Notes: generated by a model not told the origin, from the sequence alone. DNA of 64,000 nt from an uncultured Gemmatimonadales bacterium (GCA_963844035.1 CAWJMT010000014.1:9359-73358); one strand, 5' to 3'; positions 1 to 64,000 are shown, numbered from the stretch's first letter. A program made the numbers and translations.

Positions 1-860
1 CATCGGGAAGCACTTCACCGTCAACCTGATGCTGCAGAAGGAGTCGGTGCAGGCGCGCCTCGACGCCGGAATTTCCTACACCGAATTCAGCTACATGCTT
101 CTGCAGGCCTACGACTTCCTGCACCTGTTCCGCAAAGAGCGGTGCACCGTCCAGGTGGGCGGCAGCGATCAATGGGGGAATATCACCGCGGGGGTCGACC
201 TGATTCGCCGCGTCGAGAGCGGCGAGGCCCACGGTCTCGTGGCACCGCTCGTGACCACGGCGTCGGGTGCCAAGTTCGGGAAGACCGAGGCGGGGGCGAT
301 CTGGCTCGATCCCGCGCTGACGTCGCCGTACAAGCTGTACCAGTTCTGGGTGAACACCGACGACCGGGACGCCGAGCGGTACCTGAAGCTGTTCACGCTC
401 CTGCCGAAGGGCGAGATCAGCGCGCTCATCGAGTCGCACGCCAAGAGCCCGGGCGCGCGCGCGCCGCAGAAGAAGCTCGCCGGGTTCGTGACGGACCTGG
501 TGCACGGCCGGGCGGCGTGCGAGGCCGCCGTGGCGGCAAGCGCCATCCTGTTCGATGAGTTCAGCCCGAAGGACGTCGCGCCCAGCACCTTCGACGTCCT
601 GGCCCAAGAAATCCCCACGGTGGCGGTGGACGGCACGTCAGACCTGACACTCGTGGACGCCGTCGTGCGCGCGGGGCTCGCGACATCAAAGGGCGAGGCC
701 AAGCGTTCGATCGAAGGGGGCGGGATCTACGTGAATCAGGAACGGGAGAAGGATGTCGCACGGAAGGTCGGCGCGGCGGATTGGATCGCGGGGACGGAAT
801 CTGCTGCTACGGAAGGGGAAGAAGGATTACGCTCTGCTTCGCGTCGCCGCCCGGGGCTGA
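1..860 (+). CDS. tyrS: Tyrosyl-tRNA synthetase, 3' part (5' end outside window; apparent frameshift near 790)
   Basis: Motifs GISYTEFSYMLLQAYDF, QVGGSDQWGNI, KFGKT and a C-terminal S4-like domain. The typical ending LLLRKGKKDYALL is in a shifted frame and stops at TGA 858-860. Confidence 0.96.
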
Positions 861-870
861 CGCCCCGGGC
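849..870. repeat. Perfect 9-bp-stem palindrome GCCCGGGGC-TGAC-GCCCCGGGC (REP-like or terminator-like hairpin)
   Basis: The arms are exact reverse complements and overlap the tyrS stop codon. Confidence 0.6.
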
Positions 871-881
871 TAAGGGGTCCC

Positions 882-1535
882 ATGTTTATCGGTCATTACG
901 CCCTCGGCCTCGCGGCCAAGCGGATTGCTCCCCGCACCTCGCTCGGCACGCTGATCGCCGCACCCACCCTCGCCGATCTGTTGTGGCCCGTGTTCCTCCT
1001 GCTCGGATGGGAGCACGTGACGGTGGTGCCCGGCCCCAATCCCTTCCTTGTCCTCAATTTCGATTCCTATCCACTCTCCCACAGCCTGGCGACGCTCATT
1101 GGATGGGGGCTGCTGTTCGGCGCTCTCTATAGAATGCGCACCGGCTACGGACGGGGTGCGGCGATCGTGGTGCTCCTGGTCGTGAGCCACTGGGTCCTCG
1201 ACTTCGTGACCCATCGCCCGGACCTGCCGCTCTATCCCGGCGGGGCGAAAGTGGGCATGGGACTGTGGAATTGGGTGTTAGGAACGATCGTGGTCGAAGG
1301 ACTGATTTCGCTCGCGGGGCTGGTGATCTACCTCCGCGCGACGCGCGCGCGTGACCGCATCGGCAGGTTCGGTCTTTGGGGATTTCTGTTGTTCTTGCTC
1401 CTCTCCTATGTCGCCGCCCTGTTCAACCCGCCGCCGCCCGACATCCGGCCCCTTGCGATAGGCGGGATTGTGTTTGGATGGCTTTTCGTAGCATGCGGCT
1501 GCATGGGTAGATCGGCACCGGGAGACGGACGCTAA
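882..1535 (+). CDS. Membrane-bound metal-dependent hydrolase-like protein (YdjM/DUF457-like)
   Basis: MFIGHY start, SHSL and SHWVLDFVTH motifs, several hydrophobic helices. A probable frameshift near 1496 (WVDRHR in another frame) makes the 3' end uncertain. Confidence 0.75.
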   Translation: MFIGHYALGLAAKRIAPRTSLGTLIAAPTLADLLWPVFLLLGWEHVTVVPGPNPFLVLNFDSYPLSHSLATLIGWGLLFGALYRMRTGYGRGAAIVVLLVVSHWVLDFVTHRPDLPLYPGGAKVGMGLWNWVLGTIVVEGLISLAGLVIYLRATRARDRIGRFGLWGFLLFLLLSYVAALFNPPPPDIRPLAIGGIVFGWLFVACGCMGRSAPGDGR

Positions 1536-1617
1536 GACGCTAAGGCGCCAAGACGCTACGACGCTACGTTGTACGAGCGCGCTCTCTTATGACGTAGCGT
1601 CTCACCGTCTTAGCGTC
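1528..1617. repeat. Octamer tandem repeats (GACGCTAA/C x5) with three inverted copies downstream
   Basis: GACGCTAA GACGCTAA GGCGCCAA GACGCTAC GACGCTAC at 1528-1567; GTAGCGTC TCACCGTC TTAGCGTC at 1594-1617. Confidence 0.85.
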
Positions 1618-2801
1618 TCCTCCAAAACGTCAATCACCTTCTCCATCTCCTCCACCGTATTGAAGAAGTGCGGCGATAGCCGGATCGCGCCTTCCCGCAG
1701 CGAGCACACGATGTGGGCGCGTTTGATGGCGTGATACGCTTCGGCGGCGTGCTCGGGAGCGAGACAGATGATCGCCGAGCGGTGCGCGTCGTCGCGGGGT
1801 GAAGTGACGCGCACGCCGTTCGCATCGGCCCATTCGAGCAGCGGCTCGTGCAGTGCCCGCGTGTGCTCCGCGATATCGCGCACGCCCAGATCACAGATCA
1901 TCCCGACCGACGCCGTCAGGCCGCAGAAGTCCTGGTAGGGCAGCGTGGCCATCTCGAACCGGCGGGCGTCGGAGCGGAACGTCGGATTGTACTCGAGGAG
2001 GTGGGAGGAATCGTCGGTGCCCTCGAATGCCATCCAGCCCGCGACGACGGGTTCGAGCACGCGTACCAGCTCCTTGCGCACGTACACGAACCCCGAGCCC
2101 CAGGGCGAGAGCAGCCACTTGGGGCCGCCGCAAGCGAGGATGTCCACCGGGGTCTCGCGCACATCGAGCACCGAGTTGCCGATGCCCTGGATCGCGTCCA
2201 CCACGAGAAAGCTGCCGTTGGCCCGGCACGCGGCGCCGAGCCGCGCGAGATCGCAGCGGTACCCGTTGGAGAATTGCACGAGCGAGATGGCGAGCACGCG
2301 CACGCGTGGGTCCGCCAGCCGTTCGATCAGATAGTCCTCGTCCGGCCAGCCTTCCTGTCCGCACGGCGCCAGCTCGACCTCGATCCCCTGTTTCTTGAGG
2401 AGCAACCAGGGGTACACGTTCTGGGGAAACTCGCGATCGGAGATCAGCACCACGTCGCCGCGCTTCAGCGGCAGCGCGCGCGCCGCCATGTTCAGCCCGT
2501 ATCCCGTGCAGGTCGTCAGCGCGATCTCGCCGGTCTCGGCGTTCAGCAGCCGCGCGACCACCTCGCGCGCGGCGTGCAAACCGGCCTGCAGGTCGCGGTC
2601 GGGAAGGAGATGGGGCGCCGTGCGCTTCGAATTGAACTCATCGAGGACCTGGCGGGTGCGCTCGGGGAGCGGCCCGAGGGACGCGTTGTTGAGGTAGACG
2701 GTGTCCGCCGTCCAGGGGAATTCAGCGGCCCGCAAGGCGCGAAAGCTGTCCCGCAGGGCGCGGAGCCGGGTGGGGTGGTAGGCGATCTCCGTCACAGTCA
2801 A
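1602..2801 (-). CDS. Aminotransferase class V, PLP-dependent (cysteine desulfurase/selenocysteine lyase-like)
   Basis: YLNNASLGPLP, VDAIQGIG, CGGPKWLLSPWGSG (PLP lysine), RLSPHFFNT. An alternative GTG start lies at 2795. Confidence 0.88.
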   Translation of the reverse strand: MTVTEIAYHPTRLRALRDSFRALRAAEFPWTADTVYLNNASLGPLPERTRQVLDEFNSKRTAPHLLPDRDLQAGLHAAREVVARLLNAETGEIALTTCTGYGLNMAARALPLKRGDVVLISDREFPQNVYPWLLLKKQGIEVELAPCGQEGWPDEDYLIERLADPRVRVLAISLVQFSNGYRCDLARLGAACRANGSFLVVDAIQGIGNSVLDVRETPVDILACGGPKWLLSPWGSGFVYVRKELVRVLEPVVAGWMAFEGTDDSSHLLEYNPTFRSDARRFEMATLPYQDFCGLTASVGMICDLGVRDIAEHTRALHEPLLEWADANGVRVTSPRDDAHRSAIICLAPEHAAEAYHAIKRAHIVCSLREGAIRLSPHFFNTVEEMEKVIDVLEETLRR

Positions 2802-2880
2802 TGCCGCATGAGTGGCGCAAGCATATGGGCAACGACTACGTTACCCGAGGTCTCACCTTCCGGGCAAGCGGCCTAACGAC

Positions 2881-3963
2881 GTGAACTCGCAGACGCGCTT
2901 CAGCCTCGTCCTCGGCGGGGGCGGCATGAAGGGCCTCGCGCACATCGGCGTCCTCGAGGCGCTGTCGGAGCGCGGGCTCAAGCCCACGCGGGTGGTCGGG
3001 TCGAGCGTCGGCGCCCTCGTCGGCGCCGCGTGGGCCGCCGGGCGCAGCCCGGAGGTGTTGCGCGAGCTCGCCACCAATCTGCGGCGCAAAGACATCTTCG
3101 TCGTGGCACACAGCGACATGGCGTTCAAGCGCATGCGCTCTCCCGCCCTGTTCCGCCGCGAGCCGCTGGACGAGCTGCTCCACGAGCTGGTCGGCGACGT
3201 CACTTTCCGGCAGCTCAAGCGCCCGCTGACCGTCAACACGGTCGACATCAACTCCGGTATGCAGGTCTTCTGGGGCCAGCCGGGGCTGGACGACGTCCGC
3301 GTCGCCGACGCGGTGTTCGCGTCCTGTGCGATGCCGGGATACCTGCCGCCGCGGGAAATCCGCGGGCGCTTTTACTTCGACGGTGCCACGGTGGACAACT
3401 TGCCGGTGCGCACGGCCCGCACGGTCGACGTGGACCTGGTGATCGCGGTGGACGTGTCGGCCTCGAGCGCGCTGCGCGAGGACAAGCAGGACGAAGGGTT
3501 TGCCGCGGTGTTTGGGCGCGCCACCGAGATCGCGATGCATTCGGCGCTGGAGCTACGGCTGCAGACCTGGACCACACCCCCGATCTACTTCCTGCACCCC
3601 AGAGTCGAGCACATCTCCCCGTTTTCTTTCGACGACCTGCGCGAGCTGGTGGAAGAAGGTTACCGGGATGCGATGGCCGCCCTGTCGCACCCGGCCGATT
3701 GGCCCGGGCCGGGCGACGAGGGCGTGTATCCCAAGCGGCGGCTGATCGTGCGCGTGGATCGCGACCGCTGCATCGGTTGCGGCGCCTGCCTGGTCCACGC
3801 GCCGCCCGGCCTGTTCGTGCTCGATGCGCATGGGAAAGCAGCTGTGACGCGGCCGGAGCAGGTATGGTCGCCCATCGACGGCGGAGTGATCCGCCACTGC
3901 CCCACCTACGCAATCAGCGCGCGGCCCATTGCCGTCCCCGAGGCTGCCGGCGCGACCGGGTAG
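2881..3963 (+). CDS. Patatin-like phospholipase fused to a C-terminal ferredoxin-like Fe-S domain
   Basis: GGGGMKGLAHIG, GSSVG nucleophile elbow, DGA catalytic Asp motif; C-terminal DRDRCIGCGAC...HCPTYAI. Confidence 0.88.
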   Translation: MNSQTRFSLVLGGGGMKGLAHIGVLEALSERGLKPTRVVGSSVGALVGAAWAAGRSPEVLRELATNLRRKDIFVVAHSDMAFKRMRSPALFRREPLDELLHELVGDVTFRQLKRPLTVNTVDINSGMQVFWGQPGLDDVRVADAVFASCAMPGYLPPREIRGRFYFDGATVDNLPVRTARTVDVDLVIAVDVSASSALREDKQDEGFAAVFGRATEIAMHSALELRLQTWTTPPIYFLHPRVEHISPFSFDDLRELVEEGYRDAMAALSHPADWPGPGDEGVYPKRRLIVRVDRDRCIGCGACLVHAPPGLFVLDAHGKAAVTRPEQVWSPIDGGVIRHCPTYAISARPIAVPEAAGATG

Positions 3964-4006
3964 CGCGTGGGTTCTGCGACGGCCATGTTGTATGGCTCGC
4001 GCCCCA

Positions 4007-5296
4007 ATGGCCACCACAAATCGCCTCGCAAAACAGATTCTGAGTCGCGTCCTCGCCGACCGCGACCACGACACGGTCGCGGGCCAGCTGGCGCCGCGGT
4101 TGCCGGCGACCGATCCGCTGCCGCCGTCGATCCCGGCAAAGGACGACTACAGCCGCGAGGCGATGATGCTGCGGCGCGAGTTCCTCCGCTCGCGCGGGTT
4201 CGTCGTCCATCACCTCGCCGGTGAGGGCGACGGGATCGATCCGGCAAGCCTCACCGGGAATACCGAGTCGCTCGTCGGCTTCGCGCAAGTTCCCGTCGGC
4301 GTCATGGGTCCGCTCCGCATCAACGGTTCCGCCGCCCACGGGGACTTCTACGTCCCGCTGGCCACGACCGAGGGGGCACTCGTCGCGTCCTTCCAGCGCG
4401 GCGCGCGCCTCATCAGCGAATCCGGGGGCGCCACCGCGCTGTGTCTCACGGAGGCGGTCACGCGCGGACCGGCATTCGTCTTCAACACGACCATCGAGTC
4501 CGGCCGCTTTCTCGCGCATGTGCTCGACAGCGCCGACGACATTGGCCGCGCGGTCGAGAGCAGCTCGCGGTATGCCAAGCTGCTCGACCTCACCCCGTCG
4601 CTCGTCGGCAAGGAAGTCTTCATTCTCTTCCAGTTCTCGACGGGAGACGCAGCGGGTCAGAACATGGTGACGCTGGCGACGGAAGCGATCTGCCGGCAGC
4701 TGATCGAAGGATCGCCGGTCAAACCGGTCAGCTGGTTCGTCGAAGGAAACCTCTCGGGCGACAAGAAGGCGACGCACCTCGCGTTTCAGATGACGCGTGG
4801 CAAGCGCGTCGTCTCCGAAGCGATCGTGCCCGCCGCGCTGGTGCAGAAGGTCCTGCATACGACACCGCAGCAGATCAAGCGCTACTGGGAAGTCGCGTTG
4901 CTCGGCGGCCTGCAGAGCGGCTCGATCGGCATACAGGGTCACGTTGCCAACGGCATCACCGCGCTCTTCCTCGCGTGTGGTCAGGACGTGGCGTGCGTCT
5001 CCGAGGCCGCGGTCGGGCTCCTGCGCTTCGACGTCACCGATGCGGGAGACCTGTATATCTCGCTCACGCTGCCGACCGTCATGGTCGGCACCGTCGGCGG
5101 AGGGACCCACCTGCCGACGGCGCGCGAGTGCCTGGAGATGCTCGGCTGCTACGGCGCCGGGCACGCGAGGAAGTTCGCCGAGATTTGCGGCGCCACCGCG
5201 CTCGCGGGCGAGCTGTCGATCGCGGGTGCGCTCGCCGCGGGGGAGTTCAGCGCGGCCCACGCGACGTTCGGCAGGGCGGGACCAAAGCCGGCTTGA
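4007..5296 (+). CDS. Hydroxymethylglutaryl-CoA reductase-like enzyme (class I type)
   Basis: PLATTEGALVAS, TGDAAGQNM, GNLSGDKK, GQDVA, GTVGGGT, LAGELS and the C-terminal catalytic His (AAH). Confidence 0.9.
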   Translation: MATTNRLAKQILSRVLADRDHDTVAGQLAPRLPATDPLPPSIPAKDDYSREAMMLRREFLRSRGFVVHHLAGEGDGIDPASLTGNTESLVGFAQVPVGVMGPLRINGSAAHGDFYVPLATTEGALVASFQRGARLISESGGATALCLTEAVTRGPAFVFNTTIESGRFLAHVLDSADDIGRAVESSSRYAKLLDLTPSLVGKEVFILFQFSTGDAAGQNMVTLATEAICRQLIEGSPVKPVSWFVEGNLSGDKKATHLAFQMTRGKRVVSEAIVPAALVQKVLHTTPQQIKRYWEVALLGGLQSGSIGIQGHVANGITALFLACGQDVACVSEAAVGLLRFDVTDAGDLYISLTLPTVMVGTVGGGTHLPTARECLEMLGCYGAGHARKFAEICGATALAGELSIAGALAAGEFSAAHATFGRAGPKPA

Positions 5297-6384
5297 CGCC
5301 CGACGGCATCGAACAGCGCGCGCGGTTCGATTATGTCCGCTACGCGAACTGCTGGGAAGATGCGGACGTCCTCTGTCAGGCGCTCGAGCCCGGGCCCGGA
5401 AAGCGTATTCTCTCGATCGCCTCCGGCGGCGATAACAGCTTCGCGCTCGCCGCTGACGGCGCCAGCGTCGTCGCGGTCGACGTGAGCGACGCGCAGCTCG
5501 CGATGGTCGAATTGAAGCGCGCCGCCATTCGCCAGCTCGAGTACGACGCCCTGCTCGCGTTCCTCGGGCTTCGTCCGAGCGCCGAGCGCACGCACGCGTA
5601 TGCGAAGCTCGCACCGTCCCTGCCGCCAGGCGCGCGGGGGTTTTGGGACGCGCATCCCCGCGACATCCAAGACGGGATCGCACACGCGGGGAAGTTCGAA
5701 CGGTACTTCGCGACGTTCCGGCGGAGGATCGTGCCGCTCTTCCACACCCGTGGGACCGTCGCGCAATTGCTGGCGGAGAAACCACTCGCCGAGCGGCGCA
5801 CCTTCTACGATCGTACGTGGAACAACTTCCGCTGGCGCCTGATGTTCAAGGTCTTCTTCAGCCGACGCGTCATGGGTCTCTTGGGCCGCGACCCGGAGTT
5901 CTTTCGCTATGTTGAAGGCAGCGTCGCCGACCGGATTCTGCAGCGCGCCGAGTACGCCTTCACGGTGCTGCCCACGCACACGAATCCGTACCTCAACTTC
6001 ATTTTCACCGGCAGCTTCGGCCGGACGCTGCCGCGCTACCTGGATCGCGAACGCTTCGGCGCGTTGCGCGCAGGGATGGACCGCATCGAGCTGGTGCGCG
6101 GATCCGCGGAAGCGGTCGCCGCGACCCACGGACCCTTTGACGGGTTCAACCTGTCGGACATCTTCGAGTATCTCGATCCGCCCACCTGTGCCGCGATCTA
6201 CGGCTCCCTGCTCGCGTCGTCACGCCCGCACGCGCGTCTCGCGTACTGGAACATGCTCGTCCCGCGACGCCGGCCGGAGGAGTTCGTGGCACGCGTGCAA
6301 TCGCTCGATGCACGCGCCGACGCGCTGCTCGCGGTCGACCGCGCATTCTTCTATCGCGCGTTCGTCCTGGAGGAAGTGATGTGA
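5293..6384 (+). CDS. DUF3419 family protein (BtaA-like SAM-dependent 3-amino-3-carboxypropyl transferase)
   Basis: YANCWEDAD, SIASGGDN SAM-binding loop, GKFERYF, NPYL, FNLSDIFEY. The TTG start overlaps the upstream stop. Confidence 0.85.
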   Translation: MTPDGIEQRARFDYVRYANCWEDADVLCQALEPGPGKRILSIASGGDNSFALAADGASVVAVDVSDAQLAMVELKRAAIRQLEYDALLAFLGLRPSAERTHAYAKLAPSLPPGARGFWDAHPRDIQDGIAHAGKFERYFATFRRRIVPLFHTRGTVAQLLAEKPLAERRTFYDRTWNNFRWRLMFKVFFSRRVMGLLGRDPEFFRYVEGSVADRILQRAEYAFTVLPTHTNPYLNFIFTGSFGRTLPRYLDRERFGALRAGMDRIELVRGSAEAVAATHGPFDGFNLSDIFEYLDPPTCAAIYGSLLASSRPHARLAYWNMLVPRRRPEEFVARVQSLDARADALLAVDRAFFYRAFVLEEVM

Positions 6385-7716
6385 CCTGGCGGGACGACCT
6401 CGCGGGCGCGGCCCTCATTGCCGCGGTGCTCGCCATCGTGCTCATCCTGGCGGAGCTATGGGCTCGGGCGTGGCATGGCAAGCCGGAGCACACGCGCAAG
6501 CTGGTCCACCTGGGCGGCAGCGCGATCGGCGTGTTCCTGCCGCTGCTGGTGCACTCCGTCGCGGTGGCGTTTGTGCTGACGGGCTCGCTCTCGCTGCTGT
6601 TCTTCGCGGCGTCGCGCGGCAAGTGGCTCCGCAGCGTCGGCGCAATCGAGCGGTCGAGCCGCGGGAGCGAGTACTACCCGCTCGCGGTGTTTCTCGTGTT
6701 CGTGCTCGCCGAGGACGACTACTGGCGCTATCTGAGCTCGCTCCTGGTCCTGGGCGTCGCCGACGCGGGCGCCGCGCTCGTCGGCGGGGAATACGGGCGC
6801 ACTCGCTATGAGGTGGACGACGAGAGCAAGAGCGTCGAGGGCTCGCTGGTCTTTCTGGTCGTCGCGTTTCTGGCGATCCAGCTGCCGATGCTCCTGCTGA
6901 CCGATCTGCCCCGCCCCGACCGTCGTGCTCGCGTCGCTCCTGGTGGCGGTGGTCGTCACAGGTTTCGAGGCGGTATCGCTGCGCGGGGCGGACAACCTCT
7001 TCGTGCCAATCGCCGCGTGCGTGATTCTGGGCAAGATCACGGCGAAGCCGGTGGAGGAGATCGTGTTTCAGAACGTCAGCCTCATCGCACTCTGCACCGT
7101 GATCGGGGTCGGCGCGCGACACTTTCCGGGACTCAACGTCGGCGCCACAATTGCCGTCACGCTCTTCACGTACGGTCTGTGGTCGCTGGGGTCGCCGGTG
7201 TGGGCGCTGCCGGTGCTGATCGCCCTCGTGGCCATCGTGACCGCGCGCACCGAGCCATTCTCAGGTCGAGCAATCGGCGTGCGACCCGTCGTGCGCGCGA
7301 TTGTGCCGTTGTTTGCGATCCTCATCATCGCGAACACGTATGACGCAGTGGACTTCTGGTACGCTCCCTATCTCGGCGCAGTGGCGGCGATGACGGCGAT
7401 CGGGGTCGTCCACACAGGCGGTCAATGCACGCGGTCGCGCCTGCTCTCGTTGGGAGCGTGCGCAGCGATCGTCCTCATTCCCGCAGGTCTAGTGGTTTCG
7501 GCGCCGGCGTCGTCGCTTGTGGCGTTGGTCGCCGTGGCCGTGCTGGGGGGCGCCAGTGCCCTCGCGCTGAGAGCGCGCTACCCGTCCGCTGCGCGGCTGG
7601 GTAACGCGATCCCGGCGCTCGTCGCCATCGGGGCCGCTGGGATAGTCGCCCTCCTGGAATACCAGCGCACGATCCCGCCATGGATCATCGGGTTCGGTTT
7701 CCTCACGCGCCACTGA
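6381..7716 (+). CDS. CTP-dependent polyprenol/phytol/dolichol kinase-like membrane protein (SEC59/DGK1/VTE5 family); frameshift near 6915
   Basis: RKLVHLGG, ADAGAALVG...KSVEGS, then GADNLFVP in the second frame; many TM helices. Confidence 0.8.
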
Positions 7717-10328
7717 TCTCGATCGTGCCGGTCGAGCCGTCCATCGAGACGGTTTGGCCCGTCTTGAGGGTGGTGGTGAGGCCGGGGATGCCGACGATCG
7801 TGGGAATGCCCATCTCGCGCGCGACGATGGCGGAGTGTGACAGAATGCTTCCCCGCTCGATCAGGAGTCCCGATACGGACGGATAGAGCGGGACCCACCC
7901 CGGGTCCGTCCGGCCGGCGACGAGGATCTCGCCCGCGAGCTGCGCGTCGTCGGACGGCGTCAGGATCACCTTCACGCGATTGGTGACCTTGCCGGGCGAG
8001 CACGGAATTCCCCGCAGCACGCCATCCACCGGTACGACCGCCGCCGCACTCCGGCCTTTGAACCGGTTGCGGCTGTGCACCATGCCGAAGGTCTCGAACC
8101 GGTCGTCGGGCTCGGGCGCTGCCGCGCTGCGGTACCCGTCAAACTCGGCGCGCCGGAGCGACACCAGATCGCTCACCCGCGCGGTCACCGCGGTGCCCTT
8201 GATGAAGTCGAAGATCTCGTCGAGCGTGAGATAGAACACGTCGTCGCGCTGCTCGAGCGCGCCGGCCTGCACCAGGTGGGTGCCGAGCGATCGCACCAGC
8301 TCTCGCACGAGGCCGAAGATGCGCGTCCGGGCGAAGCGCATGTTCTCGCGGTTCTTCACGCCGAGTCGCGCGTTCTTCAACACGCGCTGAAACACGCGCC
8401 GCTTCCACCAGGACGGCAGCGCCGCTCTGGCTCGCGCTTCCGCGGCGGAGCGGATACCGGCTTCCCGGGACGTGATCGCGGCAGGATCCGCGCCCCCCTG
8501 CGATGTCACGTAATTCCGAATCACCTGGTAGGCGAAATCGGGCCGGTCGCGCAGCGTCGGCTCTTCGAGCTTCAGCTCGTTCATGCAGCGAAAGCCGTAC
8601 TCGTCGAGATAGTGCGCGAACGCCGCGCGAAACGTGCTGAATCGCGGGTCGGTGGTGGTGAGCCGGCCGATCTGCTCGAGCGGCGCGCTCGCGAACAGCG
8701 CTGCCAGCTCGGGGTCGGCGCGCACGTCGCGGGCAAGATCCATCAGGCGGAACGTCGGCTCGGTGCTGCGAATGCCGCCCTCGCCACAAATGAGATCGTT
8801 CTGCAACGACCCGCGTCGGGTCCCCGCACCACGAGGCGCACAGCTTCTTGAGCACGCCGTAGTGCATCATCACGAACAGATCGTTGATGATCGGCGCGCG
8901 CCACTGTTCGAGGATCTCCCGTTCGATGTCCGCATACAGCGCCATGAGCTCGTGGGGACGCAGCTCGGCGAAGTCCATCGCTGCCCAGCGGCGATAGTGC
9001 AACTCGAAATGCTTTTCGAAGCGTGACACGCGAGCGCGGATGCGGACGAAGTTCCAGGTCGAGCGGCCCAGGAGCCGCAGCAGCGCGGGCAGCTCGACGA
9101 AATACCGCCGCAGCGCCGAGGCGGGGACGGACGCTCCGGCTGATACGACTCCTTCACCCCCATCATCGATTCCATGAACTGCCGGTTGTACTCGAAACCC
9201 GGGAACAGCCGCAGCAACAGGTACCAGCTCCGCAGGTTGTAGTAGACGCGCCCGCGGATGAGCCCCAGCATGTTCTGATAGAGCGGTTCGCTCTGCCGGA
9301 TCGTGCCGGGGGCGATGCCCATCACTTCGGAGAAGCAGCGATACACCGTGGCGTAGGAACGCCGGATGACGCTGAACGTCAGCGGCGACGTCACGCCCGA
9401 GAAACTCTCGATGATGTTTGAGTTGTCCCACAGCAGGCCGTACCCCGCCGCTGGTCCGTACTCCTCGATGGTGGTGATCGGGCGCGTTTGGAGAATCGCC
9501 AGCTCCCCGCCGCGATCGATCGCGAACTCGATGTCCTGGGGCGCTCCGTACGCCTCCTCGATCCGCCGCGCCGTCTCGCTCAGCAGCCGGATCTGGGAGT
9601 CGGTGAGGCTCGCCTTCTCTCGGGAGTCCGCCGGCACCGGTTCCCGCGTCACACCCCCCTGCTTCGCGCGATCGAACACGAAACGCTCGCTCTTGTCCGC
9701 CACGACCGGCTCGATCTTCCCCGTCTGTTTGTCGACGGTGAACAGATCCGCGTCGAGACCGCCGCTCACCAGCCCTTCGCCCAGCCCGTACAGCGAGCTG
9801 ATGACAATGCGGCGGGTGTCGCCCGTGGTTGGTTCGGCCGTGAACACCACGCCACTCACCTCGGCGTCGATCATCTCCTGCACAACCACCGCCATCTCCA
9901 CGCCATCCAGCGGGAGGTGACGCGACTTCCGGTACGCCACGGCACGCTCGGCGAACGCGGACGCCCACACCCGCCGGATCGCGTCATAGAGCGCGTCGCG
10001 TCCTCGCACGTAGAGGTAGACTCTCGTGAATGCCGGCGAACGACTCACCGGTGGCGTCTTCACCGACCGCGGACGACCGGACCGCGACGAACGGGTCGCC
10101 CGGCAGGAAGTCGCTGTGGGCCTGCTCGATCGCGTCGCGCAGGGCCGGCGCCAGCGCCTCGCCCGCGGCGTGGGATCGCGACTGGTGAAACGCCGCCGCG
10201 GTAATCACATAGAAGGGGGGCACCCGACACCCAAGCCGCCGCAGCCGATCGAGATTCGCGGCCTTGCCTCCCACGATCGCCGGATCCGCCTTGCTGGAGT
10301 CACCGCACCGCCAGACCAGGGCGCTCAT
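7703..10328 (-). CDS. PEP-utilising dikinase-like enzyme with rifampin-phosphotransferase architecture (ATP-grasp, central domain, His swivel); frameshifts near 10020, 9130 and 8815
   Basis: VGGKAANL, VAVRSSAVGED, SFAG, QDIEFA/LQTRPIT, WDNSNIIESF, TDPGW and GSILSHSAIVAREMGIP, spread over four ORF fragments. Confidence 0.88.
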
Positions 10329-11281
10329 CGCTCGAACCCGTGCAGCCGTATCAATTCGATGGCCAAAGTGAGGTCGAAGGCAATCAGGTATATGCCGGCG
10401 TTCCGCTCCAACGCCTTGGCCGTGCGCGTCGAGGTTTGCAGACGGAAGCGAATGAAGGTGCCGAGCGTGACGAGGAAGAGCGCCACCACGGCGGCGTAGA
10501 ACCAGCCGCTCACGCCAATGAGGTAGCCGACGATCGAGACAAGCGTCGTGTCGATGAGCCGCAGCCCCAGGACAATCCAGGCGGCGCCGTAGGTGCCGAA
10601 GATCTTCGAGTACGAATCAAGTCCTTCGATCTCGTCCTCGGGCGCGCGAATCTTGCGCGATACCTCCACGTTGAAGGTGACGAAGAAGCCGACCATCGCG
10701 TAGAGCGCAAACACCAGCGGCGCCTGCCATGGCATCTGCCGCGTCGTGAAGCTGAACACCATAAGCGAGAGCAGCGGCATCAACAGCATGTGCGACGTCG
10801 CGTAGACCAGGAAATGCCTGCGCAGCCACTCGGCGGCGAAAAACTCCTTGAGCATCAGCAGCGAGAACACGAACGCGATCGCCAGCCCCGTGGTCGCCTG
10901 CGGTCCGGCGGCGAGCGCGAGCGCGAATTCCGCCGCGATCGCGACCCCGGCGAGGACCCGCAGGTCGGCCAGCGTGATGACGCCGCGCTGCAGCACGCGG
11001 TGGGGATGAAAGCGTGAGTCCTCGGCGAAATCCTTGTGCTCGTCGAACACGCGCAGGTGGAAGAAAAAGCACAGCAGCGTGAGCGCGCCGAGCAGGGAGC
11101 GTGCGGTGTAGCGCATCGGTTCGTCGGGATGCGTGAGCACCTTGGCGAGAAACTGGTTCGACGAGAAGTAGCTGATGATCAGCAGGACGTGCCCGAACAG
11201 TGGAAAGCGCTCGCGCAGGTACGCGCGCAAGCGCGTCAGGTACGGATCGGTACGGGCGACGGGTTGCGCCACGGCCGTCAT
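10325..11281 (-). CDS. UbiA-superfamily intramembrane prenyltransferase
   Basis: LRVFDEHKDFAED...PHRVLQRG acidic motif 1, EVSRK...EDEIEGLDSYS motif 2, multiple TM helices. The ATG overlaps the upstream stop (ATGA). Confidence 0.82.
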   Translation of the reverse strand: MTAVAQPVARTDPYLTRLRAYLRERFPLFGHVLLIISYFSSNQFLAKVLTHPDEPMRYTARSLLGALTLLCFFFHLRVFDEHKDFAEDSRFHPHRVLQRGVITLADLRVLAGVAIAAEFALALAAGPQATTGLAIAFVFSLLMLKEFFAAEWLRRHFLVYATSHMLLMPLLSLMVFSFTTRQMPWQAPLVFALYAMVGFFVTFNVEVSRKIRAPEDEIEGLDSYSKIFGTYGAAWIVLGLRLIDTTLVSIVGYLIGVSGWFYAAVVALFLVTLGTFIRFRLQTSTRTAKALERNAGIYLIAFDLTLAIELIRLHGFER

Positions 11282-12853
11282 CGGAGCGCTCCGTTCTGCA
11301 GCATCTGTCGCAGGCGCGGGTAGTCGATCTTGCTGTTGTGGCGCGGGTCGACGGGCAGCGCGGAGCGCGTCACGATGAGATCGTCCACGCGGAGCGGGCC
11401 GTTCGCGGCGAGGCGCGCCTCCACGTCCTTGGGAAGATCCGTGGCGTGTCGATTCGATCACGACCACGACCCGCTCTCCGAGGTTGGGATCCGGCATTCC
11501 CAGCGCCGCGATCCGCCGGATGCGCGCGTCGTCGCCCCGCGCCGCCTGCTCGATGAGCTGCGCATGCAGGTCCACGCCGGCCCGGCGGATGGTGGAATGC
11601 ACGCGACCGACCAGCCAGAAGCGTCCGCTGTCGTCGAAGTATCCCGTATCACCCATCCGATGCCACACCGTCCCCTCACCGTCCCTGACCTTGTTCTCAG
11701 CGAACGCGGTCTCGTCTCCGGCGTAGTCGCGGCATACATGCGGCCCCGCGACCAGCAGCTCGCCGATCGCGCCGGGCGCCGCGTCCGCCGGACGTTCCAG
11801 CGGGCCCCGCGTGATGCGCACGACGCGTGTGCGCACGGCGCGCACGGGCGTGCCGACGCAGTAGCCCGGTTTGCCTCTACCCGCGCCAAGACGCTCCTCG
11901 GCGGTCATGCGCGCCACCGGTTCTGCTTCGCTCGACCCATAGGCGACAACGATCTCCGTCCGCGGGAACGCCTCCCGCCACTGGCGCAACTGTTCATCGC
12001 GCACGGGAGCGCCTCCCGTGACGAGGCGACGAAGCGGGGGAGGCGGTTCACCGGTGGCGCGCAGGTGAGCCGCGACGAGGTCGAACAGAGGCGGCGACGC
12101 CGCCGCGGTCGTCACCCCGAACCGGCGAACGTGCGCGAGCACCAGGCGAGGGTCGGCGTGCGCCACGCGACGCAGGTTGACCGGCGGAATCACCGTCGTG
12201 ATGCCGCTCGCGAGGTTGCTCAGCGCGAAGATGGGGAACGTGGTGAGGTCCACGTCGCCGGGCTGAGCCGGGAACTCCTCGCGAATCACGTGGTGTTGGG
12301 CGGCGAGAATCGCGTGCGTCCGATTCACCCCCTTCGGCGTGCCGCTCGAACCCGTCGTGTAGGTGATGAGCGCGGGGGCGTCGGGCAGGACATCCGCTGC
12401 CGTGCCACGTCCCCGAAGATCCCGAAAACGAAGCCGGCCCGCCAACCCCGCGCCGAAACCATCGGTCGTCACCGCCAGACGTACGCGGCGGAGCTCGGGC
12501 GCAAACAACCGCAACAAATGGGCTCGCGGCGTCCCGACGAACAGCGCCGGCGCCGCGGCGCCGGCCTGTCGGGCGATCTGACGCAATGAGACCCACGGAT
12601 CCACGAAGACGGCGACGCCGCCCGCCGCGAGCGTGCCAAGCACCGCGACGTAGAGCTGCGGCGACATCGGGAGCATGAACACCGCGCGCTCTCCGGCCTG
12701 CAATCCATGCGCGACGAGCCCGCCGGCGAACGACTCGACCGCCCGCCGGAGATCGCCGAAGCAAACGTCATCTCCTTTCGCCGACACGAAGGCGAGCGCC
12801 GTCTCGTGCCGCTCCGCGGCCTCGAAGAAGAGTTGCACTACGTTCGCCGTCAC
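11278..12853 (-). CDS. AMP-dependent acyl-CoA ligase (OleC-like); frameshift near 11445
   Basis: YTTGSSGTPKG, YGSSEAEP, HRMGDTG; the shifted-frame C-terminus LPVDPRHNSKIDY stops at 11278. Confidence 0.88.
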
Positions 12854-13884
12854 GCTTCACTCCACTCATACAGCACGTAGCGCCGGAAGACGGTTCCGTG
12901 TCCACCGTCCAACGCCTGCGAGCGATTGTCGTCCCGCATCAGCGCGTGGTTCCCCGCACGCAGGCCTTTCCCTATGGCATTGGAGTACACGCGGTGTGAG
13001 AGCGCGGCGACGACGCCCGCCCGGCGCCATGCGGCGCGGACGCCGATCGTCTTGTAGTGCACCGCCGGCAGGTGGGGATCGGCGTAGGCGAACACAAAGC
13101 CGACCTCGCTGCCGTCCGGCGCCGTCGCGAACACGACGAGCTCCGGGTCGAGCAACCGCTCTAGCCCCGAGTACAACGCGAGAAACTCCTCGCGCGGAAT
13201 CGGTGAGTACAGAACGGCCTCGCGAAAGATCTCGGAAGAAATGTCGTGCACCACTTCGAGCTCGTGACGAAGCCGACTCCGGTCCAACCCGCGAACCCGC
13301 ACGCCTCGCGAGGCGCTGCGCTGGACGCCCGATGCCAGATTCGGCAGCAGCACCGCCACATCGTCGATCCACTTCGAGCTGTACGACTCGAGACGTCGAA
13401 AGCCGGATCGCTCCCACAGCTCCTGGTAGTACGGCGGATTCCAGGGCTCCAACGGAAATGGCGGACGCACGAATGGCCCCGCGTTCACGCGGTACCGATG
13501 CCAGGTGTCTCCATCCATGGGTCCCACGATTCGCTCGGCGCCCTGCTCGTGTAGCCACGCGATGGCCTGGCGGAAGAGCGCTGCGGCAGCATCCTGGTGC
13601 TGGATTGCTTCGAAGAATCCGAGAATGCCGTACGGCGTGCCGTTGTCGGCGCGTAGCTGCGGTGAGAGACGGGCCACCACGCGCCCGATTGGCTCGCCGC
13701 GCTCGAGCGCGACAAAGAGGCGCTGACCCGGCTGGTACGCGGCGCGGCTCAGGTTCCGCTCGACCGACGCGCGCACCGGAGCGGTCCCCACCATCTGATC
13801 GGCATAGATTCCGTCGGCCACGGCGTGAAAGGCCTCGCGGCCCGCCGGGTCGGCGGTAACGTCAGCGACGCTGACTGCTGCCAT
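12850..13884 (-). CDS. GNAT-fold N-acyltransferase (YghO-like)
   Basis: GRVVA...GFFEA, IVGPM, NPPYY...GF, KTIGV...WRRAGV acyl-CoA-binding loop. Confidence 0.75.
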   Translation of the reverse strand: MAAVSVADVTADPAGREAFHAVADGIYADQMVGTAPVRASVERNLSRAAYQPGQRLFVALERGEPIGRVVARLSPQLRADNGTPYGILGFFEAIQHQDAAAALFRQAIAWLHEQGAERIVGPMDGDTWHRYRVNAGPFVRPPFPLEPWNPPYYQELWERSGFRRLESYSSKWIDDVAVLLPNLASGVQRSASRGVRVRGLDRSRLRHELEVVHDISSEIFREAVLYSPIPREEFLALYSGLERLLDPELVVFATAPDGSEVGFVFAYADPHLPAVHYKTIGVRAAWRRAGVVAALSHRVYSNAIGKGLRAGNHALMRDDNRSQALDGGHGTVFRRYVLYEWSEA

Positions 13885-13935
13885 GCAACCTCTGCTTCGT
13901 CCCGTTCCCTGCGGTGAGGAGGGCACACGCCCGAG

Positions 13936-15108
13936 TCAGGACAACTCGTCTTCGATCGCGCGCAGATCCCGCACCACGCGTTCCCAGTTGTAGTACGTCT
14001 CGACCGCGCGCCGTCCCGCAGCCCCGACTCGGGCCGCGAGCGCCGCATCCGAAAGCAGCCGGCCGACCACCTCGGCGATGGCCGCGGGATCCTCAGGTGG
14101 AATGAGAAACCCGGTCTCGCCATCTCGCACCGCATCTGGAATCCCGCCCGATCTCCCCGCCACCACCGGCAGCCCGCACGCTGAGGCCTCGACCAGGGAA
14201 ATCCCGAACCCCTCGACGCCCAGACGCTCGGCACGGCGTGAGGCACCGACATAGACCGACGCGAGATTATAGAGGGCAGGCAGGTCGCGTTCGCTTACCT
14301 CGCCCAGAAAGCGCACGCGGTCCGCCACGCCGAGCTTGTGGGCCAGCTTCTTGAGCTTGTCGCGTTCGGGTCCCTTCCCCGCCACCGCGTAGTGCACGTC
14401 GGGAGCAAGAGCCACAATCGCCGGCAGCGCGCGCAGCACCATGTCCACGCCCTTGTGCGGCTCGAGCCGCGCCACCGTCAGCAGCCAGCGCACGCCGCCG
14501 TCCTCGAGCTCGAACCGATTGCGCAGCTCCGTCGGGTCCAGACCGGGGCGGAACCGCTCGGGGTCGGTGCCAAGGTGGACCACACGCAGCCGCCCGCTGT
14601 GGGCGTCGAGACCGAGCTCCCCCAGCACTGCGAGCGCGAGCTCACGCGTCCACTCGCTGATCGCGATCAACACAGCGGCGCCGCCGAAGATCGCCCGCGC
14701 CGTCCGCCGTTTGAATGCGGAACGGATTTTGTGCTGCTCGCTGAGCAGGTCGGCGCCGTACAGGAAGAGGCTGTAGGGGACGCGGAGGCGTTCGTAGGTC
14801 CAGCGGGCCGCGTATCCGGCCGGTTTGACATTGGCGCAGTGCACGAAGCGGACGTTGTGTTGCCGGGCGAGGCTCGTCGCGCGGCGCGACCAGAGCAACA
14901 GTCCCGGGACCGTCTTGGCCGTGCGGCGGCCGATCGCCAGACGATCGACCACGGCGTTGAACGTACCGTCCACTTCCTGGGCATCGGAATCCGCCGGCGT
15001 GGAAACGATCAACTCACCGCGGGGATAGCGGCGGGCCAGCTCACCGTGCAGGCGGGCAATGCCCCCGCCCATGGGCGGAAAGTCCTGCGCGAGAAGCAGC
15101 GTCGTCAT
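13936..15108 (-). CDS. Glycosyltransferase family 4 (PimB-like)
   Basis: DFPPMGGGI, TVARLEPHKG, EGFGISLVEASACGLPVV. Confidence 0.9.
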   Translation of the reverse strand: MTTLLLAQDFPPMGGGIARLHGELARRYPRGELIVSTPADSDAQEVDGTFNAVVDRLAIGRRTAKTVPGLLLWSRRATSLARQHNVRFVHCANVKPAGYAARWTYERLRVPYSLFLYGADLLSEQHKIRSAFKRRTARAIFGGAAVLIAISEWTRELALAVLGELGLDAHSGRLRVVHLGTDPERFRPGLDPTELRNRFELEDGGVRWLLTVARLEPHKGVDMVLRALPAIVALAPDVHYAVAGKGPERDKLKKLAHKLGVADRVRFLGEVSERDLPALYNLASVYVGASRRAERLGVEGFGISLVEASACGLPVVAGRSGGIPDAVRDGETGFLIPPEDPAAIAEVVGRLLSDAALAARVGAAGRRAVETYYNWERVVRDLRAIEDELS

Positions 15109-15167
15109 TGTGCCGAATCCTACCGGCACGGTTGCCGCGGAGCAACGCTTGCAGTTCCTTTGATCCG

Positions 15168-16001
15168 GTGAAGGCCAAAGAATTCATTTACCTGCTCGGC
15201 CTCAAACCCAAACCGAAGACGTATGGGTTCGTGATCGAGGCGCACGACCTTCCCCGCGAAGGCCGGCTCGACGTCGCCCGGTGGGCTCACCCGGGAGCCT
15301 ATCGGGTGGCGCCCGCTCAGCTGCAGGCGGTCGTCGATCAATTGCGCCGCTTTCTGCGCCCCGGCGACGTCGCGATCGACATCGGGGCCCACGCCGGCGA
15401 CACCTCGATTCCCATCGCGCTCGCGGTCGGACCGGCGGGAGTCGTGTTGGCCCTCGAGCCCAACCCGTACGTGTTTCCCGTACTGGAGCAGAACGCCGGT
15501 CTCAACCCGGCCAAGACCACCATCATCCCCCTGATGTTCGCCGCCATGCGCGCCGACGGGCGGTACGAGTTCCAGTATGGGGAAGAAGGCTATTGCAACG
15601 GCGGGTTCCACGAAGGCATGAGCAAGTGGCTGCACGGCAGCGCGTTCAAGGTGCAGGTCGAAGGCCGCAACGTGCAGGAGTTCCTCGCCCGCCATCATCC
15701 CGACCTCATTCCGCGGCTGCGCTTCATCAAGATCGACACGGAAGGGTTCGACCTGGCGGTGCTCGAAACCCTCGAGCCCTTGGTCCGAGCGCAGCGACCC
15801 TTTCTCCAGGTAGAAATGTTCAGTCTCCGGAAGTCCGACCCGGCGTATCGGCGCAAGCTGTTCGAATTTCTCACCCGCCTCGAGTACGACGTGCACCGCA
15901 TGGAGAGCAACGAGAACTACATGGGTGAGCGGATCACCGCGGAGAATTTGATGCGGTGGAACGTGTTCGACGTGTTCTGTCTCCCGCGCGCCGCCGCCTG
16001 A
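15168..16001 (+). CDS. FkbM family methyltransferase
   Basis: IDIGAHAG, ALEPNP, FIKIDTEGFD. Confidence 0.88.
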   Translation: MKAKEFIYLLGLKPKPKTYGFVIEAHDLPREGRLDVARWAHPGAYRVAPAQLQAVVDQLRRFLRPGDVAIDIGAHAGDTSIPIALAVGPAGVVLALEPNPYVFPVLEQNAGLNPAKTTIIPLMFAAMRADGRYEFQYGEEGYCNGGFHEGMSKWLHGSAFKVQVEGRNVQEFLARHHPDLIPRLRFIKIDTEGFDLAVLETLEPLVRAQRPFLQVEMFSLRKSDPAYRRKLFEFLTRLEYDVHRMESNENYMGERITAENLMRWNVFDVFCLPRAAA

Positions 16002-16004
16002 CCG

Positions 16005-16958
16005 ATGCACATCGCCGTGTTTTCACACTACCGCCTCCCCGTCAAAGGCTATGGCGGCACCGAACGCGTCGTGGTGGCGATGGTGCGCGCGCTCGCCGCA
16101 CTGGGCCATCGCGTGACGCTCGTCGCGGCTCCGGGGACGCGGGTCCGCGAGGCCAAGGTCGTGGAGGTACCGATCCCGACCCTCACCGGCTCGGAGATCG
16201 ATCTCGCGACCCTCCTGCCGCCGGGCGTGGACATGCTGCACGCCTTCTATCCATTGAAGCGCTCGCCCTCGCATCCGTTCGTGCAGACCCTGGAGGGGAA
16301 TCTGCGCGCCGGCGCTCCGGTCCCGCCCAACAACATCTTTGTGTCGCGGGACCACGCGCGCCGCTCGGGGCGCGAGGTCTTCGTCTACAACGGCCTCGAT
16401 CCGGCCGACTTTGTGTTCCAGTCCAAGAAACTGGACTACGACCTGTTCCTGGGACGGTTGCACCGCGCCAAGGGATACGGCTGGGCGATCGAAGCGGCGA
16501 AACGCACGGGACGGCGCTTGTTACTGGCCGGCGGCTGGCGTCCGAGTCTGCGGCGAAACATCCGATTCGTGGGCGAGGTGGACGGACGCCGTAAGGCGGA
16601 GCTGCTGGCGGGGGCGCGCTGCCTGTGGATGCCGGCGCTCTGGCCGGAGCCGTTCGGGCTCACCACGATCGAGGCGCTGTTCTCGGGGACTCCGGTGCTC
16701 GGCACCCATTGGGGAGCGCTGCCCGAAGTCGTGAGCCCGTCGGTGGGCGCGCTGTGTGATACGGTGGACGAGCTGATTGCCGCGGTGCACACGATTCACA
16801 CGCGCGATCCCGCCGCCTGTCGCGCGTACGCGGAGCAATACTTCAGTCACCTGGTGATGGCGGAGGAATACCTGCGGATGTATCGCAGCCTGCTCGACAC
16901 CGGGTCGCTCCCACCGGGGCGGGTCACGCCCCACGCGCCTACCGCAACGTCACCGTGA
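16005..16958 (+). CDS. Glycosyltransferase family 4
   Basis: YGGTERVV, FLGRL..AKG, EPFGLTTIEALFSGTPV. Confidence 0.88.
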   Translation: MHIAVFSHYRLPVKGYGGTERVVVAMVRALAALGHRVTLVAAPGTRVREAKVVEVPIPTLTGSEIDLATLLPPGVDMLHAFYPLKRSPSHPFVQTLEGNLRAGAPVPPNNIFVSRDHARRSGREVFVYNGLDPADFVFQSKKLDYDLFLGRLHRAKGYGWAIEAAKRTGRRLLLAGGWRPSLRRNIRFVGEVDGRRKAELLAGARCLWMPALWPEPFGLTTIEALFSGTPVLGTHWGALPEVVSPSVGALCDTVDELIAAVHTIHTRDPAACRAYAEQYFSHLVMAEEYLRMYRSLLDTGSLPPGRVTPHAPTATSP

Positions 16959-17898
16959 GCAGCTCCGCCAAGCGGTGCGCCCAGGTGTGCTCCCGCAGCG
17001 CGCGCTCGCGCGCGGCGGCGGCGAGCGAGCGCCGCAGCGAGGCGTCGGCGAGCAGGGCGCGCGCCTGGTCCCGCAGCTCCGCCGGGCTCGTGTAGAGCGC
17101 GATCTCACGTCCCGGCGCAAAGTGACGCGCGATGTCCGATTTGGCGTCCGAGAGCTGGGGGGTACCGACGGCCGCAAGCTCGAACACCCGCATGTTCGCG
17201 CCCGTGCCGTAGCGCGCGGGGTCGGCTCCGTCGCCGAACTGCTGATGAACATTGATGCCCACCGTCGCGCCCGCGAGCGCGTACACCAGGTCGTCACCGT
17301 ACACCGGCCCGTTCGGCCACCCCGGGCCCCACAGCGCCAGGCCCTGATCGGCGACCGCGTGGAGCACGCGCTCGCGCTGCGGGTCCCGGGTGCCCACGAA
17401 CGCCAGCGCGGCGCGCCAGCGCGCGCCCGGGTTCACGGGTCGCAGGAACTCCGGGTCGCAGCCAAACGCGAGATAGTGGGCGCGCACCCCCACTCGGGCG
17501 TAGCGGTCGAGGCTCGCGGAGTCATGGGTGAAGAAGCAGTCGTACGCCGGCGCGAGCTTGGTCGAGAGGACCAGCGCGTGGGGATCATCGGGAAACCAGT
17601 TGACCCAGCGCGCCCGGGTGTCGCGCCGCAACGTCGCAATGTCCGCGGGATCGAGCCCGGCGCCCTTGAAGACCAGCACGACGTCTACCGGGCCCCGCGC
17701 CAACAGGGCCGCCAGACGCGCCCGCAGCGGCCGGCGCACGATCGCGTTCCACCCGGTGAGGCGCTCTTCGCAGCGTTGCACTTCACATCCGAGCGCGCCA
17801 AGGGCGGCGGCGAGGGCGAGGCCGCTGCGGTGATAGCGGCGGTTGAACGCCGCCACCAGAACCACCCGCAGCCCGGCGAACGGGCGGGGGGGGGTCAT
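16939..17898 (-). CDS. Glycosyltransferase, CgeB/Glyco_trans_1_2-like
   Basis: NWFPDDP, AFVGT, NMRVFELAAVG, EHTWAHR. Confidence 0.82.
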   Translation of the reverse strand: MTPPRPFAGLRVVLVAAFNRRYHRSGLALAAALGALGCEVQRCEERLTGWNAIVRRPLRARLAALLARGPVDVVLVFKGAGLDPADIATLRRDTRARWVNWFPDDPHALVLSTKLAPAYDCFFTHDSASLDRYARVGVRAHYLAFGCDPEFLRPVNPGARWRAALAFVGTRDPQRERVLHAVADQGLALWGPGWPNGPVYGDDLVYALAGATVGINVHQQFGDGADPARYGTGANMRVFELAAVGTPQLSDAKSDIARHFAPGREIALYTSPAELRDQARALLADASLRRSLAAAARERALREHTWAHRLAELLTVTLR

Positions 17899-18758
17899 AT
17901 CTCGACGTAGTTGCGGTATTCGAACAGGCGGGCGCCGGTCAGTCGCTCGATCCAATCGGAGAGGTAGAGGCGCACGTGGTTGAGCCGGAAGCGGCGCGGC
18001 CCGACAGAGGTCCCGGATGTCCCGGCTTGGCGCGCCGCGATCCACTCTTCCGCAGCGCGCGGGTGGGCCCCGGTGAAGCGGCGCAGCAACGGCCCCCACT
18101 CGAGCGCCGGCTGGGCGGCGCGCGCTTCCAGCCGGTCAGCGGCCTCCGTGAAAATCTCCTGCGCCGCCACGAGCTTCTCGATCCTCGAACGGGGTGGCCG
18201 CGCCCAGCCATAGTGGAACATGCGGGCGCCGGTGACCCGCGCCCTCGGACGGCGGTCGCCGCCGGCCCGGAACCCCTGCGCGTCCCAATACGACCGGATG
18301 TCCCGGCCCAGCGGGACGACGCGGACCTCGCGGCGGTACCAGTGCCGGTCGGTGGCGACGGTGTCGAAGTCGCCGTAGAAGTGGACATAGTCCACGAGCA
18401 ACCCCTCCACTCGCGGATCGCCATCCGCCGCGCGCACGGCGTCTCGCAGGACGGGCACACCAGTCTCGTGCAGCACCTCGTCCGCCTGGATGTACACGCC
18501 CCAATCCCCACGACATGCCGCCATCGCGCGATTGGTCTCGACCGAGAGGGCTTCGCTGCCGCGGGAAAAATCCCACACCGTGTCGAGGATGCGCACCCGC
18601 GGGTCGCCGATCCCGGTGATCAGGTCGCGGGTGCCGTCGTCCGATTTCCCGACGTTGACCACCACCTCGTCGCACAGCTCGAGAATCGAGCGCACGGCGG
18701 GCACGATCGGGTACTCGAGACGGACGGCGTTCCGGACGATCGTGAAGCCCGACAACAT
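17895..18758 (-). CDS. Glycosyltransferase family 2
   Basis: SGFTIVRNA, SDDGT, YIQADE, FHYGWAR. Confidence 0.85.
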   Translation of the reverse strand: MLSGFTIVRNAVRLEYPIVPAVRSILELCDEVVVNVGKSDDGTRDLITGIGDPRVRILDTVWDFSRGSEALSVETNRAMAACRGDWGVYIQADEVLHETGVPVLRDAVRAADGDPRVEGLLVDYVHFYGDFDTVATDRHWYRREVRVVPLGRDIRSYWDAQGFRAGGDRRPRARVTGARMFHYGWARPPRSRIEKLVAAQEIFTEAADRLEARAAQPALEWGPLLRRFTGAHPRAAEEWIAARQAGTSGTSVGPRRFRLNHVRLYLSDWIERLTGARLFEYRNYVEI

Positions 18759-18760
18759 GG

Positions 18761-20563
18761 TCAGACCTGGAACTGCATGTCGTAGAACCGGCGGTAGAGA
18801 CCCCCCGCCGCGAACAGGGCCTCGTGGTTGCCGCGCTCGACGATCCGGCCGTCGGCCAGCACGACGATCAAATCGGCATGGCGCACGGTCGCCAGGCGGT
18901 GGGCGATCACCAGCACCGTGCGGTGCGCCATCAGTCGGTCGATCGCCTCCTGCACCAGACGTTCCGACTCCGTGTCGAGCGCGCTCGTGGCCTCGTCGAG
19001 AATAAGGATCGGGGGGTCGCGCAGCAGCGCCCGCGCAATCGCGATGCGCTGCCGCTCGCCACCCGAAAGCCGCGTGCCACGCTCGCCCAGGATCGTCTCG
19101 TAACCGTTGGGGAGCTGCCGGATGAAGTCGTGCGCGTTCGCCGCCTGGGCGGCGGCTTCGACCTGCGCCGGCGTGAAGTCGCTCCGGCCGTACGCGATGT
19201 TGGCGAACACCGACGCGTTGAGGAGGATCGTCTCCTGCGAGACGATGCCCATGAGGCCGCGCAGGCTCTTCCGGGTGAACTGGGTGATGGGGACGCCGTC
19301 CACCAGAATGGCGCCACCTCCAGGCTCGTAGAAGCGGGGCAGCAGATCCACCAGCGTGGTCTTGCCGGCCCCGGATGGCCCGACGACGGCCACCACTTGC
19401 CCACGGCGCATGTCCAGGTCGATGTCCTGGAGCGCCGGGGCATCGCCGTTGTAGGAGAACGACACCCCCCGGTACTCGATCCGGTGCTCGAAGCGCGCCG
19501 GCCCTTCACCCGGACGGTCGCGCTCGTCATCCGCCAGCTCGAGGACCTCGAACACGCGGTCCGCCGCCGCCAGCGCTCCCGCCATGACGGTGGGATAGTT
19601 GGCGGCCGATTTCACCGGTGACATGAGCCGCAGCGCCACCGCCACGAACGCGATCAGCACCTCGGGCCGGAGCACCGCGGCAGGGCCGAGCGCGAGCTTC
19701 GTCCCGATCGAGAACACCACCACGACGACGAGGCCGGCGAATATCTCGCTCACCGGGCTCGTGAGCTGCGCGTAACGCTGTGCGCGCATCACGCCCCTGC
19801 GATAGCGGTTGGCGAGCCGCCGGAAGCGGTCCGCCTCGAAGGCTTCGGCGACGTAGGCGCGCACCAGCTTGATCGACCCCACCAGCTCGCTGACCATGCT
19901 CGTCAGCTCGCCACGGTCATCCGCCTGCTCGCGTGAGCGCCGGCGGACCTTCCCAACGATCGGCCGGATGATGAGCGCCAGGAGGGGCGCGCACACCAGC
20001 GCGACCAGCGTGAGGCGCCACGACAGGCTCACGAGAATCGTCACGTACACGATGATCAGGCTCAGGTTCTGCAGCAGCGAGGCGAGGGCGGCGGTCACCG
20101 CGCCCTTGACCTGGTCGGTGTCGTTGATGAGCCGTGCGAGCAGCTGCCCGCCCCGCGTGCGCTGGAAGAAGCTCAGGGGCAGCGTCTCGAGGTGCTCGAA
20201 CAACGCGACCCGCAGATCGCGCACCACGCCCTCCTGGATCGCGACGCTGAACAGCGCCGCGGTATAGGCGAATACGTTCTTGAGTACCAGCGCGGCCACG
20301 AGGATGAACACAACGTTGCGGAGGGCGACGCCGGGCGCCGCGCCCGAGATCCACGGACCTGCCACGGAGGCGAGCATCCGCTCGGCGAACGACGCGCCAT
20401 CGACGGGCAACGCTTCTCTGCCGAACAGCGTGCGCAGGAAGGGGATCACGAGCACGAACGTCACGCCGTCCAGCAGCGCGGCTGCGAGCGTGGCCCCGAT
20501 GTTGGCAGCGAACAGGAGAGAATAGGGACGGAGCTGCCGGAGGAGACGGGCGCCGCGGCCCAT
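18761..20563 (-). CDS. ABC transporter ATP-binding/permease, MsbA-like
   Basis: N-terminal TM domain; GPSGAGKTT, LSGGERQR, ILDEATSALD; LPS gene context. Confidence 0.9.
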   Translation of the reverse strand: MGRGARLLRQLRPYSLLFAANIGATLAAALLDGVTFVLVIPFLRTLFGREALPVDGASFAERMLASVAGPWISGAAPGVALRNVVFILVAALVLKNVFAYTAALFSVAIQEGVVRDLRVALFEHLETLPLSFFQRTRGGQLLARLINDTDQVKGAVTAALASLLQNLSLIIVYVTILVSLSWRLTLVALVCAPLLALIIRPIVGKVRRRSREQADDRGELTSMVSELVGSIKLVRAYVAEAFEADRFRRLANRYRRGVMRAQRYAQLTSPVSEIFAGLVVVVVFSIGTKLALGPAAVLRPEVLIAFVAVALRLMSPVKSAANYPTVMAGALAAADRVFEVLELADDERDRPGEGPARFEHRIEYRGVSFSYNGDAPALQDIDLDMRRGQVVAVVGPSGAGKTTLVDLLPRFYEPGGGAILVDGVPITQFTRKSLRGLMGIVSQETILLNASVFANIAYGRSDFTPAQVEAAAQAANAHDFIRQLPNGYETILGERGTRLSGGERQRIAIARALLRDPPILILDEATSALDTESERLVQEAIDRLMAHRTVLVIAHRLATVRHADLIVVLADGRIVERGNHEALFAAGGLYRRFYDMQFQV

Positions 20564-22156
20564 TCAGGACGTACCCCTCGATCCCTTGCCGCGGCCGCGC
20601 GGCGTGAGCAGCGCCACCGGGAGGATGACTTCCTCGGGGCTCACGCCGCCGTGCAGGAACGAGCCGCGGTACCGCGCCTGGTACTCGCGCAGCTTGGTCG
20701 GGTAGACGAAGAAGCGGTCGCCGGTAGCGAGCAGCAACCGGACGCCCAGGCCCATCGGCGGCAGGCCGAACGATTTCAGGTCCTGCACCGAGATCGCCGC
20801 GTCGGATTCCTCGGGCCGCAGATCCTCGCCGAACTTGTAGCGCAGGTTGGACGTGGCGTCCCGTTTGGCGTAGACCGTTGCCGGGGTCTCGCAATGGATC
20901 GATCCGTGATCGGTGGTGAGCAGCACCGACACGCCGCGCCGCTCGGCTTCGCGCAACGCGGCCAGGATCGGCGAGCGTTCAAACCAGGTGCGCGTCACTC
21001 CCCGCAGCGCCGCGTCGTCGCGCGCCACCTCGAAGAGGATCGCGCTCTCCGAGCGACCGTGCGTCAGCTGGTCGATGAAGTTGAAGACCAACGCGGTGAC
21101 GCCGTCCTGCGCGAGATGCGCCGGCAGACGGTGCAGCAGGTCCGCGCCGTCCGCGGCATTGAACAGCTTCTCGTACCGCACCGGCACCGGCCGCCCCATC
21201 AGCTCCTGCAGCTGCTCCGTCAGCAGCTCACTCTCGTGCGCGTTCAAGCTCTCGTCGTCCGACGCGTGCCCCCACCATGCCGGATAGCGGGAGGCGATCT
21301 CCATGGGAAACAAGCCGCTGAAGATCGCGTTGCGGGAGAACGGCGTGGCCGTGGGAAGGATGCTGAAGTAGTGGGACTCCTCGATCTCAAACAGGGGGTC
21401 GAGGAGGTCGCGCAAGGAATACCATTGGTCGAGCCGCAGGCAGTCGACCACGATCAGCAGGGCGCGCCCGTTCGCCTTCAACACCGGCACGAGAAATTCC
21501 GCTCCGACGTCGACCGAGAGCGGCGGCCGGTCACCCTCCGGACTCGCCAGCCAGCGGGGATACTGGCGCTCGATGTAACTCGAGAAATCCTTCCGCAGGC
21601 TCTGTTGCAGCGTGCGCAGCGCGTCCGACAACCCCGGGACGCCCGCGTCCGAGAGACGCACGTCCCACCGGGCCAGCTCGGCCACAAGCTCGATCCACTC
21701 CCGCCAGCCGAGCGTGGCGCCGCGGCGCGCTTCGAGCTCGCGAAACCGCGTCACGAAGTCCCGCGCCATCCGCTGCTGGCGGATCACGTCGCCGTCGAGC
21801 AACCGCGTCACCACGGACAGCAGCTGGCGGGGATGGACCGGCTTGACGAGGTAGTCCGCGACGGCGAACCCGATCGCTTCACGCATCGTAGCGTCGTCTT
21901 CGCTCTGCGTGACCATCACCACCGGCATGGCGGGGTCGATCGCGCGGATTTCGCCGAGCAGCTCGAGCCCGCGGCGGCCGGGCATTTGCTCGTCGAGCAG
22001 CACCACGCTGTAAGGCTGGCGCCGGAGGAGGGCGAGGGCATCGTCACCGTGCGCCGCCTGCTCGACGGTAAAGCCCTGCCCCTCGAGGAAGCGGCGGTGT
22101 GCCGCGAGACCCTCGATCTCATCGTCCACCCAGAGGATACTCTTGGGACGCGGCAT
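20564..22156 (-). CDS. PorX-like response regulator (REC plus PglZ/alkaline-phosphatase domain)
   Basis: ILWVDDE...LLDEQMPG receiver; VDCLRLDQW, ILPTATPFSRNAIFSG, TTDHG, HGG. Confidence 0.87.
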   Translation of the reverse strand: MPRPKSILWVDDEIEGLAAHRRFLEGQGFTVEQAAHGDDALALLRRQPYSVVLLDEQMPGRRGLELLGEIRAIDPAMPVVMVTQSEDDATMREAIGFAVADYLVKPVHPRQLLSVVTRLLDGDVIRQQRMARDFVTRFRELEARRGATLGWREWIELVAELARWDVRLSDAGVPGLSDALRTLQQSLRKDFSSYIERQYPRWLASPEGDRPPLSVDVGAEFLVPVLKANGRALLIVVDCLRLDQWYSLRDLLDPLFEIEESHYFSILPTATPFSRNAIFSGLFPMEIASRYPAWWGHASDDESLNAHESELLTEQLQELMGRPVPVRYEKLFNAADGADLLHRLPAHLAQDGVTALVFNFIDQLTHGRSESAILFEVARDDAALRGVTRTWFERSPILAALREAERRGVSVLLTTDHGSIHCETPATVYAKRDATSNLRYKFGEDLRPEESDAAISVQDLKSFGLPPMGLGVRLLLATGDRFFVYPTKLREYQARYRGSFLHGGVSPEEVILPVALLTPRGRGKGSRGTS

Positions 22157-22217
22157 CGTTGCCTAAGCTTAACACCCGACTGGCGAAGGCGGGCAACGCG
22201 ACGCTAACATTGCCCGC

Positions 22218-23213
22218 GTGCTGTGCGTTCTCCTGGTCCGGTTCAGCTCGATCGGCGATATCCTGCTGGCCACGCCGCTCATTCGGGCGCTCGCCCGGCG
22301 CCATCCCGACGCGAAGCTGATCTTCGTCACCAAGCGATCCATGGCACCCCTCGTGAACGAGCATCCCGGCGTCGCGGAGGTGGTGAGCCTCGAACCCGAC
22401 GAGTCGATACGCCATCTGGCGCAGCGCCTCCGCGCACTGGCGCCGACCCACGGCCTCGACCTCCATTCGAGCCTGCGGAGTGCCGCGCTGCGGCTGCTCG
22501 TCCGCTGTCGCTGGTCGGGACATCCCAAGCACAAGCTGGAGCGCTCGGTCCTGATCTCCACCAAGGTGGACTGGTTCAGGAGGCCGGTTCCGGTGGCCGA
22601 GCGGTACTTTGCGGCCGCACGGGCGCTCGATGTTCACCCGGATGGCCTGCCGCCGGAGTTCTTTCTGAGCCCCGCGGCGCGGGACCGGGTGGACCGATGG
22701 CTCGCCGAGCGGGAGCTGGGCACCGCGCCCCTCGCCGCGCTCGCACCGGGAGCGGCGCACGCCACCAAGCGCTGGCCGCTGGCCCACTGGATCGCGCTGG
22801 CGCAGCGGCTGCGGAGCGCCGGGTACGTGCCGGTTGCCGTGGGCGGACCCGACGACCGCGGCCTGGCGCGGCAGCTCGCGGAGGGCGGCATGGCCGAAAG
22901 CGCGGCGGGAGAGTTCACGCTGCAGGAAACCGGCGCGCTGCTCGCGCGCGCCCGGGTGCTGGTCTCGGGCGACACCGGCGTGATGCACATGGCGACGGGC
23001 GTGGGGACACCGGTCGTGGCGCTGTTCGGTCCCACCGTCGAGCAGTTCGGATTCTTCCCCTACCGTGCGCGGTCGATCGTGTTGCAACGCGAGCTGGCAT
23101 GCCGCCCCTGCTCAGCGAGCGGCACGTCGGTCTGCCCGCTCGGCCACCATCGCTGCCTCGCCGACCTCGCCCCCGCCGAGGTCGCCGGTGCCGTGGAGCG
23201 CGCGGTGGCATGA
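22218..23213 (+). CDS. Glycosyltransferase family 9 (LPS heptosyltransferase-like)
   Basis: RFSSIGD, APGAAHATKRWP, GDTGVMHMA, LFGPT. Confidence 0.9.
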   Translation: MLCVLLVRFSSIGDILLATPLIRALARRHPDAKLIFVTKRSMAPLVNEHPGVAEVVSLEPDESIRHLAQRLRALAPTHGLDLHSSLRSAALRLLVRCRWSGHPKHKLERSVLISTKVDWFRRPVPVAERYFAAARALDVHPDGLPPEFFLSPAARDRVDRWLAERELGTAPLAALAPGAAHATKRWPLAHWIALAQRLRSAGYVPVAVGGPDDRGLARQLAEGGMAESAAGEFTLQETGALLARARVLVSGDTGVMHMATGVGTPVVALFGPTVEQFGFFPYRARSIVLQRELACRPCSASGTSVCPLGHHRCLADLAPAEVAGAVERAVA

Positions 23214-23587
23214 TCCGGTCTACCACGCCGTGCGAGGAGCGGCTGATCTCCCTGGTTGCCGAAGCCGCCCGCGGTCCCAAGCGCGACGGGCTGTTCGCGC
23301 TCTGGCTCGTGGTGCGGGCGGCCGAAGGGACCCTGCCGCCGGCGCCCGTGTCGGGCCGCAACCACCGGCGCCGGCTACAGGCCCTGGCTGGCCGGCTCGC
23401 GACGCTGGCCCTGCCGGCGCCGCTGCAACGCGCGCTCACGGCAGCGCAGCATCACCTGGAGCCCGCGACGCCCGCTGCGGCGGCGCAGGTGCTGCTGCAG
23501 CTCGTGACGCCAGCCCGTGAGGTGCTCGGTCCGGAAGCCGGTGAGGCGGTTGCCGGTGCCGCCCGGGCTGCACGCCTACATTTATAG
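23210..23587 (+). CDS. Hypothetical protein
   Basis: The ATG overlaps the GT9 stop and the ORF ends just before the next start, filling the operon gap. Confidence 0.6.
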   Translation: MIRSTTPCEERLISLVAEAARGPKRDGLFALWLVVRAAEGTLPPAPVSGRNHRRRLQALAGRLATLALPAPLQRALTAAQHHLEPATPAAAAQVLLQLVTPAREVLGPEAGEAVAGAARAARLHL

Positions 23588-23591
23588 ACGC

Positions 23592-24464
23592 ATGTCGACC
23601 CGCCGCCTTCCGAAACCCCCGTCGCTCGAGTCCATCGTGGAGCGCGTGGATCAACAGCGCCCCGGAGAAATCACGGGTGACACCGTGCCGACGGGATTCC
23701 CCTCACTCGACATCCTGCTCGGCGGAGGCCTGCGGCGCCGCGATCTGGTGCTGCTGGGCGGGGACATCGGCTCGGGCAAATCGGCGCTGGCGCTCGGCCT
23801 CGCCCTGCGCGTGGCGCAACAGGGCCTGGGCGTCGCGTTCCTTTCGGGTGAGATGGACGAAGGACGCCTGATGGAGCGCGCGCTCGCCATCGAGGGGCGC
23901 GCCGCCGTGGACGAGCTGCGCACCGCCACCCTCAACGAGCAAGCGCGCGCGGGCGTCGGGGCCGCGGTGGTGCGGCTGCGGGGGCTGCCGCTCGCGATGC
24001 TCCCCCTCGCTGCACCCGATTTCGAGACCACGGCCGAGCGACTGGACTCGCTCCGCCAGCTCGCCCTGGTCATCGTGGACTACCTGCAGCTCGTGCCCCC
24101 GCCTGCGGGTCAAGCGCGGCAGACCCAGGACGAAGACGCGGCGGTGATTCTGCGCCGGCTCAAGGCGCTCGCGCTCGAGCGCCAGGTGGCGGTGGTGGTG
24201 GTCTCACAACTCCCCCGGCTGGACGCGACACGCGAGAACCCGCGGCCTACGCTGGACGATTTCGGTCACCTGGGTGCGACCAAACAGCACGCCGACGTCG
24301 TGCTGTCGATCTTCCGCGAGGACATGTACCATCCGGGCGGCGGGGTGGACGGCGCGACCGAGCTGATCGTGGCGAAGAACCGCAACGGCCCGACGGGGTT
24401 CGTGGACTTCTACTTCTACCGGCGTTGGATGCGGTTCGAGGACGTGCTCGACCCCGATCGCTGA
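23592..24464 (+). CDS. DnaB-like helicase, C-terminal ATPase domain only
   Basis: PTGFPSLD, GDIGSGKS, IVDYLQL, SQL, QHADVV, AKNRNGPTG; about 290 aa with no N-terminal domain. Confidence 0.85.
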   Translation: MSTRRLPKPPSLESIVERVDQQRPGEITGDTVPTGFPSLDILLGGGLRRRDLVLLGGDIGSGKSALALGLALRVAQQGLGVAFLSGEMDEGRLMERALAIEGRAAVDELRTATLNEQARAGVGAAVVRLRGLPLAMLPLAAPDFETTAERLDSLRQLALVIVDYLQLVPPPAGQARQTQDEDAAVILRRLKALALERQVAVVVVSQLPRLDATRENPRPTLDDFGHLGATKQHADVVLSIFREDMYHPGGGVDGATELIVAKNRNGPTGFVDFYFYRRWMRFEDVLDPDR

Positions 24465-24883
24465 GCCGCGACGGAGTCGTGAACGGAGTCGGTGGGCAGC
24501 TCCGTGCCAATGAGGGTGTACGTGGTGCTCGACCCTCCGTCGCTGGACTTGAGCGTGATCCACAACGGGCGCTGGCCCTGCAGCGCCAAGATGGCCACGC
24601 TGCCGTCCTTCATTACGGCGTCATTCTGCAGGTCCCACCCGTTCAGGCGCAGCATCTGGCGGTACCAGGTCGCCACCACCGACACGGGTGCCGGGGCGGA
24701 GAACGTTACCTGGGCCGCATCCGACCCCCGATTCACGTTGACGACGGACGACTGCGGATACATGAGCACGCCGTGCAGCACGTTGGCGGCGAACTCGCGG
24801 TCCTGCTGTGACTCGGGCGCGCGGTCGCGTTGGCACGCCACGCACAGGATGGCCAAGATCAGCGATGCCGAGAGGCGTAACAT
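24416..24883 (-). CDS. Hypothetical lipoprotein
   Basis: Signal-peptide-like N-terminus ending in a lipobox-like CVAC. Confidence 0.65.
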   Translation of the reverse strand: MLRLSASLILAILCVACQRDRAPESQQDREFAANVLHGVLMYPQSSVVNVNRGSDAAQVTFSAPAPVSVVATWYRQMLRLNGWDLQNDAVMKDGSVAILALQGQRPLWITLKSSDGGSSTTYTLIGTELPTDSVHDSVAAQRSGSSTSSNRIQRR

Positions 24884-25051
24884 TGTCGCGTATCCTAGCG
24901 GCTGGCGCTAAGACGCCGGGCAAGTTGTAGTCTGAGGATGACAGCTACGACGGTATGACGGCGAAGTTAGACGGCACGACGGCACGTTGGCTCGTGAACG
25001 TCAGGCAACATGCCTCGTGCAGACGTGGAACGTGTTTTCGAGAGTCCGCGC

Positions 25052-25801
25052 ATGGCCGGTCATAGCAAATGGAAGCAAATCAAGCGCAAAAAGGCGGTCA
25101 CCGACGCCAAGCGCGGTGCCGCGTTCACCAAGGTGATCCGAGAGATCACGATCGCCGCCCGCCAGGGCGGCGGGGATCCCGCCGGGAACGCCCGGTTGCG
25201 CACCGCCATTGATGCCGCCAAGGCCGAGAACATGCCGCTCGAAAACATCGAGCGAGCGATCAAGAAGGGCACCGGTGAGCTCGAAGGGGTCCAGTACGAG
25301 GAAGTATTGTACGAGGGCTACGGCCCGGGCGGCGCGGCGATCCTGATCGAAGCGACCACCGATAACCCGACGCGCACGGTCGCCGAGATCCGGCACGTGT
25401 TCACGCGGCTGAACGGCAACCTGGGCGCCACCAACTCGGTGGCTTGGATGTTCGACCGCCGGGCGCAGATCATGGTCGATGCGGGCCGCGCCGACGAGGA
25501 TGCGACCATGGAGGCGGCGCTCGACGCCGGGGCGGACGACATGACGCGCGACGGGGACTCCTTCCTGATCACGGCACCCATCACGCGGATCCACGCGGTC
25601 CAGGACGCGCTCAAGGCCAAGAAGATCCAGGTCCAGAGCGCAGAAATCGCCCTGATTCCGAAGAACACCGTAAAGGTCGAGGGCAAGGACGCGGCGAGCC
25701 TCCTCAAGCTGATCGAGGCCCTGGAAGAGATGGACGACGTCGCGAAGGTCCACTCCAACTTCGACATTGACGCCGAGGCGATGGCGGCGGTGACGGGGTG
25801 A
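25052..25801 (+). CDS. yebC: YebC/PmpR family protein
   Basis: MAGHSKW, YEGYGPGG, TDNPTRT; directly upstream of ruvC. Confidence 0.96.
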   Translation: MAGHSKWKQIKRKKAVTDAKRGAAFTKVIREITIAARQGGGDPAGNARLRTAIDAAKAENMPLENIERAIKKGTGELEGVQYEEVLYEGYGPGGAAILIEATTDNPTRTVAEIRHVFTRLNGNLGATNSVAWMFDRRAQIMVDAGRADEDATMEAALDAGADDMTRDGDSFLITAPITRIHAVQDALKAKKIQVQSAEIALIPKNTVKVEGKDAASLLKLIEALEEMDDVAKVHSNFDIDAEAMAAVTG

Positions 25802-25802
25802 C

Positions 25803-26279
25803 GTGAAGGTGTTGGGGGTCGACCCTGGCACGTCCGTCACCGGCTACGGCGTGATCGAAACCGGGAACGGCGCACCCGCGATGGGCCGGCTGATCGAGTG
25901 CGGCGTCTTCACCTTCAGCCCCAAGAGCGCCCTCCCCCGCCGGCTCCACGAACTGCACGGTCACATCGCCCAGCTCATCACCCGCCACCAACCGACGGCG
26001 CTGGCGCTCGAAAAGGCGTTCTACCAGAAGAACGTGCGGACCACACTCGTCCTCGGGCACGCTCGCGGGGTGATCCTGCTCGCGGCTGAAGCCGCGGGGC
26101 TCGAGATCGCCGAGTACTCGCCGGCCCGCGTGAAGAAAACCGTCACCGGCGCCGGCGCCGCTCCGAAGGCGCAGGTCGCCGCCATGGTCGCCCGGCTGCT
26201 CAAGCTGGCACATGCTCCCAGGCCCGCGGACGCAGCGGACGGTGTGGCGATCGCGCTCACGCACATCCTGCGATCATGA
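25803..26279 (+). CDS. ruvC: Holliday junction resolvase
   Basis: LGVDPG..TGYG, ARGV, DAADGVAIA. Confidence 0.95.
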   Translation: MKVLGVDPGTSVTGYGVIETGNGAPAMGRLIECGVFTFSPKSALPRRLHELHGHIAQLITRHQPTALALEKAFYQKNVRTTLVLGHARGVILLAAEAAGLEIAEYSPARVKKTVTGAGAAPKAQVAAMVARLLKLAHAPRPADAADGVAIALTHILRS

Positions 26280-26872
26280 TCGCGCTCGTGAGCGGCCGTC
26301 TGGCGGCGAAGCATGCCGATCGCGTGGTGATTCACACGCCGGGCGGGGTGGGCTACGAAGTCGTCGTGCCGCTGGGCGTGATGGCGGGGCTCCCGGGTCC
26401 GGGTGAAGCGGTGACCCTCGCGACCGAGCTGGTCGTGCGCGAGGACGGATGGGCCCTGTACGGTTTCGCCGACGAGGCGGAGCGGCGGTTCTTCCAGCGC
26501 CTCATCGGCGTTGCCGGGGTGGGACCGAAGATCGCGATCGCGTTGCTGTCCGCGCTGGGACTCGAGCGCGGGGTCCGCGCCGTGAAGGAGCGCAACATTG
26601 CCCTCCTGTCCTCCGTCAGCGGCATCGGGAAGAAAACCGCGGAGCGGCTGGCGCTTGAACTCGCCGACAAGCTCGGCGAGCTTGAGGTGACGGCCGGGCC
26701 CGCTCCGTACGCGGGCGGCGGCGCGGCGGAGTCGGCGCTCAAGGCGCTCGAGCGGCTGGGGTACGCCACGCCCGAGGCCGAACGGGCGCTGCGCGAGGTG
26801 CTCGCCACCGACGGCGACGGCGAGGCCGAAACCCTGGTGCGCCGGACGCTGCAACTTCTCACCAACGGATGA
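26276..26872 (+). CDS. ruvA: Holliday junction branch migration protein
   Basis: GVGYEV, VRED..LYGF, GVGPK, GIGKKTAERLALEL. Confidence 0.96.
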   Translation: MIALVSGRLAAKHADRVVIHTPGGVGYEVVVPLGVMAGLPGPGEAVTLATELVVREDGWALYGFADEAERRFFQRLIGVAGVGPKIAIALLSALGLERGVRAVKERNIALLSSVSGIGKKTAERLALELADKLGELEVTAGPAPYAGGGAAESALKALERLGYATPEAERALREVLATDGDGEAETLVRRTLQLLTNG

Positions 26873-27054
26873 CGATGGCGACGACCGCTGAGTGGCTCTG
26901 CACGCGTTGCGGCTCGACCAACCGGAAGCTGGTGCCCGATCGCGCCACCCGGGCGTCGGACGAGTGCGTCACCTGTCACGCGCGCCACGAGCTCGAGGCC
27001 GATCCGCGCCCGGTGCGGTGGCGCGCGCGGCCCACCGGGACCAAAGCAGCGTGA
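26869..27054 (+). CDS. Small zinc-ribbon-like protein (61 aa)
   Basis: CTRC and CVTC pairs; overlaps both the ruvA stop and the ruvB start by 4 nt. Confidence 0.75.
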
Positions 27055-28088
27055 CGACCGCCCGGGCGCAAATCACCACGCCCGAACCGCTGGCCGACGA
27101 GCGCAGCGCGGACGCCGCATTGCGCCCCTCCCGGCTCGACGAATTCGTCGGGCAGGCGAAAGTGAAGGAATCCCTCCAGATCGCGATCGACGCGGCGAAG
27201 CAGCGCCACGAGCCGCTCGACCACACGCTGTTCTTCGGCCCGCCGGGCCTCGGCAAGACGACGCTGGCGCTGCTCATGGCCCGGGAGATGGGCGTGAACA
27301 TTCGCACGACCTCGGGACCGGTGCTCGAGCGGCCCGGCGACCTGGTCGGCCTGCTCACGTCGCTCAAGGCGGGCGACATCCTGTTCATCGACGAGGTGCA
27401 CCGGCTGCGTCCCGCGCTGGAGGAATTCCTCTACCCCGCCATGGAGGAGTATCGCGTGGACGTGCGCATCGCAGACGGCCAGCACGCCCAGACGATTCCG
27501 ATGGCGCTCGAGCGGTTCACGCTCATCGGGGCGACGACGCGCTTCGGCCTGCTCACGCCGCCGATGCGGGCGCGGTTTGGCCTCGTGGAGCGGCTGTCGT
27601 ACTATCCCGCCGACGACCTCGCCCAGATCATCGCGCGCTCGGCCGGGATCCTGGACGTGCCGGCCGACGTCGCGGGGATCGCGGAGGTGGCGCGGCGGAG
27701 CCGCGGCACCCCGCGCGTCGCCAACCGGCTCCTGAAGCGCGTGCGTGACTACGCCCAGGTGCGCGCCGGAGGCAGGATCACCGCGGCGGTCGCCGCGGAG
27801 GCGCTGAAGCGGCTCGACGTGGACGAATTCGGGCTCGACGACATGGACGGCCGGATCCTGAAGTGCATCATCGAACAGTTCGACGGTGGACCCGTCGGAC
27901 TCACCACGATCGCCGCCGCCGTTGGAGAAGACCCGGGCACGCTGGAAGAGGTGTACGAGCCGTTCCTCATGCAGCAGGGCTTTCTCTCGCGGACCCCGCG
28001 CGGCCGCTGCGCCACGAGCGCCGCGTACAGACACTTCGGCTTTACCCCGCCCAAGAGCGCGGAGCAGGCATCGATCTTCGAGACGTAG
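27051..28088 (+). CDS. ruvB: Holliday junction branch migration ATPase
   Basis: [42 protein letters not shown]. Confidence 0.97.
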
Positions 28089-29137
28089 TGCACCGCACCT
28101 CAGACTTCGACTACAAACTCCCCCCGGAGCGCATTGCGCAGGATCCCCTGCCCGACCGCGCGGCCAGCCGCCTCCTCGTGCTCGATCGCGCCGGCGGCGC
28201 CATCCGTCACACGCGCTTCCCTTCCATTCTCGATCTCCTGGCGCCCGCGGACGTGCTCGTGGTGAATGAGTCCCGCGTCATACCCGCAAGGCTCAGGGGG
28301 ACGAGGGACGGGGGAAGGGGGACGGGTAATACCGGCGCTCAGGCGGAGATCCTGCTCGTGCGCGAACTGTCCGACGGCACGTGGCTAGCGATGGGACATC
28401 CCGGCGGGAAGCTGAAGCCGGGGCGCCGCGTAACGATCGGTGAGGACTGCGTGATCGAGATCGTCGCGGTACAGGGAGGCGGGTTGCGACAGGTGCGGTT
28501 CGTCGGGCCGCTCGATGCCCGGGCGGCCCTCGCGCGCTACGGCGAAGTCCCACTCCCTCCATATATCCGGCGCACACCCCGGCCCGACGACCGCGACCGC
28601 TATCAGACGGTCTATGCACAACACGACGGCAGCGTGGCGGCACCGACGGCGGGGCTGCATTTCACTCCTGCGCTGCTCGAGCGCGTGAAGGCGGCGGGCA
28701 CCGCGGTCGCGACGCTCGACCTCCATGTCGGCCCCGGCACCTTCAAGCCGGTGGAGAACGAGGACCTGGCGGCGCATGCAATGCATGCCGAGCAGTACGC
28801 TGTGGGTGCCAGCGCCGCTGAGCTGATCAATGCGAGGCGGCAAGCCGGAGGCCGGGTGTGGGCGGTGGGTACCACGGTCGTGCGGACGCTCGAGACGGTG
28901 GCCGACGCGGATGGACGGATCCGGCCGGGGACCGGCGAAACGAACATCTTCATCTACCCACCGTACGCATTTCGCGCGGTGGACAGAATCCTGACCAACT
29001 TCCACCTTCCCCGCTCGACACTGCTCATGCTGGTGTGCGCCTTCGGCGGATACGATCTGGTGATGCAGGCATATCGGGACGCAGTAAAGGAAGAATATCG
29101 GTTCTATTCGTACGGGGATGCGATGGTGATCGTGTAA
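28088..29137 (+). CDS. queA: SAM:tRNA ribosyltransferase-isomerase
   Basis: DFDYKLP, PLPPYI, AAPTAGLHFT, TNFHLP, FYSYGDAM. Confidence 0.97.
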   Translation: MHRTSDFDYKLPPERIAQDPLPDRAASRLLVLDRAGGAIRHTRFPSILDLLAPADVLVVNESRVIPARLRGTRDGGRGTGNTGAQAEILLVRELSDGTWLAMGHPGGKLKPGRRVTIGEDCVIEIVAVQGGGLRQVRFVGPLDARAALARYGEVPLPPYIRRTPRPDDRDRYQTVYAQHDGSVAAPTAGLHFTPALLERVKAAGTAVATLDLHVGPGTFKPVENEDLAAHAMHAEQYAVGASAAELINARRQAGGRVWAVGTTVVRTLETVADADGRIRPGTGETNIFIYPPYAFRAVDRILTNFHLPRSTLLMLVCAFGGYDLVMQAYRDAVKEEYRFYSYGDAMVIV

Positions 29138-29140
29138 CGA

Positions 29141-30272
29141 ATGTTCGAGTTCGCGATAGAAGCCGGACCTCCGGTGCTCCGCCCGCGCCGGCACGCTCAC
29201 CCTGCCTCACGGCACAGTGGAGACTCCGGCGTTCATGCCGGTGGGCACGCAGGGAACGGTGCGCGCGCTCTCGCCCGCCGACCTGAAGGCGGTCGGGGCC
29301 TCCATGGTGCTCGCCAACACCTATCACCTGCACGTGCGGCCGGGCGAGACGGTCGTCGCCAATCTCGGCGGCCTGCACCGCTTCATGGCCTGGGACCGGC
29401 CCCTGCTCACCGACTCCGGCGGCTTCCAGGTGTTCTCGCTCGAAGGGTCGCGGCGCATCTCGGAAGATGGCGTGCAGTTCCAGAGCCACGTGGACGGCAG
29501 TCACCGCACCCTGACTCCGGAGCGCGCCGTAGAAATCCAGTGGACCCTGGGTGCCGACGTAGCCATGGCGTTCGACCACGTGCCGGCCGGCGGTGCCGAT
29601 GCCGCGACCGCACGCGACGCGATGGAGCGGACGGCGCGATGGCTGGATCGGTGTGCGAAGAGACACGAAGAACTGAGGCGGGAAGACCGCCAGACGCTGT
29701 GGCCCATCCTTCAAGGCGGCTCCCATCTCGATCTCCGTACCGAATCCCTCCAGCGCACCATCGACCTCGGTCCCTGGACCGGCCTCGCGGTCGGCGGCCT
29801 CTCGGTGGGTGAGCCCAAGGCGGTGATGCTGGGCGTCCTCGAGACACTGGAACCTCGGCTGCCCCCCGTTCTCCCGCGTTATCTTATGGGCGTGGGGTTC
29901 CCCGGGGACCTGGTGGCGGCGGTGGAGCGCGGGATCGACTTGTTCGATTGCGTCGCGCCTACGCGGAACGGCCGCAACGGCTCCGCGTTCACGGCCGACG
30001 GACCGGTCAACCTCCGCAATGCCGAGCACCGTGAGGACCCGCGGCCGCTCGATGCAACGTGCGACTGCGAGACGTGTACGACGTTCTCGCGCGGCTACCT
30101 GCGGCATCTGTTTGCGGCCGAGGAGCTGCTGGGCCTGCGGCTCCTGTCGCTGCACAACGTTCGTTTCCTGATTCGGCTCGCCGGAGCGATGCGGACGGCG
30201 ATCCGCGCGGGGGACTTCCCGCGGTGGGCCGCCGAATGGCGCCGCCGCTATCCTCAACCGGGAACCGCCTGA
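29141..30272 (+). CDS. tgt: tRNA-guanine transglycosylase (frameshift near 29170-29190)
   Basis: TPAFMPVGT, TDSGGFQVFSL, GGLSVGE, FDCVAPTRNGR, CDCETC. Confidence 0.96.
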
Positions 30273-30273
30273 C

Positions 30274-30609
30274 ATGCACGGATTGCTCGCGCTGCTCTTC
30301 GCCCCCTCCGGTCAATCCGGCGGCGGTGGCGTCTATGTGTTTGCGATTCAGATCGCGGCGTTCATCGCCATCTTCTATTTCCTCCTCATCCGGCCCCAGC
30401 GGAAACAGCAGGCGGACCATCGCAAGCTGCTGGCCTCCCTGCAGAAGGGCGACCAGATCGTGACCTCCGGCGGCATCATCGGTGAGGTGATCCACCTCAA
30501 GGACACCGAAGTGACGATCAAGTCGGGCGAATCCCGCCTCGTGGTGATGCGGACCAATGTCGCCAACGTCGTCAACCGGTCCACCGCGGTCGAGGTGAAG
30601 CAGGCGTGA
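30274..30609 (+). CDS. yajC: Preprotein translocase subunit
   Basis: FYFLLIRPQRK, GDQIVTSGGIIG; follows tgt. Confidence 0.95.
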   Translation: MHGLLALLFAPSGQSGGGGVYVFAIQIAAFIAIFYFLLIRPQRKQQADHRKLLASLQKGDQIVTSGGIIGEVIHLKDTEVTIKSGESRLVVMRTNVANVVNRSTAVEVKQA

Positions 30610-31154
30610 CCGTTCGCAACCTCCACCTGCTCGGGTCCCCGGTGCTGCGGCAGCGCGCCCAGCCGGTGGCGCCGACGGACGCTGCCGTCCGCGAGCTGGT
30701 GGATGACCTGTTCGAAACGATGCGGGCCGCCAAGGGAGTCGGCCTGGCGGCGAACCAGGTCGGGGTCGCGCAGCGCGTCGCGGTGGTGGACGTCGGCGAC
30801 GAGTTTGGTCCGCCCCTCGTGCTCATCAACCCGCGCATCGTGGAAGCCGGCACAGAAATGGAAAGCGCCGAGGAGGGCTGCCTGTCGATCCCGGACGTGT
30901 ACGCCGACGTGGACCGCCCCCACACGATCGTGCTGGAGGCGCTGGACCGTGACGCGCAGCCGTATCGCATCACGGTCACGGGATTCAGAGCCCGCGCCGT
31001 GCAGCACGAGATCGATCACCTCGACGGGATCCTCTTTCTCGACCGCCTGAGCGCCGTGAAGCGGGCCCTGCTGCTGTCAAAGTGGAAGAAGCTCCGCAAG
31101 GGAATGACCGGACACATCAAGGAGGTGACGCCCGAACCGGCGGGCGACCGGTAG
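30606..31154 (+). CDS. def: Peptide deformylase
   Basis: GVGLAANQVG, EGCLSIP, QHEIDHLDG. Confidence 0.97.
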   Translation: MTVRNLHLLGSPVLRQRAQPVAPTDAAVRELVDDLFETMRAAKGVGLAANQVGVAQRVAVVDVGDEFGPPLVLINPRIVEAGTEMESAEEGCLSIPDVYADVDRPHTIVLEALDRDAQPYRITVTGFRARAVQHEIDHLDGILFLDRLSAVKRALLLSKWKKLRKGMTGHIKEVTPEPAGDR

Positions 31155-32078
31155 GTGCGCGTCGTCTTCTTCGGTACTCCGGAATTCGCCGTCCCGTCGC
31201 TCGAAGCCCTCCTCGGTGAGGGCTTCGACGTCCTGGCGGTCGTGACGCAACCCGACCGTCCGCAAGGCCGGTCCCGTTCGCACGCGGTCGCGTCGCCGGT
31301 GAAGGAAGCCGCGCTGACGGAAGAAGTCCCCGTCCTGCAACCCGAGCGCCCCACCGACCCGGCCTTCATGCAAGCCCTGCGTGACCTCGCCCCGGACGTC
31401 GGCGTCGTGGTCGCCTACGGCCACATCCTGAAACCTGAAATACTGGCGGTGCCCGCCCGGGGGATGGTGAACCTGCATCCATCCCTGCTCCCCGAGCTGC
31501 GCGGCGCCGCGCCGATCGAATGGGCGATCATCAACGGGCTCGAGCGAACCGGCGTCACCATCATGCAGATGGAGGCTGGGATGGACTCCGGCCCGATCCT
31601 GCATCACATCCCCGAGGAGCTGCCGCCGGACATCACCGGCGGCGAGCTGTCGGCGCACCTGTCTGAAATCGGTGCCGAAGCGCTGGTCGAGGCGCTCATC
31701 ATGCTCGAGCAGGGTGCGGTTCAACCGCGCCCGCAGGAGCACGCGCGCGCCACGTATGCCCCCAAGCTGACCCGCGAGACTGCGCGCATCGATTGGACAG
31801 GAGCCGCGGAGCGCATCGCGCGCCTCATCCGGGGGCTCGACCCCAGGCCCGGGGCCTGGACCCAGCTCGACGGCCATGCGATCAAACTGTTCGGGGCCGC
31901 CGTGGGCCCGGGGCGCGGAGCGCCGGGTCAGGTGCTCCGCGCCGACAGCCACGTGGCGATCGCGGCGCGTGACGGCAGTGTGACCGTCGAAGAGGTACAG
32001 CCGGAAGGAAAATCGCGTATGGCCGCCGCCGAATGGGTCCGCGGCCGCGGCGTACAGGTGGGAGCGCGGTTCCAGTGA
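31155..32078 (+). CDS. fmt: Methionyl-tRNA formyltransferase
   Basis: FFGTPEFA, VTQPDRP, NLHPSLLP..RGAAPI. Confidence 0.97.
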   Translation: MRVVFFGTPEFAVPSLEALLGEGFDVLAVVTQPDRPQGRSRSHAVASPVKEAALTEEVPVLQPERPTDPAFMQALRDLAPDVGVVVAYGHILKPEILAVPARGMVNLHPSLLPELRGAAPIEWAIINGLERTGVTIMQMEAGMDSGPILHHIPEELPPDITGGELSAHLSEIGAEALVEALIMLEQGAVQPRPQEHARATYAPKLTRETARIDWTGAAERIARLIRGLDPRPGAWTQLDGHAIKLFGAAVGPGRGAPGQVLRADSHVAIAARDGSVTVEEVQPEGKSRMAAAEWVRGRGVQVGARFQ

Positions 32079-32689
32079 AACCCCCGCTGCCGCGCCTCCA
32101 TGCCATCACCGACGAGCGCGTCGCGCGCCGGAGCGACCTGGCCACCCTCGCGGAAGGCTTAGCCAACGCGGCGGGTGCCGACCTCGCATTGCACGCGCGC
32201 GGACGCGAGTTGAGCGGTGCCGAACATTTTGATCTCGCGACCCGCCTGTCCGCCTACCCGCCCACCCGCCTGTTCGTCAACGACCGCCTGGACATCGCCC
32301 TCGCTTGCGGCGCGAGCGGGGTCCAGCTGGGCGCCGCGAGTCTCGACCCCGAGGATGCCCGCCGTTTGAACACCCGCTGGTGGATCGGGAAGTCGGTCCA
32401 CACCCTGGCGGAAGCGGAGGCCGCGCGCCAGGCCGGGGCCGACTATCTTTTGGTGGGACCGGTATTTCCGACGGCGACGCATCCGACGCGTGACCCGGTC
32501 GACGCCGCTACTCTTAGCGCCATCGTCGCGCTCGGGTTGCCGGTGATCGCTATCGGGGGTGTCACACCGGGCCGGGCCGCGCCCCTCAAAGCGGCAGGAG
32601 TGCACGGCGTGGCGGCGATCAGGGCATTCTGGGACAGCGTGGATGGGCCGGACGTGGCGCGGCGGCTGCAGGGGGAGCTGGGTCAATGA
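32075..32689 (+). CDS. thiE: Thiamine phosphate synthase (ThiE/TenI family)
   Basis: VNDRLDIA, GKSVH, GPVFPTATH, AIGG; next to thiS/thiG. Could instead be the TenI paralog. Confidence 0.82.
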   Translation: MKPPLPRLHAITDERVARRSDLATLAEGLANAAGADLALHARGRELSGAEHFDLATRLSAYPPTRLFVNDRLDIALACGASGVQLGAASLDPEDARRLNTRWWIGKSVHTLAEAEAARQAGADYLLVGPVFPTATHPTRDPVDAATLSAIVALGLPVIAIGGVTPGRAAPLKAAGVHGVAAIRAFWDSVDGPDVARRLQGELGQ

Positions 32690-32898
32690 GCGAGACGATT
32701 GACGTCATCGTGAACGGCGAGCCACGGACGGTGGTGCGGGACGGGACACTTCTCGACCTGCTCGAGACGCTGCACCTGGACCCGCGAACCGTCGTGGTCG
32801 AGCACAACCGGACGATCGTGCGCCGGCCCGCCCTTGCGGGGGTGCGGGTGGCACCCGGTGACGCCATCGAGCTGGTGCATTTCGTGGGAGGCGGCTGA
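32686..32898 (+). CDS. thiS: Sulfur carrier protein
   Basis: VNGE start, C-terminal VHFVGGG. Confidence 0.95.
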   Translation: MSETIDVIVNGEPRTVVRDGTLLDLLETLHLDPRTVVVEHNRTIVRRPALAGVRVAPGDAIELVHFVGGG

Positions 32899-32902
32899 CG
32901 CC

Positions 32903-33703
32903 ATGACTACCGCGCTGGAAGTCCTCAAGGATACGCCGTTCACCATCGGCGGACGCACGTTCCGGTCCCGCCTGATGGTCGGGACGGGGAAGTACCGCGA
33001 CAACGAGACGATGGCGCAGGCAATCGCGGCATCGGGCGCCGACGTCGTCACGGTCGCCGTACGGCGGGTCAACCTCGACCGCGCGAGCGAAGAGGGCGTT
33101 CTGTATCACCTCGACCCGGCGCGCGTGTTTCTGCTCGCGAATACCGCCGGGTGCTACACCGCCGCGGACGCCGTGCGCTACGCCCGCCTGGCGCGGGAAG
33201 CGGGATTCAACGAGTTCGTCAAACTCGAAGTGATCGGCGACGAAGAAACGCTGCTGCCCGACGTGCAGGGGCTGCTGCAGGCGGCGCAGACGCTGGTGCA
33301 CGAGGGGTTCAAGGTGCTCGCCTACACCAACGAGGACCTGGTGACCGCCCTGCGCCTGGAAGACGCCGGCGTCGCGGCCGTCATGCCGCTCGCTTCACCC
33401 ATCGGCAGCGGGCTGGGGCTCATCAACCCGTACAGCGTGCGCCTCATCAAGCGGCGGTTGCAGGTCCCCGTCGTGGTGGACGCGGGCGTCGGCACCGCCT
33501 CCGATGCGTGCCTCACCATGGAGCAGGGCGTGGACGGCATCCTCATGAACACGGCGATCGCGGCCGCGCGCGACCCGAGCGCCATGGCGCACGCGATGCG
33601 CCTCGCGGTCGAAGCGGGACGGGCCGCGTTTCTGGCCGGCCGCATGCCGCGCCGCGAAGTGGCCGTTCCCTCCTCCCCGCTCGATGGGATGCTGGGGGAA
33701 TGA
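32903..33703 (+). CDS. thiG: Thiazole synthase
   Basis: SRLMVGTGKY, NTAGC, KLEVIGD, MPLASPIGSG, DAGVG. Confidence 0.97.
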   Translation: MTTALEVLKDTPFTIGGRTFRSRLMVGTGKYRDNETMAQAIAASGADVVTVAVRRVNLDRASEEGVLYHLDPARVFLLANTAGCYTAADAVRYARLAREAGFNEFVKLEVIGDEETLLPDVQGLLQAAQTLVHEGFKVLAYTNEDLVTALRLEDAGVAAVMPLASPIGSGLGLINPYSVRLIKRRLQVPVVVDAGVGTASDACLTMEQGVDGILMNTAIAAARDPSAMAHAMRLAVEAGRAAFLAGRMPRREVAVPSSPLDGMLGE

Positions 33704-34482
33704 CGATGCGCTGGCGCCGCCACGAGCCGCCTTCATCCGACTGGCGCTGGACGATGCCCAACCTGTTCGCAGGCGGGTCGGCCAAACGGTGGGCACTGTA
33801 CGGGGCGAGCGCCGTGCTCGCGGGCTACCTGACGGCGTACCTTTTGATCTTTCCGGCGCCATTGCTCCATGGTCACGAGGCCGTGCCGCGCGTCGTAGGG
33901 TTGAGCCTGACCGACGCGACGAGCGCGATCACCAAGGCGGGCCTGCAGGTCCAGGACGGCGGCTCGGAGCCAGACCCGTCGACGCCGCAGGGCTACGTCA
34001 TCTGGCAGGATCCGCCCCCCGGGGTCACCGCTCCTGCCGGGCTGCGCGTGACCCTGGTGTCGAGCGACGGACCACCCAAGATTCCCGTGCCCGACGTGAC
34101 GGGACTGGGAGGCGCGCTGGCGCAGCGTCTGATCGCGGCGGCCGGACTCAGCGCGGCGCAGGTGGAGTCGGTCCAGGCACCGTCCGTTCCCGGCGTCACC
34201 ATGATGACGCGCCCGCCGGCAGGCACCGTGCTCGCCTCGGGAGCGCCCGTCACGGTCGTGGTCAGCCGCGGCGCGCCCACGATCCCCGTGCCCGACCTGC
34301 TGGGGATGTCGCAAGGGGATGCGCGGACCCGGGTCGAGATGGAAGGATTGCAGCTCGGCAGTGTGACGCGGCGCCGGACCGCCGGCGCCAATCCCGGTAC
34401 AGTGGTAGCACAGACGCCGGCGGCAGGCACCCTCGCCGCCCCCGGCACCGTCGTGGACATCGTCGTCGCCCGGAGCCTCTAA
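33700..34482 (+). CDS. Membrane-anchored PASTA-domain protein (three PASTA repeats)
   Basis: One TM helix followed by VPRVVG, VPDVTG and VPDLLG repeats. Confidence 0.88.
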   Translation: MTMRWRRHEPPSSDWRWTMPNLFAGGSAKRWALYGASAVLAGYLTAYLLIFPAPLLHGHEAVPRVVGLSLTDATSAITKAGLQVQDGGSEPDPSTPQGYVIWQDPPPGVTAPAGLRVTLVSSDGPPKIPVPDVTGLGGALAQRLIAAAGLSAAQVESVQAPSVPGVTMMTRPPAGTVLASGAPVTVVVSRGAPTIPVPDLLGMSQGDARTRVEMEGLQLGSVTRRRTAGANPGTVVAQTPAAGTLAAPGTVVDIVVARSL

Positions 34483-34485
34483 CTA

Positions 34486-35157
34486 ATGACGAATGGCATT
34501 CGCATCGCCCCCAGTGTCCTGAGCGCAGACTTGACCCGCCTGGCCGACCAGGTGCAGCTGCTCGTCGCCGGCGGCGCCGATTGGCTGCACGTGGACGTGA
34601 TGGACGGGCGGTTCGTCCCGAATCTCACGTTCGGGGCCAACATGATCGAGGCGCTGAAGAAGCTGTCCGACAAGCCGCTCGACGTGCACCTGATGGTGGT
34701 CGAGCCCGAGCGATACATCGACCGGTTCGCCGATGCGGGCGCGTCCGTATTCACGTTTCATCCGGAGGTGTCGCCGCACGCGCAGCGGCACCTGGCGCAC
34801 GTGAAGAGCCGCGGGATGATGGCGGGCCTGGCGCTCAACCCCAGCTCGCCGCTCTCCATGGTGGAGGAAGTGGTCGCAGACCTCGACCTGCTGCTGATCA
34901 TGACGGTGAACCCCGGGTTCGGGGGGCAGTCGTACATCCCTGGCTCGAACGACAAGATCCGCCGGGCGCGTGAGCTGCTGAACGCCCGGGGCTCGCGCGC
35001 GTTCCTCGAGGTGGATGGGGGGATCAGCCGTCAGACGATCGCCGCCGCCCACGCGGCCGGCGCCGACACCTTCGTCGCGGGCAACGCCGTGTTCGGAAGC
35101 CAGGACCCGAGCCGGGAGGTGGAGGAGTTGCGCCGGAGGTGTCTTGTCACGGTATGA
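34486..35157 (+). CDS. rpe: Ribulose-phosphate 3-epimerase
   Basis: IAPSVLSAD, HVDVMDGRFVPN, MTVNPGFGGQ, EVDGG. Confidence 0.97.
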   Translation: MTNGIRIAPSVLSADLTRLADQVQLLVAGGADWLHVDVMDGRFVPNLTFGANMIEALKKLSDKPLDVHLMVVEPERYIDRFADAGASVFTFHPEVSPHAQRHLAHVKSRGMMAGLALNPSSPLSMVEEVVADLDLLLIMTVNPGFGGQSYIPGSNDKIRRARELLNARGSRAFLEVDGGISRQTIAAAHAAGADTFVAGNAVFGSQDPSREVEELRRRCLVTV

Positions 35158-35690
35158 CCAGCCAGCGCCGCTGGAGCCTTCTGGCCGGCACGGTGATGAC
35201 GTTCGTTTTCATCGCCGCGCTCGTCCTGAAGGTCCGTCCGCAGATGGACCTGATCGGAGCCGGGTCGAAAGCTCCCGATTTCCAGGCCGTGAACCTGCGC
35301 ACGCACCGTCCCGCGTCGCTGGCCGACTATGCCGGTAAGGTCATCGTGCTCAACATCTGGGCGACCTGGTGCGACCCGTGCCGCCTGGAAATGCCTTCGA
35401 TGCAGAGACTCAGCGAGCGCCTCGCCGGTCCCGATTTCCGTGTCGTGGCGGTGAGCGTGGACAAGGACGACCCGGAGGGCGTGATGAAATTCGTAAACGA
35501 CCTCGGGCTCCGCTTCGACATTCTGCACGACCCGTCGGGCAAGATCCAGCAAACGCTCCAGACGACCGGTGTGCCCGAAAGCTTCGTGATCGATCGCAGC
35601 GGCACGATCATCAAGAAGGTCATCGGTGCGGAACGGTGGGACTCGCCGGTGAATGAGACTCTGATCAAGCATCTGCTCGATGCCCGCTAA
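35154..35690 (+). CDS. TlpA/ResA-family thiol-disulfide oxidoreductase
   Basis: N-terminal TM helix, NIWATWCDPCRLEMP, GVPESF. Confidence 0.9.
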   Translation: MTSQRRWSLLAGTVMTFVFIAALVLKVRPQMDLIGAGSKAPDFQAVNLRTHRPASLADYAGKVIVLNIWATWCDPCRLEMPSMQRLSERLAGPDFRVVAVSVDKDDPEGVMKFVNDLGLRFDILHDPSGKIQQTLQTTGVPESFVIDRSGTIIKKVIGAERWDSPVNETLIKHLLDAR

Positions 35691-36679
35691 TTTGGGCCAG
35701 CTGTTCACCCGCAACTGGCCGGTCAAGCTCGCCGCCCTGTTCTTCGCGGTGATGCTGTACGCCGCCGTCGCCGCCCAGCAGCCGATCACGCAGTTGTTCG
35801 CGCTCGACCTCGAAGTAGCGGCGCCCCCGGGACGCGCGATCAGGCAGGCACCCACGACCATCTCGGTGCTGTTGAGCGGCAGAGGGGCCGAGCTGCTGAA
35901 GCTGCGCTCGCTCCCGCGGGTGATCACCAAGACCGTCCCCGACACGTTTTCGGGATCGCTCTGGCACATCCGGCTTCAGGCGTCCGACGTGCCCATTCCG
36001 AATGGCGTGGACGTCCAGGTCGCGGACCTGTCGCCGCGAGACGTGGACGTGGCGCTCGACTCCGCCTCGCGACGGGAGGTGCGCATCGTCCCACGGATCA
36101 CGTTGCATGGCGATTCCAACGTCGTGCTGCAGGGCGTCGTGGTCCGTCCGGGTACCGCCCGTCTCGTGGGGCCGCCCAAGAGCCTCACGGGAATCGACTC
36201 GGTGGTGACCGATCCGATTTCGATTCCCGGCGACACCGGACCGTTCTCCCGCACCGTCGCGATCGAAACAAGCAGCCTCGGCGTCGCCCGGGTCGTGCCC
36301 ACCGAGGTGCTGGTGTCGGGCGAAGTGGCGGCCGTCATGCAGCGCAGCTTCCCCGGCGTGCTCGTCACCACCGCCGCGTCGGGTTTCGCCGGGTTCACCC
36401 TGGATCGCGAGCGGGTGGTCGTGCAGGTGCAAGGTCCGGCGCACCGCGTGGCGGCGCTGACGCGCGACAGCCTGCGCGTGGTCGCCCACCTGGTCGGCCA
36501 CGCCGGCCCGGACGCGTACGCGCGCCTCAGCGTCGGCGCGCTCCCCGGGATCACCGCGCGCGCCGTCCCGGACTCCGTGGGCCTTAAAGCCGCCGGCCGT
36601 CAAGCCGACGCCGGCCGCCAAGCCGGCGCCGACCACCAAGCCGACGCCCACCGTCAAGAAGAAAGGGAGCCGTGGCTGA
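35680..36679 (+). CDS. YbbR/CdaR-like membrane-anchored protein with Pro/Lys-rich tail (probable frameshift near 36587)
   Basis: NWPVKLAALFFAVMLY N-terminus and beta-rich repeats. The shifted frame gives KPPAVKPTPAAKPAPTTKPTPTVKKKGSRG*, overlapping the tsaD start. Confidence 0.75.
36601..36658 (+). repeat. 18-bp tandem repeat x3 (CAAGCCGRCGCC...), coding
   Basis: CAAGCCGACGCCGGCCGC, CAAGCCGGCGCCGACCAC, CAAGCCGACGCCCACCGT. Confidence 0.8.
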
Positions 36680-37718
36680 CGTCGTCCTCGGCATCGAGAC
36701 GTCGTGCGACGAGACGTCCGCCGCCGTGCTGGTGACCGACGGCCCCCATCCCGAGTTGGCGAGCCTGGTAATCCTGTCGCAGGACATTCATCAGGTATTC
36801 GGCGGCGTCGTGCCGGAGCTCGCGAGCCGCGCGCATCTCGCCACGCTGCCGGCAGTCGTCGAGCGGGCGCTCGTCGAGGCAGGCCTCGGGTGGCACGCGG
36901 TGGACGCGATTGCCGTGACCGCGGGGCCGGGGCTCGTCGGCGCGCTACTCGTCGGCGTCACATACGCCAAGGCGCTCGCCTATGCGGGGGATCGCGCGCT
37001 GATCGGCGTGAATCACCTCGAGGGCCATCTGTTCGCACCCGCGGTGGAGGACCCCGCGCTCGAGCCCCCGTTCGTCGCCCTGCTCGCGTCGGGGGGCCAT
37101 ACGCTGCTGCTCGACGTGCCCGCCTGGGGACACTACCGCCTGCTCGGGGCCACCCGCGATGACGCGGCCGGCGAAGCGTTCGACAAGGTCGCGACCCTGC
37201 TCGGCCTCGGCTATCCGGGAGGGCCCGAGATCGAGCGCGTCGCCGCGCAGGGCAACCCCGCGCGCTTCACGTTCCCGCGGCCGATGAAGAACGAAGGCTA
37301 CGAGTTCTCCTTCTCCGGGCTCAAGACCGCCGTGCTGCACGCCGTGCGCGCCAGCGCTGACCTGCCGCGCGACCGGGCCGACCTCGCCCGCGGATTCCAG
37401 GACGCGCTGCTCGACGTGCTCGTGACGAAGCTCGAGCGCGCCATCCGCGCGACCGGCTACCCGACCGCCGTGCTGGGCGGGGGCGTCGCCTGCAGCCGTG
37501 CGCTCACGCAGCTCGCCGCTCAGCGCCTCACAGGGATCGCGCGCGTCGCCGTCGCCCGCCCCCGTCTCAATGCCGACAATGCGGCGATGATCGCCCGGGC
37601 CGGGGCGTTCCGGCTCGGCCTCGGAGAGCGCAGCGACTGGACGCTCGATGCACGCGCCGACCTGCCGCTCCCCGGTCTTGAGACGCCACCCGCCCACCTT
37701 CACGCGCCACACTCATGA
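36672..37718 (+). CDS. tsaD: tRNA threonylcarbamoyltransferase
   Basis: LGIETSCDETSAA, GGVVPELASRAH, NHLEGH, DDAAGEAFDK, FSFSGLKTA, DNAAMIA. Confidence 0.97.
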   Translation: MADVVLGIETSCDETSAAVLVTDGPHPELASLVILSQDIHQVFGGVVPELASRAHLATLPAVVERALVEAGLGWHAVDAIAVTAGPGLVGALLVGVTYAKALAYAGDRALIGVNHLEGHLFAPAVEDPALEPPFVALLASGGHTLLLDVPAWGHYRLLGATRDDAAGEAFDKVATLLGLGYPGGPEIERVAAQGNPARFTFPRPMKNEGYEFSFSGLKTAVLHAVRASADLPRDRADLARGFQDALLDVLVTKLERAIRATGYPTAVLGGGVACSRALTQLAAQRLTGIARVAVARPRLNADNAAMIARAGAFRLGLGERSDWTLDARADLPLPGLETPPAHLHAPHS

Positions 37719-38567
37719 CGATCTATCCGTTCGTGCTGCAGATCGGCCCCCTCGCGCTCACCGGCTACGGCCTCATGATGATGGCGGCCTTTCTCATGGC
37801 GGGCTGGGCGATGCAGCTCGAGCTGCGCCAGCGCGGCCTCAACGAAGACTACGCGGCCGATATCGTTGTCGCGGCGGTGGTGGGCGGATTGGTCGGCGCC
37901 AAGCTGTGGTACGTGGTGTGGAGCCGCGATTGGACGGCTCTGTTTCATCGCGGCGGGTTCGTGTGGTACGGCGGCCTGCTCGGCGGCATCGGCGCCGTGC
38001 TCTTCAACGGCTGGCGCCTACGGGTACCGCCGCGGTACACGATGGAGATCACGGGCGCGGCACTGGCCCTGGGGTATGCGATCGGCCGAGTGGGATGTTT
38101 TCTGGTGAACGACGACTACGGCCTGCCCTCGACGCTCCCCTGGGCGATGAAGTTTCCCAACGGCCTGCCGCCGACCACGGTCGCCAACCTCTCGAGGCTC
38201 CACGGCACCTTCCCGCCCGACGCCAGTCCCTTCGACGTGGTGGCAGTGCATCCCACACAGATCTACGAGACGATCCTGATGCTGCTGGCGTTCGTGTTGC
38301 TCTGGCGGCTGCGCACGCACCGGCACGGTTTGGGATGGCGCTTCGGGATCGTATCTCGTGCTGGCGGGAGCGGAGCGATTCATCATCGAGTTCGTGCGCG
38401 CCAAAGACGACCGGATCTTCGGGCCACTGTCCGTAGCCCAGGTGACGAGTACGCTGGTGGCGCTCGCTGGGGTCGCGATCCTGGTGCGGCTGCGCGCGCC
38501 CGGTGGGGCGGAGCCGGAGATTCCCAAACGCCTCGTGGCTCCTCCAGCGCAGCCGGCTGCCGCCTAG
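37715..38567 (+). CDS. lgt: Prolipoprotein diacylglyceryl transferase (frameshift near 38345)
   Basis: GGFVWYGG, GRVGCFLV.DDYG, HPTQIYE, and ERFIIEFVR in the second frame. Confidence 0.93.
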
Positions 38568-40615
38568 CGCACCGGCGCGCCGCCCGCCTGCACTCCGAAG
38601 AAGCGGCCGCGCTGCAGCCACACGATGGCAAAGATCAGCAGCACCACCAGGACGCCTTGTAACGCCAGCGACTCAACGGTGGGATAGATCCCGAACACCG
38701 GGATGCGGGGCGCCCACTCGAGCACCGTGGTGCCGATCATGCCCCCCTCCTGAAACGCTGCGACTCCCTTCCCCGCGAACACGAACGCCATGTAGTACAG
38801 CATTGCGCTGGTGACGGCGAAGAACGGCCGCATGGGGATCTTCACCCCGAAACGCTTGATCGCCAGATACAACGCGACGAGGCCCACCGACCCGAGTGCG
38901 ATGCCCGCCGCCACCGCCGCCGCGCCCCCTGCCGCGCCACCCGCGGAGGTCAGCAGCGCCTTGTAGAACAGGATGGTCTCGAAGCCCTCGCGGTAGACGG
39001 CGAGAAAGGAGACCGACGCAAGCGTGAGGCTCGATCCCGTCGATAGCGCACCCTGGAGCCGCCCCTTCACGAACGCGTTCCACTTGGCCACCTCGATCTT
39101 GGACAGCAGCCAGTAGCTCACGTAGAACAGCACCGCCGCGGCCGCCAACATCGTGCCACCTTCGAGCGCTTCGCGCTGCCCGGGCGTGATGTGAAACAGC
39201 ATCTCGATCGCAACCGCAGTTACGATGCTCGCGGCCACCGCGGCCCACGCACCCTTCGCCACGTCGCGCCGCCGCTCGGTGGCGCCCGCTTTGGCGAGGA
39301 ATGTCATCAGGGCGGCCACGATCAGAATCGCTTCGAAGCCTTCGCGCAACATCAGTACGAACGACTCCATGAACAGACTGGCGCTCGACATCTTGTCCAC
39401 GACCACGCGCTCCGCGCGCTCGAGCGCCGAGAGGAGGCGCGCGTGAGTCGCGTTCAGCTCGGCGGGAGAGGCGCCGGCAGCCGCCTGGGTGCGCAGTGCG
39501 CTGAACCCGTCTTCGAGCTCACCGGCCAGCGTGGGATTGTGCGCGCGGACCTGGGTCTCGACCTGCTCGAAGGTGAGATACGCGCCGAACGCCGCCTTGG
39601 AGGAGCGCAGGGCGACGGCCGAGTCGAGCTGGCGCCGCACGTCCATGAACACCGTGGATCCCGCCGTCGTCGGCTGACTCTGCTGTCGCTCCTGCACCGG
39701 GAGCACGCGCAGGAACGCGGCGACCTTCTCCGCCGCGGCGCGATCCATCACACGCGCGAACGCCGGCATCGGCGAGCCGGCCCGACCGTTGAGCATCATC
39801 TCGATCAGGTCCTCGTCGGAGAGTCGTCCCTGCACTGCGAGATCGGCGAGCGCCGGTGGACTCACGGACAGCGTGCGGGCGTGCACTCCATCCCCGCGAC
39901 CGGTGACGCCGTGACAGGAGGCGCATTGCACCGCGTACAGCCCCTCGCCTTCGTGCACGGCGCCCTGATCGGCGCGCAGCGTGCTCAGGTAGGTCGTCAC
40001 CGCCCAGCGATCGTCGGACGAGAGGCTCTGGGCGTACTCGGGCATGCCCGTGCCTTCGATCCCGATCGCGATCTTGCGATACATGTCCACCGGGGAGACG
40101 CTGGCCAGCTCCGCACGGTCGGTGAGATCGGCGGGGGGCGGGCCGACCAGGCCCTTGGCCTTGGGGCCGTCACCGCGCCCAGCCGCGCCGTGACACTGGA
40201 TGCACTGCTCGCGATAGACGGCAGCGCCGCGGGCCAGCGTGGGTGGACGAGCCGGGAACGGGTCCAGAGCGCCACCCGCGGCGACGCCGATCCGTTGGAT
40301 CAGGGCCGCAGCGCGTGCCGCCACCGAGTCGGGAGGGGCCACCCGGTCGAGCATCGCCCGTAGGGCGAGCAGCTCGGCGTCGGCCACCTGACGAACCGCC
40401 GTCGGGAGCGACGGCCCATCGAGCCGGGCGGCATCGAGGAACAGCTTGGCCTCCTCGACTTCCTGGGCGGCCACGACCCGGCCGCCCCCGGCGCTCACGC
40501 CGTTCGCGTACTCCTTGGCCGCCAGCGACGTGGCGGCAACCACGCGCCGGGCGACGGTAAGCGAATCGTCGCGCTGCGCAGCGAGCAGGCCCGCGCTCGT
40601 CGCGCTCAAGGCCAA
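38564..40615 (-). CDS. Diheme cytochrome c fused to FTR1 iron permease (true start may be upstream, near CTG 40654)
   Basis: CIQCH and CASCH heme motifs; two REGFE motifs in the TM domain. Confidence 0.9.
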   Translation of the reverse strand: MALSATSAGLLAAQRDDSLTVARRVVAATSLAAKEYANGVSAGGGRVVAAQEVEEAKLFLDAARLDGPSLPTAVRQVADAELLALRAMLDRVAPPDSVAARAAALIQRIGVAAGGALDPFPARPPTLARGAAVYREQCIQCHGAAGRGDGPKAKGLVGPPPADLTDRAELASVSPVDMYRKIAIGIEGTGMPEYAQSLSSDDRWAVTTYLSTLRADQGAVHEGEGLYAVQCASCHGVTGRGDGVHARTLSVSPPALADLAVQGRLSDEDLIEMMLNGRAGSPMPAFARVMDRAAAEKVAAFLRVLPVQERQQSQPTTAGSTVFMDVRRQLDSAVALRSSKAAFGAYLTFEQVETQVRAHNPTLAGELEDGFSALRTQAAAGASPAELNATHARLLSALERAERVVVDKMSSASLFMESFVLMLREGFEAILIVAALMTFLAKAGATERRRDVAKGAWAAVAASIVTAVAIEMLFHITPGQREALEGGTMLAAAAVLFYVSYWLLSKIEVAKWNAFVKGRLQGALSTGSSLTLASVSFLAVYREGFETILFYKALLTSAGGAAGGAAAVAAGIALGSVGLVALYLAIKRFGVKIPMRPFFAVTSAMLYYMAFVFAGKGVAAFQEGGMIGTTVLEWAPRIPVFGIYPTVESLALQGVLVVLLIFAIVWLQRGRFFGVQAGGAPVR

Positions 40616-40638
40616 GCTGATTAATAGCTTACGGTAGA

Positions 40639-40653
40639 TGAGAACGGTTCTCA
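40639..40653. promoter_or_regulatory. Fur-box-like 7-1-7 palindrome TGAGAAC-G-GTTCTCA
   Basis: Perfect inverted repeat at the 5' end of an iron permease gene, in an AT-rich patch. Confidence 0.72.
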
Positions 40654-40708
40654 GAAAGAAGATATCAAAAAGTAGAGCAGGATTGTCGGGAATTCAAGCT
40701 ACCCGAGG

Positions 40709-41095
40709 TCAGTCCCCTACCAGGACGGCCATGGCGATGGCGGCCAGGTGGGTATGGGAGAGGGAGAGGAGGACGCGTCGTACCCCCAGGGTTTCCGCTC
40801 GTGCGGCGGCCGACCCCGACAAGAGGACGTCGGGCCGTCCATCGGGGGCCCGCGTCACCTCGATTTCCCGCCAGCCGATCCCCCGAGCCGCATCGCTCCC
40901 CTGGAGCGCCTTGTAGACCGCCTCCTTGGCCGCCAGCCGCACGGCGACGTGGGTCGCCGGATCGGGGCGGCTCTCGCAATAGGCGCGCTCCGCCGGGGTG
41001 AGCAGCCGCTCGAATACACGGCCCCCCTTGTCCGCGATGATCTTGCTGACCCGCGCCACCTCCACGAGATCGACGCCCACGCCGAGGGTGTTCAC
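40709..41095 (-). CDS. acpS: Holo-ACP synthase
   Basis: GVGVDLVE, RLAAKEAVYKAL, LSLSH. Confidence 0.94.
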   Translation of the reverse strand: MNTLGVGVDLVEVARVSKIIADKGGRVFERLLTPAERAYCESRPDPATHVAVRLAAKEAVYKALQGSDAARGIGWREIEVTRAPDGRPDVLLSGSAAARAETLGVRRVLLSLSHTHLAAIAMAVLVGD

Positions 41096-41108
41096 GTTGT
41101 GGTTGGGA

Positions 41109-41843
41109 TCAAAAGCCGAGCAGGGTGGCGAGCCACGGCGGTGCGGCCAGGTACCCGCCGAACAGCAGTCCGAGACCGATGAGCCCCAAGGCGATCGGCG
41201 TCCAGATGACGAGGATCGGTCTCAGGGATGGCCGCCACTGGGCGACCGCCTCGATTTCCAGCGCCCAGCGCCGGGCTTCGGCCGCCAGCTCGGCTTCCAG
41301 GGCAATCCACGCCGCCTCGAGCCGGCGCGCGGCCGTGCGCAGCGCATCCTGCCATTCGACATGTGCCTCCTTGTCGAGCACACTCGCCTGACGCGCCCGC
41401 TCGGCCGCAGCGTCCAGCGCATCGAGCGCGGCGACAAACCGCTCCGCGCCGCTCCCCAGCCGCGCGCCGATCGCGCGCCGCTCTCCGCCCGACAGCAGGC
41501 GGCGGCGCCAGCGGGAGCGCGGCATTCTGGCGCGCTGCGCCGCCGCCGTGATCGCGCCATCGACCGCTTCCGCGACCCGCTCCGCCGCGCGCCGCACCGC
41601 ACCTTCCCACGCCGCGAGCCACGCGTGCCGGCCCAAGCACTCGAGCACGCGGTCGCGCTGTTCCCGTGCCGCCGCCCCGCGCGCCTCGCCCCCGAGCTCG
41701 ATGACGCGGGTCGCGAGCTCCTCGCGAATGTCGTCGAGCGGCACCCACGGCTCCGCCAGGCGGTCCGGTACGAGCAAGCGCCCGAGCGATGGCGCCAGCT
41801 CCGGAACGCGGAGCGGCATCGGGATCTTGAGCGGCGCGTTCAT
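41109..41843 (-). CDS. Hypothetical helical protein with C-terminal TM anchor
   Basis: Distinct C-terminal third of the 830-aa track ORF; start codon uncertain. Confidence 0.6.
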   Translation of the reverse strand: MNAPLKIPMPLRVPELAPSLGRLLVPDRLAEPWVPLDDIREELATRVIELGGEARGAAAREQRDRVLECLGRHAWLAAWEGAVRRAAERVAEAVDGAITAAAQRARMPRSRWRRRLLSGGERRAIGARLGSGAERFVAALDALDAAAERARQASVLDKEAHVEWQDALRTAARRLEAAWIALEAELAAEARRWALEIEAVAQWRPSLRPILVIWTPIALGLIGLGLLFGGYLAAPPWLATLLGF

Positions 41844-41865
41844 GACGACGAAGGGCGGCGGTCGA

Positions 41866-42575
41866 TCATGACAGGAGCGCGTCCAGGACACGGCGGAGGT
41901 GTCGGCGAGCGTTTCGAACACGTGGGCCGCGCCGGTGGCCTGGAGTGCGGCGGTGTCGTAGTACCCGGTCGCGACCGCCACCGAGCGCGCGCCGATCGGG
42001 CGCCCGCATGCGACGTCGTCGGGTGTATCGCCGATGATGACGAGATCCGCACCCGCGAACGGCGTGCCGGTCAACTCGGTGGCGCGGCGCGCCGCGATCG
42101 GCGGCAGCTCCGCGCGGCGCCCCGAATCGGAGCCGTACGCACCGACCGCGAACCGCCCCGGTTCGAGGCCCGCCGCGCGCAGCTTGAGCTCGGCGCCGTC
42201 GCGGATGTTGCCCGTCAGCAGGCCGACCACCGCCCGGCCCGCGGCCTCGTGAGCCTCGAGTGCCAGCAGCAGCGCCGCGACCCCGGGCATCAAACGCGTG
42301 CCGGTCCCGTCCGGCGCCCGGGTCAACTCCTCCCGCAACGCTGCGACGTAGTGCCGGCACACCGCGGCGATCAACTCGGGCGCCGCCGCGTCGGGATGGC
42401 CGGCGTGCATGAGCAATTCGCTCACGATCTGCGGGTCGGTCTTGCCGTCGAATCGATAGGTGTCGATCGGGCCGGCCGTGCCCGCTTCCGCGAGCAGGGC
42501 ACGGTGCACCGCGCGCCGCCCCGCGCCGTCGGTCCAGAGCAGCGTGCCGTCGATATCGAAGAGGACAAGACGCAT
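41866..42575 (-). CDS. HAD-superfamily hydrolase (frameshift near 41890)
   Basis: LVLFDIDGTLL, LLTGN, IIGDTPDD; true end VLDALLS* in a shifted frame. Confidence 0.88.
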
Positions 42576-42606
42576 GACGTGAAGATAATGGCGGTCGGGC
42601 GGTCTA

Positions 42607-43601
42607 CTACATCCGCCGCACGGCCACGAGGCCCGATCGCAGCCGGCGGGCGTGCGGGGCATCTGCCAGAGGTCGTCCGATCCCACACCGCCGCGCGCCA
42701 GCGCCGCGTGCACGATGCGTCCGGCACCGGCCCACAAAGCGACGTGCGCGACTCGTCCCCCTTCCGCGAAGAACAGCACGTCTCCCGAGTGGTAGCCGGT
42801 GCCGTCGCCCGACAGCGGCACCTCGCGTCCGGCGGTCACCTGCAGATCGCTGTCGCGGAGCAGGCGGATGCCCCGGGCGGCGAAGGTCGCCTGCACGAGA
42901 CCCGAGCAATCGATCCCCCACTCGGTGCGCCCACCCCACCGGTACGGCGCACCGCCGAACCAACGCAGCGTCCATTCCGGCACGGCCACGAACCGGGCCT
43001 CGGCGTACCACTCCCCCTCGGGGCGGACGGCCCCGGAGGTCACGGTCCACACCCGTCCGTCCGCAGTCTCAACCCGACCGTCCCGCTGTAGCACGACTCT
43101 CGCGCCGATCGGCAGCCGCAACGTGCCCCCGTCCCCCCGCAGCTCCGCGCTCACCGCCCACGCGCGGGCGCGACCGGCCCAATCCTCCGCCCACTCAGTC
43201 GCCCCGCCGGCGATGTACCCGCTGTGTACCCACGCATGGTAGCCGTCGGACGTCCGGACCCGCAGCCAGTCGTCGCGCCGCTCGAGCACGGCGAGCACTT
43301 CCCCGTGCACCGCCTCACTGATCGGCCCGGCGGTCGTCGCCGGAAGCGAGAGGAGGGGCGCGAGGGCCGCGATGACAATCGCCGCGGGAGTATCCCGCAC
43401 CGCCGTCGCCGGAAGCAACGTGACGTCGATCGCGGAGCCCAACTCGACGGCGAGATCCCGCAGTGCCGCGAGCGCGTCACGGCTCGTGGTGACGCCCGTC
43501 AGGGTGCGTCCAGCCATGCCTGCCTCGAAGACGCCGAGCCGGCCGTCGGGCACCCAACGGCGTCGCAAGTCAGAGAGCGCTCGCTCCAACGGGTCGGTCA
43601 T
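42607..43601 (-). CDS. SH3 plus NlpC/P60 (C40) peptidoglycan peptidase (frameshift near 42660)
   Basis: WLRVRTSDGYHAWV, PYRWGG...GIDCSG, HVAL...IVHA; shifted end LVAVRRM*. Confidence 0.87.
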
Positions 43602-43658
43602 GCGCCGATGGCCGGCCTCGGCTTGCTCGGCCTGTGACAGGCAGGTACGTTAGCGGCC

Positions 43659-44273
43659 ATGAGTACACTCGCTCCGCCGACCACACCGACGACTGTGCTT
43701 GTCGTCGACGACGAAGATGGCATCCGCCAGGCGCTGAACCGGTTCCTGTCGCGCCTCGGTTACCGCGTGCTGCAGGCGGCGAGCGCCGCCGAAGCCCTGG
43801 ACCAGCAGGCGGCCGATCTGCCCCACGCCATGCTCTCCGACATCCGGATGCCCAACATGACGGGGGTGGAGCTGGTGCCGAAAGCGCTGGCGCACGACTC
43901 CGACCTCGCCATCATCATGCTGACGGCGATCGACGAGCCGCGCACGGCGATCGAGTGCCTGAAGCTCGGCGCGTACGACTATCTGATCAAACCCGTCGAC
44001 CTGGACGAGCTCCAACTCTCGCTCCAGGGTGCGTTGCGGCAGCGGCAGCTGGAAATCGAGCGGCGCGAGCTGGAGCAGTGGCTGGCCCGGGAAGTCGCGG
44101 TGCGGACGCGGGATATGGAAGATCAGACGGCGGCGATCGCACGCATCGCGCTGGATGCGCTGGCCGCGACCAAAGGCTGGACGGGGGAGCAGGGCTCCGT
44201 GGAAAAGCTGGCGAAAGCCCTGGGAAGTCCGGTTGACGAGGTGGTCGCCGAAGTCCGCAAACGCCGCGGCTAG
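43659..44273 (+). CDS. Response regulator (REC plus short helical tail)
   Basis: VLVVDDE, SDIRMP, GAYDYLIKP. Confidence 0.88.
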   Translation: MSTLAPPTTPTTVLVVDDEDGIRQALNRFLSRLGYRVLQAASAAEALDQQAADLPHAMLSDIRMPNMTGVELVPKALAHDSDLAIIMLTAIDEPRTAIECLKLGAYDYLIKPVDLDELQLSLQGALRQRQLEIERRELEQWLAREVAVRTRDMEDQTAAIARIALDALAATKGWTGEQGSVEKLAKALGSPVDEVVAEVRKRRG

Positions 44274-44452
44274 GCTTTCGGCGCCTGCGCCTTCGCTTCA
44301 CACGCCTTGCAGCGCGTGACTCCGCGGAAGGAGCAGATGAGGCAGATGAACGTGCCGCAATCCGTGCAGGGGTAACCCTCCGAGGCCCGCTCCTCGTTGC
44401 CGCAGTAGCGGCACACCATCGCGTCGTGCTCTTTCAGGTCCGACCGTTCCAT
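44270..44452 (-). CDS. Small Cys-rich zinc-finger-like protein (60 aa)
   Basis: Four CxxC pairs: CRYC, CTDC, CLIC, CKAC. Confidence 0.75.
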   Translation of the reverse strand: MERSDLKEHDAMVCRYCGNEERASEGYPCTDCGTFICLICSFRGVTRCKACEAKAQAPKA

Positions 44453-44532
44453 ACGACCCCCCAGGACGTGCGCGTATGACCCTAATCATATCACATCGGC
44501 GCCAGCCGGGCAGCAAGGTCAGGCGAGGGAGG

Positions 44533-45874
44533 TCAGAGATCCAGCGCGTACGCCTTGATCTTGTTGATCAGCGTCGCCCGCGAGATCCCGAGCTCCTGCG
44601 CCGCCCGCGTGCGGTTGCCGGCGTGGGCGCGGAGCGTGCGTTCGATGTGGTGCCGCTCCACTTCGGACAGCGCCTGCGGCACGTGCCGCCGGTCCTGCCC
44701 CGCCCCGCGTCGCAGGTCGGCGGGCAGGTGCTCCACGCCAATCACGCTCGATCCGTGCGCCAGGATCATCGCGCGCTCGAGCACGTTCCGCATCTCGCGC
44801 ACGTTCCCCGGCCACGGCGCCATCAGCAGCCGGTCGAGCGCTTCGGTGCTGCAGCTGCCCGGCCGCCCCGGCAACTCCGCATGGAGGTCCGCGAGGATGC
44901 GGGTGAGCAGCGCCAGGCGATCCTCCCGAGACCGCTCGCGCAACGAGCGGCAGGTGCACCGGCGACACGCTCAACCGGTAGAACAGATCCTCCCGGAACC
45001 GGCCCGCCTTGACGTCGGCGGCGAGATCGCGGTTGGTCGCCGCCATGAGTCGCACGTCCACTTTCAGCTCGTGGGTCCCCCCCAGGCGCCGGAACGTCTT
45101 CGTCTCGATCACCTTCAGCAGTTTGGGCTGCAGCTCGATGCCGAGCTCGCCGATTCCATCGAGGAAAATGGTGCCCCCATCCGCCAGCTCGAACAGGCCC
45201 TGGCGGCGCTCCTTGGCATCGGTGAACGCGCCCTTCTCATGACCGAACAGCTCCGAGTCGAGCAACGTGGCCGAGCGTCCACCACAGTTCACCTCGACAA
45301 ACGGGCCGGCGGCCCGCGAGCTGAGCTGGTGGATGATGCGCGCCACCCACCCCTTGCCGGTGCCGGTTTCGCCGGTGAGCAGCACCGTGCTCTCGCTGCT
45401 CGCCAGCAGGCCCACCTGGCGCGCCAGCTCCCGCATCGCGGGCGACACGCCGATCGTCTCGAGGCCCTCGGTCAGGTGATCGCGCGCCCGCAGCAGCGCG
45501 TTCTGGCGCGAGAGCCGCACCTTTTCCGCGACCCGCATGGTGGCCGCGGCCAGGTGGTTCATGTCGACCGGCTTGGTGAGGAAATTCTCGGCCCCGAGCT
45601 GCATGGCGCGAACCGCGGTCTCGATGTCCCCCTGCCCCGTCATGAGGATCACCGCGGCGCCGATCGCGCGCAGCCGCTCCAGCACCTCCAGACCGCCCAT
45701 GTCCGGGAGATGCAAATCCAGGATGACGACGTCGGGACGAAGCCGCTCGAAGGCGTCGATGCCGTCGCCGCCGGTGGTCGCACGGGACACCTCGTAGCCG
45801 ATGCGCTCGAAGTAGTCGCCCACCGACCGCAGCACATCGGCGTCGTCATCGATCAGCAGCAGGCTTTCAGTCAT
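44533..45874 (-). CDS. Sigma-54-dependent response regulator, NtrC/AtoC family (frameshift near 44945)
   Basis: REC domain, [38 protein letters not shown], Fis-type HTH. Confidence 0.93.
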
Positions 45875-45878
45875 ACCG

Positions 45879-46805
45879 CTACCTCCGCCGCAGGCGTGCG
45901 GGATCGACCAGGACAGACAGCGCGCCCGGCAAGAGCCGCGCTTCGAAGGGTGTCTCCCCAGCCACATCGCCGTCGAGCTGCACCGGCTGCTGCTCTCCGG
46001 AAACCATTTCGACCTGTACCGAGCGCCCGCGGGTGAACCAGACGCGCTCGCTCAGGCCGCGCGTTTGACTCCACCGGCCGCGCAACAGCTCCCAGAACGC
46101 GGCCAGGCTCGCGAGCGTCCCGTCCGCGTCCAGGGTCAACACGTCGAACCAACCATCGTCGGGCTCGATGTCTTCGCGCAGCCGCAGGAACGGGGGAAAC
46201 AGGTCGCCGCAGTTGGCGACCAGCACCAGGGCCGCACGTCGCTCGTGCACCACGCCGTCCACGGTCACGCGGTGGAGCGCGCTGCGGACTCCGGGAAGGG
46301 CCGCCAACCCTCGAGCGATGTAGGCGGTGGCCTTCCACCGCCGCTTGATCGCGGCGTGGGTGTCGGCCATGAGACGGGCATCGAAGCCGGCGCCGCAGCA
46401 TACGGCGAAGTAGTGCGGAACTGCGTTCCGGTCCACGACGCCAAGGTCGATCGCCTTGCGGCGGCCGCGTAATATCACGCGTGCTGCAGCCGTGGGGTCG
46501 TGCGGCAGGGACACGTTCGCGGCCAGAAGATTCCCCGTGCCGCCCCGCACGAGCCCGAGCGCCATGTCGCTGCCGACTACGCCCGCAGCCACCTCCATCG
46601 CCGTGCCGTCGCCGCCATAGCACACCAGCACGTCGACCCCGGCGTCGCGCGCTTCGAACGCAAACCGGCGGGCATCGCCGGAGTTGGTCGTCGCCTGGAC
46701 CTCGACCTTCCATCCGCCCGCGCGCAGCGTCTCGCGGATCGCTCCAACCGCGCGCGCGTCCGTGCGGGCGGCCGCCGGATTGGTGATCACCAAGGCTCGG
46801 GTCAC
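45879..46805 (-). CDS. Diacylglycerol/lipid kinase family protein (YegS/BmrU-like)
   Basis: NPAA, GGDGT, GTGNLLA, GAGFDA, QLDGD. Confidence 0.9.
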   Translation of the reverse strand: MTRALVITNPAAARTDARAVGAIRETLRAGGWKVEVQATTNSGDARRFAFEARDAGVDVLVCYGGDGTAMEVAAGVVGSDMALGLVRGGTGNLLAANVSLPHDPTAAARVILRGRRKAIDLGVVDRNAVPHYFAVCCGAGFDARLMADTHAAIKRRWKATAYIARGLAALPGVRSALHRVTVDGVVHERRAALVLVANCGDLFPPFLRLREDIEPDDGWFDVLTLDADGTLASLAAFWELLRGRWSQTRGLSERVWFTRGRSVQVEMVSGEQQPVQLDGDVAGETPFEARLLPGALSVLVDPARLRRR

Positions 46806-49800
46806 TCAGTACCGCCGTTCCCAAATGAGGTCCAACCCCACCTGCCGCAGCAGCGTCTTGCGTGTCCAGGGGATCCGAAGAGCACTGGCGCACCGGCTCA
46901 AAGCTCGCCTCCGTGCGGAACTCGGGGCTCAGGCGGAAGGAGAGGCTGAGTCCGATCGTGTTGGTCACGGCCACCGGCCGGCCCTGGCAGAATCCGGCAT
47001 TCACCACCACGAATGTCTTGCTTCCGAGCTGGCGCCCCACCGCGAGCTGCACCCCCGACAACGGGTCGGACGAGGCACCCGGACGGATCTCCACATAGTC
47101 GAGCGGAATGCCGAGGTCCGACACCAGCGTCCGCTCGAGCTCGCCCGAGAGCACGGAGACCGCGGTGCTGAGCGCGGCCTGCTGGTCGGCGACCCCTCCC
47201 GGATCGCCCTTTCCGAAGAACAGGAACGAGATCACCTCGGTTTGTGACAGATCCTGACCCTCGGCCTCGACCGTCACCTTGGGCACCAGCAGCGTCCCCG
47301 TGATGTGCGCGACGACCACGATGTCGGCACCGGTTTGCCCCGGCCCCGGCAATGGATGCACGGTGTGTTTCGCCGATATGTTCAGCTCGGCATCGAGATC
47401 GGGTGTGCCGAAATACATGACGGTCCCGTCCGATACGACGAACTCGCGTGTAATGGGGCCGACCTTCAGCCGGTAGGTCCCACGCGGCGCCTGGAGCGTG
47501 CCGGACAGAAGATAGTTGTCGCGCTCCTTGCTCAGGGTCACCGTGCCGTTGAGCTGGATATTCGCTTCGTTGGACCGCAGCCACACGTCGGTCCCCATGA
47601 TGAGCGTCAGACCCCGGATGCGCAGGCTGTCGAGAAACACGCTCTGGAACTCAGGCCCGAGCTGCTGTTCGAGGATCAGGGACTCGAGCGCCGAGTCGGA
47701 GAACTCTTCCAGGTTGACGATCCGCTTCTCGACCAGGTCGGCAAAATAGAGGAGGCCGGAGGTCACGGTGGCGTGGCCCTCCAGCGTCGCCCCGATGACC
47801 GGCCCGGTCAGGGTCACCCGGCCGCTCGCCTCAACCGTGACGTTGCCCTTCAGGTCGAGGGCCCTGAAGCGGTCGCCGCTGATGGTCAGCGCGAGGACCG
47901 GATGCGTCAGCTCGGTGAGGCGGACGGTGCCCGACACGTCCATGCGGCCGTTGCCGCTCGTGGCCGAAAACGACTCGCACCACGATCGTGTCCCCTGCCA
48001 GGGCGAAGTCCCCGCCCATGTTCTCGTACCGTACGTTCAGCTCGGGTATGGTTGCCGCCGCCCGCGCGACCCGCACCATGCCCCCGAGCCGCGGGTCGCG
48101 CCACGTCCCCTGCACCCTGGCATCGGCGCTGAACACCCCCCCAACCTCCTTTATCAGAGGGGTGAGCGCCTCCAGCACATTGAGGTCCACACTGTCCGCG
48201 CGCGCGCTCAGATACAACGTGTCGGGAAGCTGCCGGTTCCGCGACCGGGACGAGCGCCAGATCGAGCGGCAAATGGGCGTTGACGGTGAGCGCCGGCTCG
48301 TTGGAGCGCCACAGATGCAGCGTGGCGTCGAGCCGCTGCTCGCGGTATCCCAGGGTGCCGTCCAGAAACGGGGTCTTGAACCCACGGAGCGATCCGTTGT
48401 TCACGGCGACCGACGCGACGTACACCGGGTCGGCCCGCGTGCCCGCGATGCCCACCGTAAGGTCGATGGTGCCCCCGACACCCGCCGTGTCGCCTTCGAG
48501 CAGCGCGGCGACGCCCAGGAGCGGGAACCCATCGACCTGTACGTTCACCCTCACCTCGCCCCGGACCGGAAGGCGGCCCTCCGCCACGAGGTGCCCCGAG
48601 TCCGACGCGCTCCGCACCGTCAGCGGGGCAATCACTACCCCTGCGTCGGTGACGCTCACCTGGGTCGGCTGCTCGAGCTTCCAAACCCCGCCCGGCAGCT
48701 GCAATGACAGCGAGTCGATGCCCAGTGTGACGGCAGCCGGGCGGCCCGCACCCTGCGAGCGCCGGGCCAAGCGACCGCCCGTGGCGAACGCTCCGACGGC
48801 GCCGAACTGCGAGCCGGCGAACCAGGTCAGGGAGTCGAGCGTCCCCGCGCCAGCGGCGGACGCCTTGGCAAATGCGAGTCGGCCGTGTCGCAGCGAATCG
48901 AGCGCCCCGTCGAATCGGATGCCGGGGACGGGGCCGGGCTGGTACACCAGCGTGGCACGCCCGCCCGGCATCTCCCAATCGCGCCACCGCACGCGCTCTG
49001 CGGCGCCGTGCGCCTCGATCGTCAGGGAATCGAGCGCCCCACCCAAGGTCAGCTCCACACGCGCGGCGCCGCGGAGCGCCCGGCCGCGGGGTTTCTCGGT
49101 CGTATCGGGTCCCACGAGCCACGTGACCAGGGAATCGAGCGAGGTCAGGGTGTCGGCGGTGAAATCGAGCGCGACGCGTACCGCCCGGCCGGACGCTTCC
49201 ACCCCAGTGCGCCGGCCCCGGTCACCTGAAAGGCCGGCCGGCCAACGCGCAGCGAGTCCAGCTTGGATCTGACCGTCCGCGAACCGGACGACTGCCCGGC
49301 CGGTGTCGAGCTCCACGCCCGCTACCCGCGAGCGGGCGAGCGTCGCGGCGAGTGCGCCCACCGGGGCCTCGCCGCTGTCCTGCGCCAGGGTCCCGGCGAC
49401 CGTGAAGCTCAGGCGGGAGCCGGGCCCGCCGCCACTCCAGTGCGCCAGGTCGATGTCCCGGGCCCGCAGGGTAAGATCGCGAACGCCGGTGCGCGACTCG
49501 AGCAGCGTGACGATGCCGGTTACACCCACCACTCCCGCCGGCTGACGCAAGGTTCGCGTGTGCTTCCAGGGCCGGGAGCGTTCCGTCGAGCTGAATCGGC
49601 CCGCTGACCGCTCCATGGAACGGTAGTCCCGGGAAGCTGCCGCGCAGCCCGTCGAACGACAGCGAGTCGGCGCGCACGTCGGCGAAGAGCGCGATCGTGT
49701 CGGTCCGGGTGTCGAGCCCCACGGTGCCGTTGACCAGGCTCGGAGGTCGATTGCCGTCGCGATGCAGCAGCCTGCCGGTGAAGCGGGCGTTGTGCAGCGC

Positions 49801-51175
49801 GCCGGTCAGCGTTCCCACGGCGCCAAGCTCCCCGTTCAGCGTGACCGCGGGGGCCAGCTTGCGGATGGTACGGAAATCCACCGTCGCCGCCGTCACGAAG
49901 AACGGCTGGAAGCGCATCCCGTCCTGGTCACGCAGGTTGATTTCACCCGTTCCCGCTCACGTGCGAGCTGGGCCGGCCCGCCACGAGCGAGTCGCGAAAC
50001 GTCCAGTCCACCTCGATTGACAGCGCACGCATGGGGCCGTCGGCAATGGTGCGCCCGGACAGCCAGCCGTAGAACGGCAGCGAGTCCACCAGCCTGCGCG
50101 GCAGGTCGAGGTCGAGGTTGCGGGCGACCAGGTCGGCGTCGCGCACTCCCACCAGGCCGGAATCGGCCAGGCTCAGGGTCGTGAGCCGGCCGCTGAGTGA
50201 CCCACCGGCGTACTGCAGGTCGAGCGGGTCGAGCCGCACCTCGAGCAGCCGGCCGCCGTGCGAGCGCACCTGCACGCCACCCCGCAGCACCGCGCTGGGT
50301 GGCAGGCGCGGCAGCATGAAGCGCACGTCCCCCAACGTGCCGGAATCGGCGCGCACCGTGAGGTCATAGAGCAGCGTATCGCGCGGCCAACGGACGCTGC
50401 CGCGGCCCGCAAGCTTGGACGCCGGGAGCTCCAGGTTGGCCAGATCCAGGGCAATTGAATCTCCGACCACGTCGACCCGGCCTTTGACGTCGGTGAGGAC
50501 GAACTCGGGATCGCTGCTCGTGACGGCGAGGTGCGCGAGCTGGAAATGGATCCCGGGCACCCGGGGCGAAGAAACGACCAGCCGCCCGACCATCGCATCG
50601 AGATGCTCGAACCGCCGGATGCGGCGCCGGCCATCGCGGTCCAGATGGTCGATCTCGCGACCCGCCACGCTCGTCGTGCTCCGGTCCTGCAGGCGCAGGG
50701 TGAGGGTGCCGTCGCGGATCCGGACGTTGCGGAACAGAATCAGCGGGGGGGCCTTCCGGGGCCCGGTGGACGGGCGGCCGAGGCGCAGCACGTTTTCGAA
50801 GTTGAGGCGGCCGTCGCGGTGCTGAACGATGTTGATCACGGGCTGGTGCAGGTCCAGCGACAGCAGCACGAATCGCCCGCCGGCCAGAGAGAACGGATTG
50901 AACGTCGCGTCCACCTGCGGCAGCACGGCGACCAGCGTCGTATCGCGGTCGAACACCCGGACGTTGTTGAGCGTGACGCCGGTCAGGAGCGGGCCGCGCA
51001 CGTCGCCGATTTCCACGCTGCCGTCCACGGCGTGCCGCACGGCGTCGGTCGCGACCCGCGTGAGCAGCTGGCGCCCGGCCCCGGTGCCGACCAGGGAGCT
51101 CAACGTGCCGAGGAACGACGCCATGAGGCCCGCCACCAGCCACAGCGCCCCGGCCAGCGAGTGGCGGACCGTCAA
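46806..51175 (-). CDS. tamB: Translocation and assembly module TamB-like protein (several frameshifts)
   Basis: N-terminal TM helix, long beta-rich AsmA-like body, DUF490-like C-terminus (GTPDLDAELNISA...LSQTEVISFL), ending DLIWERRY*; follows an Omp85 gene. Confidence 0.82.
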
Positions 51176-53287
51176 AACGCCTGCCCCACCGAGAACTGCA
51201 CGGCGATGCGATTCCAAAACCCGGTCGGACGGGGAGGCTGAATGTGCGACCCGGAATCAGGGTGAGGCTGCTGTCCGCATTGTTCTGGTAATAGAGGGGG
51301 CCCGGTTCGCCGAGGTACCCGTTGTAGGCGGCGTCGATGCGGACCGGGCCGAGCGGCGTCGTGAACCGCAGCCCTGCGCCCGGCGTGACGCGGATGCCCC
51401 GCACGTCGTACGGCTCACCGTTCTGCACCCATACCTGGCCGGCGTCCACGAACAGGGCGACCCGCATCCGATCCGGGAAGATCGGCGTGGCAAGCCGCAC
51501 TTCGGTGTTGAGGGTGAACACCGAGCTGCCGCCGGTCGGGGAGGACCGTACGTTGGAGAATGTGCTGTCCGCCCCCCCCCGGTCACGGTCAGCTGGTCGC
51601 TGACGTAGACCTGGGGGCCGAGCCCGTTGCGGGGGTAGCCGCGTACCGAGTTCGGCCCGCCGCCGTAGAAGCGCTGATCGGGCGGGACGAATCGTACGGT
51701 TTGGCCGGCCAAGGCGATCTCCCGCGCCGGAAAGATCCGACCCGCCCGGAGTCGCCAGGCGAACACGCTGCGCCGGCCCACGGGATAGTAGCGCGACAGC
51801 TCCGCCTCGATGCGGGAGAACTCATACAGTGTATCCGAGCCTACCCAGCGGGAGGCGTACATCAGGCCCACGGTCGCGAGACCGCCGGTGGTGGGGTCGA
51901 GAATCGAGTTCAGTTTGTTGCGGATCGCGGTCAGGGTCAACGCGGCGAAGGGGCGCGATTTGCCGAGCAGCGCCTGGTCCGCGGCGTCACACAGGTTGAA
52001 TACGCTGCAGTACACCTCGGCCGCGGCGATCGTGCGGCCCACCGTGTACACGTACCCCAAGACCACGGGGATGTCGCGCCGGGCATTGATCGTCACCGAG
52101 GGATTCACGCCAACGGCCTGGCGGATGTACGCCCGGTATTCGGAGCGGCGCTCGGCGAACACGCCCAGCCGCGCCGTGTTACGCGGCGAGAGGAACGTCG
52201 GCTGCCGCAGTGTCAGGCCCACGCTGTAGTTCAAGGTGTCCGACGTGAAGTCGGACGCGAGCGATTGGCACGCGTTGTTCGCGAACCCGAGATCCAACGG
52301 GGCCCCCACCCCGATCTTCGAAACGCTGGCGTTCAGGTCCAGGGCCCGTACTCCCCCAAGAAAGTTGTATGCCGTCCAACCGCTTTGGATGCGCAAGCAG
52401 TCGATCGTTCCATACCCCGCGCCCGTGAATACCCGATGCCCCGGGCCTTCGCGCAGGTGCACCGACACTCGGACCAGGGAATCGCTGGGAGAGACGGGGG
52501 CCAGGGAGTCCTCGAGCACCACGTTCACAGAGCGGAACACCCCCAGGGCGTAGAGATCGCGCTGCGTCCGATACAACAGGTCCCGTCGGAACTGGTCCTG
52601 CGGCTTGACCCTCAGCAACGACCGGATCGTGGACGTGTCGAGGCGCTGCAGCCCAAGAACCGACACCTCACCGACCTTCATGCGGGGTCCCGGCACGATC
52701 TCCAGGGTCGCTTCGGCGCTCAGCGCCGCGTCGTCCTGGTCGAAGTTTCGCAGCACCTGGGCGTAGGGAAAGCCACGATCGTACAGGCGCCCCACGATGG
52801 TGTCCGCGGACGCCTGGAGCCGGAGCCGGCTGAACGGGGCTCCGACCTCGAGGGAGAGATCCTTCCTGAGCTTGGGGATGTTGAACAGCGACTCGGCGCC
52901 CACGATGTCCAGCCGCTTCAGGCGCACCGGCTCGCCCTCGTGAATGCGGAACGTGATGAACGCGTCCCGGGGGGTGCGGCGCACCAGCGTGTCGATGACC
53001 ACGTTCACATAGCCGCTGCGGCGGAACAGCAATATCAACCGCAGCACGTCGCGCCGGAATTCAGTCTCGTTCAGGTACTTCTTTTCGCCGAGATGGATCC
53101 AGCGCAACCACCACAGGCGGGCAAACGCGCTCGACCGGGTGGTCGAGATGGCGGCGGCCAGCGTGTAGTCGTCGAGGGCGTGATTGCCCTGGAAGGAGAG
53201 CTCCCGCACCACTCGCTGCTCCTGCTGCGCGGCGAGAGGAGCCGCCGCGGACAGAGCGGCGAACAGGACGAGCACGCGGGCATGCAA
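51172..53287 (-). CDS. Omp85-family outer membrane protein (TamA/BamA-like; frameshifts near the 3' end)
   Basis: Signal peptide, POTRA repeats, RFYGGGPNSVRGY, TPLGPVRID, C-terminal VGQAF*. Confidence 0.88.
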
Positions 53288-53356
53288 GGGTTGACGTTCG
53301 CCTGTCCGTACAATCACCAACGCGGGGGGGACTGTCAACCTTTTCGACACTGGGAG

Positions 53357-53431
53357 ACGGGGGAGGTTGGTGGAGGACGTGGAGGTTGGCGGAGGTAAAT
53401 TCACAACCTCCCCCAGCCTCCACCGCCTCCC
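53357..53431. repeat. Intergenic short tandem repeats GGAGG(TTGG) x4 followed by inverted (AA)CCTCC x3
   Basis: Visible directly in the sequence; can fold into a long imperfect hairpin. Confidence 0.75.
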
Positions 53432-53442
53432 AGTCGTTCTTT

Positions 53443-54469
53443 CTAGTCTTCCGTCTGCCCGAACAGCGCCATGTTGCTGGAGTGTCCCGGCTCGATCTTG
53501 GCCGTCGGGTTGATGAAGTGCACGGCGTGATTCACCGCGATGCTCGCTTCCGCGACGCCGGTCGCGATGAGTTTCAGTTTGCCGGGATAGGTGGTGATGT
53601 CGCCCGCGGCGAAGATCCCCGGAATGTTGGTCGCCATGGTGGACGCGACCTTGATGTCGCCCTTCTCGAGGTCCAGTCCCCACTCGGCGATCGCGCCGAG
53701 CGACGAGAGGAATCCGAGCTGGGGAATGACGGCGTCGAAGGCGAGTGTATCCTCTGTCTTTGGTCTTGTTGTTATAGAGGGTGACGCGCTCCACCGAGTC
53801 GGTCCCCGTGGATCGCCCGCACCTCCCAGAAGGTGCGCAGCTCCATGCGACCGGCGGCGCACAGCTGCTCCACCTGGCGCAACCGGTGGCCGCGTGGGCG
53901 CGGAAGCCGTCGCGGCGGTGCACCATCACGATGCGCTTGGCGATCCCCTGGAGGTTGACCGCCCAATCGAAGGCGGAGTCGCCGCCGCCCACCAGCAGCA
54001 CCCGCTTGTTGGCGAACGCCTTGGGGTCGAGCACGCGATCGAACACCCCGCGCCCGTACCAGCGGTCCACGTCTTTGAGCGGCAGCTTGCGCGGGGTGAA
54101 CGCGCCGATGCCGCCGGCAATCAGGACCGTGTGCGACGGATACTCGTCCTTGTCGGTAACCAGTACGAATCGCGGACGCCCGTTGTCCGATTCCCGACGC
54201 AGCCCGATCACCTTCTCGGCCAGGTGAATGGGTGCGTGAAACTGGACCGCCTGCTCGGCCATGCCGCGGACCAAGTCTTTCGCGAGCACCTTGGGGAAGC
54301 CGGCGACGTCGAAGATGTACTTTTCCGGGTAGAGCGCGGTGAGCTGGCCGCCGACCTGGTCGAGGTTGTCGATAAGGCGGCACGACGCCCCGCGCATGCC
54401 GGCGTAGAATGCCCCGAACAGCCCTGTCGGGCCCGCACCGATGATCGTGATATCCTTGAGCTCTTGCAT
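53443..54469 (-). CDS. Ferredoxin--NADP+ reductase, thioredoxin-reductase-like type (frameshifts 53750-53890)
   Basis: IIGAGPTG, GGQLTALYPEKYIFDVAGFP, GGGDSAFDWA, HRRDGFRAH, YPGKLKLIATG, PGHSS. Confidence 0.92.
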
Positions 54470-54547
54470 CCGGGCAACTGTAATGGTCGTGGTGGGCGTC
54501 GAGCAAGCTCCTCGCGCCGTCCTCCCGCCGGCGATAGGTTCCGCGCG

Positions 54548-55555
<1,008 letters not shown>

Positions 55556-55573
<18 letters not shown>

Positions 55574-55748
55574 TACAGCGGCCAGCGGGATCGTGTTGCT
55601 GGAGAACCATGTTATCTATCACTTCGATGCTATTGGTATTATCTTTGCCATCCTGTTTGTTATTGCTATCATCAATACTATCCGGATCCTTGCCGTCCAC
55701 AAAGCTCTCAGGTTACAGCAGGAAACCGGTTCGTATCAGCCGTACTAA
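55556..55748 (+). CDS. 3' fragment of an unrelated membrane protein (not in the ORF track)
   Basis: Open frame ...HFDAIGIIFAILFVIAIINTIRILAVHKALRLQQETGSYQPY* running from the junction. Confidence 0.45.
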
Positions 55749-55891
55749 TCTTTTATAACTATTTGGAAGTCTTCCGAGACCGACACCCCGCAGCGTTCTG
55801 ATAAACGCTGGCGACCCTCTACCATACCGAAGAGGGAAACCGGGAATAAATAAAAAAACATAAATATATCCTTAACTCATTACTTGTTTAT

Positions 55892-56173
55892 ATGGTTGAA
55901 TTTACTGAAGAACAGGAACGTGCAATTAAGGACCGGGAACAGAAAGCAACCGAAGCAGCAGAACACCGTCTTGCATTTGCCCAGGCGTTCCGGTTGGCGT
56001 TGCCGTACCTTGAAGGACTTTCCGATCAGGTTAACCCGGAGAACGGGCAGATAATCAAGCGGGGGGCAATCAGTCCCTACATTGTCGAAGCCTTCCGGGA
56101 TGAATGCAATAAGGTTATTGTCAAACTGTTCCCGCAACCGGTACCGGCAGAGGAGAAGAACCCGGAGGAATAA
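55892..56173 (+). CDS. Hypothetical protein (93 aa)
   Basis: Clean ATG-TAA ORF with protein-like composition, after an AT-rich promoter-like tract. Confidence 0.65.
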   Translation: MVEFTEEQERAIKDREQKATEAAEHRLAFAQAFRLALPYLEGLSDQVNPENGQIIKRGAISPYIVEAFRDECNKVIVKLFPQPVPAEEKNPEE

Positions 56174-56176
56174 CCT

Positions 56177-56485
56177 GTGGATGAAAAACCAACATACGAA
56201 AAACTCCTTTCCGATAATCGGGAGATGAGCAAGAGCCTTCACTGGTACCGTCAGGATACAAAGGTAAATAATTTCATACGATCTATACTCTTTGCGATAA
56301 TTGTATGTGTCACTATCGCAATAATAGAACTCTTTGCAGTGATCGGTGCGAATGCATTTGCTGAAAAACAAAACCTATCCTTTTTCTGGATCTCTACCAT
56401 TGGAGCATTTTTAGATATCTCTCACTGGATACTCTATGGATATGTCATTTGGCATGTCTTCACTGTTAACTTTTATAATTTCTAC
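56177..56485 (+). CDS. Hypothetical two-TM membrane protein, N-terminal part joined in frame to a primase fragment
   Basis: AT-rich codons and hydrophobic helices; composition changes near 56485. Confidence 0.5.
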
Positions 56486-57129
56486 GATGCGCGCGGCCGC
56501 ACCAAAAATGACATTGCCGTCGTGCGCCACCTCTATCTGGATCTTGACCGTAATGGTCTTCAATCACTCAAAGCCATTCGCGACGACGCCCGATTGCCCA
56601 GCCCTTCCTACATCCTGAATACATCCGAAGGCAAATATCAGGTCATCTGGAAGGTCATTGGTCATGACATGGAACGAGCGGAGAAGCTGCAGCGGGCAAT
56701 GGCCTTGGAACATGGCGCCGACCGTGCGGCAACCGACGTGACGCGAGTATTGCGGATCCCAGGATTCCTACAATCGGAAGTATGAACCTCCCTATCCAGG
56801 TGACCGCCGAGAAAGTGTCATTTATGACCTACATTCTTTCTGACTTCCGGATCCAGCATCAGGCGGGAATACAAGCTGAGCCACAGACAGCGGTTCAACG
56901 ACTGCTGGCTCGCCGAAGCCCGGGCTTGGCAAGTCAGTCCGAGCGGGACTGGGCCGAGACTCTTCAGAAACTGGAACAGGGAGAACAGCCTGCAACCGTG
57001 CAGGCCTGGTTGGAACAGAAACGTCAGGACAAACATGATCCGGCTTACTACGCCGCCCTGACTGTTCGGAAAGCGATTGCAGAACGGGAGAACCGTCGCA
57101 CGGCAAGCTTTGCCGTCGATCTCTCTTGA
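56486..57129 (+). CDS. RepB-type DNA primase (AEP superfamily), lacking its N-terminus; frameshifts near 56770-56795
   Basis: RTKNDIAVVRHLYLDLD, PSYILNTSEGKYQVIW, ATDVTRVLRIPGF, and a C-terminal SQSERDWA helical domain. Confidence 0.78.
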
Positions 57130-57132
57130 TGA

Positions 57133-58008
57133 ATGGATTTGCCGGAAGCAAACCAACAAAAGGAGGAATTCAGCATGGAAAAGGAGGAGAAGAAGTACTT
57201 CATTACCGGGAATACGTTTGCGATTAAGGATCAGCTGAGGGATCTGGGCTGCAAATGGGATTCCGAATCCAATCAGTGGTATCACTCTGAAAAAAAGATT
57301 GCAGCCAAAGCCCAGAAACTCGTTCCGGCTGAGCCTGAAAAACACATCATCGGCCAGGCTCCCTATGAGATGCGGGATCAATTGAAACAGCTTGGGGCGA
57401 AATGGGATCAGCAGACCAGCCAGTGGTATCACACCGATAAGCAGGCCGCTGCCCAGGCCCAGGAATTGATTGCCGAAGCCGGGCGGAAGCATTTCCTGAC
57501 CGGCAACTCGCACGACGTCAGGGAACAGCTAAAGGCCCTCGGCTGCCAATGGGATAATGACACAAAGCAGTGGTATCACACCGACAAGGCAATTGCCGCC
57601 CAGGCGCAGGCACTAATCGAAAAGGGACCTGAAAAGCACTTCATTCAAGGCAATTGCTATCCGGTTGCCGAGCAGCTCAAGGAGATGGACTGCCGCTGGG
57701 ATCCGGAAACCAAGGCCTGGTATCACTACAACACGGAAATGGCTGCAAAGGCCCAGGACCTTGTCACAAATGGAGCTGAAAAGCATTACATCCCCGAAGT
57801 GCCCTATACGCTGAATGAGCGAATCAAACAGATGGGATGTCGATGGGATGCAGAAGCCCGATGCTGGTATCACACAGATCCCGAAGTCGGCAAAGAGGCC
57901 AATCGTCTGGCGCAGGAGACCCGGGAAAAGATCCAGGGTCACGAACCAGCGCTCAATAAATCCAATGTCGGCCCCGCTTTGGCTGCCGAGGTCGAGCACG
58001 GGCTATAG
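57133..58008 (+). CDS. Protein with five tandem 49-aa DUF5710-like repeats (likely start ATG 57175)
   Basis: Repeat consensus KH.I.G..Y...EQLK.LG..WD..T.QWYH.D...AA.AQ.L with a 147-bp period. Confidence 0.85.
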   Translation: MDLPEANQQKEEFSMEKEEKKYFITGNTFAIKDQLRDLGCKWDSESNQWYHSEKKIAAKAQKLVPAEPEKHIIGQAPYEMRDQLKQLGAKWDQQTSQWYHTDKQAAAQAQELIAEAGRKHFLTGNSHDVREQLKALGCQWDNDTKQWYHTDKAIAAQAQALIEKGPEKHFIQGNCYPVAEQLKEMDCRWDPETKAWYHYNTEMAAKAQDLVTNGAEKHYIPEVPYTLNERIKQMGCRWDAEARCWYHTDPEVGKEANRLAQETREKIQGHEPALNKSNVGPALAAEVEHGL

Positions 58009-58037
58009 CATAGGAATACTTCAGCCAATTCATTCAT

Positions 58038-60740
58038 ATGTTTACTTGCGCCAAGATCAGAGACGGCAGCACCTATCTGAGCAGTCATTTGACTGCCAAC
58101 GACTATTACTGCGAAAACGAGCATGTCACCGGCGTCTGGATCGGCAAGGGGGCGGAACAGCTTTCTTTGTCCGGGAAGTCCATCGGCAAAGAGGATAGAG
58201 CCTTTGAAGCCTTCCGGCAGAACCTCTTGCCGGATGGCTCCGGAAGGCTGACTCCGCGAAGAGCCGAAAATGGCGTCCGCTTTTTCGACTTCCAGTGTTC
58301 CGCTCAGAAAAGCGTTTCCATCATGGCGGTTACTCTCGAGGACCAGCGCTTATATGCGGCTCATGACAATGCCGCTGCCAAAGCCTTTGCGGAACTTGAG
58401 CGCTTTGCCGCTTATCGCTCGGGATTGACGCGACAGCCTCAGATTAGCGGAAATCTCTGTGCCGCCGCATTTCGGCACGATGCTTCGCGGGCTCTCGATC
58501 CCCAGCTTCACACTCATTTCGTTGTGGCCAATGCAACCTGGGATTCGGATCGGAATCGTTGGCTTGCCCTGGATACCTGCGAAATGTTCAAGGCCATCCG
58601 CTATGCCGGCAAGGTCTATCAGAATGAACTTGCTCTGCAGTGCCGCCGGCTGGGTTACCAGATTGAATCCGTCCGCAACGAGAAAGGCATCGTTGAAGGA
58701 TTTGAAATCAAGGGTGTCTCAAAGGAAATCCAGGAGCGATTCAGCAAACGGCGGGCGGAGGTCGAAGCCGGCATTGAAAGGTTCCGAAGAGAGAAAGGCC
58801 GAGCTCCCACTACCCGGGAAATCCATGTCATCACGCGCGAGACCCGCAACGTTAAGCTCAAGGAAATCACCACACCCGAAGTCCGGACCCTGCAGCGCTC
58901 ACAACTCTCAGAGTCGGAGCTGGCAGCGCTTGACGGATATCAAACAGCGGGCGCACTGCTGGCGCCAGTGAAAAGCATCTTGATGCGATCAGCCTGGCAG
59001 GCACTGATGCGTGCCCGCGATCACCTTTTTGAACGTCACTCGGTTGTTCGCGGTCACCAGCTCTTTGCCGAGGCGCTCAACCATCAGCTTGGCTTTCTCG
59101 ACCTCACAACGCTCAAGCGCTATATAAGTAGCGTCTCTACCGGGATTGTCCGCCTGGCCGAGCATGCGCGCAATCCGTTGTTATCCTGCCAATGGACTTC
59201 TCGTCAGGGATTGAACCTCGAGCGCTGGTCTATCGAGTTCGTCAATCAGACTCAGAATTGCTGCACATGCCACTGGGAGAGACCGAAGGAGTTGCTTTTG
59301 ATTTCAAATCGAAAGAACAAGAGGAAGTCGTTCTTGAAACTCTGCAGAATACCGACCGGGTTTATGCCATTCGTGGTTGCGCCGGAGCAGGGAAGACCAC
59401 CTGTCTGACGGAGATCCGCAAAGGACTGGAAGCTGCAGGAAGGGACAGCCTTCTACCTGGCGCCGACTACTTCTGCGGTTGAAGTCTTGCGAGCTGATGG
59501 ATTTGCCAGAGCCACCACTGTTGACGATTTCCTCACCAATCAGGTGAAGACCGCGAGATCTCCGTGGTTCGGTCATCATCATTGATGAGTCCAGCCTCCA
59601 ATCGACTCAAATGGGTGCCGCGCTTCTCCGGATTGCCCAGGTACACGATACTCGCGTTCTTTTTGTCGGGGATGTGCGGCAGCATGTTGCCGTCGAGGCA
59701 GGAGACTTCCTGCGCATGCTGGAACAACATTCAAATCTCCGCCGTTCCGAACTCAAGGATATCCGCCGGCAGCAGGTGGAGGAGTACAACGCTGCCATCC
59801 GCACCATGTCCCGGGGCGACGCTCTGGGAGGCATGAAGCAGCTGGATGCTCTGGGTTGGGTTCAGGAAGCAGAAGGTCAATACATCCAGCAAGCAGCCGA
59901 TGCCTACTTTGCCGCAACCGCCGACGGCACTCGATCTCGATCGATGCATTGCCATTTCTCCCACCTGGGAAGAGAACCATCGATTTACGGATGCCATTCG
60001 CGAAGGTCTTAAGCAGCGGAATCTTATTAGGCGAAGGAACCGTCATCACAATCCATGACCAGTTGGATTGGACCGTTGAGCAGAAGCGCAATGCCGCAAA
60101 TTACCGGCCGGGAATGCTGGTCACCTTCAATCTGGGGCTTGGTTCCATTCGCGTGGCAAACGCTCTGGAAGTTGATCGCGTTGAAGCCGGCATGCTTCGG
60201 CTGAAAGGACTTGACCGTTCCATTGATGTCGACCCGTCACGCGAAAAAGCTCACTGTTTCACTGCCGCGAACCCTGGAGATTTGCCCGGGTGACAAGATT
60301 CTTATTCGCCGCAATCGTCGTTCGGACGGACTTGTCAACGGCCAAGTTCTTACCGTTTCTTGTATACGCGCTGATGGATCGCTGGAAACTAAGGAAGGCA
60401 AACTGATACCACCCGAGTTTCCGCCACTTCTGGTCACGGCTATGTTGTTACCAGCTACAAGTCCCAGGGACGCACACACGATCAGGTTGTGATCGCCGCC
60501 GAGCAGCTCGATTCCAAGTCGGCATATGTGGCCTGTTCCAGGGGACGGCACGAAGCCAGAGTTTTTACTCCCGACAAGGAGCATCTTTTGAAACGGCTTG
60601 AACGGCCTGCCGACCGGCTGGCGGCTACGGATGTCATAGGCTCTTCACGCAGTGCTTTCTGGCAACATAGTGAACAGATGGCCTGGCAGCGTGCAGCCAA
60701 AGACGCCGCTTTCTTTCATGCCGCACTTCAACCGCTCTAA
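58038..60740 (+). CDS. MobF (TrwC/TraI-type) relaxase-helicase, several frameshifts
   Basis: DYY, FDFQCSAQKSVS, HDASRALDPQLHTH; helicase motifs GCAGAGKTT, IIDES, GDVRQH, TSYKSQG, YVACSRGR. Confidence 0.92.
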
Positions 60741-60779
60741 GTCTTTTGAGATGCAGATTGGCCGATGAGGAGATTATCC

Positions 60780-61134
60780 ATGTCGTTTCAGTGCTATACC
60801 CCTCGCGCCTCGCTTCGTTCAGCCTTGACCGGCGGACTCTTTATTTCGGCTGATGGATCCAGACGCATCATGCCCGATCACTGGCTGACCCAGGCTGAGC
60901 TCTTGCATGGATCGCGATTGCTTCGCCTGAGCTATTCGTTCTGCACAATCGAAGTGTCGGGCCAATGTCTCGATCCCATTTTTGAGGATGCCGGCATTGG
61001 CAAGCTTGGAGCCATTCTGGCTGCAGCATCCGAAGCTGTGCCGAATGGGCAGCTTTGGGTGACGAGTATCGTCGTAATCGCTCCTCCCGAATCACCATGC
61101 CTCCGTATTCGAGGAGGAGTGCTTCGATGCATAG
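60780..61134 (+). CDS. Hypothetical protein (probable frameshift near 61095)
   Basis: GAGGAG RBS before ATG 60780; the shifted end SVFEEECFDA* stops before the repeat-rich spacer. Confidence 0.5.
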
Positions 61135-61171
61135 ATTTATCTGTGATAGGCAGGGAAGCCTTGATGGAAAT

Positions 61172-61243
61172 TCTCGGGTCGGTCGAGCCAAGCTCTCCCA
61201 ACCCGAGACGCAATACCTCGAAGGAATTCTTCGATGTATTGCG
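61172..61243. repeat. Two adjacent inverted repeats (candidate oriT or operator hairpins)
   Basis: TCTCGGGT...ACCCGAGA (61172-61208) and CGCAATACCTCGAAG-GAATT-CTTCGATGTATTGCG (61209-61243, 14 of 15 paired). Confidence 0.7.
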
Positions 61244-61361
61244 AAGAGGAAATAAAGTGGAAATCTGTTTCCGCTTTGTTTCCTCTTCATTTCCACTTTA
61301 TTTCCGCTTCCGGCCCTTGTGGCTACAATAGCGGAAATATAGAGGAAATATGTTTCCACTT
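61244..61361. repeat. Array of nine 11-bp iterons (WAGNGGAAAYR-like) in direct and inverted orientation
   Basis: Two forward, four reverse, a 19-bp spacer followed by TACAAT overlap, two forward, one reverse. Confidence 0.85.
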
Positions 61362-61397
61362 CGGCACCCCATATCATCAATAAAGGCAAGGATTACG

Positions 61398-61767
61398 ATG
61401 ACTGGCAAACCCTATCAATCAAGCCTGATTCCTTACGAACGAGAAATCATTGGTTTGAGACAGCCGCAGGCCGCCGATGCCCTATACGCAGATCGCCGAG
61501 CTTCTGCGCGAAAAATACAATCTCACGGTTCAGGCGCCGGCCATTTTCAAGTTCATCAGAGTGAGATCGCGCGGTCGGAAGGTCTACAGCTACGGGCGGA
61601 AATGTCGCAGTCAGAGAAACCGGCGGCAGCTTCACCGCCTGTAAGCTGACCACAGCCACAGAAGCCCAAATTCGAATTTCAAATACAGCGAACGCTACAA
61701 CCTGACTCGACTGCCGCCTGATGTGGCCGCAGCGCGCCGCAAGAAACTCGAGGAGAAAGGGCATTGA
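61398..61767 (+). CDS. Small putative HTH DNA-binding protein (frameshifted)
   Basis: MTGKPYQSSLIPYEREIIGLR, then shifted PMPYTQIAELLREKYNLTVQAPAIFKFIRVR, ending KKLEEKGH* over the next ATG. Confidence 0.6.
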
Positions 61768-62474
61768 TGTCAACGATTCTATTTACAGCCGGCGCCAAGG
61801 GTGGAACCGGTAAGTCCACAGCCGCTCGATTTTTAATCACTTATCTACGGGAGCATGGATTTGATCCCTTGCTGCTGGATATGGATGATGAAAACCGGAC
61901 GCTTTCCCGGTTCTTTCCCGAGTCCATCCAGGTCGAAATCAAGAAAAAGTCTTCTCACGATGTTTTGGTTGAGAGGGCTCTCAATGGCAAGCCCCTGATT
62001 CTTGCCGACTTGAAAGCGGGTACCGGCAGGGAAGTGCTTGATTGGTGGCTCGACGTTCCCTTTGATGACCTTGTATCCCTGCAAATCCGCTTTGTATGTG
62101 TTGCCTCGATCACCAGTTCGCCGGATAGTGTCCAGTCTTTTTTCAACTGGGTGGCCGCCCTACAGGATCGTGTGACCTATATTGTTTTTAAAAATTACAA
62201 AGATGGTGATTACCTTCCGGACTACGACGCGAGTGACGAGGCCCTCGAGTTTCAGGAACAGTTCACTCCGTATCATGTTGTGTTGCCCCGGCTGGACGAG
62301 GAGTACACAACTGAACTGGAGCGGTTGGATCTGACCATTGCCGAAGCGCTGTCTCCTGGGGGCAAGGACATCGGCCCGCTTCTCGGTCAGCTCATGGTGA
62401 GAGCGCGTCTTCGTCGTTTCCAGCAAAATATCTACGACCAACTCGGCCCAATTATTGATGCACTGGGTCTCTGA
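61767..62474 (+). CDS. ParA/MinD-like P-loop ATPase of mobilisation modules
   Basis: Deviant Walker A KGGTGKS, LLDMDDEN, ILADLKAG. Confidence 0.8.
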   Translation: MSTILFTAGAKGGTGKSTAARFLITYLREHGFDPLLLDMDDENRTLSRFFPESIQVEIKKKSSHDVLVERALNGKPLILADLKAGTGREVLDWWLDVPFDDLVSLQIRFVCVASITSSPDSVQSFFNWVAALQDRVTYIVFKNYKDGDYLPDYDASDEALEFQEQFTPYHVVLPRLDEEYTTELERLDLTIAEALSPGGKDIGPLLGQLMVRARLRRFQQNIYDQLGPIIDALGL

Positions 62475-62483
62475 GATAATTCC

Positions 62484-63323
62484 ATGTCCACAGAAGCTCC
62501 AAAACAGCCGTTTACAGAACTGGCGGCAGATCTCCCTGATAACCACAAGGCTGAATTCTTTCGAATTCTGCATGAGGCGGGCATTGGCCCGGAAGATTCT
62601 GAACTTGCGCGGTTGTTGCGGGCCCTCCAGCTCTACAAGGCCTACTATGAATCGATCCCATTCGCCGTAAAGCAGGCCGCGGAAAAGATCGAGTCTCTTA
62701 AGAAGGAAATTGAAAAACTCAATGGCGATGCACACGCCAATCTGGATGCGAGTGCAAAACTCTCGGGTCAGGTTATTGAGGAATCGGAGAAGATCCGTAA
62801 GGATCTCACTCAAATAAATAAGCGCGTTGAAGGGGCATTGAGTCAGTCCGCTGAGAGCCTGGCTTCGCGCATGTCAGAACACCTAAGCAAAGGTATTGAG
62901 CAAAAAGTGCTTTTGCCGCTCCAGAACCGCTTGATCGAGCTTTCAGGATCGAATCAATCATTTGACGATGCAATTGCCCGGAACAATAAAGCTGCAGCTG
63001 CTCTGGAAAAGAGCACAGCTGAAGCCAGCCGGTTTCATATACGGACATATATTCTTACTGGTTGCGTGATCATCTGTGCGTTGGTTGGCGGCTCATGGTT
63101 CTATCTCGATCAACGGTATGCAAATCGATTTGACCAGGAGTGTTCAGATCTTGTCAGACGGTTTGAGAAGAACCGCGCAGTAATGCTCCAGCTTGCCAAA
63201 TCTCACCGAACCCTCGAATTGATCGAGGATCCCGAGCGCCCGAATCGGAAGCTTCTTATTATGAAGAATGCCTCGGGCTGGCAATCCCCGGACAAACAGG
63301 GCGTCATCGAGTTCGATGAATAA
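62484..63323 (+). CDS. Hypothetical coiled-coil protein with one TM helix
   Basis: Long helical region followed by ILTGCVIICALVGGSWFYL. Confidence 0.7.
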   Translation: MSTEAPKQPFTELAADLPDNHKAEFFRILHEAGIGPEDSELARLLRALQLYKAYYESIPFAVKQAAEKIESLKKEIEKLNGDAHANLDASAKLSGQVIEESEKIRKDLTQINKRVEGALSQSAESLASRMSEHLSKGIEQKVLLPLQNRLIELSGSNQSFDDAIARNNKAAAALEKSTAEASRFHIRTYILTGCVIICALVGGSWFYLDQRYANRFDQECSDLVRRFEKNRAVMLQLAKSHRTLELIEDPERPNRKLLIMKNASGWQSPDKQGVIEFDE

Positions 63324-63339
63324 CTCTTCAGGAGGTCAG

Positions 63340-64000
63340 ATGCCCTCACGCGCTTATGTAGCTCACGATAGGGTTGTTTCCGCTGCCAGGATGTATGTCC
63401 AGATGGCGGCTATTGGGTTGCTGCTGGCTGCCGGCCTGTATTGCGGCGGAATGAGCGCATTTCTCTCGCGCTATGTTTCAAATCCCATTCCCGAGCTGCA
63501 GTATGTTGGTGGGAAGCCGCGCCTTTCCTTGAAACCGGACGCCAAACGGCTGCCCATTTTCCCGCTGATTAAATATTTCATTTCATTCAATCCCAAGAAT
63601 TATTTCACCCTTCATCTCAGCACCGGTCCCGCGACGACTACGGAAAAAGTCGAAATTGTTGATCCCGAATTGCGGCCTCTGTTTCAGCGCAAGGAAGTGC
63701 CGAGAGAAACCTACCGGAAAGCAGTTTTTGAGATCACGCGCGGCCGGGTGGAGCAGCTCCGATGGATATTTCCGCTGAGCCTGCTCTTCTTCCCGGTTTT
63801 TGGCGTGCTCTACTTTCTCGGTTTCAGCTGGCTGAACCGGAGGGCCGAAAAGACCCAATTTGTGCGCGGCGCGGATCTCATGCCTTTCGAGCAAATGAAG
63901 GCGGAGCTCAACCAGGTCATTAAAGAGGAAGAAAAGGACAATCCTTCATTTGTGCCGCTTTGCCTGGGCGAAGCCGCATTGCCGGATTCAGTGTCTCGCC
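63340..64000 (+). CDS. Probable type IV coupling protein (TraD/TrwB-like), N-terminal part; frameshifted and runs off the window
   Basis: GGAGG RBS, two TM helices, then FVRGADL...LCLGEAALP, resembling the segment that precedes Walker A in coupling proteins; relaxase context. Confidence 0.6.
   Translation, partial: MPSRAYVAHDRVVSAARMYVQMAAIGLLLAAGLYCGGMSAFLSRYVSNPIPELQYVGGKPRLSLKPDAKRLPIFPLIKYFISFNPKNYFTLHLSTGPATTTEKVEIVDPELRPLFQRKEVPRETYRKAVFEITRGRVEQLRWIFPLSLLFFPVFGVLYFLGFSWLNRRAEKTQFVRGADLMPFEQMKAELNQVIKEEEKDNPSFVPLCLGEAALPDSVSR

Follow-up and report, generated by a model that had tools for sequence, protein, structure and literature searches.

A recurrent seven-gene bacterial cluster as a candidate pathway from fatty alcohols to an ether lipid

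What is made by seven genes that are packed into two facing operons and combine a relative of HMG-CoA reductase with a BtaA homologue, two kinases, a UbiA-type transferase, an AMP ligase and a GNAT acyltransferase? The question is posed by a locus in a 64,000-nucleotide stretch of DNA (all of which is meant here by the window) from an uncultured Gemmatimonadales bacterium, which a sequence-only reading had taken for a complete and uncharacterised lipid pathway. The features are as follows.

4007-5296, + strand: FcrA-type reductase by prediction, HMG-CoA_red family (PF00368, E 2.8e-106)
5293-6384, + strand: DUF3419/BtaA-like SAM enzyme, predicted 3-amino-3-carboxypropyl transferase (PF11899, E 5.3e-62, 210.6 bits)
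6381-7716, + strand: kinase-like membrane protein (lipid alcohols; CTP_transf_1 superfamily, from motifs) with an extra C-terminal membrane domain
7703-7716, no strand: 14-nt overlap of the convergent 3' ends, read from the sequence
7703-10328, - strand: phospho-His dikinase of RPH/PigC architecture (PF01326 and PF00391)
10325-11281, - strand: divergent membrane transferase of the UbiA superfamily (PF01040, E 1.1e-10)
11278-12853, - strand: AMP ligase, OleC family (PF00501, E 4.7e-53; best NCBIfam match PRK09274)
12850-13884, - strand: GNAT N-acyltransferase, bCerS-related (PF00583)

The coupling of the genes first noticed in the sequence is confirmed in full: each of the five internal junctions is a 4-nt overlap (TTGA, GTGA, GTGA, ATGA and ATGA), and the tails of the two operons overlap as listed. 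Comparison with an intact orthologous locus (L005) of identical gene order and ~61-85% protein identity per aligned segment places five frameshifts in three of the window's genes, one in the kinase (~6917), three in the dikinase (~10019, ~9124 and ~8814) and one in the AMP ligase (~11430-11450). Short-read contigs of close relatives carry compensating indels at 8814 (two runs), 9119 (one run) and 6914/6918 (one run), each at low depth, and tyrS on the same contig is likewise frameshifted whilst no such defect is seen in rpoB or gyrA, which lie on other contigs, so that the five frameshifts are likely to be assembly errors. An 842-aa ORF that appears to fuse the AMP ligase to UbiA in the window is an artefact of the ~11430-11450 frameshift; natural fusions of this kind are found in 16 database proteins. 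The GC content of the cluster (0.673) equals that of its flanks and there is no tRNA gene in the 64-kb window, hence no sign of a recent island.

The neighbourhood comparison that had been suggested as a check was run, and the genes recur together across phyla. Among 80 loci anchored on DUF3419 and drawn from many phyla, 27 have the full set, or 32 if loci with a formyltransferase in place of the GNAT are counted, and co-occurrence far exceeds chance. The distribution is patchy, with the set present in two of 61 relatives. All seven genes form a single operon in the cultured Dyadobacter soli (L055) and Rubritalea spongiae (L056). The invariant core is UbiA plus the dikinase, which occur together in 104 of 108 UbiA loci, are adjacent on the same strand in 99 of these 104, and remain paired in 44 of 47 loci retrieved via UbiA alone; both FcrA and the CTP kinase can be missing or substituted. 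Grouped at 50% identity, the UbiA subfamily falls into no fewer than 1,525 clusters. The full-text literature searched, outside which lay most subscription papers and the supplement of the FcrA paper, holds no description of the seven-gene set, and the available part of PMC6107057 has nothing on the cluster. DUF3419 is named in six papers of that literature, PMC7923214 and PMC10685587 among them, and PMC10134865 was discarded because it matched only through its reference list. The recurring gene set and this literature support the claim of a single conserved lipid pathway, apparently undescribed.

The first gene had been read as HMGR-like and given the role of reducing an acyl-CoA to an alcohol. 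The family and the role both fit, and three hallmarks in 37-38 sequences now refine the type. As described in the available text of PMC11948995, FcrA is an HMGR-derived fatty acyl-CoA reductase, found in Ca. Promineifilum breve and Natronomonas pharaonis, that does not reduce HMG-CoA but acts with NADPH on acyl-CoAs of at least 14 carbons in an elongated pocket; its hallmarks are an acid at S684, loss of the carboxylate-binding lysine and a bulky residue at L862, proposed to exclude branched chains. We took the 'Lys795' of that text as Lys735. In the cluster reductases, S684 is replaced by an acid in 37 of 37 (Glu in 30, Asp in seven), no lysine occupies the K735 position in any of 38, and L862 has become Phe in 36 of 37, whilst the HMGR catalytic residues E559, K691, D767 and H866 are kept in 37, 37, 37 and 36 of 37. 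By these residues the cluster 'HMGR' is, in its predicted activity, an FcrA-type fatty acyl-CoA reductase, so that a straight fatty chain is probable, not an isoprenoid one. It shares with FcrA the catalytic Glu/Lys/Asp/His, the Glu at 684, the lost lysine and the bulky 862, but lacks the Lad domain and forms a distinct subfamily (E-G-N-L-S-G-D-K-K against E-S-N-F-A-T-D-K-K). It also differs in its neighbours, which are the kinase, dikinase and UbiA, whereas in the available text FcrA neighbours wax synthase, AGPS or PlsC; UbiA goes unmentioned in the main text of PMC11948995 as available. A role for the Glu at S684 in binding the amine of an amino acid was dropped as an idea because stand-alone FcrA paralogues have Glu too.

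That the enzyme is instead a genuine HMG-CoA reductase, with the cluster serving to boost or replace isoprenoid synthesis, is extremely improbable. Its fold and catalytic residues are those of a class I HMGR and it retains R590, D690 and K692, but it scores under the TIGR00533 cut-off (335 against 441.8 bits), all three diagnostic positions are altered as in FcrA, no HMG-CoA synthase was found in the host genome (84% complete), and no mevalonate gene recurs among the cluster loci.

Of 43 genomes searched, 19 yielded no FcrA of any type, one of them being the complete Lentisphaerae chromosome to which L039 belongs, and for these the source of the alcohol is unexplained, a point against the pathway proposed below. 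Proteins of 1,156 aa with an AMP domain, from FcrA-less Melainabacteria loci, were considered as carboxylic acid reductases and set aside, since by sequence they resemble Aas (MFS-PlsC-ligase).

The third gene has no Pfam match of its own, and sequence searches with the window kinase gave no PDB match and no relevant NCBIfam match, so its description as polyprenol kinase-like depends on motifs. CTP_transf_1 (PF01148) is matched by only nine of 65 homologues. Across all 65, E-x2-RK-x2-H, D128, G135, KS-x-G and E/G-x-DN are invariant or nearly so, and the near-invariant motifs include RK-x2-H, D-x2-A-x3-G and KS-x-EG, which we take to be the reference motifs of the CTP-dependent dolichol, phytol and Dgk1 kinases. 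Kinases of three unrelated families occupy this slot, the window type (KIN) in 89 of 130 loci, DAGK in 11 and APH/EcKL in three, and KIN never shares a locus with either of the others. Since every DAGK locus derives from a single phylum sample, these loci represent few independent events. KIN was not found in nine of ten genomes tested, which counts against the proposal, and loci L016, L084, L062 and L065 contain no substitute kinase.

The dikinase of L005, intact and modelled at pLDDT 91, matches the RPH structure 5HV1 (E 7.8e-41). Cluster dikinases share with RPH (PMC4844700, available text) and PigC/RedH an architecture of ATP-grasp, substrate-binding and C-terminal His-swivel domains, and keep the equivalents of RPH K22, R117, R666, E667 and H825. 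They are nevertheless distant from both: identity is ~20-23%, and the three pieces of the window's gene (31, 163 and 146 bits) fall far under both cut-offs, that for curated rph being 999. They are also set apart by always adjoining UbiA and by their acceptor pocket, where all 50 sequences have Arg at the equivalent of M673 and, judged from the alignment, Arg is invariant at both the M673 and K670 positions. These two residues contact the substrate in RPH, and an invariant Arg there would suit an anionic acceptor. With another kinase present for the alcohol, the dikinase is available to add a second phosphate.

The UbiA model (pLDDT 96) is closest to ApUbiA (Z 21.5) and DGGGP synthase (Z 20.2), with DPPR synthase at rank 6 (Z 17.4). 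The first acidic motif, R-x2-DE-x-KD-x3-D, is intact, its D, E, D and D conserved in 145-149 of 149 representatives. The second Asp-rich motif (D-x2-D-x3-D) has become E-x2-RK, without its first two Asp: the first is Lys in 57 of 57, the second mostly Ala, Ser or Thr, and the third Glu, with Arg-Lys in its place in 147-148 of the 149 representatives. The chemistry of the enzyme may therefore differ from that of its relatives. Archaeal ether-lipid synthesis, which proceeds by DGGGP synthase, CarS, serine transfer and decarboxylation, provides a close parallel. DGGGP synthase is the nearest solved sequence as well as a Foldseek match, and cluster variants carry CarS or CdsA/PssA/Psd. The differences are the Arg-Lys motif, the lack of a recurrent GGGP synthase or prenyl synthase, and a donor that apparently comes from a fatty alcohol via two kinases.

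It is possible, though doubtful, that UbiA and the dikinase constitute a new bacterial route to the ether bond, in which a straight-chain fatty alcohol would be activated to its alkyl diphosphate and moved by non-allylic displacement onto a glycerol-type backbone, the archaeal scheme applied to bacterial chains, and interchangeable modules would supply the head: N-acyl or N-formyl homoserine, CDP-serine/ethanolamine, or possibly a phosphonate. At a primary carbon that is saturated, diphosphate is chemically difficult to displace. To our knowledge the donors of UbiA enzymes are allylic or anomeric diphosphates, and we know of no precedent for transfer of a saturated chain; together with the loss of the second Asp-rich motif, this speaks against the proposal.

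The displacement problem is sidestepped if the alkyl phosphate is the acceptor and the dikinase makes a small diphosphate donor, such as a sugar 1-diphosphate, from which UbiA would form a phosphodiester lipid, much as mycobacterial DPPR synthase joins PRPP to decaprenyl phosphate. A single acidic motif with several invariant Lys/Arg presumably resembles DPPR synthase, which also matches the UbiA model in structure. However, ApUbiA and DGGGP synthase both outrank DPPR synthase, the mycobacterial DPPR synthase (Rv3806c) gives no sequence-profile match to the cluster UbiA at E up to 1, and sugar-modifying genes are not recurrent in the loci; we regard this arrangement as unlikely. A rather improbable alternative is an allylic chain, either a 2-alkenol derived from an enoyl-CoA or an isoprenoid alcohol whose precursor is a prenoyl-CoA, passed by prenol-salvage kinases to a carbocation-type UbiA. 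This would be consistent with known UbiA chemistry and the intact first motif, with the desaturase or diiron genes of some variants, and with KIN motifs that we take to resemble those of phytol and dolichol kinases. Against it, the Phe at L862 is of the bulky kind proposed to exclude branched chains, and the host has DXR with no HMG-CoA synthase found, so that its prenyl diphosphates need no salvage.

The DUF3419 protein belongs to the family of BtaA, which with BtaB makes DGTS (PMC10685587, available text), and shares its SAM-binding motif, but its identity to canonical btaA-type genes is just 22-27%. A BtaB-like partner is present, as a weak match, at one of 128 cluster loci, against ten of ten canonical control loci, some of which adjoin genes for PhoH or alkaline phosphatase and none of which has another cluster gene. 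A search of the host genome for the BtaB N-methyltransferase gave only short, weak methyltransferase matches, and a PDB sequence search with the DUF3419 protein was uninformative. Nocuolin was rejected as a DUF3419 precedent, the available part of PMC9486936 naming neither DUF3419 nor BtaA. Near the UbiA-dikinase pair the BtaA-like gene can be replaced by CarS (three loci), by CdsA, a PssA-like gene and Psd (three) or by CdsA and a CDP-alcohol transferase (one), as expected if the product of the pair is phosphatidic acid-like.

The GNAT is present in 82 of 130 loci, the formyltransferase in seven and both in none. The GNAT is 30% identical (E 3e-18) to a paralogue that lies at G000:C37, flanked by SPT-like and NAD-epimerase genes, and in three genomes a full-length profile matches GNATs whose neighbours are SPT-like and epimerase genes (E 5e-61 to 6e-42); a PDB sequence search gave nothing informative. 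Its likeness to bCerS of the spt-bCerS-cerR set (PMC11087976, available text) thus runs through GNATs of SPT-like loci, not the Caulobacter protein. Neither spt nor cerR recurs among the neighbours of clustered loci, and unlike bCerS the cluster GNAT can be swapped for a formyltransferase; the sphingolipid locus of the host has a copy of its own. The GNAT accompanies head modules that bear an amine (BtaA-like, Psd and one pepM/ppd locus); the two loci having CarS alone lack it.

The AMP ligase scores 362 bits against PRK09274, and 235 and 205 bits against OleC cut-offs of 900 and 850, these values being for a frameshift-truncated piece. It shares with OleC beta-lactone synthetases this best family and, in 34 of 53 ligases, a C-terminal motif that we take to be OleC-type; oleA, oleB and oleD are not recurrent at cluster loci. 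The ligase is present in seven of seven formyltransferase loci and absent from three Psd variants that also lack DUF3419. This pattern would suit an exported amphiphile rather than a bilayer lipid, with homoserine placed directly on the fatty alcohol by the BtaA-like enzyme and its amine acylated or formylated, the OleC-like ligase activating the homoserine carboxyl (as amide or lactone) and the dikinase acting as a PigC-like condensing enzyme. So would fused FcrA-DUF3419 ORFs in two loci (L036 and L155), MMPL-type exporters in 23 of 130, and a formyl cap that brings no lipid tail. The head ion of the BACys lipids, C7H13N2O3S+ (PMC11181052), which equals aminocarboxypropyl plus cysteine minus water (computed mass 205.064), is a possible precedent for amide extension, but a link to the cluster was sought and found unsupported: a cluster-type gene occurs in one of 261 genomes of that class, whose distant DUF3419 genes are ordinary btaA-btaB pairs. 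Neither the lipid kinase of most loci nor the placing of UbiA-dikinase beside CarS or CdsA is explained by such a product, and FcrA, which is acyl-CoA-dependent, is present in six of the seven formyltransferase loci; an amphiphile of this kind also seems unlikely.

The reading that we tentatively prefer, at a little under even confidence, is that the seven genes form one conserved but patchy pathway to an ether membrane lipid built from a fatty alcohol, with an N-acylated homoserine head. It is drawn from gene content, co-occurrence, swaps, fusions, folds and residues, the pathway being known here through its genes; the MMPL-type exporters in 23 of 130 loci speak for this reading too. The AMP ligase would make a fatty acyl-CoA, which the FcrA-type enzyme would reduce with NADPH to a fatty alcohol, family membership having been tested here and the activity being that of another FcrA (PMC11948995, available text). 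The membrane kinase would then form an alkyl phosphate, as the kinase swaps and the fusion of FcrA to an APH/EcKL kinase in two Spirochaete genomes suggest, and the dikinase may add a second phosphate to give an alkyl diphosphate. In the weakest step, modelled on archaeal DGGGP synthase, which uses prenyl chains, UbiA would move the chain to a glycerol-phosphate-type acceptor, yielding an ether analogue of phosphatidic acid. After removal of the phosphate by a non-cluster enzyme, the BtaA-like enzyme, going by its family, would add homoserine from SAM, and the GNAT would N-acylate the head-group amine or the formyltransferase N-formylate it. The order from acid through acyl-CoA, alcohol, phosphate and diphosphate to UbiA transfer is the one proposed in the sequence-only reading, and it fits the gene-swap patterns and active-site residues. 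The cluster contains no phosphatase, which counts against the proposal. The FcrA-DUF3419 and AMP ligase-UbiA fusions hint at different step orders.

Non-isoprenoid alkyl ether lipid synthesis is poorly understood (PMC11181052), and the cluster bears on how bacteria, in which it is partly known, make these lipids. According to the available text of PMC11948995, many FcrA genes occur without a wax synthase and so must supply other pathways; the cluster is a concrete candidate for their destination. Under the rival readings too, it would be an undescribed pathway in more than ten phyla. Should the preferred reading be true, the UbiA and phospho-His dikinase families would both gain new chemistry, a new class of lipid would be added to those known, and the ether lipids employed in geochemistry would have a gene marker.

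All seven genes of the convergent cluster were found at 4007-13884 of the window, and in the families to which the sequence-only reading had assigned them. A reductase of FcrA type (an HMGR-derived fatty acyl-CoA reductase), a BtaA-like DUF3419 protein and a CTP-type membrane kinase face a GNAT, an OleC-family AMP ligase, a UbiA-like transferase and a phospho-His dikinase of rifampin phosphotransferase (RPH) architecture. The reported 4-nt overlaps hold at all five internal junctions, as does that of the two operons' 3' ends at 7703-7716. Five frameshifts across three of the genes, recognized by comparison with the intact orthologous locus L005, are probably assembly errors; compensating indels occur at three of the five sites in relatives' short-read contigs of low depth. 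A frameshift near 800 in tyrS (window 29 to about 900), beyond which the typical C-terminus continues in another frame, points to assembly errors in the same contig; rpoB and gyrA, on other contigs, are whole. Homologues with named sources indicate that the host belongs to Gemmatimonadota. The 3' part of rpoC is present twice in the host genome (contigs C10, C18 and C31), with one copy broken, through either misassembly or contamination.

Scanning GTDB genomes with a DUF3419 alignment gave at least 580 stretches encoding relatives, and the best 80 were analysed as loci, many of them truncated by contig ends. By title these 80 come from Gemmatimonadota, Acidobacteriota, Planctomycetota, Verrucomicrobiota, Bacteroidota, Melainabacteria, Chloroflexota, Spirochaetota, Bacillota, Desulfobacterota and others. 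They contain the kinase (71), dikinase (62), UbiA (58), ligase (55), GNAT (47), reductase (38) and a formyltransferase (6), and the full set is present in 27 of the 80 (32 if the formyltransferase is counted), bearing out co-occurrence across phyla. Occurrence is nevertheless patchy, with the cluster in two of 61 relatives, host counted. With search centres excluded, a UbiA profile matched 11 of 300 in Gemmatimonadota, 30 of 300 in Cyanobacteriota, 5 of 230 in Spirochaetota, and 4 of 240 in Bacteroidota, whereas two other phyla gave 0 of 240 each; the UbiA subfamily comprises at least 1,525 clusters at 50% identity (E up to 1e-30).

The arrangement varies. Brevibacillus laterosporus and Roseinatronobacter records show the set as a single operon; in the former, an ORF that we liken to ETX/MTX2-type insecticidal toxins (L003:19135-20088) follows a P450 gene at about 2 kb from the cluster. 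Thermoanaerobaculia and Holophagales genomes (within G061-G077 and G099) carry two to four FcrA-type genes apiece, and their cluster is often split into DUF3419-kinase and GNAT-ligase-UbiA-dikinase halves. At Melainabacteria-type loci (L066, L070, L072, L073, L076, L081) an Aas-like lysophospholipid-recycling gene is convergent with a six-gene cluster. Other features of the window are:

2812-3963, plus strand: patatin phospholipase-ferredoxin domain fusion, 43 nt upstream of the reductase on the same strand; no recurrence among the best 80 DUF3419-anchored loci
13936-20563, directly upstream of the minus operon: glycosyltransferases, FkbM methyltransferase and ABC exporter, resembling a surface-polysaccharide locus; no recurrence of these genes with the cluster
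about 56000-64000: GC drop from about 0.68 to 0.51-0.55, likely an island

The reductase retains the class I HMGR catalytic residues in alignment, but that it is a true HMGR is very improbable. Ser684 is replaced by Glu or Asp in 37/37 cluster reductases, Lys is found at 735 in 0/38, and Leu862 is Phe in 36/37. PMC9500038 gives the HMGR roles of Ser684 and Lys735, and PMC11948995 lists exactly these three positions as separating FcrA from HMGR, with Pb-FcrA reducing long acyl-CoA and not HMG-CoA. The host genome has DXR, and HMG-CoA synthase was not found in it. The cluster reductase gene is dispensable: among 43 genomes with a reductase-less locus, four have it on another contig, 20 have only other FcrA-type genes, and in 19 no FcrA-type gene was detected.

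To escape DUF3419 anchoring, 47 loci were fetched by UbiA alone, comprising every new match in Gemmatimonadota, Spirochaetota and Bacteroidota and 27 of 36 Cyanobacteriota places, without the nine top-scoring; one duplicates the first set (L194 = L068). Over 130 loci, the dikinase shares the locus in 104 of 108 UbiA cases and adjoins UbiA in 99 of those 104. The CTP-type kinase (89 loci) never shares a locus with a DAGK-family (11, all from a single phylum) or APH/EcKL kinase (3), as counted with swap profiles derived from these very loci. FcrA is fused to APH/EcKL in two Spirochaete genomes. A formyltransferase with an Asn/His/Asp motif stands instead of GNAT in seven loci, the two never occurring together in the 130, and cluster-type GNAT was not found in the six such genomes searched.

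Most simply, these swaps would fit a pathway in which ligase, FcrA and any lipid kinase supply an alkyl phosphate, a fixed core of dikinase and UbiA makes and then uses an alkyl diphosphate, and exchangeable head modules, in the window homoserine plus N-acylation, act on the core product. UbiA-dikinase pairs accompany CarS at L179, L180 and L190; at L173, L174 and L177 they accompany Psd together with CdsA and a PssA-like transferase, and L193 has CdsA and a CDP-alcohol transferase within a full cluster. The association with CarS and CdsA suggests a phosphatidic-acid-like core product, and hence that UbiA would form an ether on a glycerol-phosphate-type acceptor. At L178:6984-9021, a single case, pepM (PEP mutase) and a phosphonopyruvate-decarboxylase-like gene (ppd) are divergent from UbiA, with dikinase and GNAT nearby; a phosphonate head group is possible.

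The enzymes resemble known relatives. The predicted dikinase structure (L005 orthologue) matches RPH, and all five RPH residues checked from PMC4844700 are kept; at the acceptor site, invariant Arg occupies the positions of RPH Met673 and Lys670. BtaB is absent at 127 of 128 cluster DUF3419 loci, whereas canonical controls have BtaB in 10/10 and other cluster genes in 0/10. A homoserine-ether amphiphile as the product seems unlikely. The head-group ion of the BACys lipids has the composition of an aminocarboxypropyl unit and cysteine less one water, which would make BACys a possible cysteine-extended product of BtaA; nothing connecting it with the cluster turned up (PMC11181052; L203-L212). 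In three genomes, proteins whose neighbours are SPT-like and epimerase genes match GNAT over its full length, a neighbourhood corresponding to the spt-bCerS-cerR set of PMC11087976. One such trio, at G000:C37:212318-215605 in the Gemmatimonadota host, suggests that sphingolipids are made by the host too. On the same host contig (220645-224000) a presumed RuBisCO large-subunit-like gene lies beside transaldolase-like and other sugar-phosphate genes, where carbon fixation would be possible.

The predicted UbiA model (pLDDT 96) best matches ApUbiA and DGGGP synthase, and DPPR synthase more weakly. Its first acidic motif is intact, and the second has Arg-Lys where Asp is expected, as in 147-148 of 149 representatives examined (150 listed). 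We know of no UbiA enzyme that transfers a saturated chain from a diphosphate, and the main weakness of the alkyl-diphosphate reading is therefore chemical; the route from acid through acyl-CoA, alcohol, phosphate and diphosphate to UbiA transfer, as first proposed, agrees with the swaps and residues and lacks precedent at this last step. Some genomes have no detected FcrA or no detected kinase, the cluster contains no phosphatase, and FcrA-DUF3419 fusions (single ORFs of 826-835 aa at L036:8648 and L155:15513) and ligase-UbiA fusions (16 proteins) fit other step orders, all of which count against the alkyl-diphosphate reading. That the alkyl phosphate is acceptor rather than donor is improbable, if marginally the strongest of the competing readings; an allylic or prenyl chain is slightly less likely than the homoserine-ether amphiphile and more likely than a true HMGR. 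Our tentative preference is for a fatty-alcohol alkyl diphosphate giving a UbiA ether lipid with an N-capped homoserine head. Most readings share a fatty-alcohol-derived lipid and an N-capped amine handled by the pathway.

By the membership tests for mevalonate, betaine-lipid, ceramide and olefin synthesis and rifampin resistance, the cluster falls outside each. Known relatives exist for all of the enzymes, and FcrA has already been published; it is the combined system that is set apart from known pathways. The initial statement that no characterized pathway with this gene set is known stands for the full-text literature searched, in which no description of it was found (subscription papers and one supplement lay outside this scope). 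The cluster is real and widespread, and apparently represents a lipid pathway not described before, one that would offer testable new chemistry.
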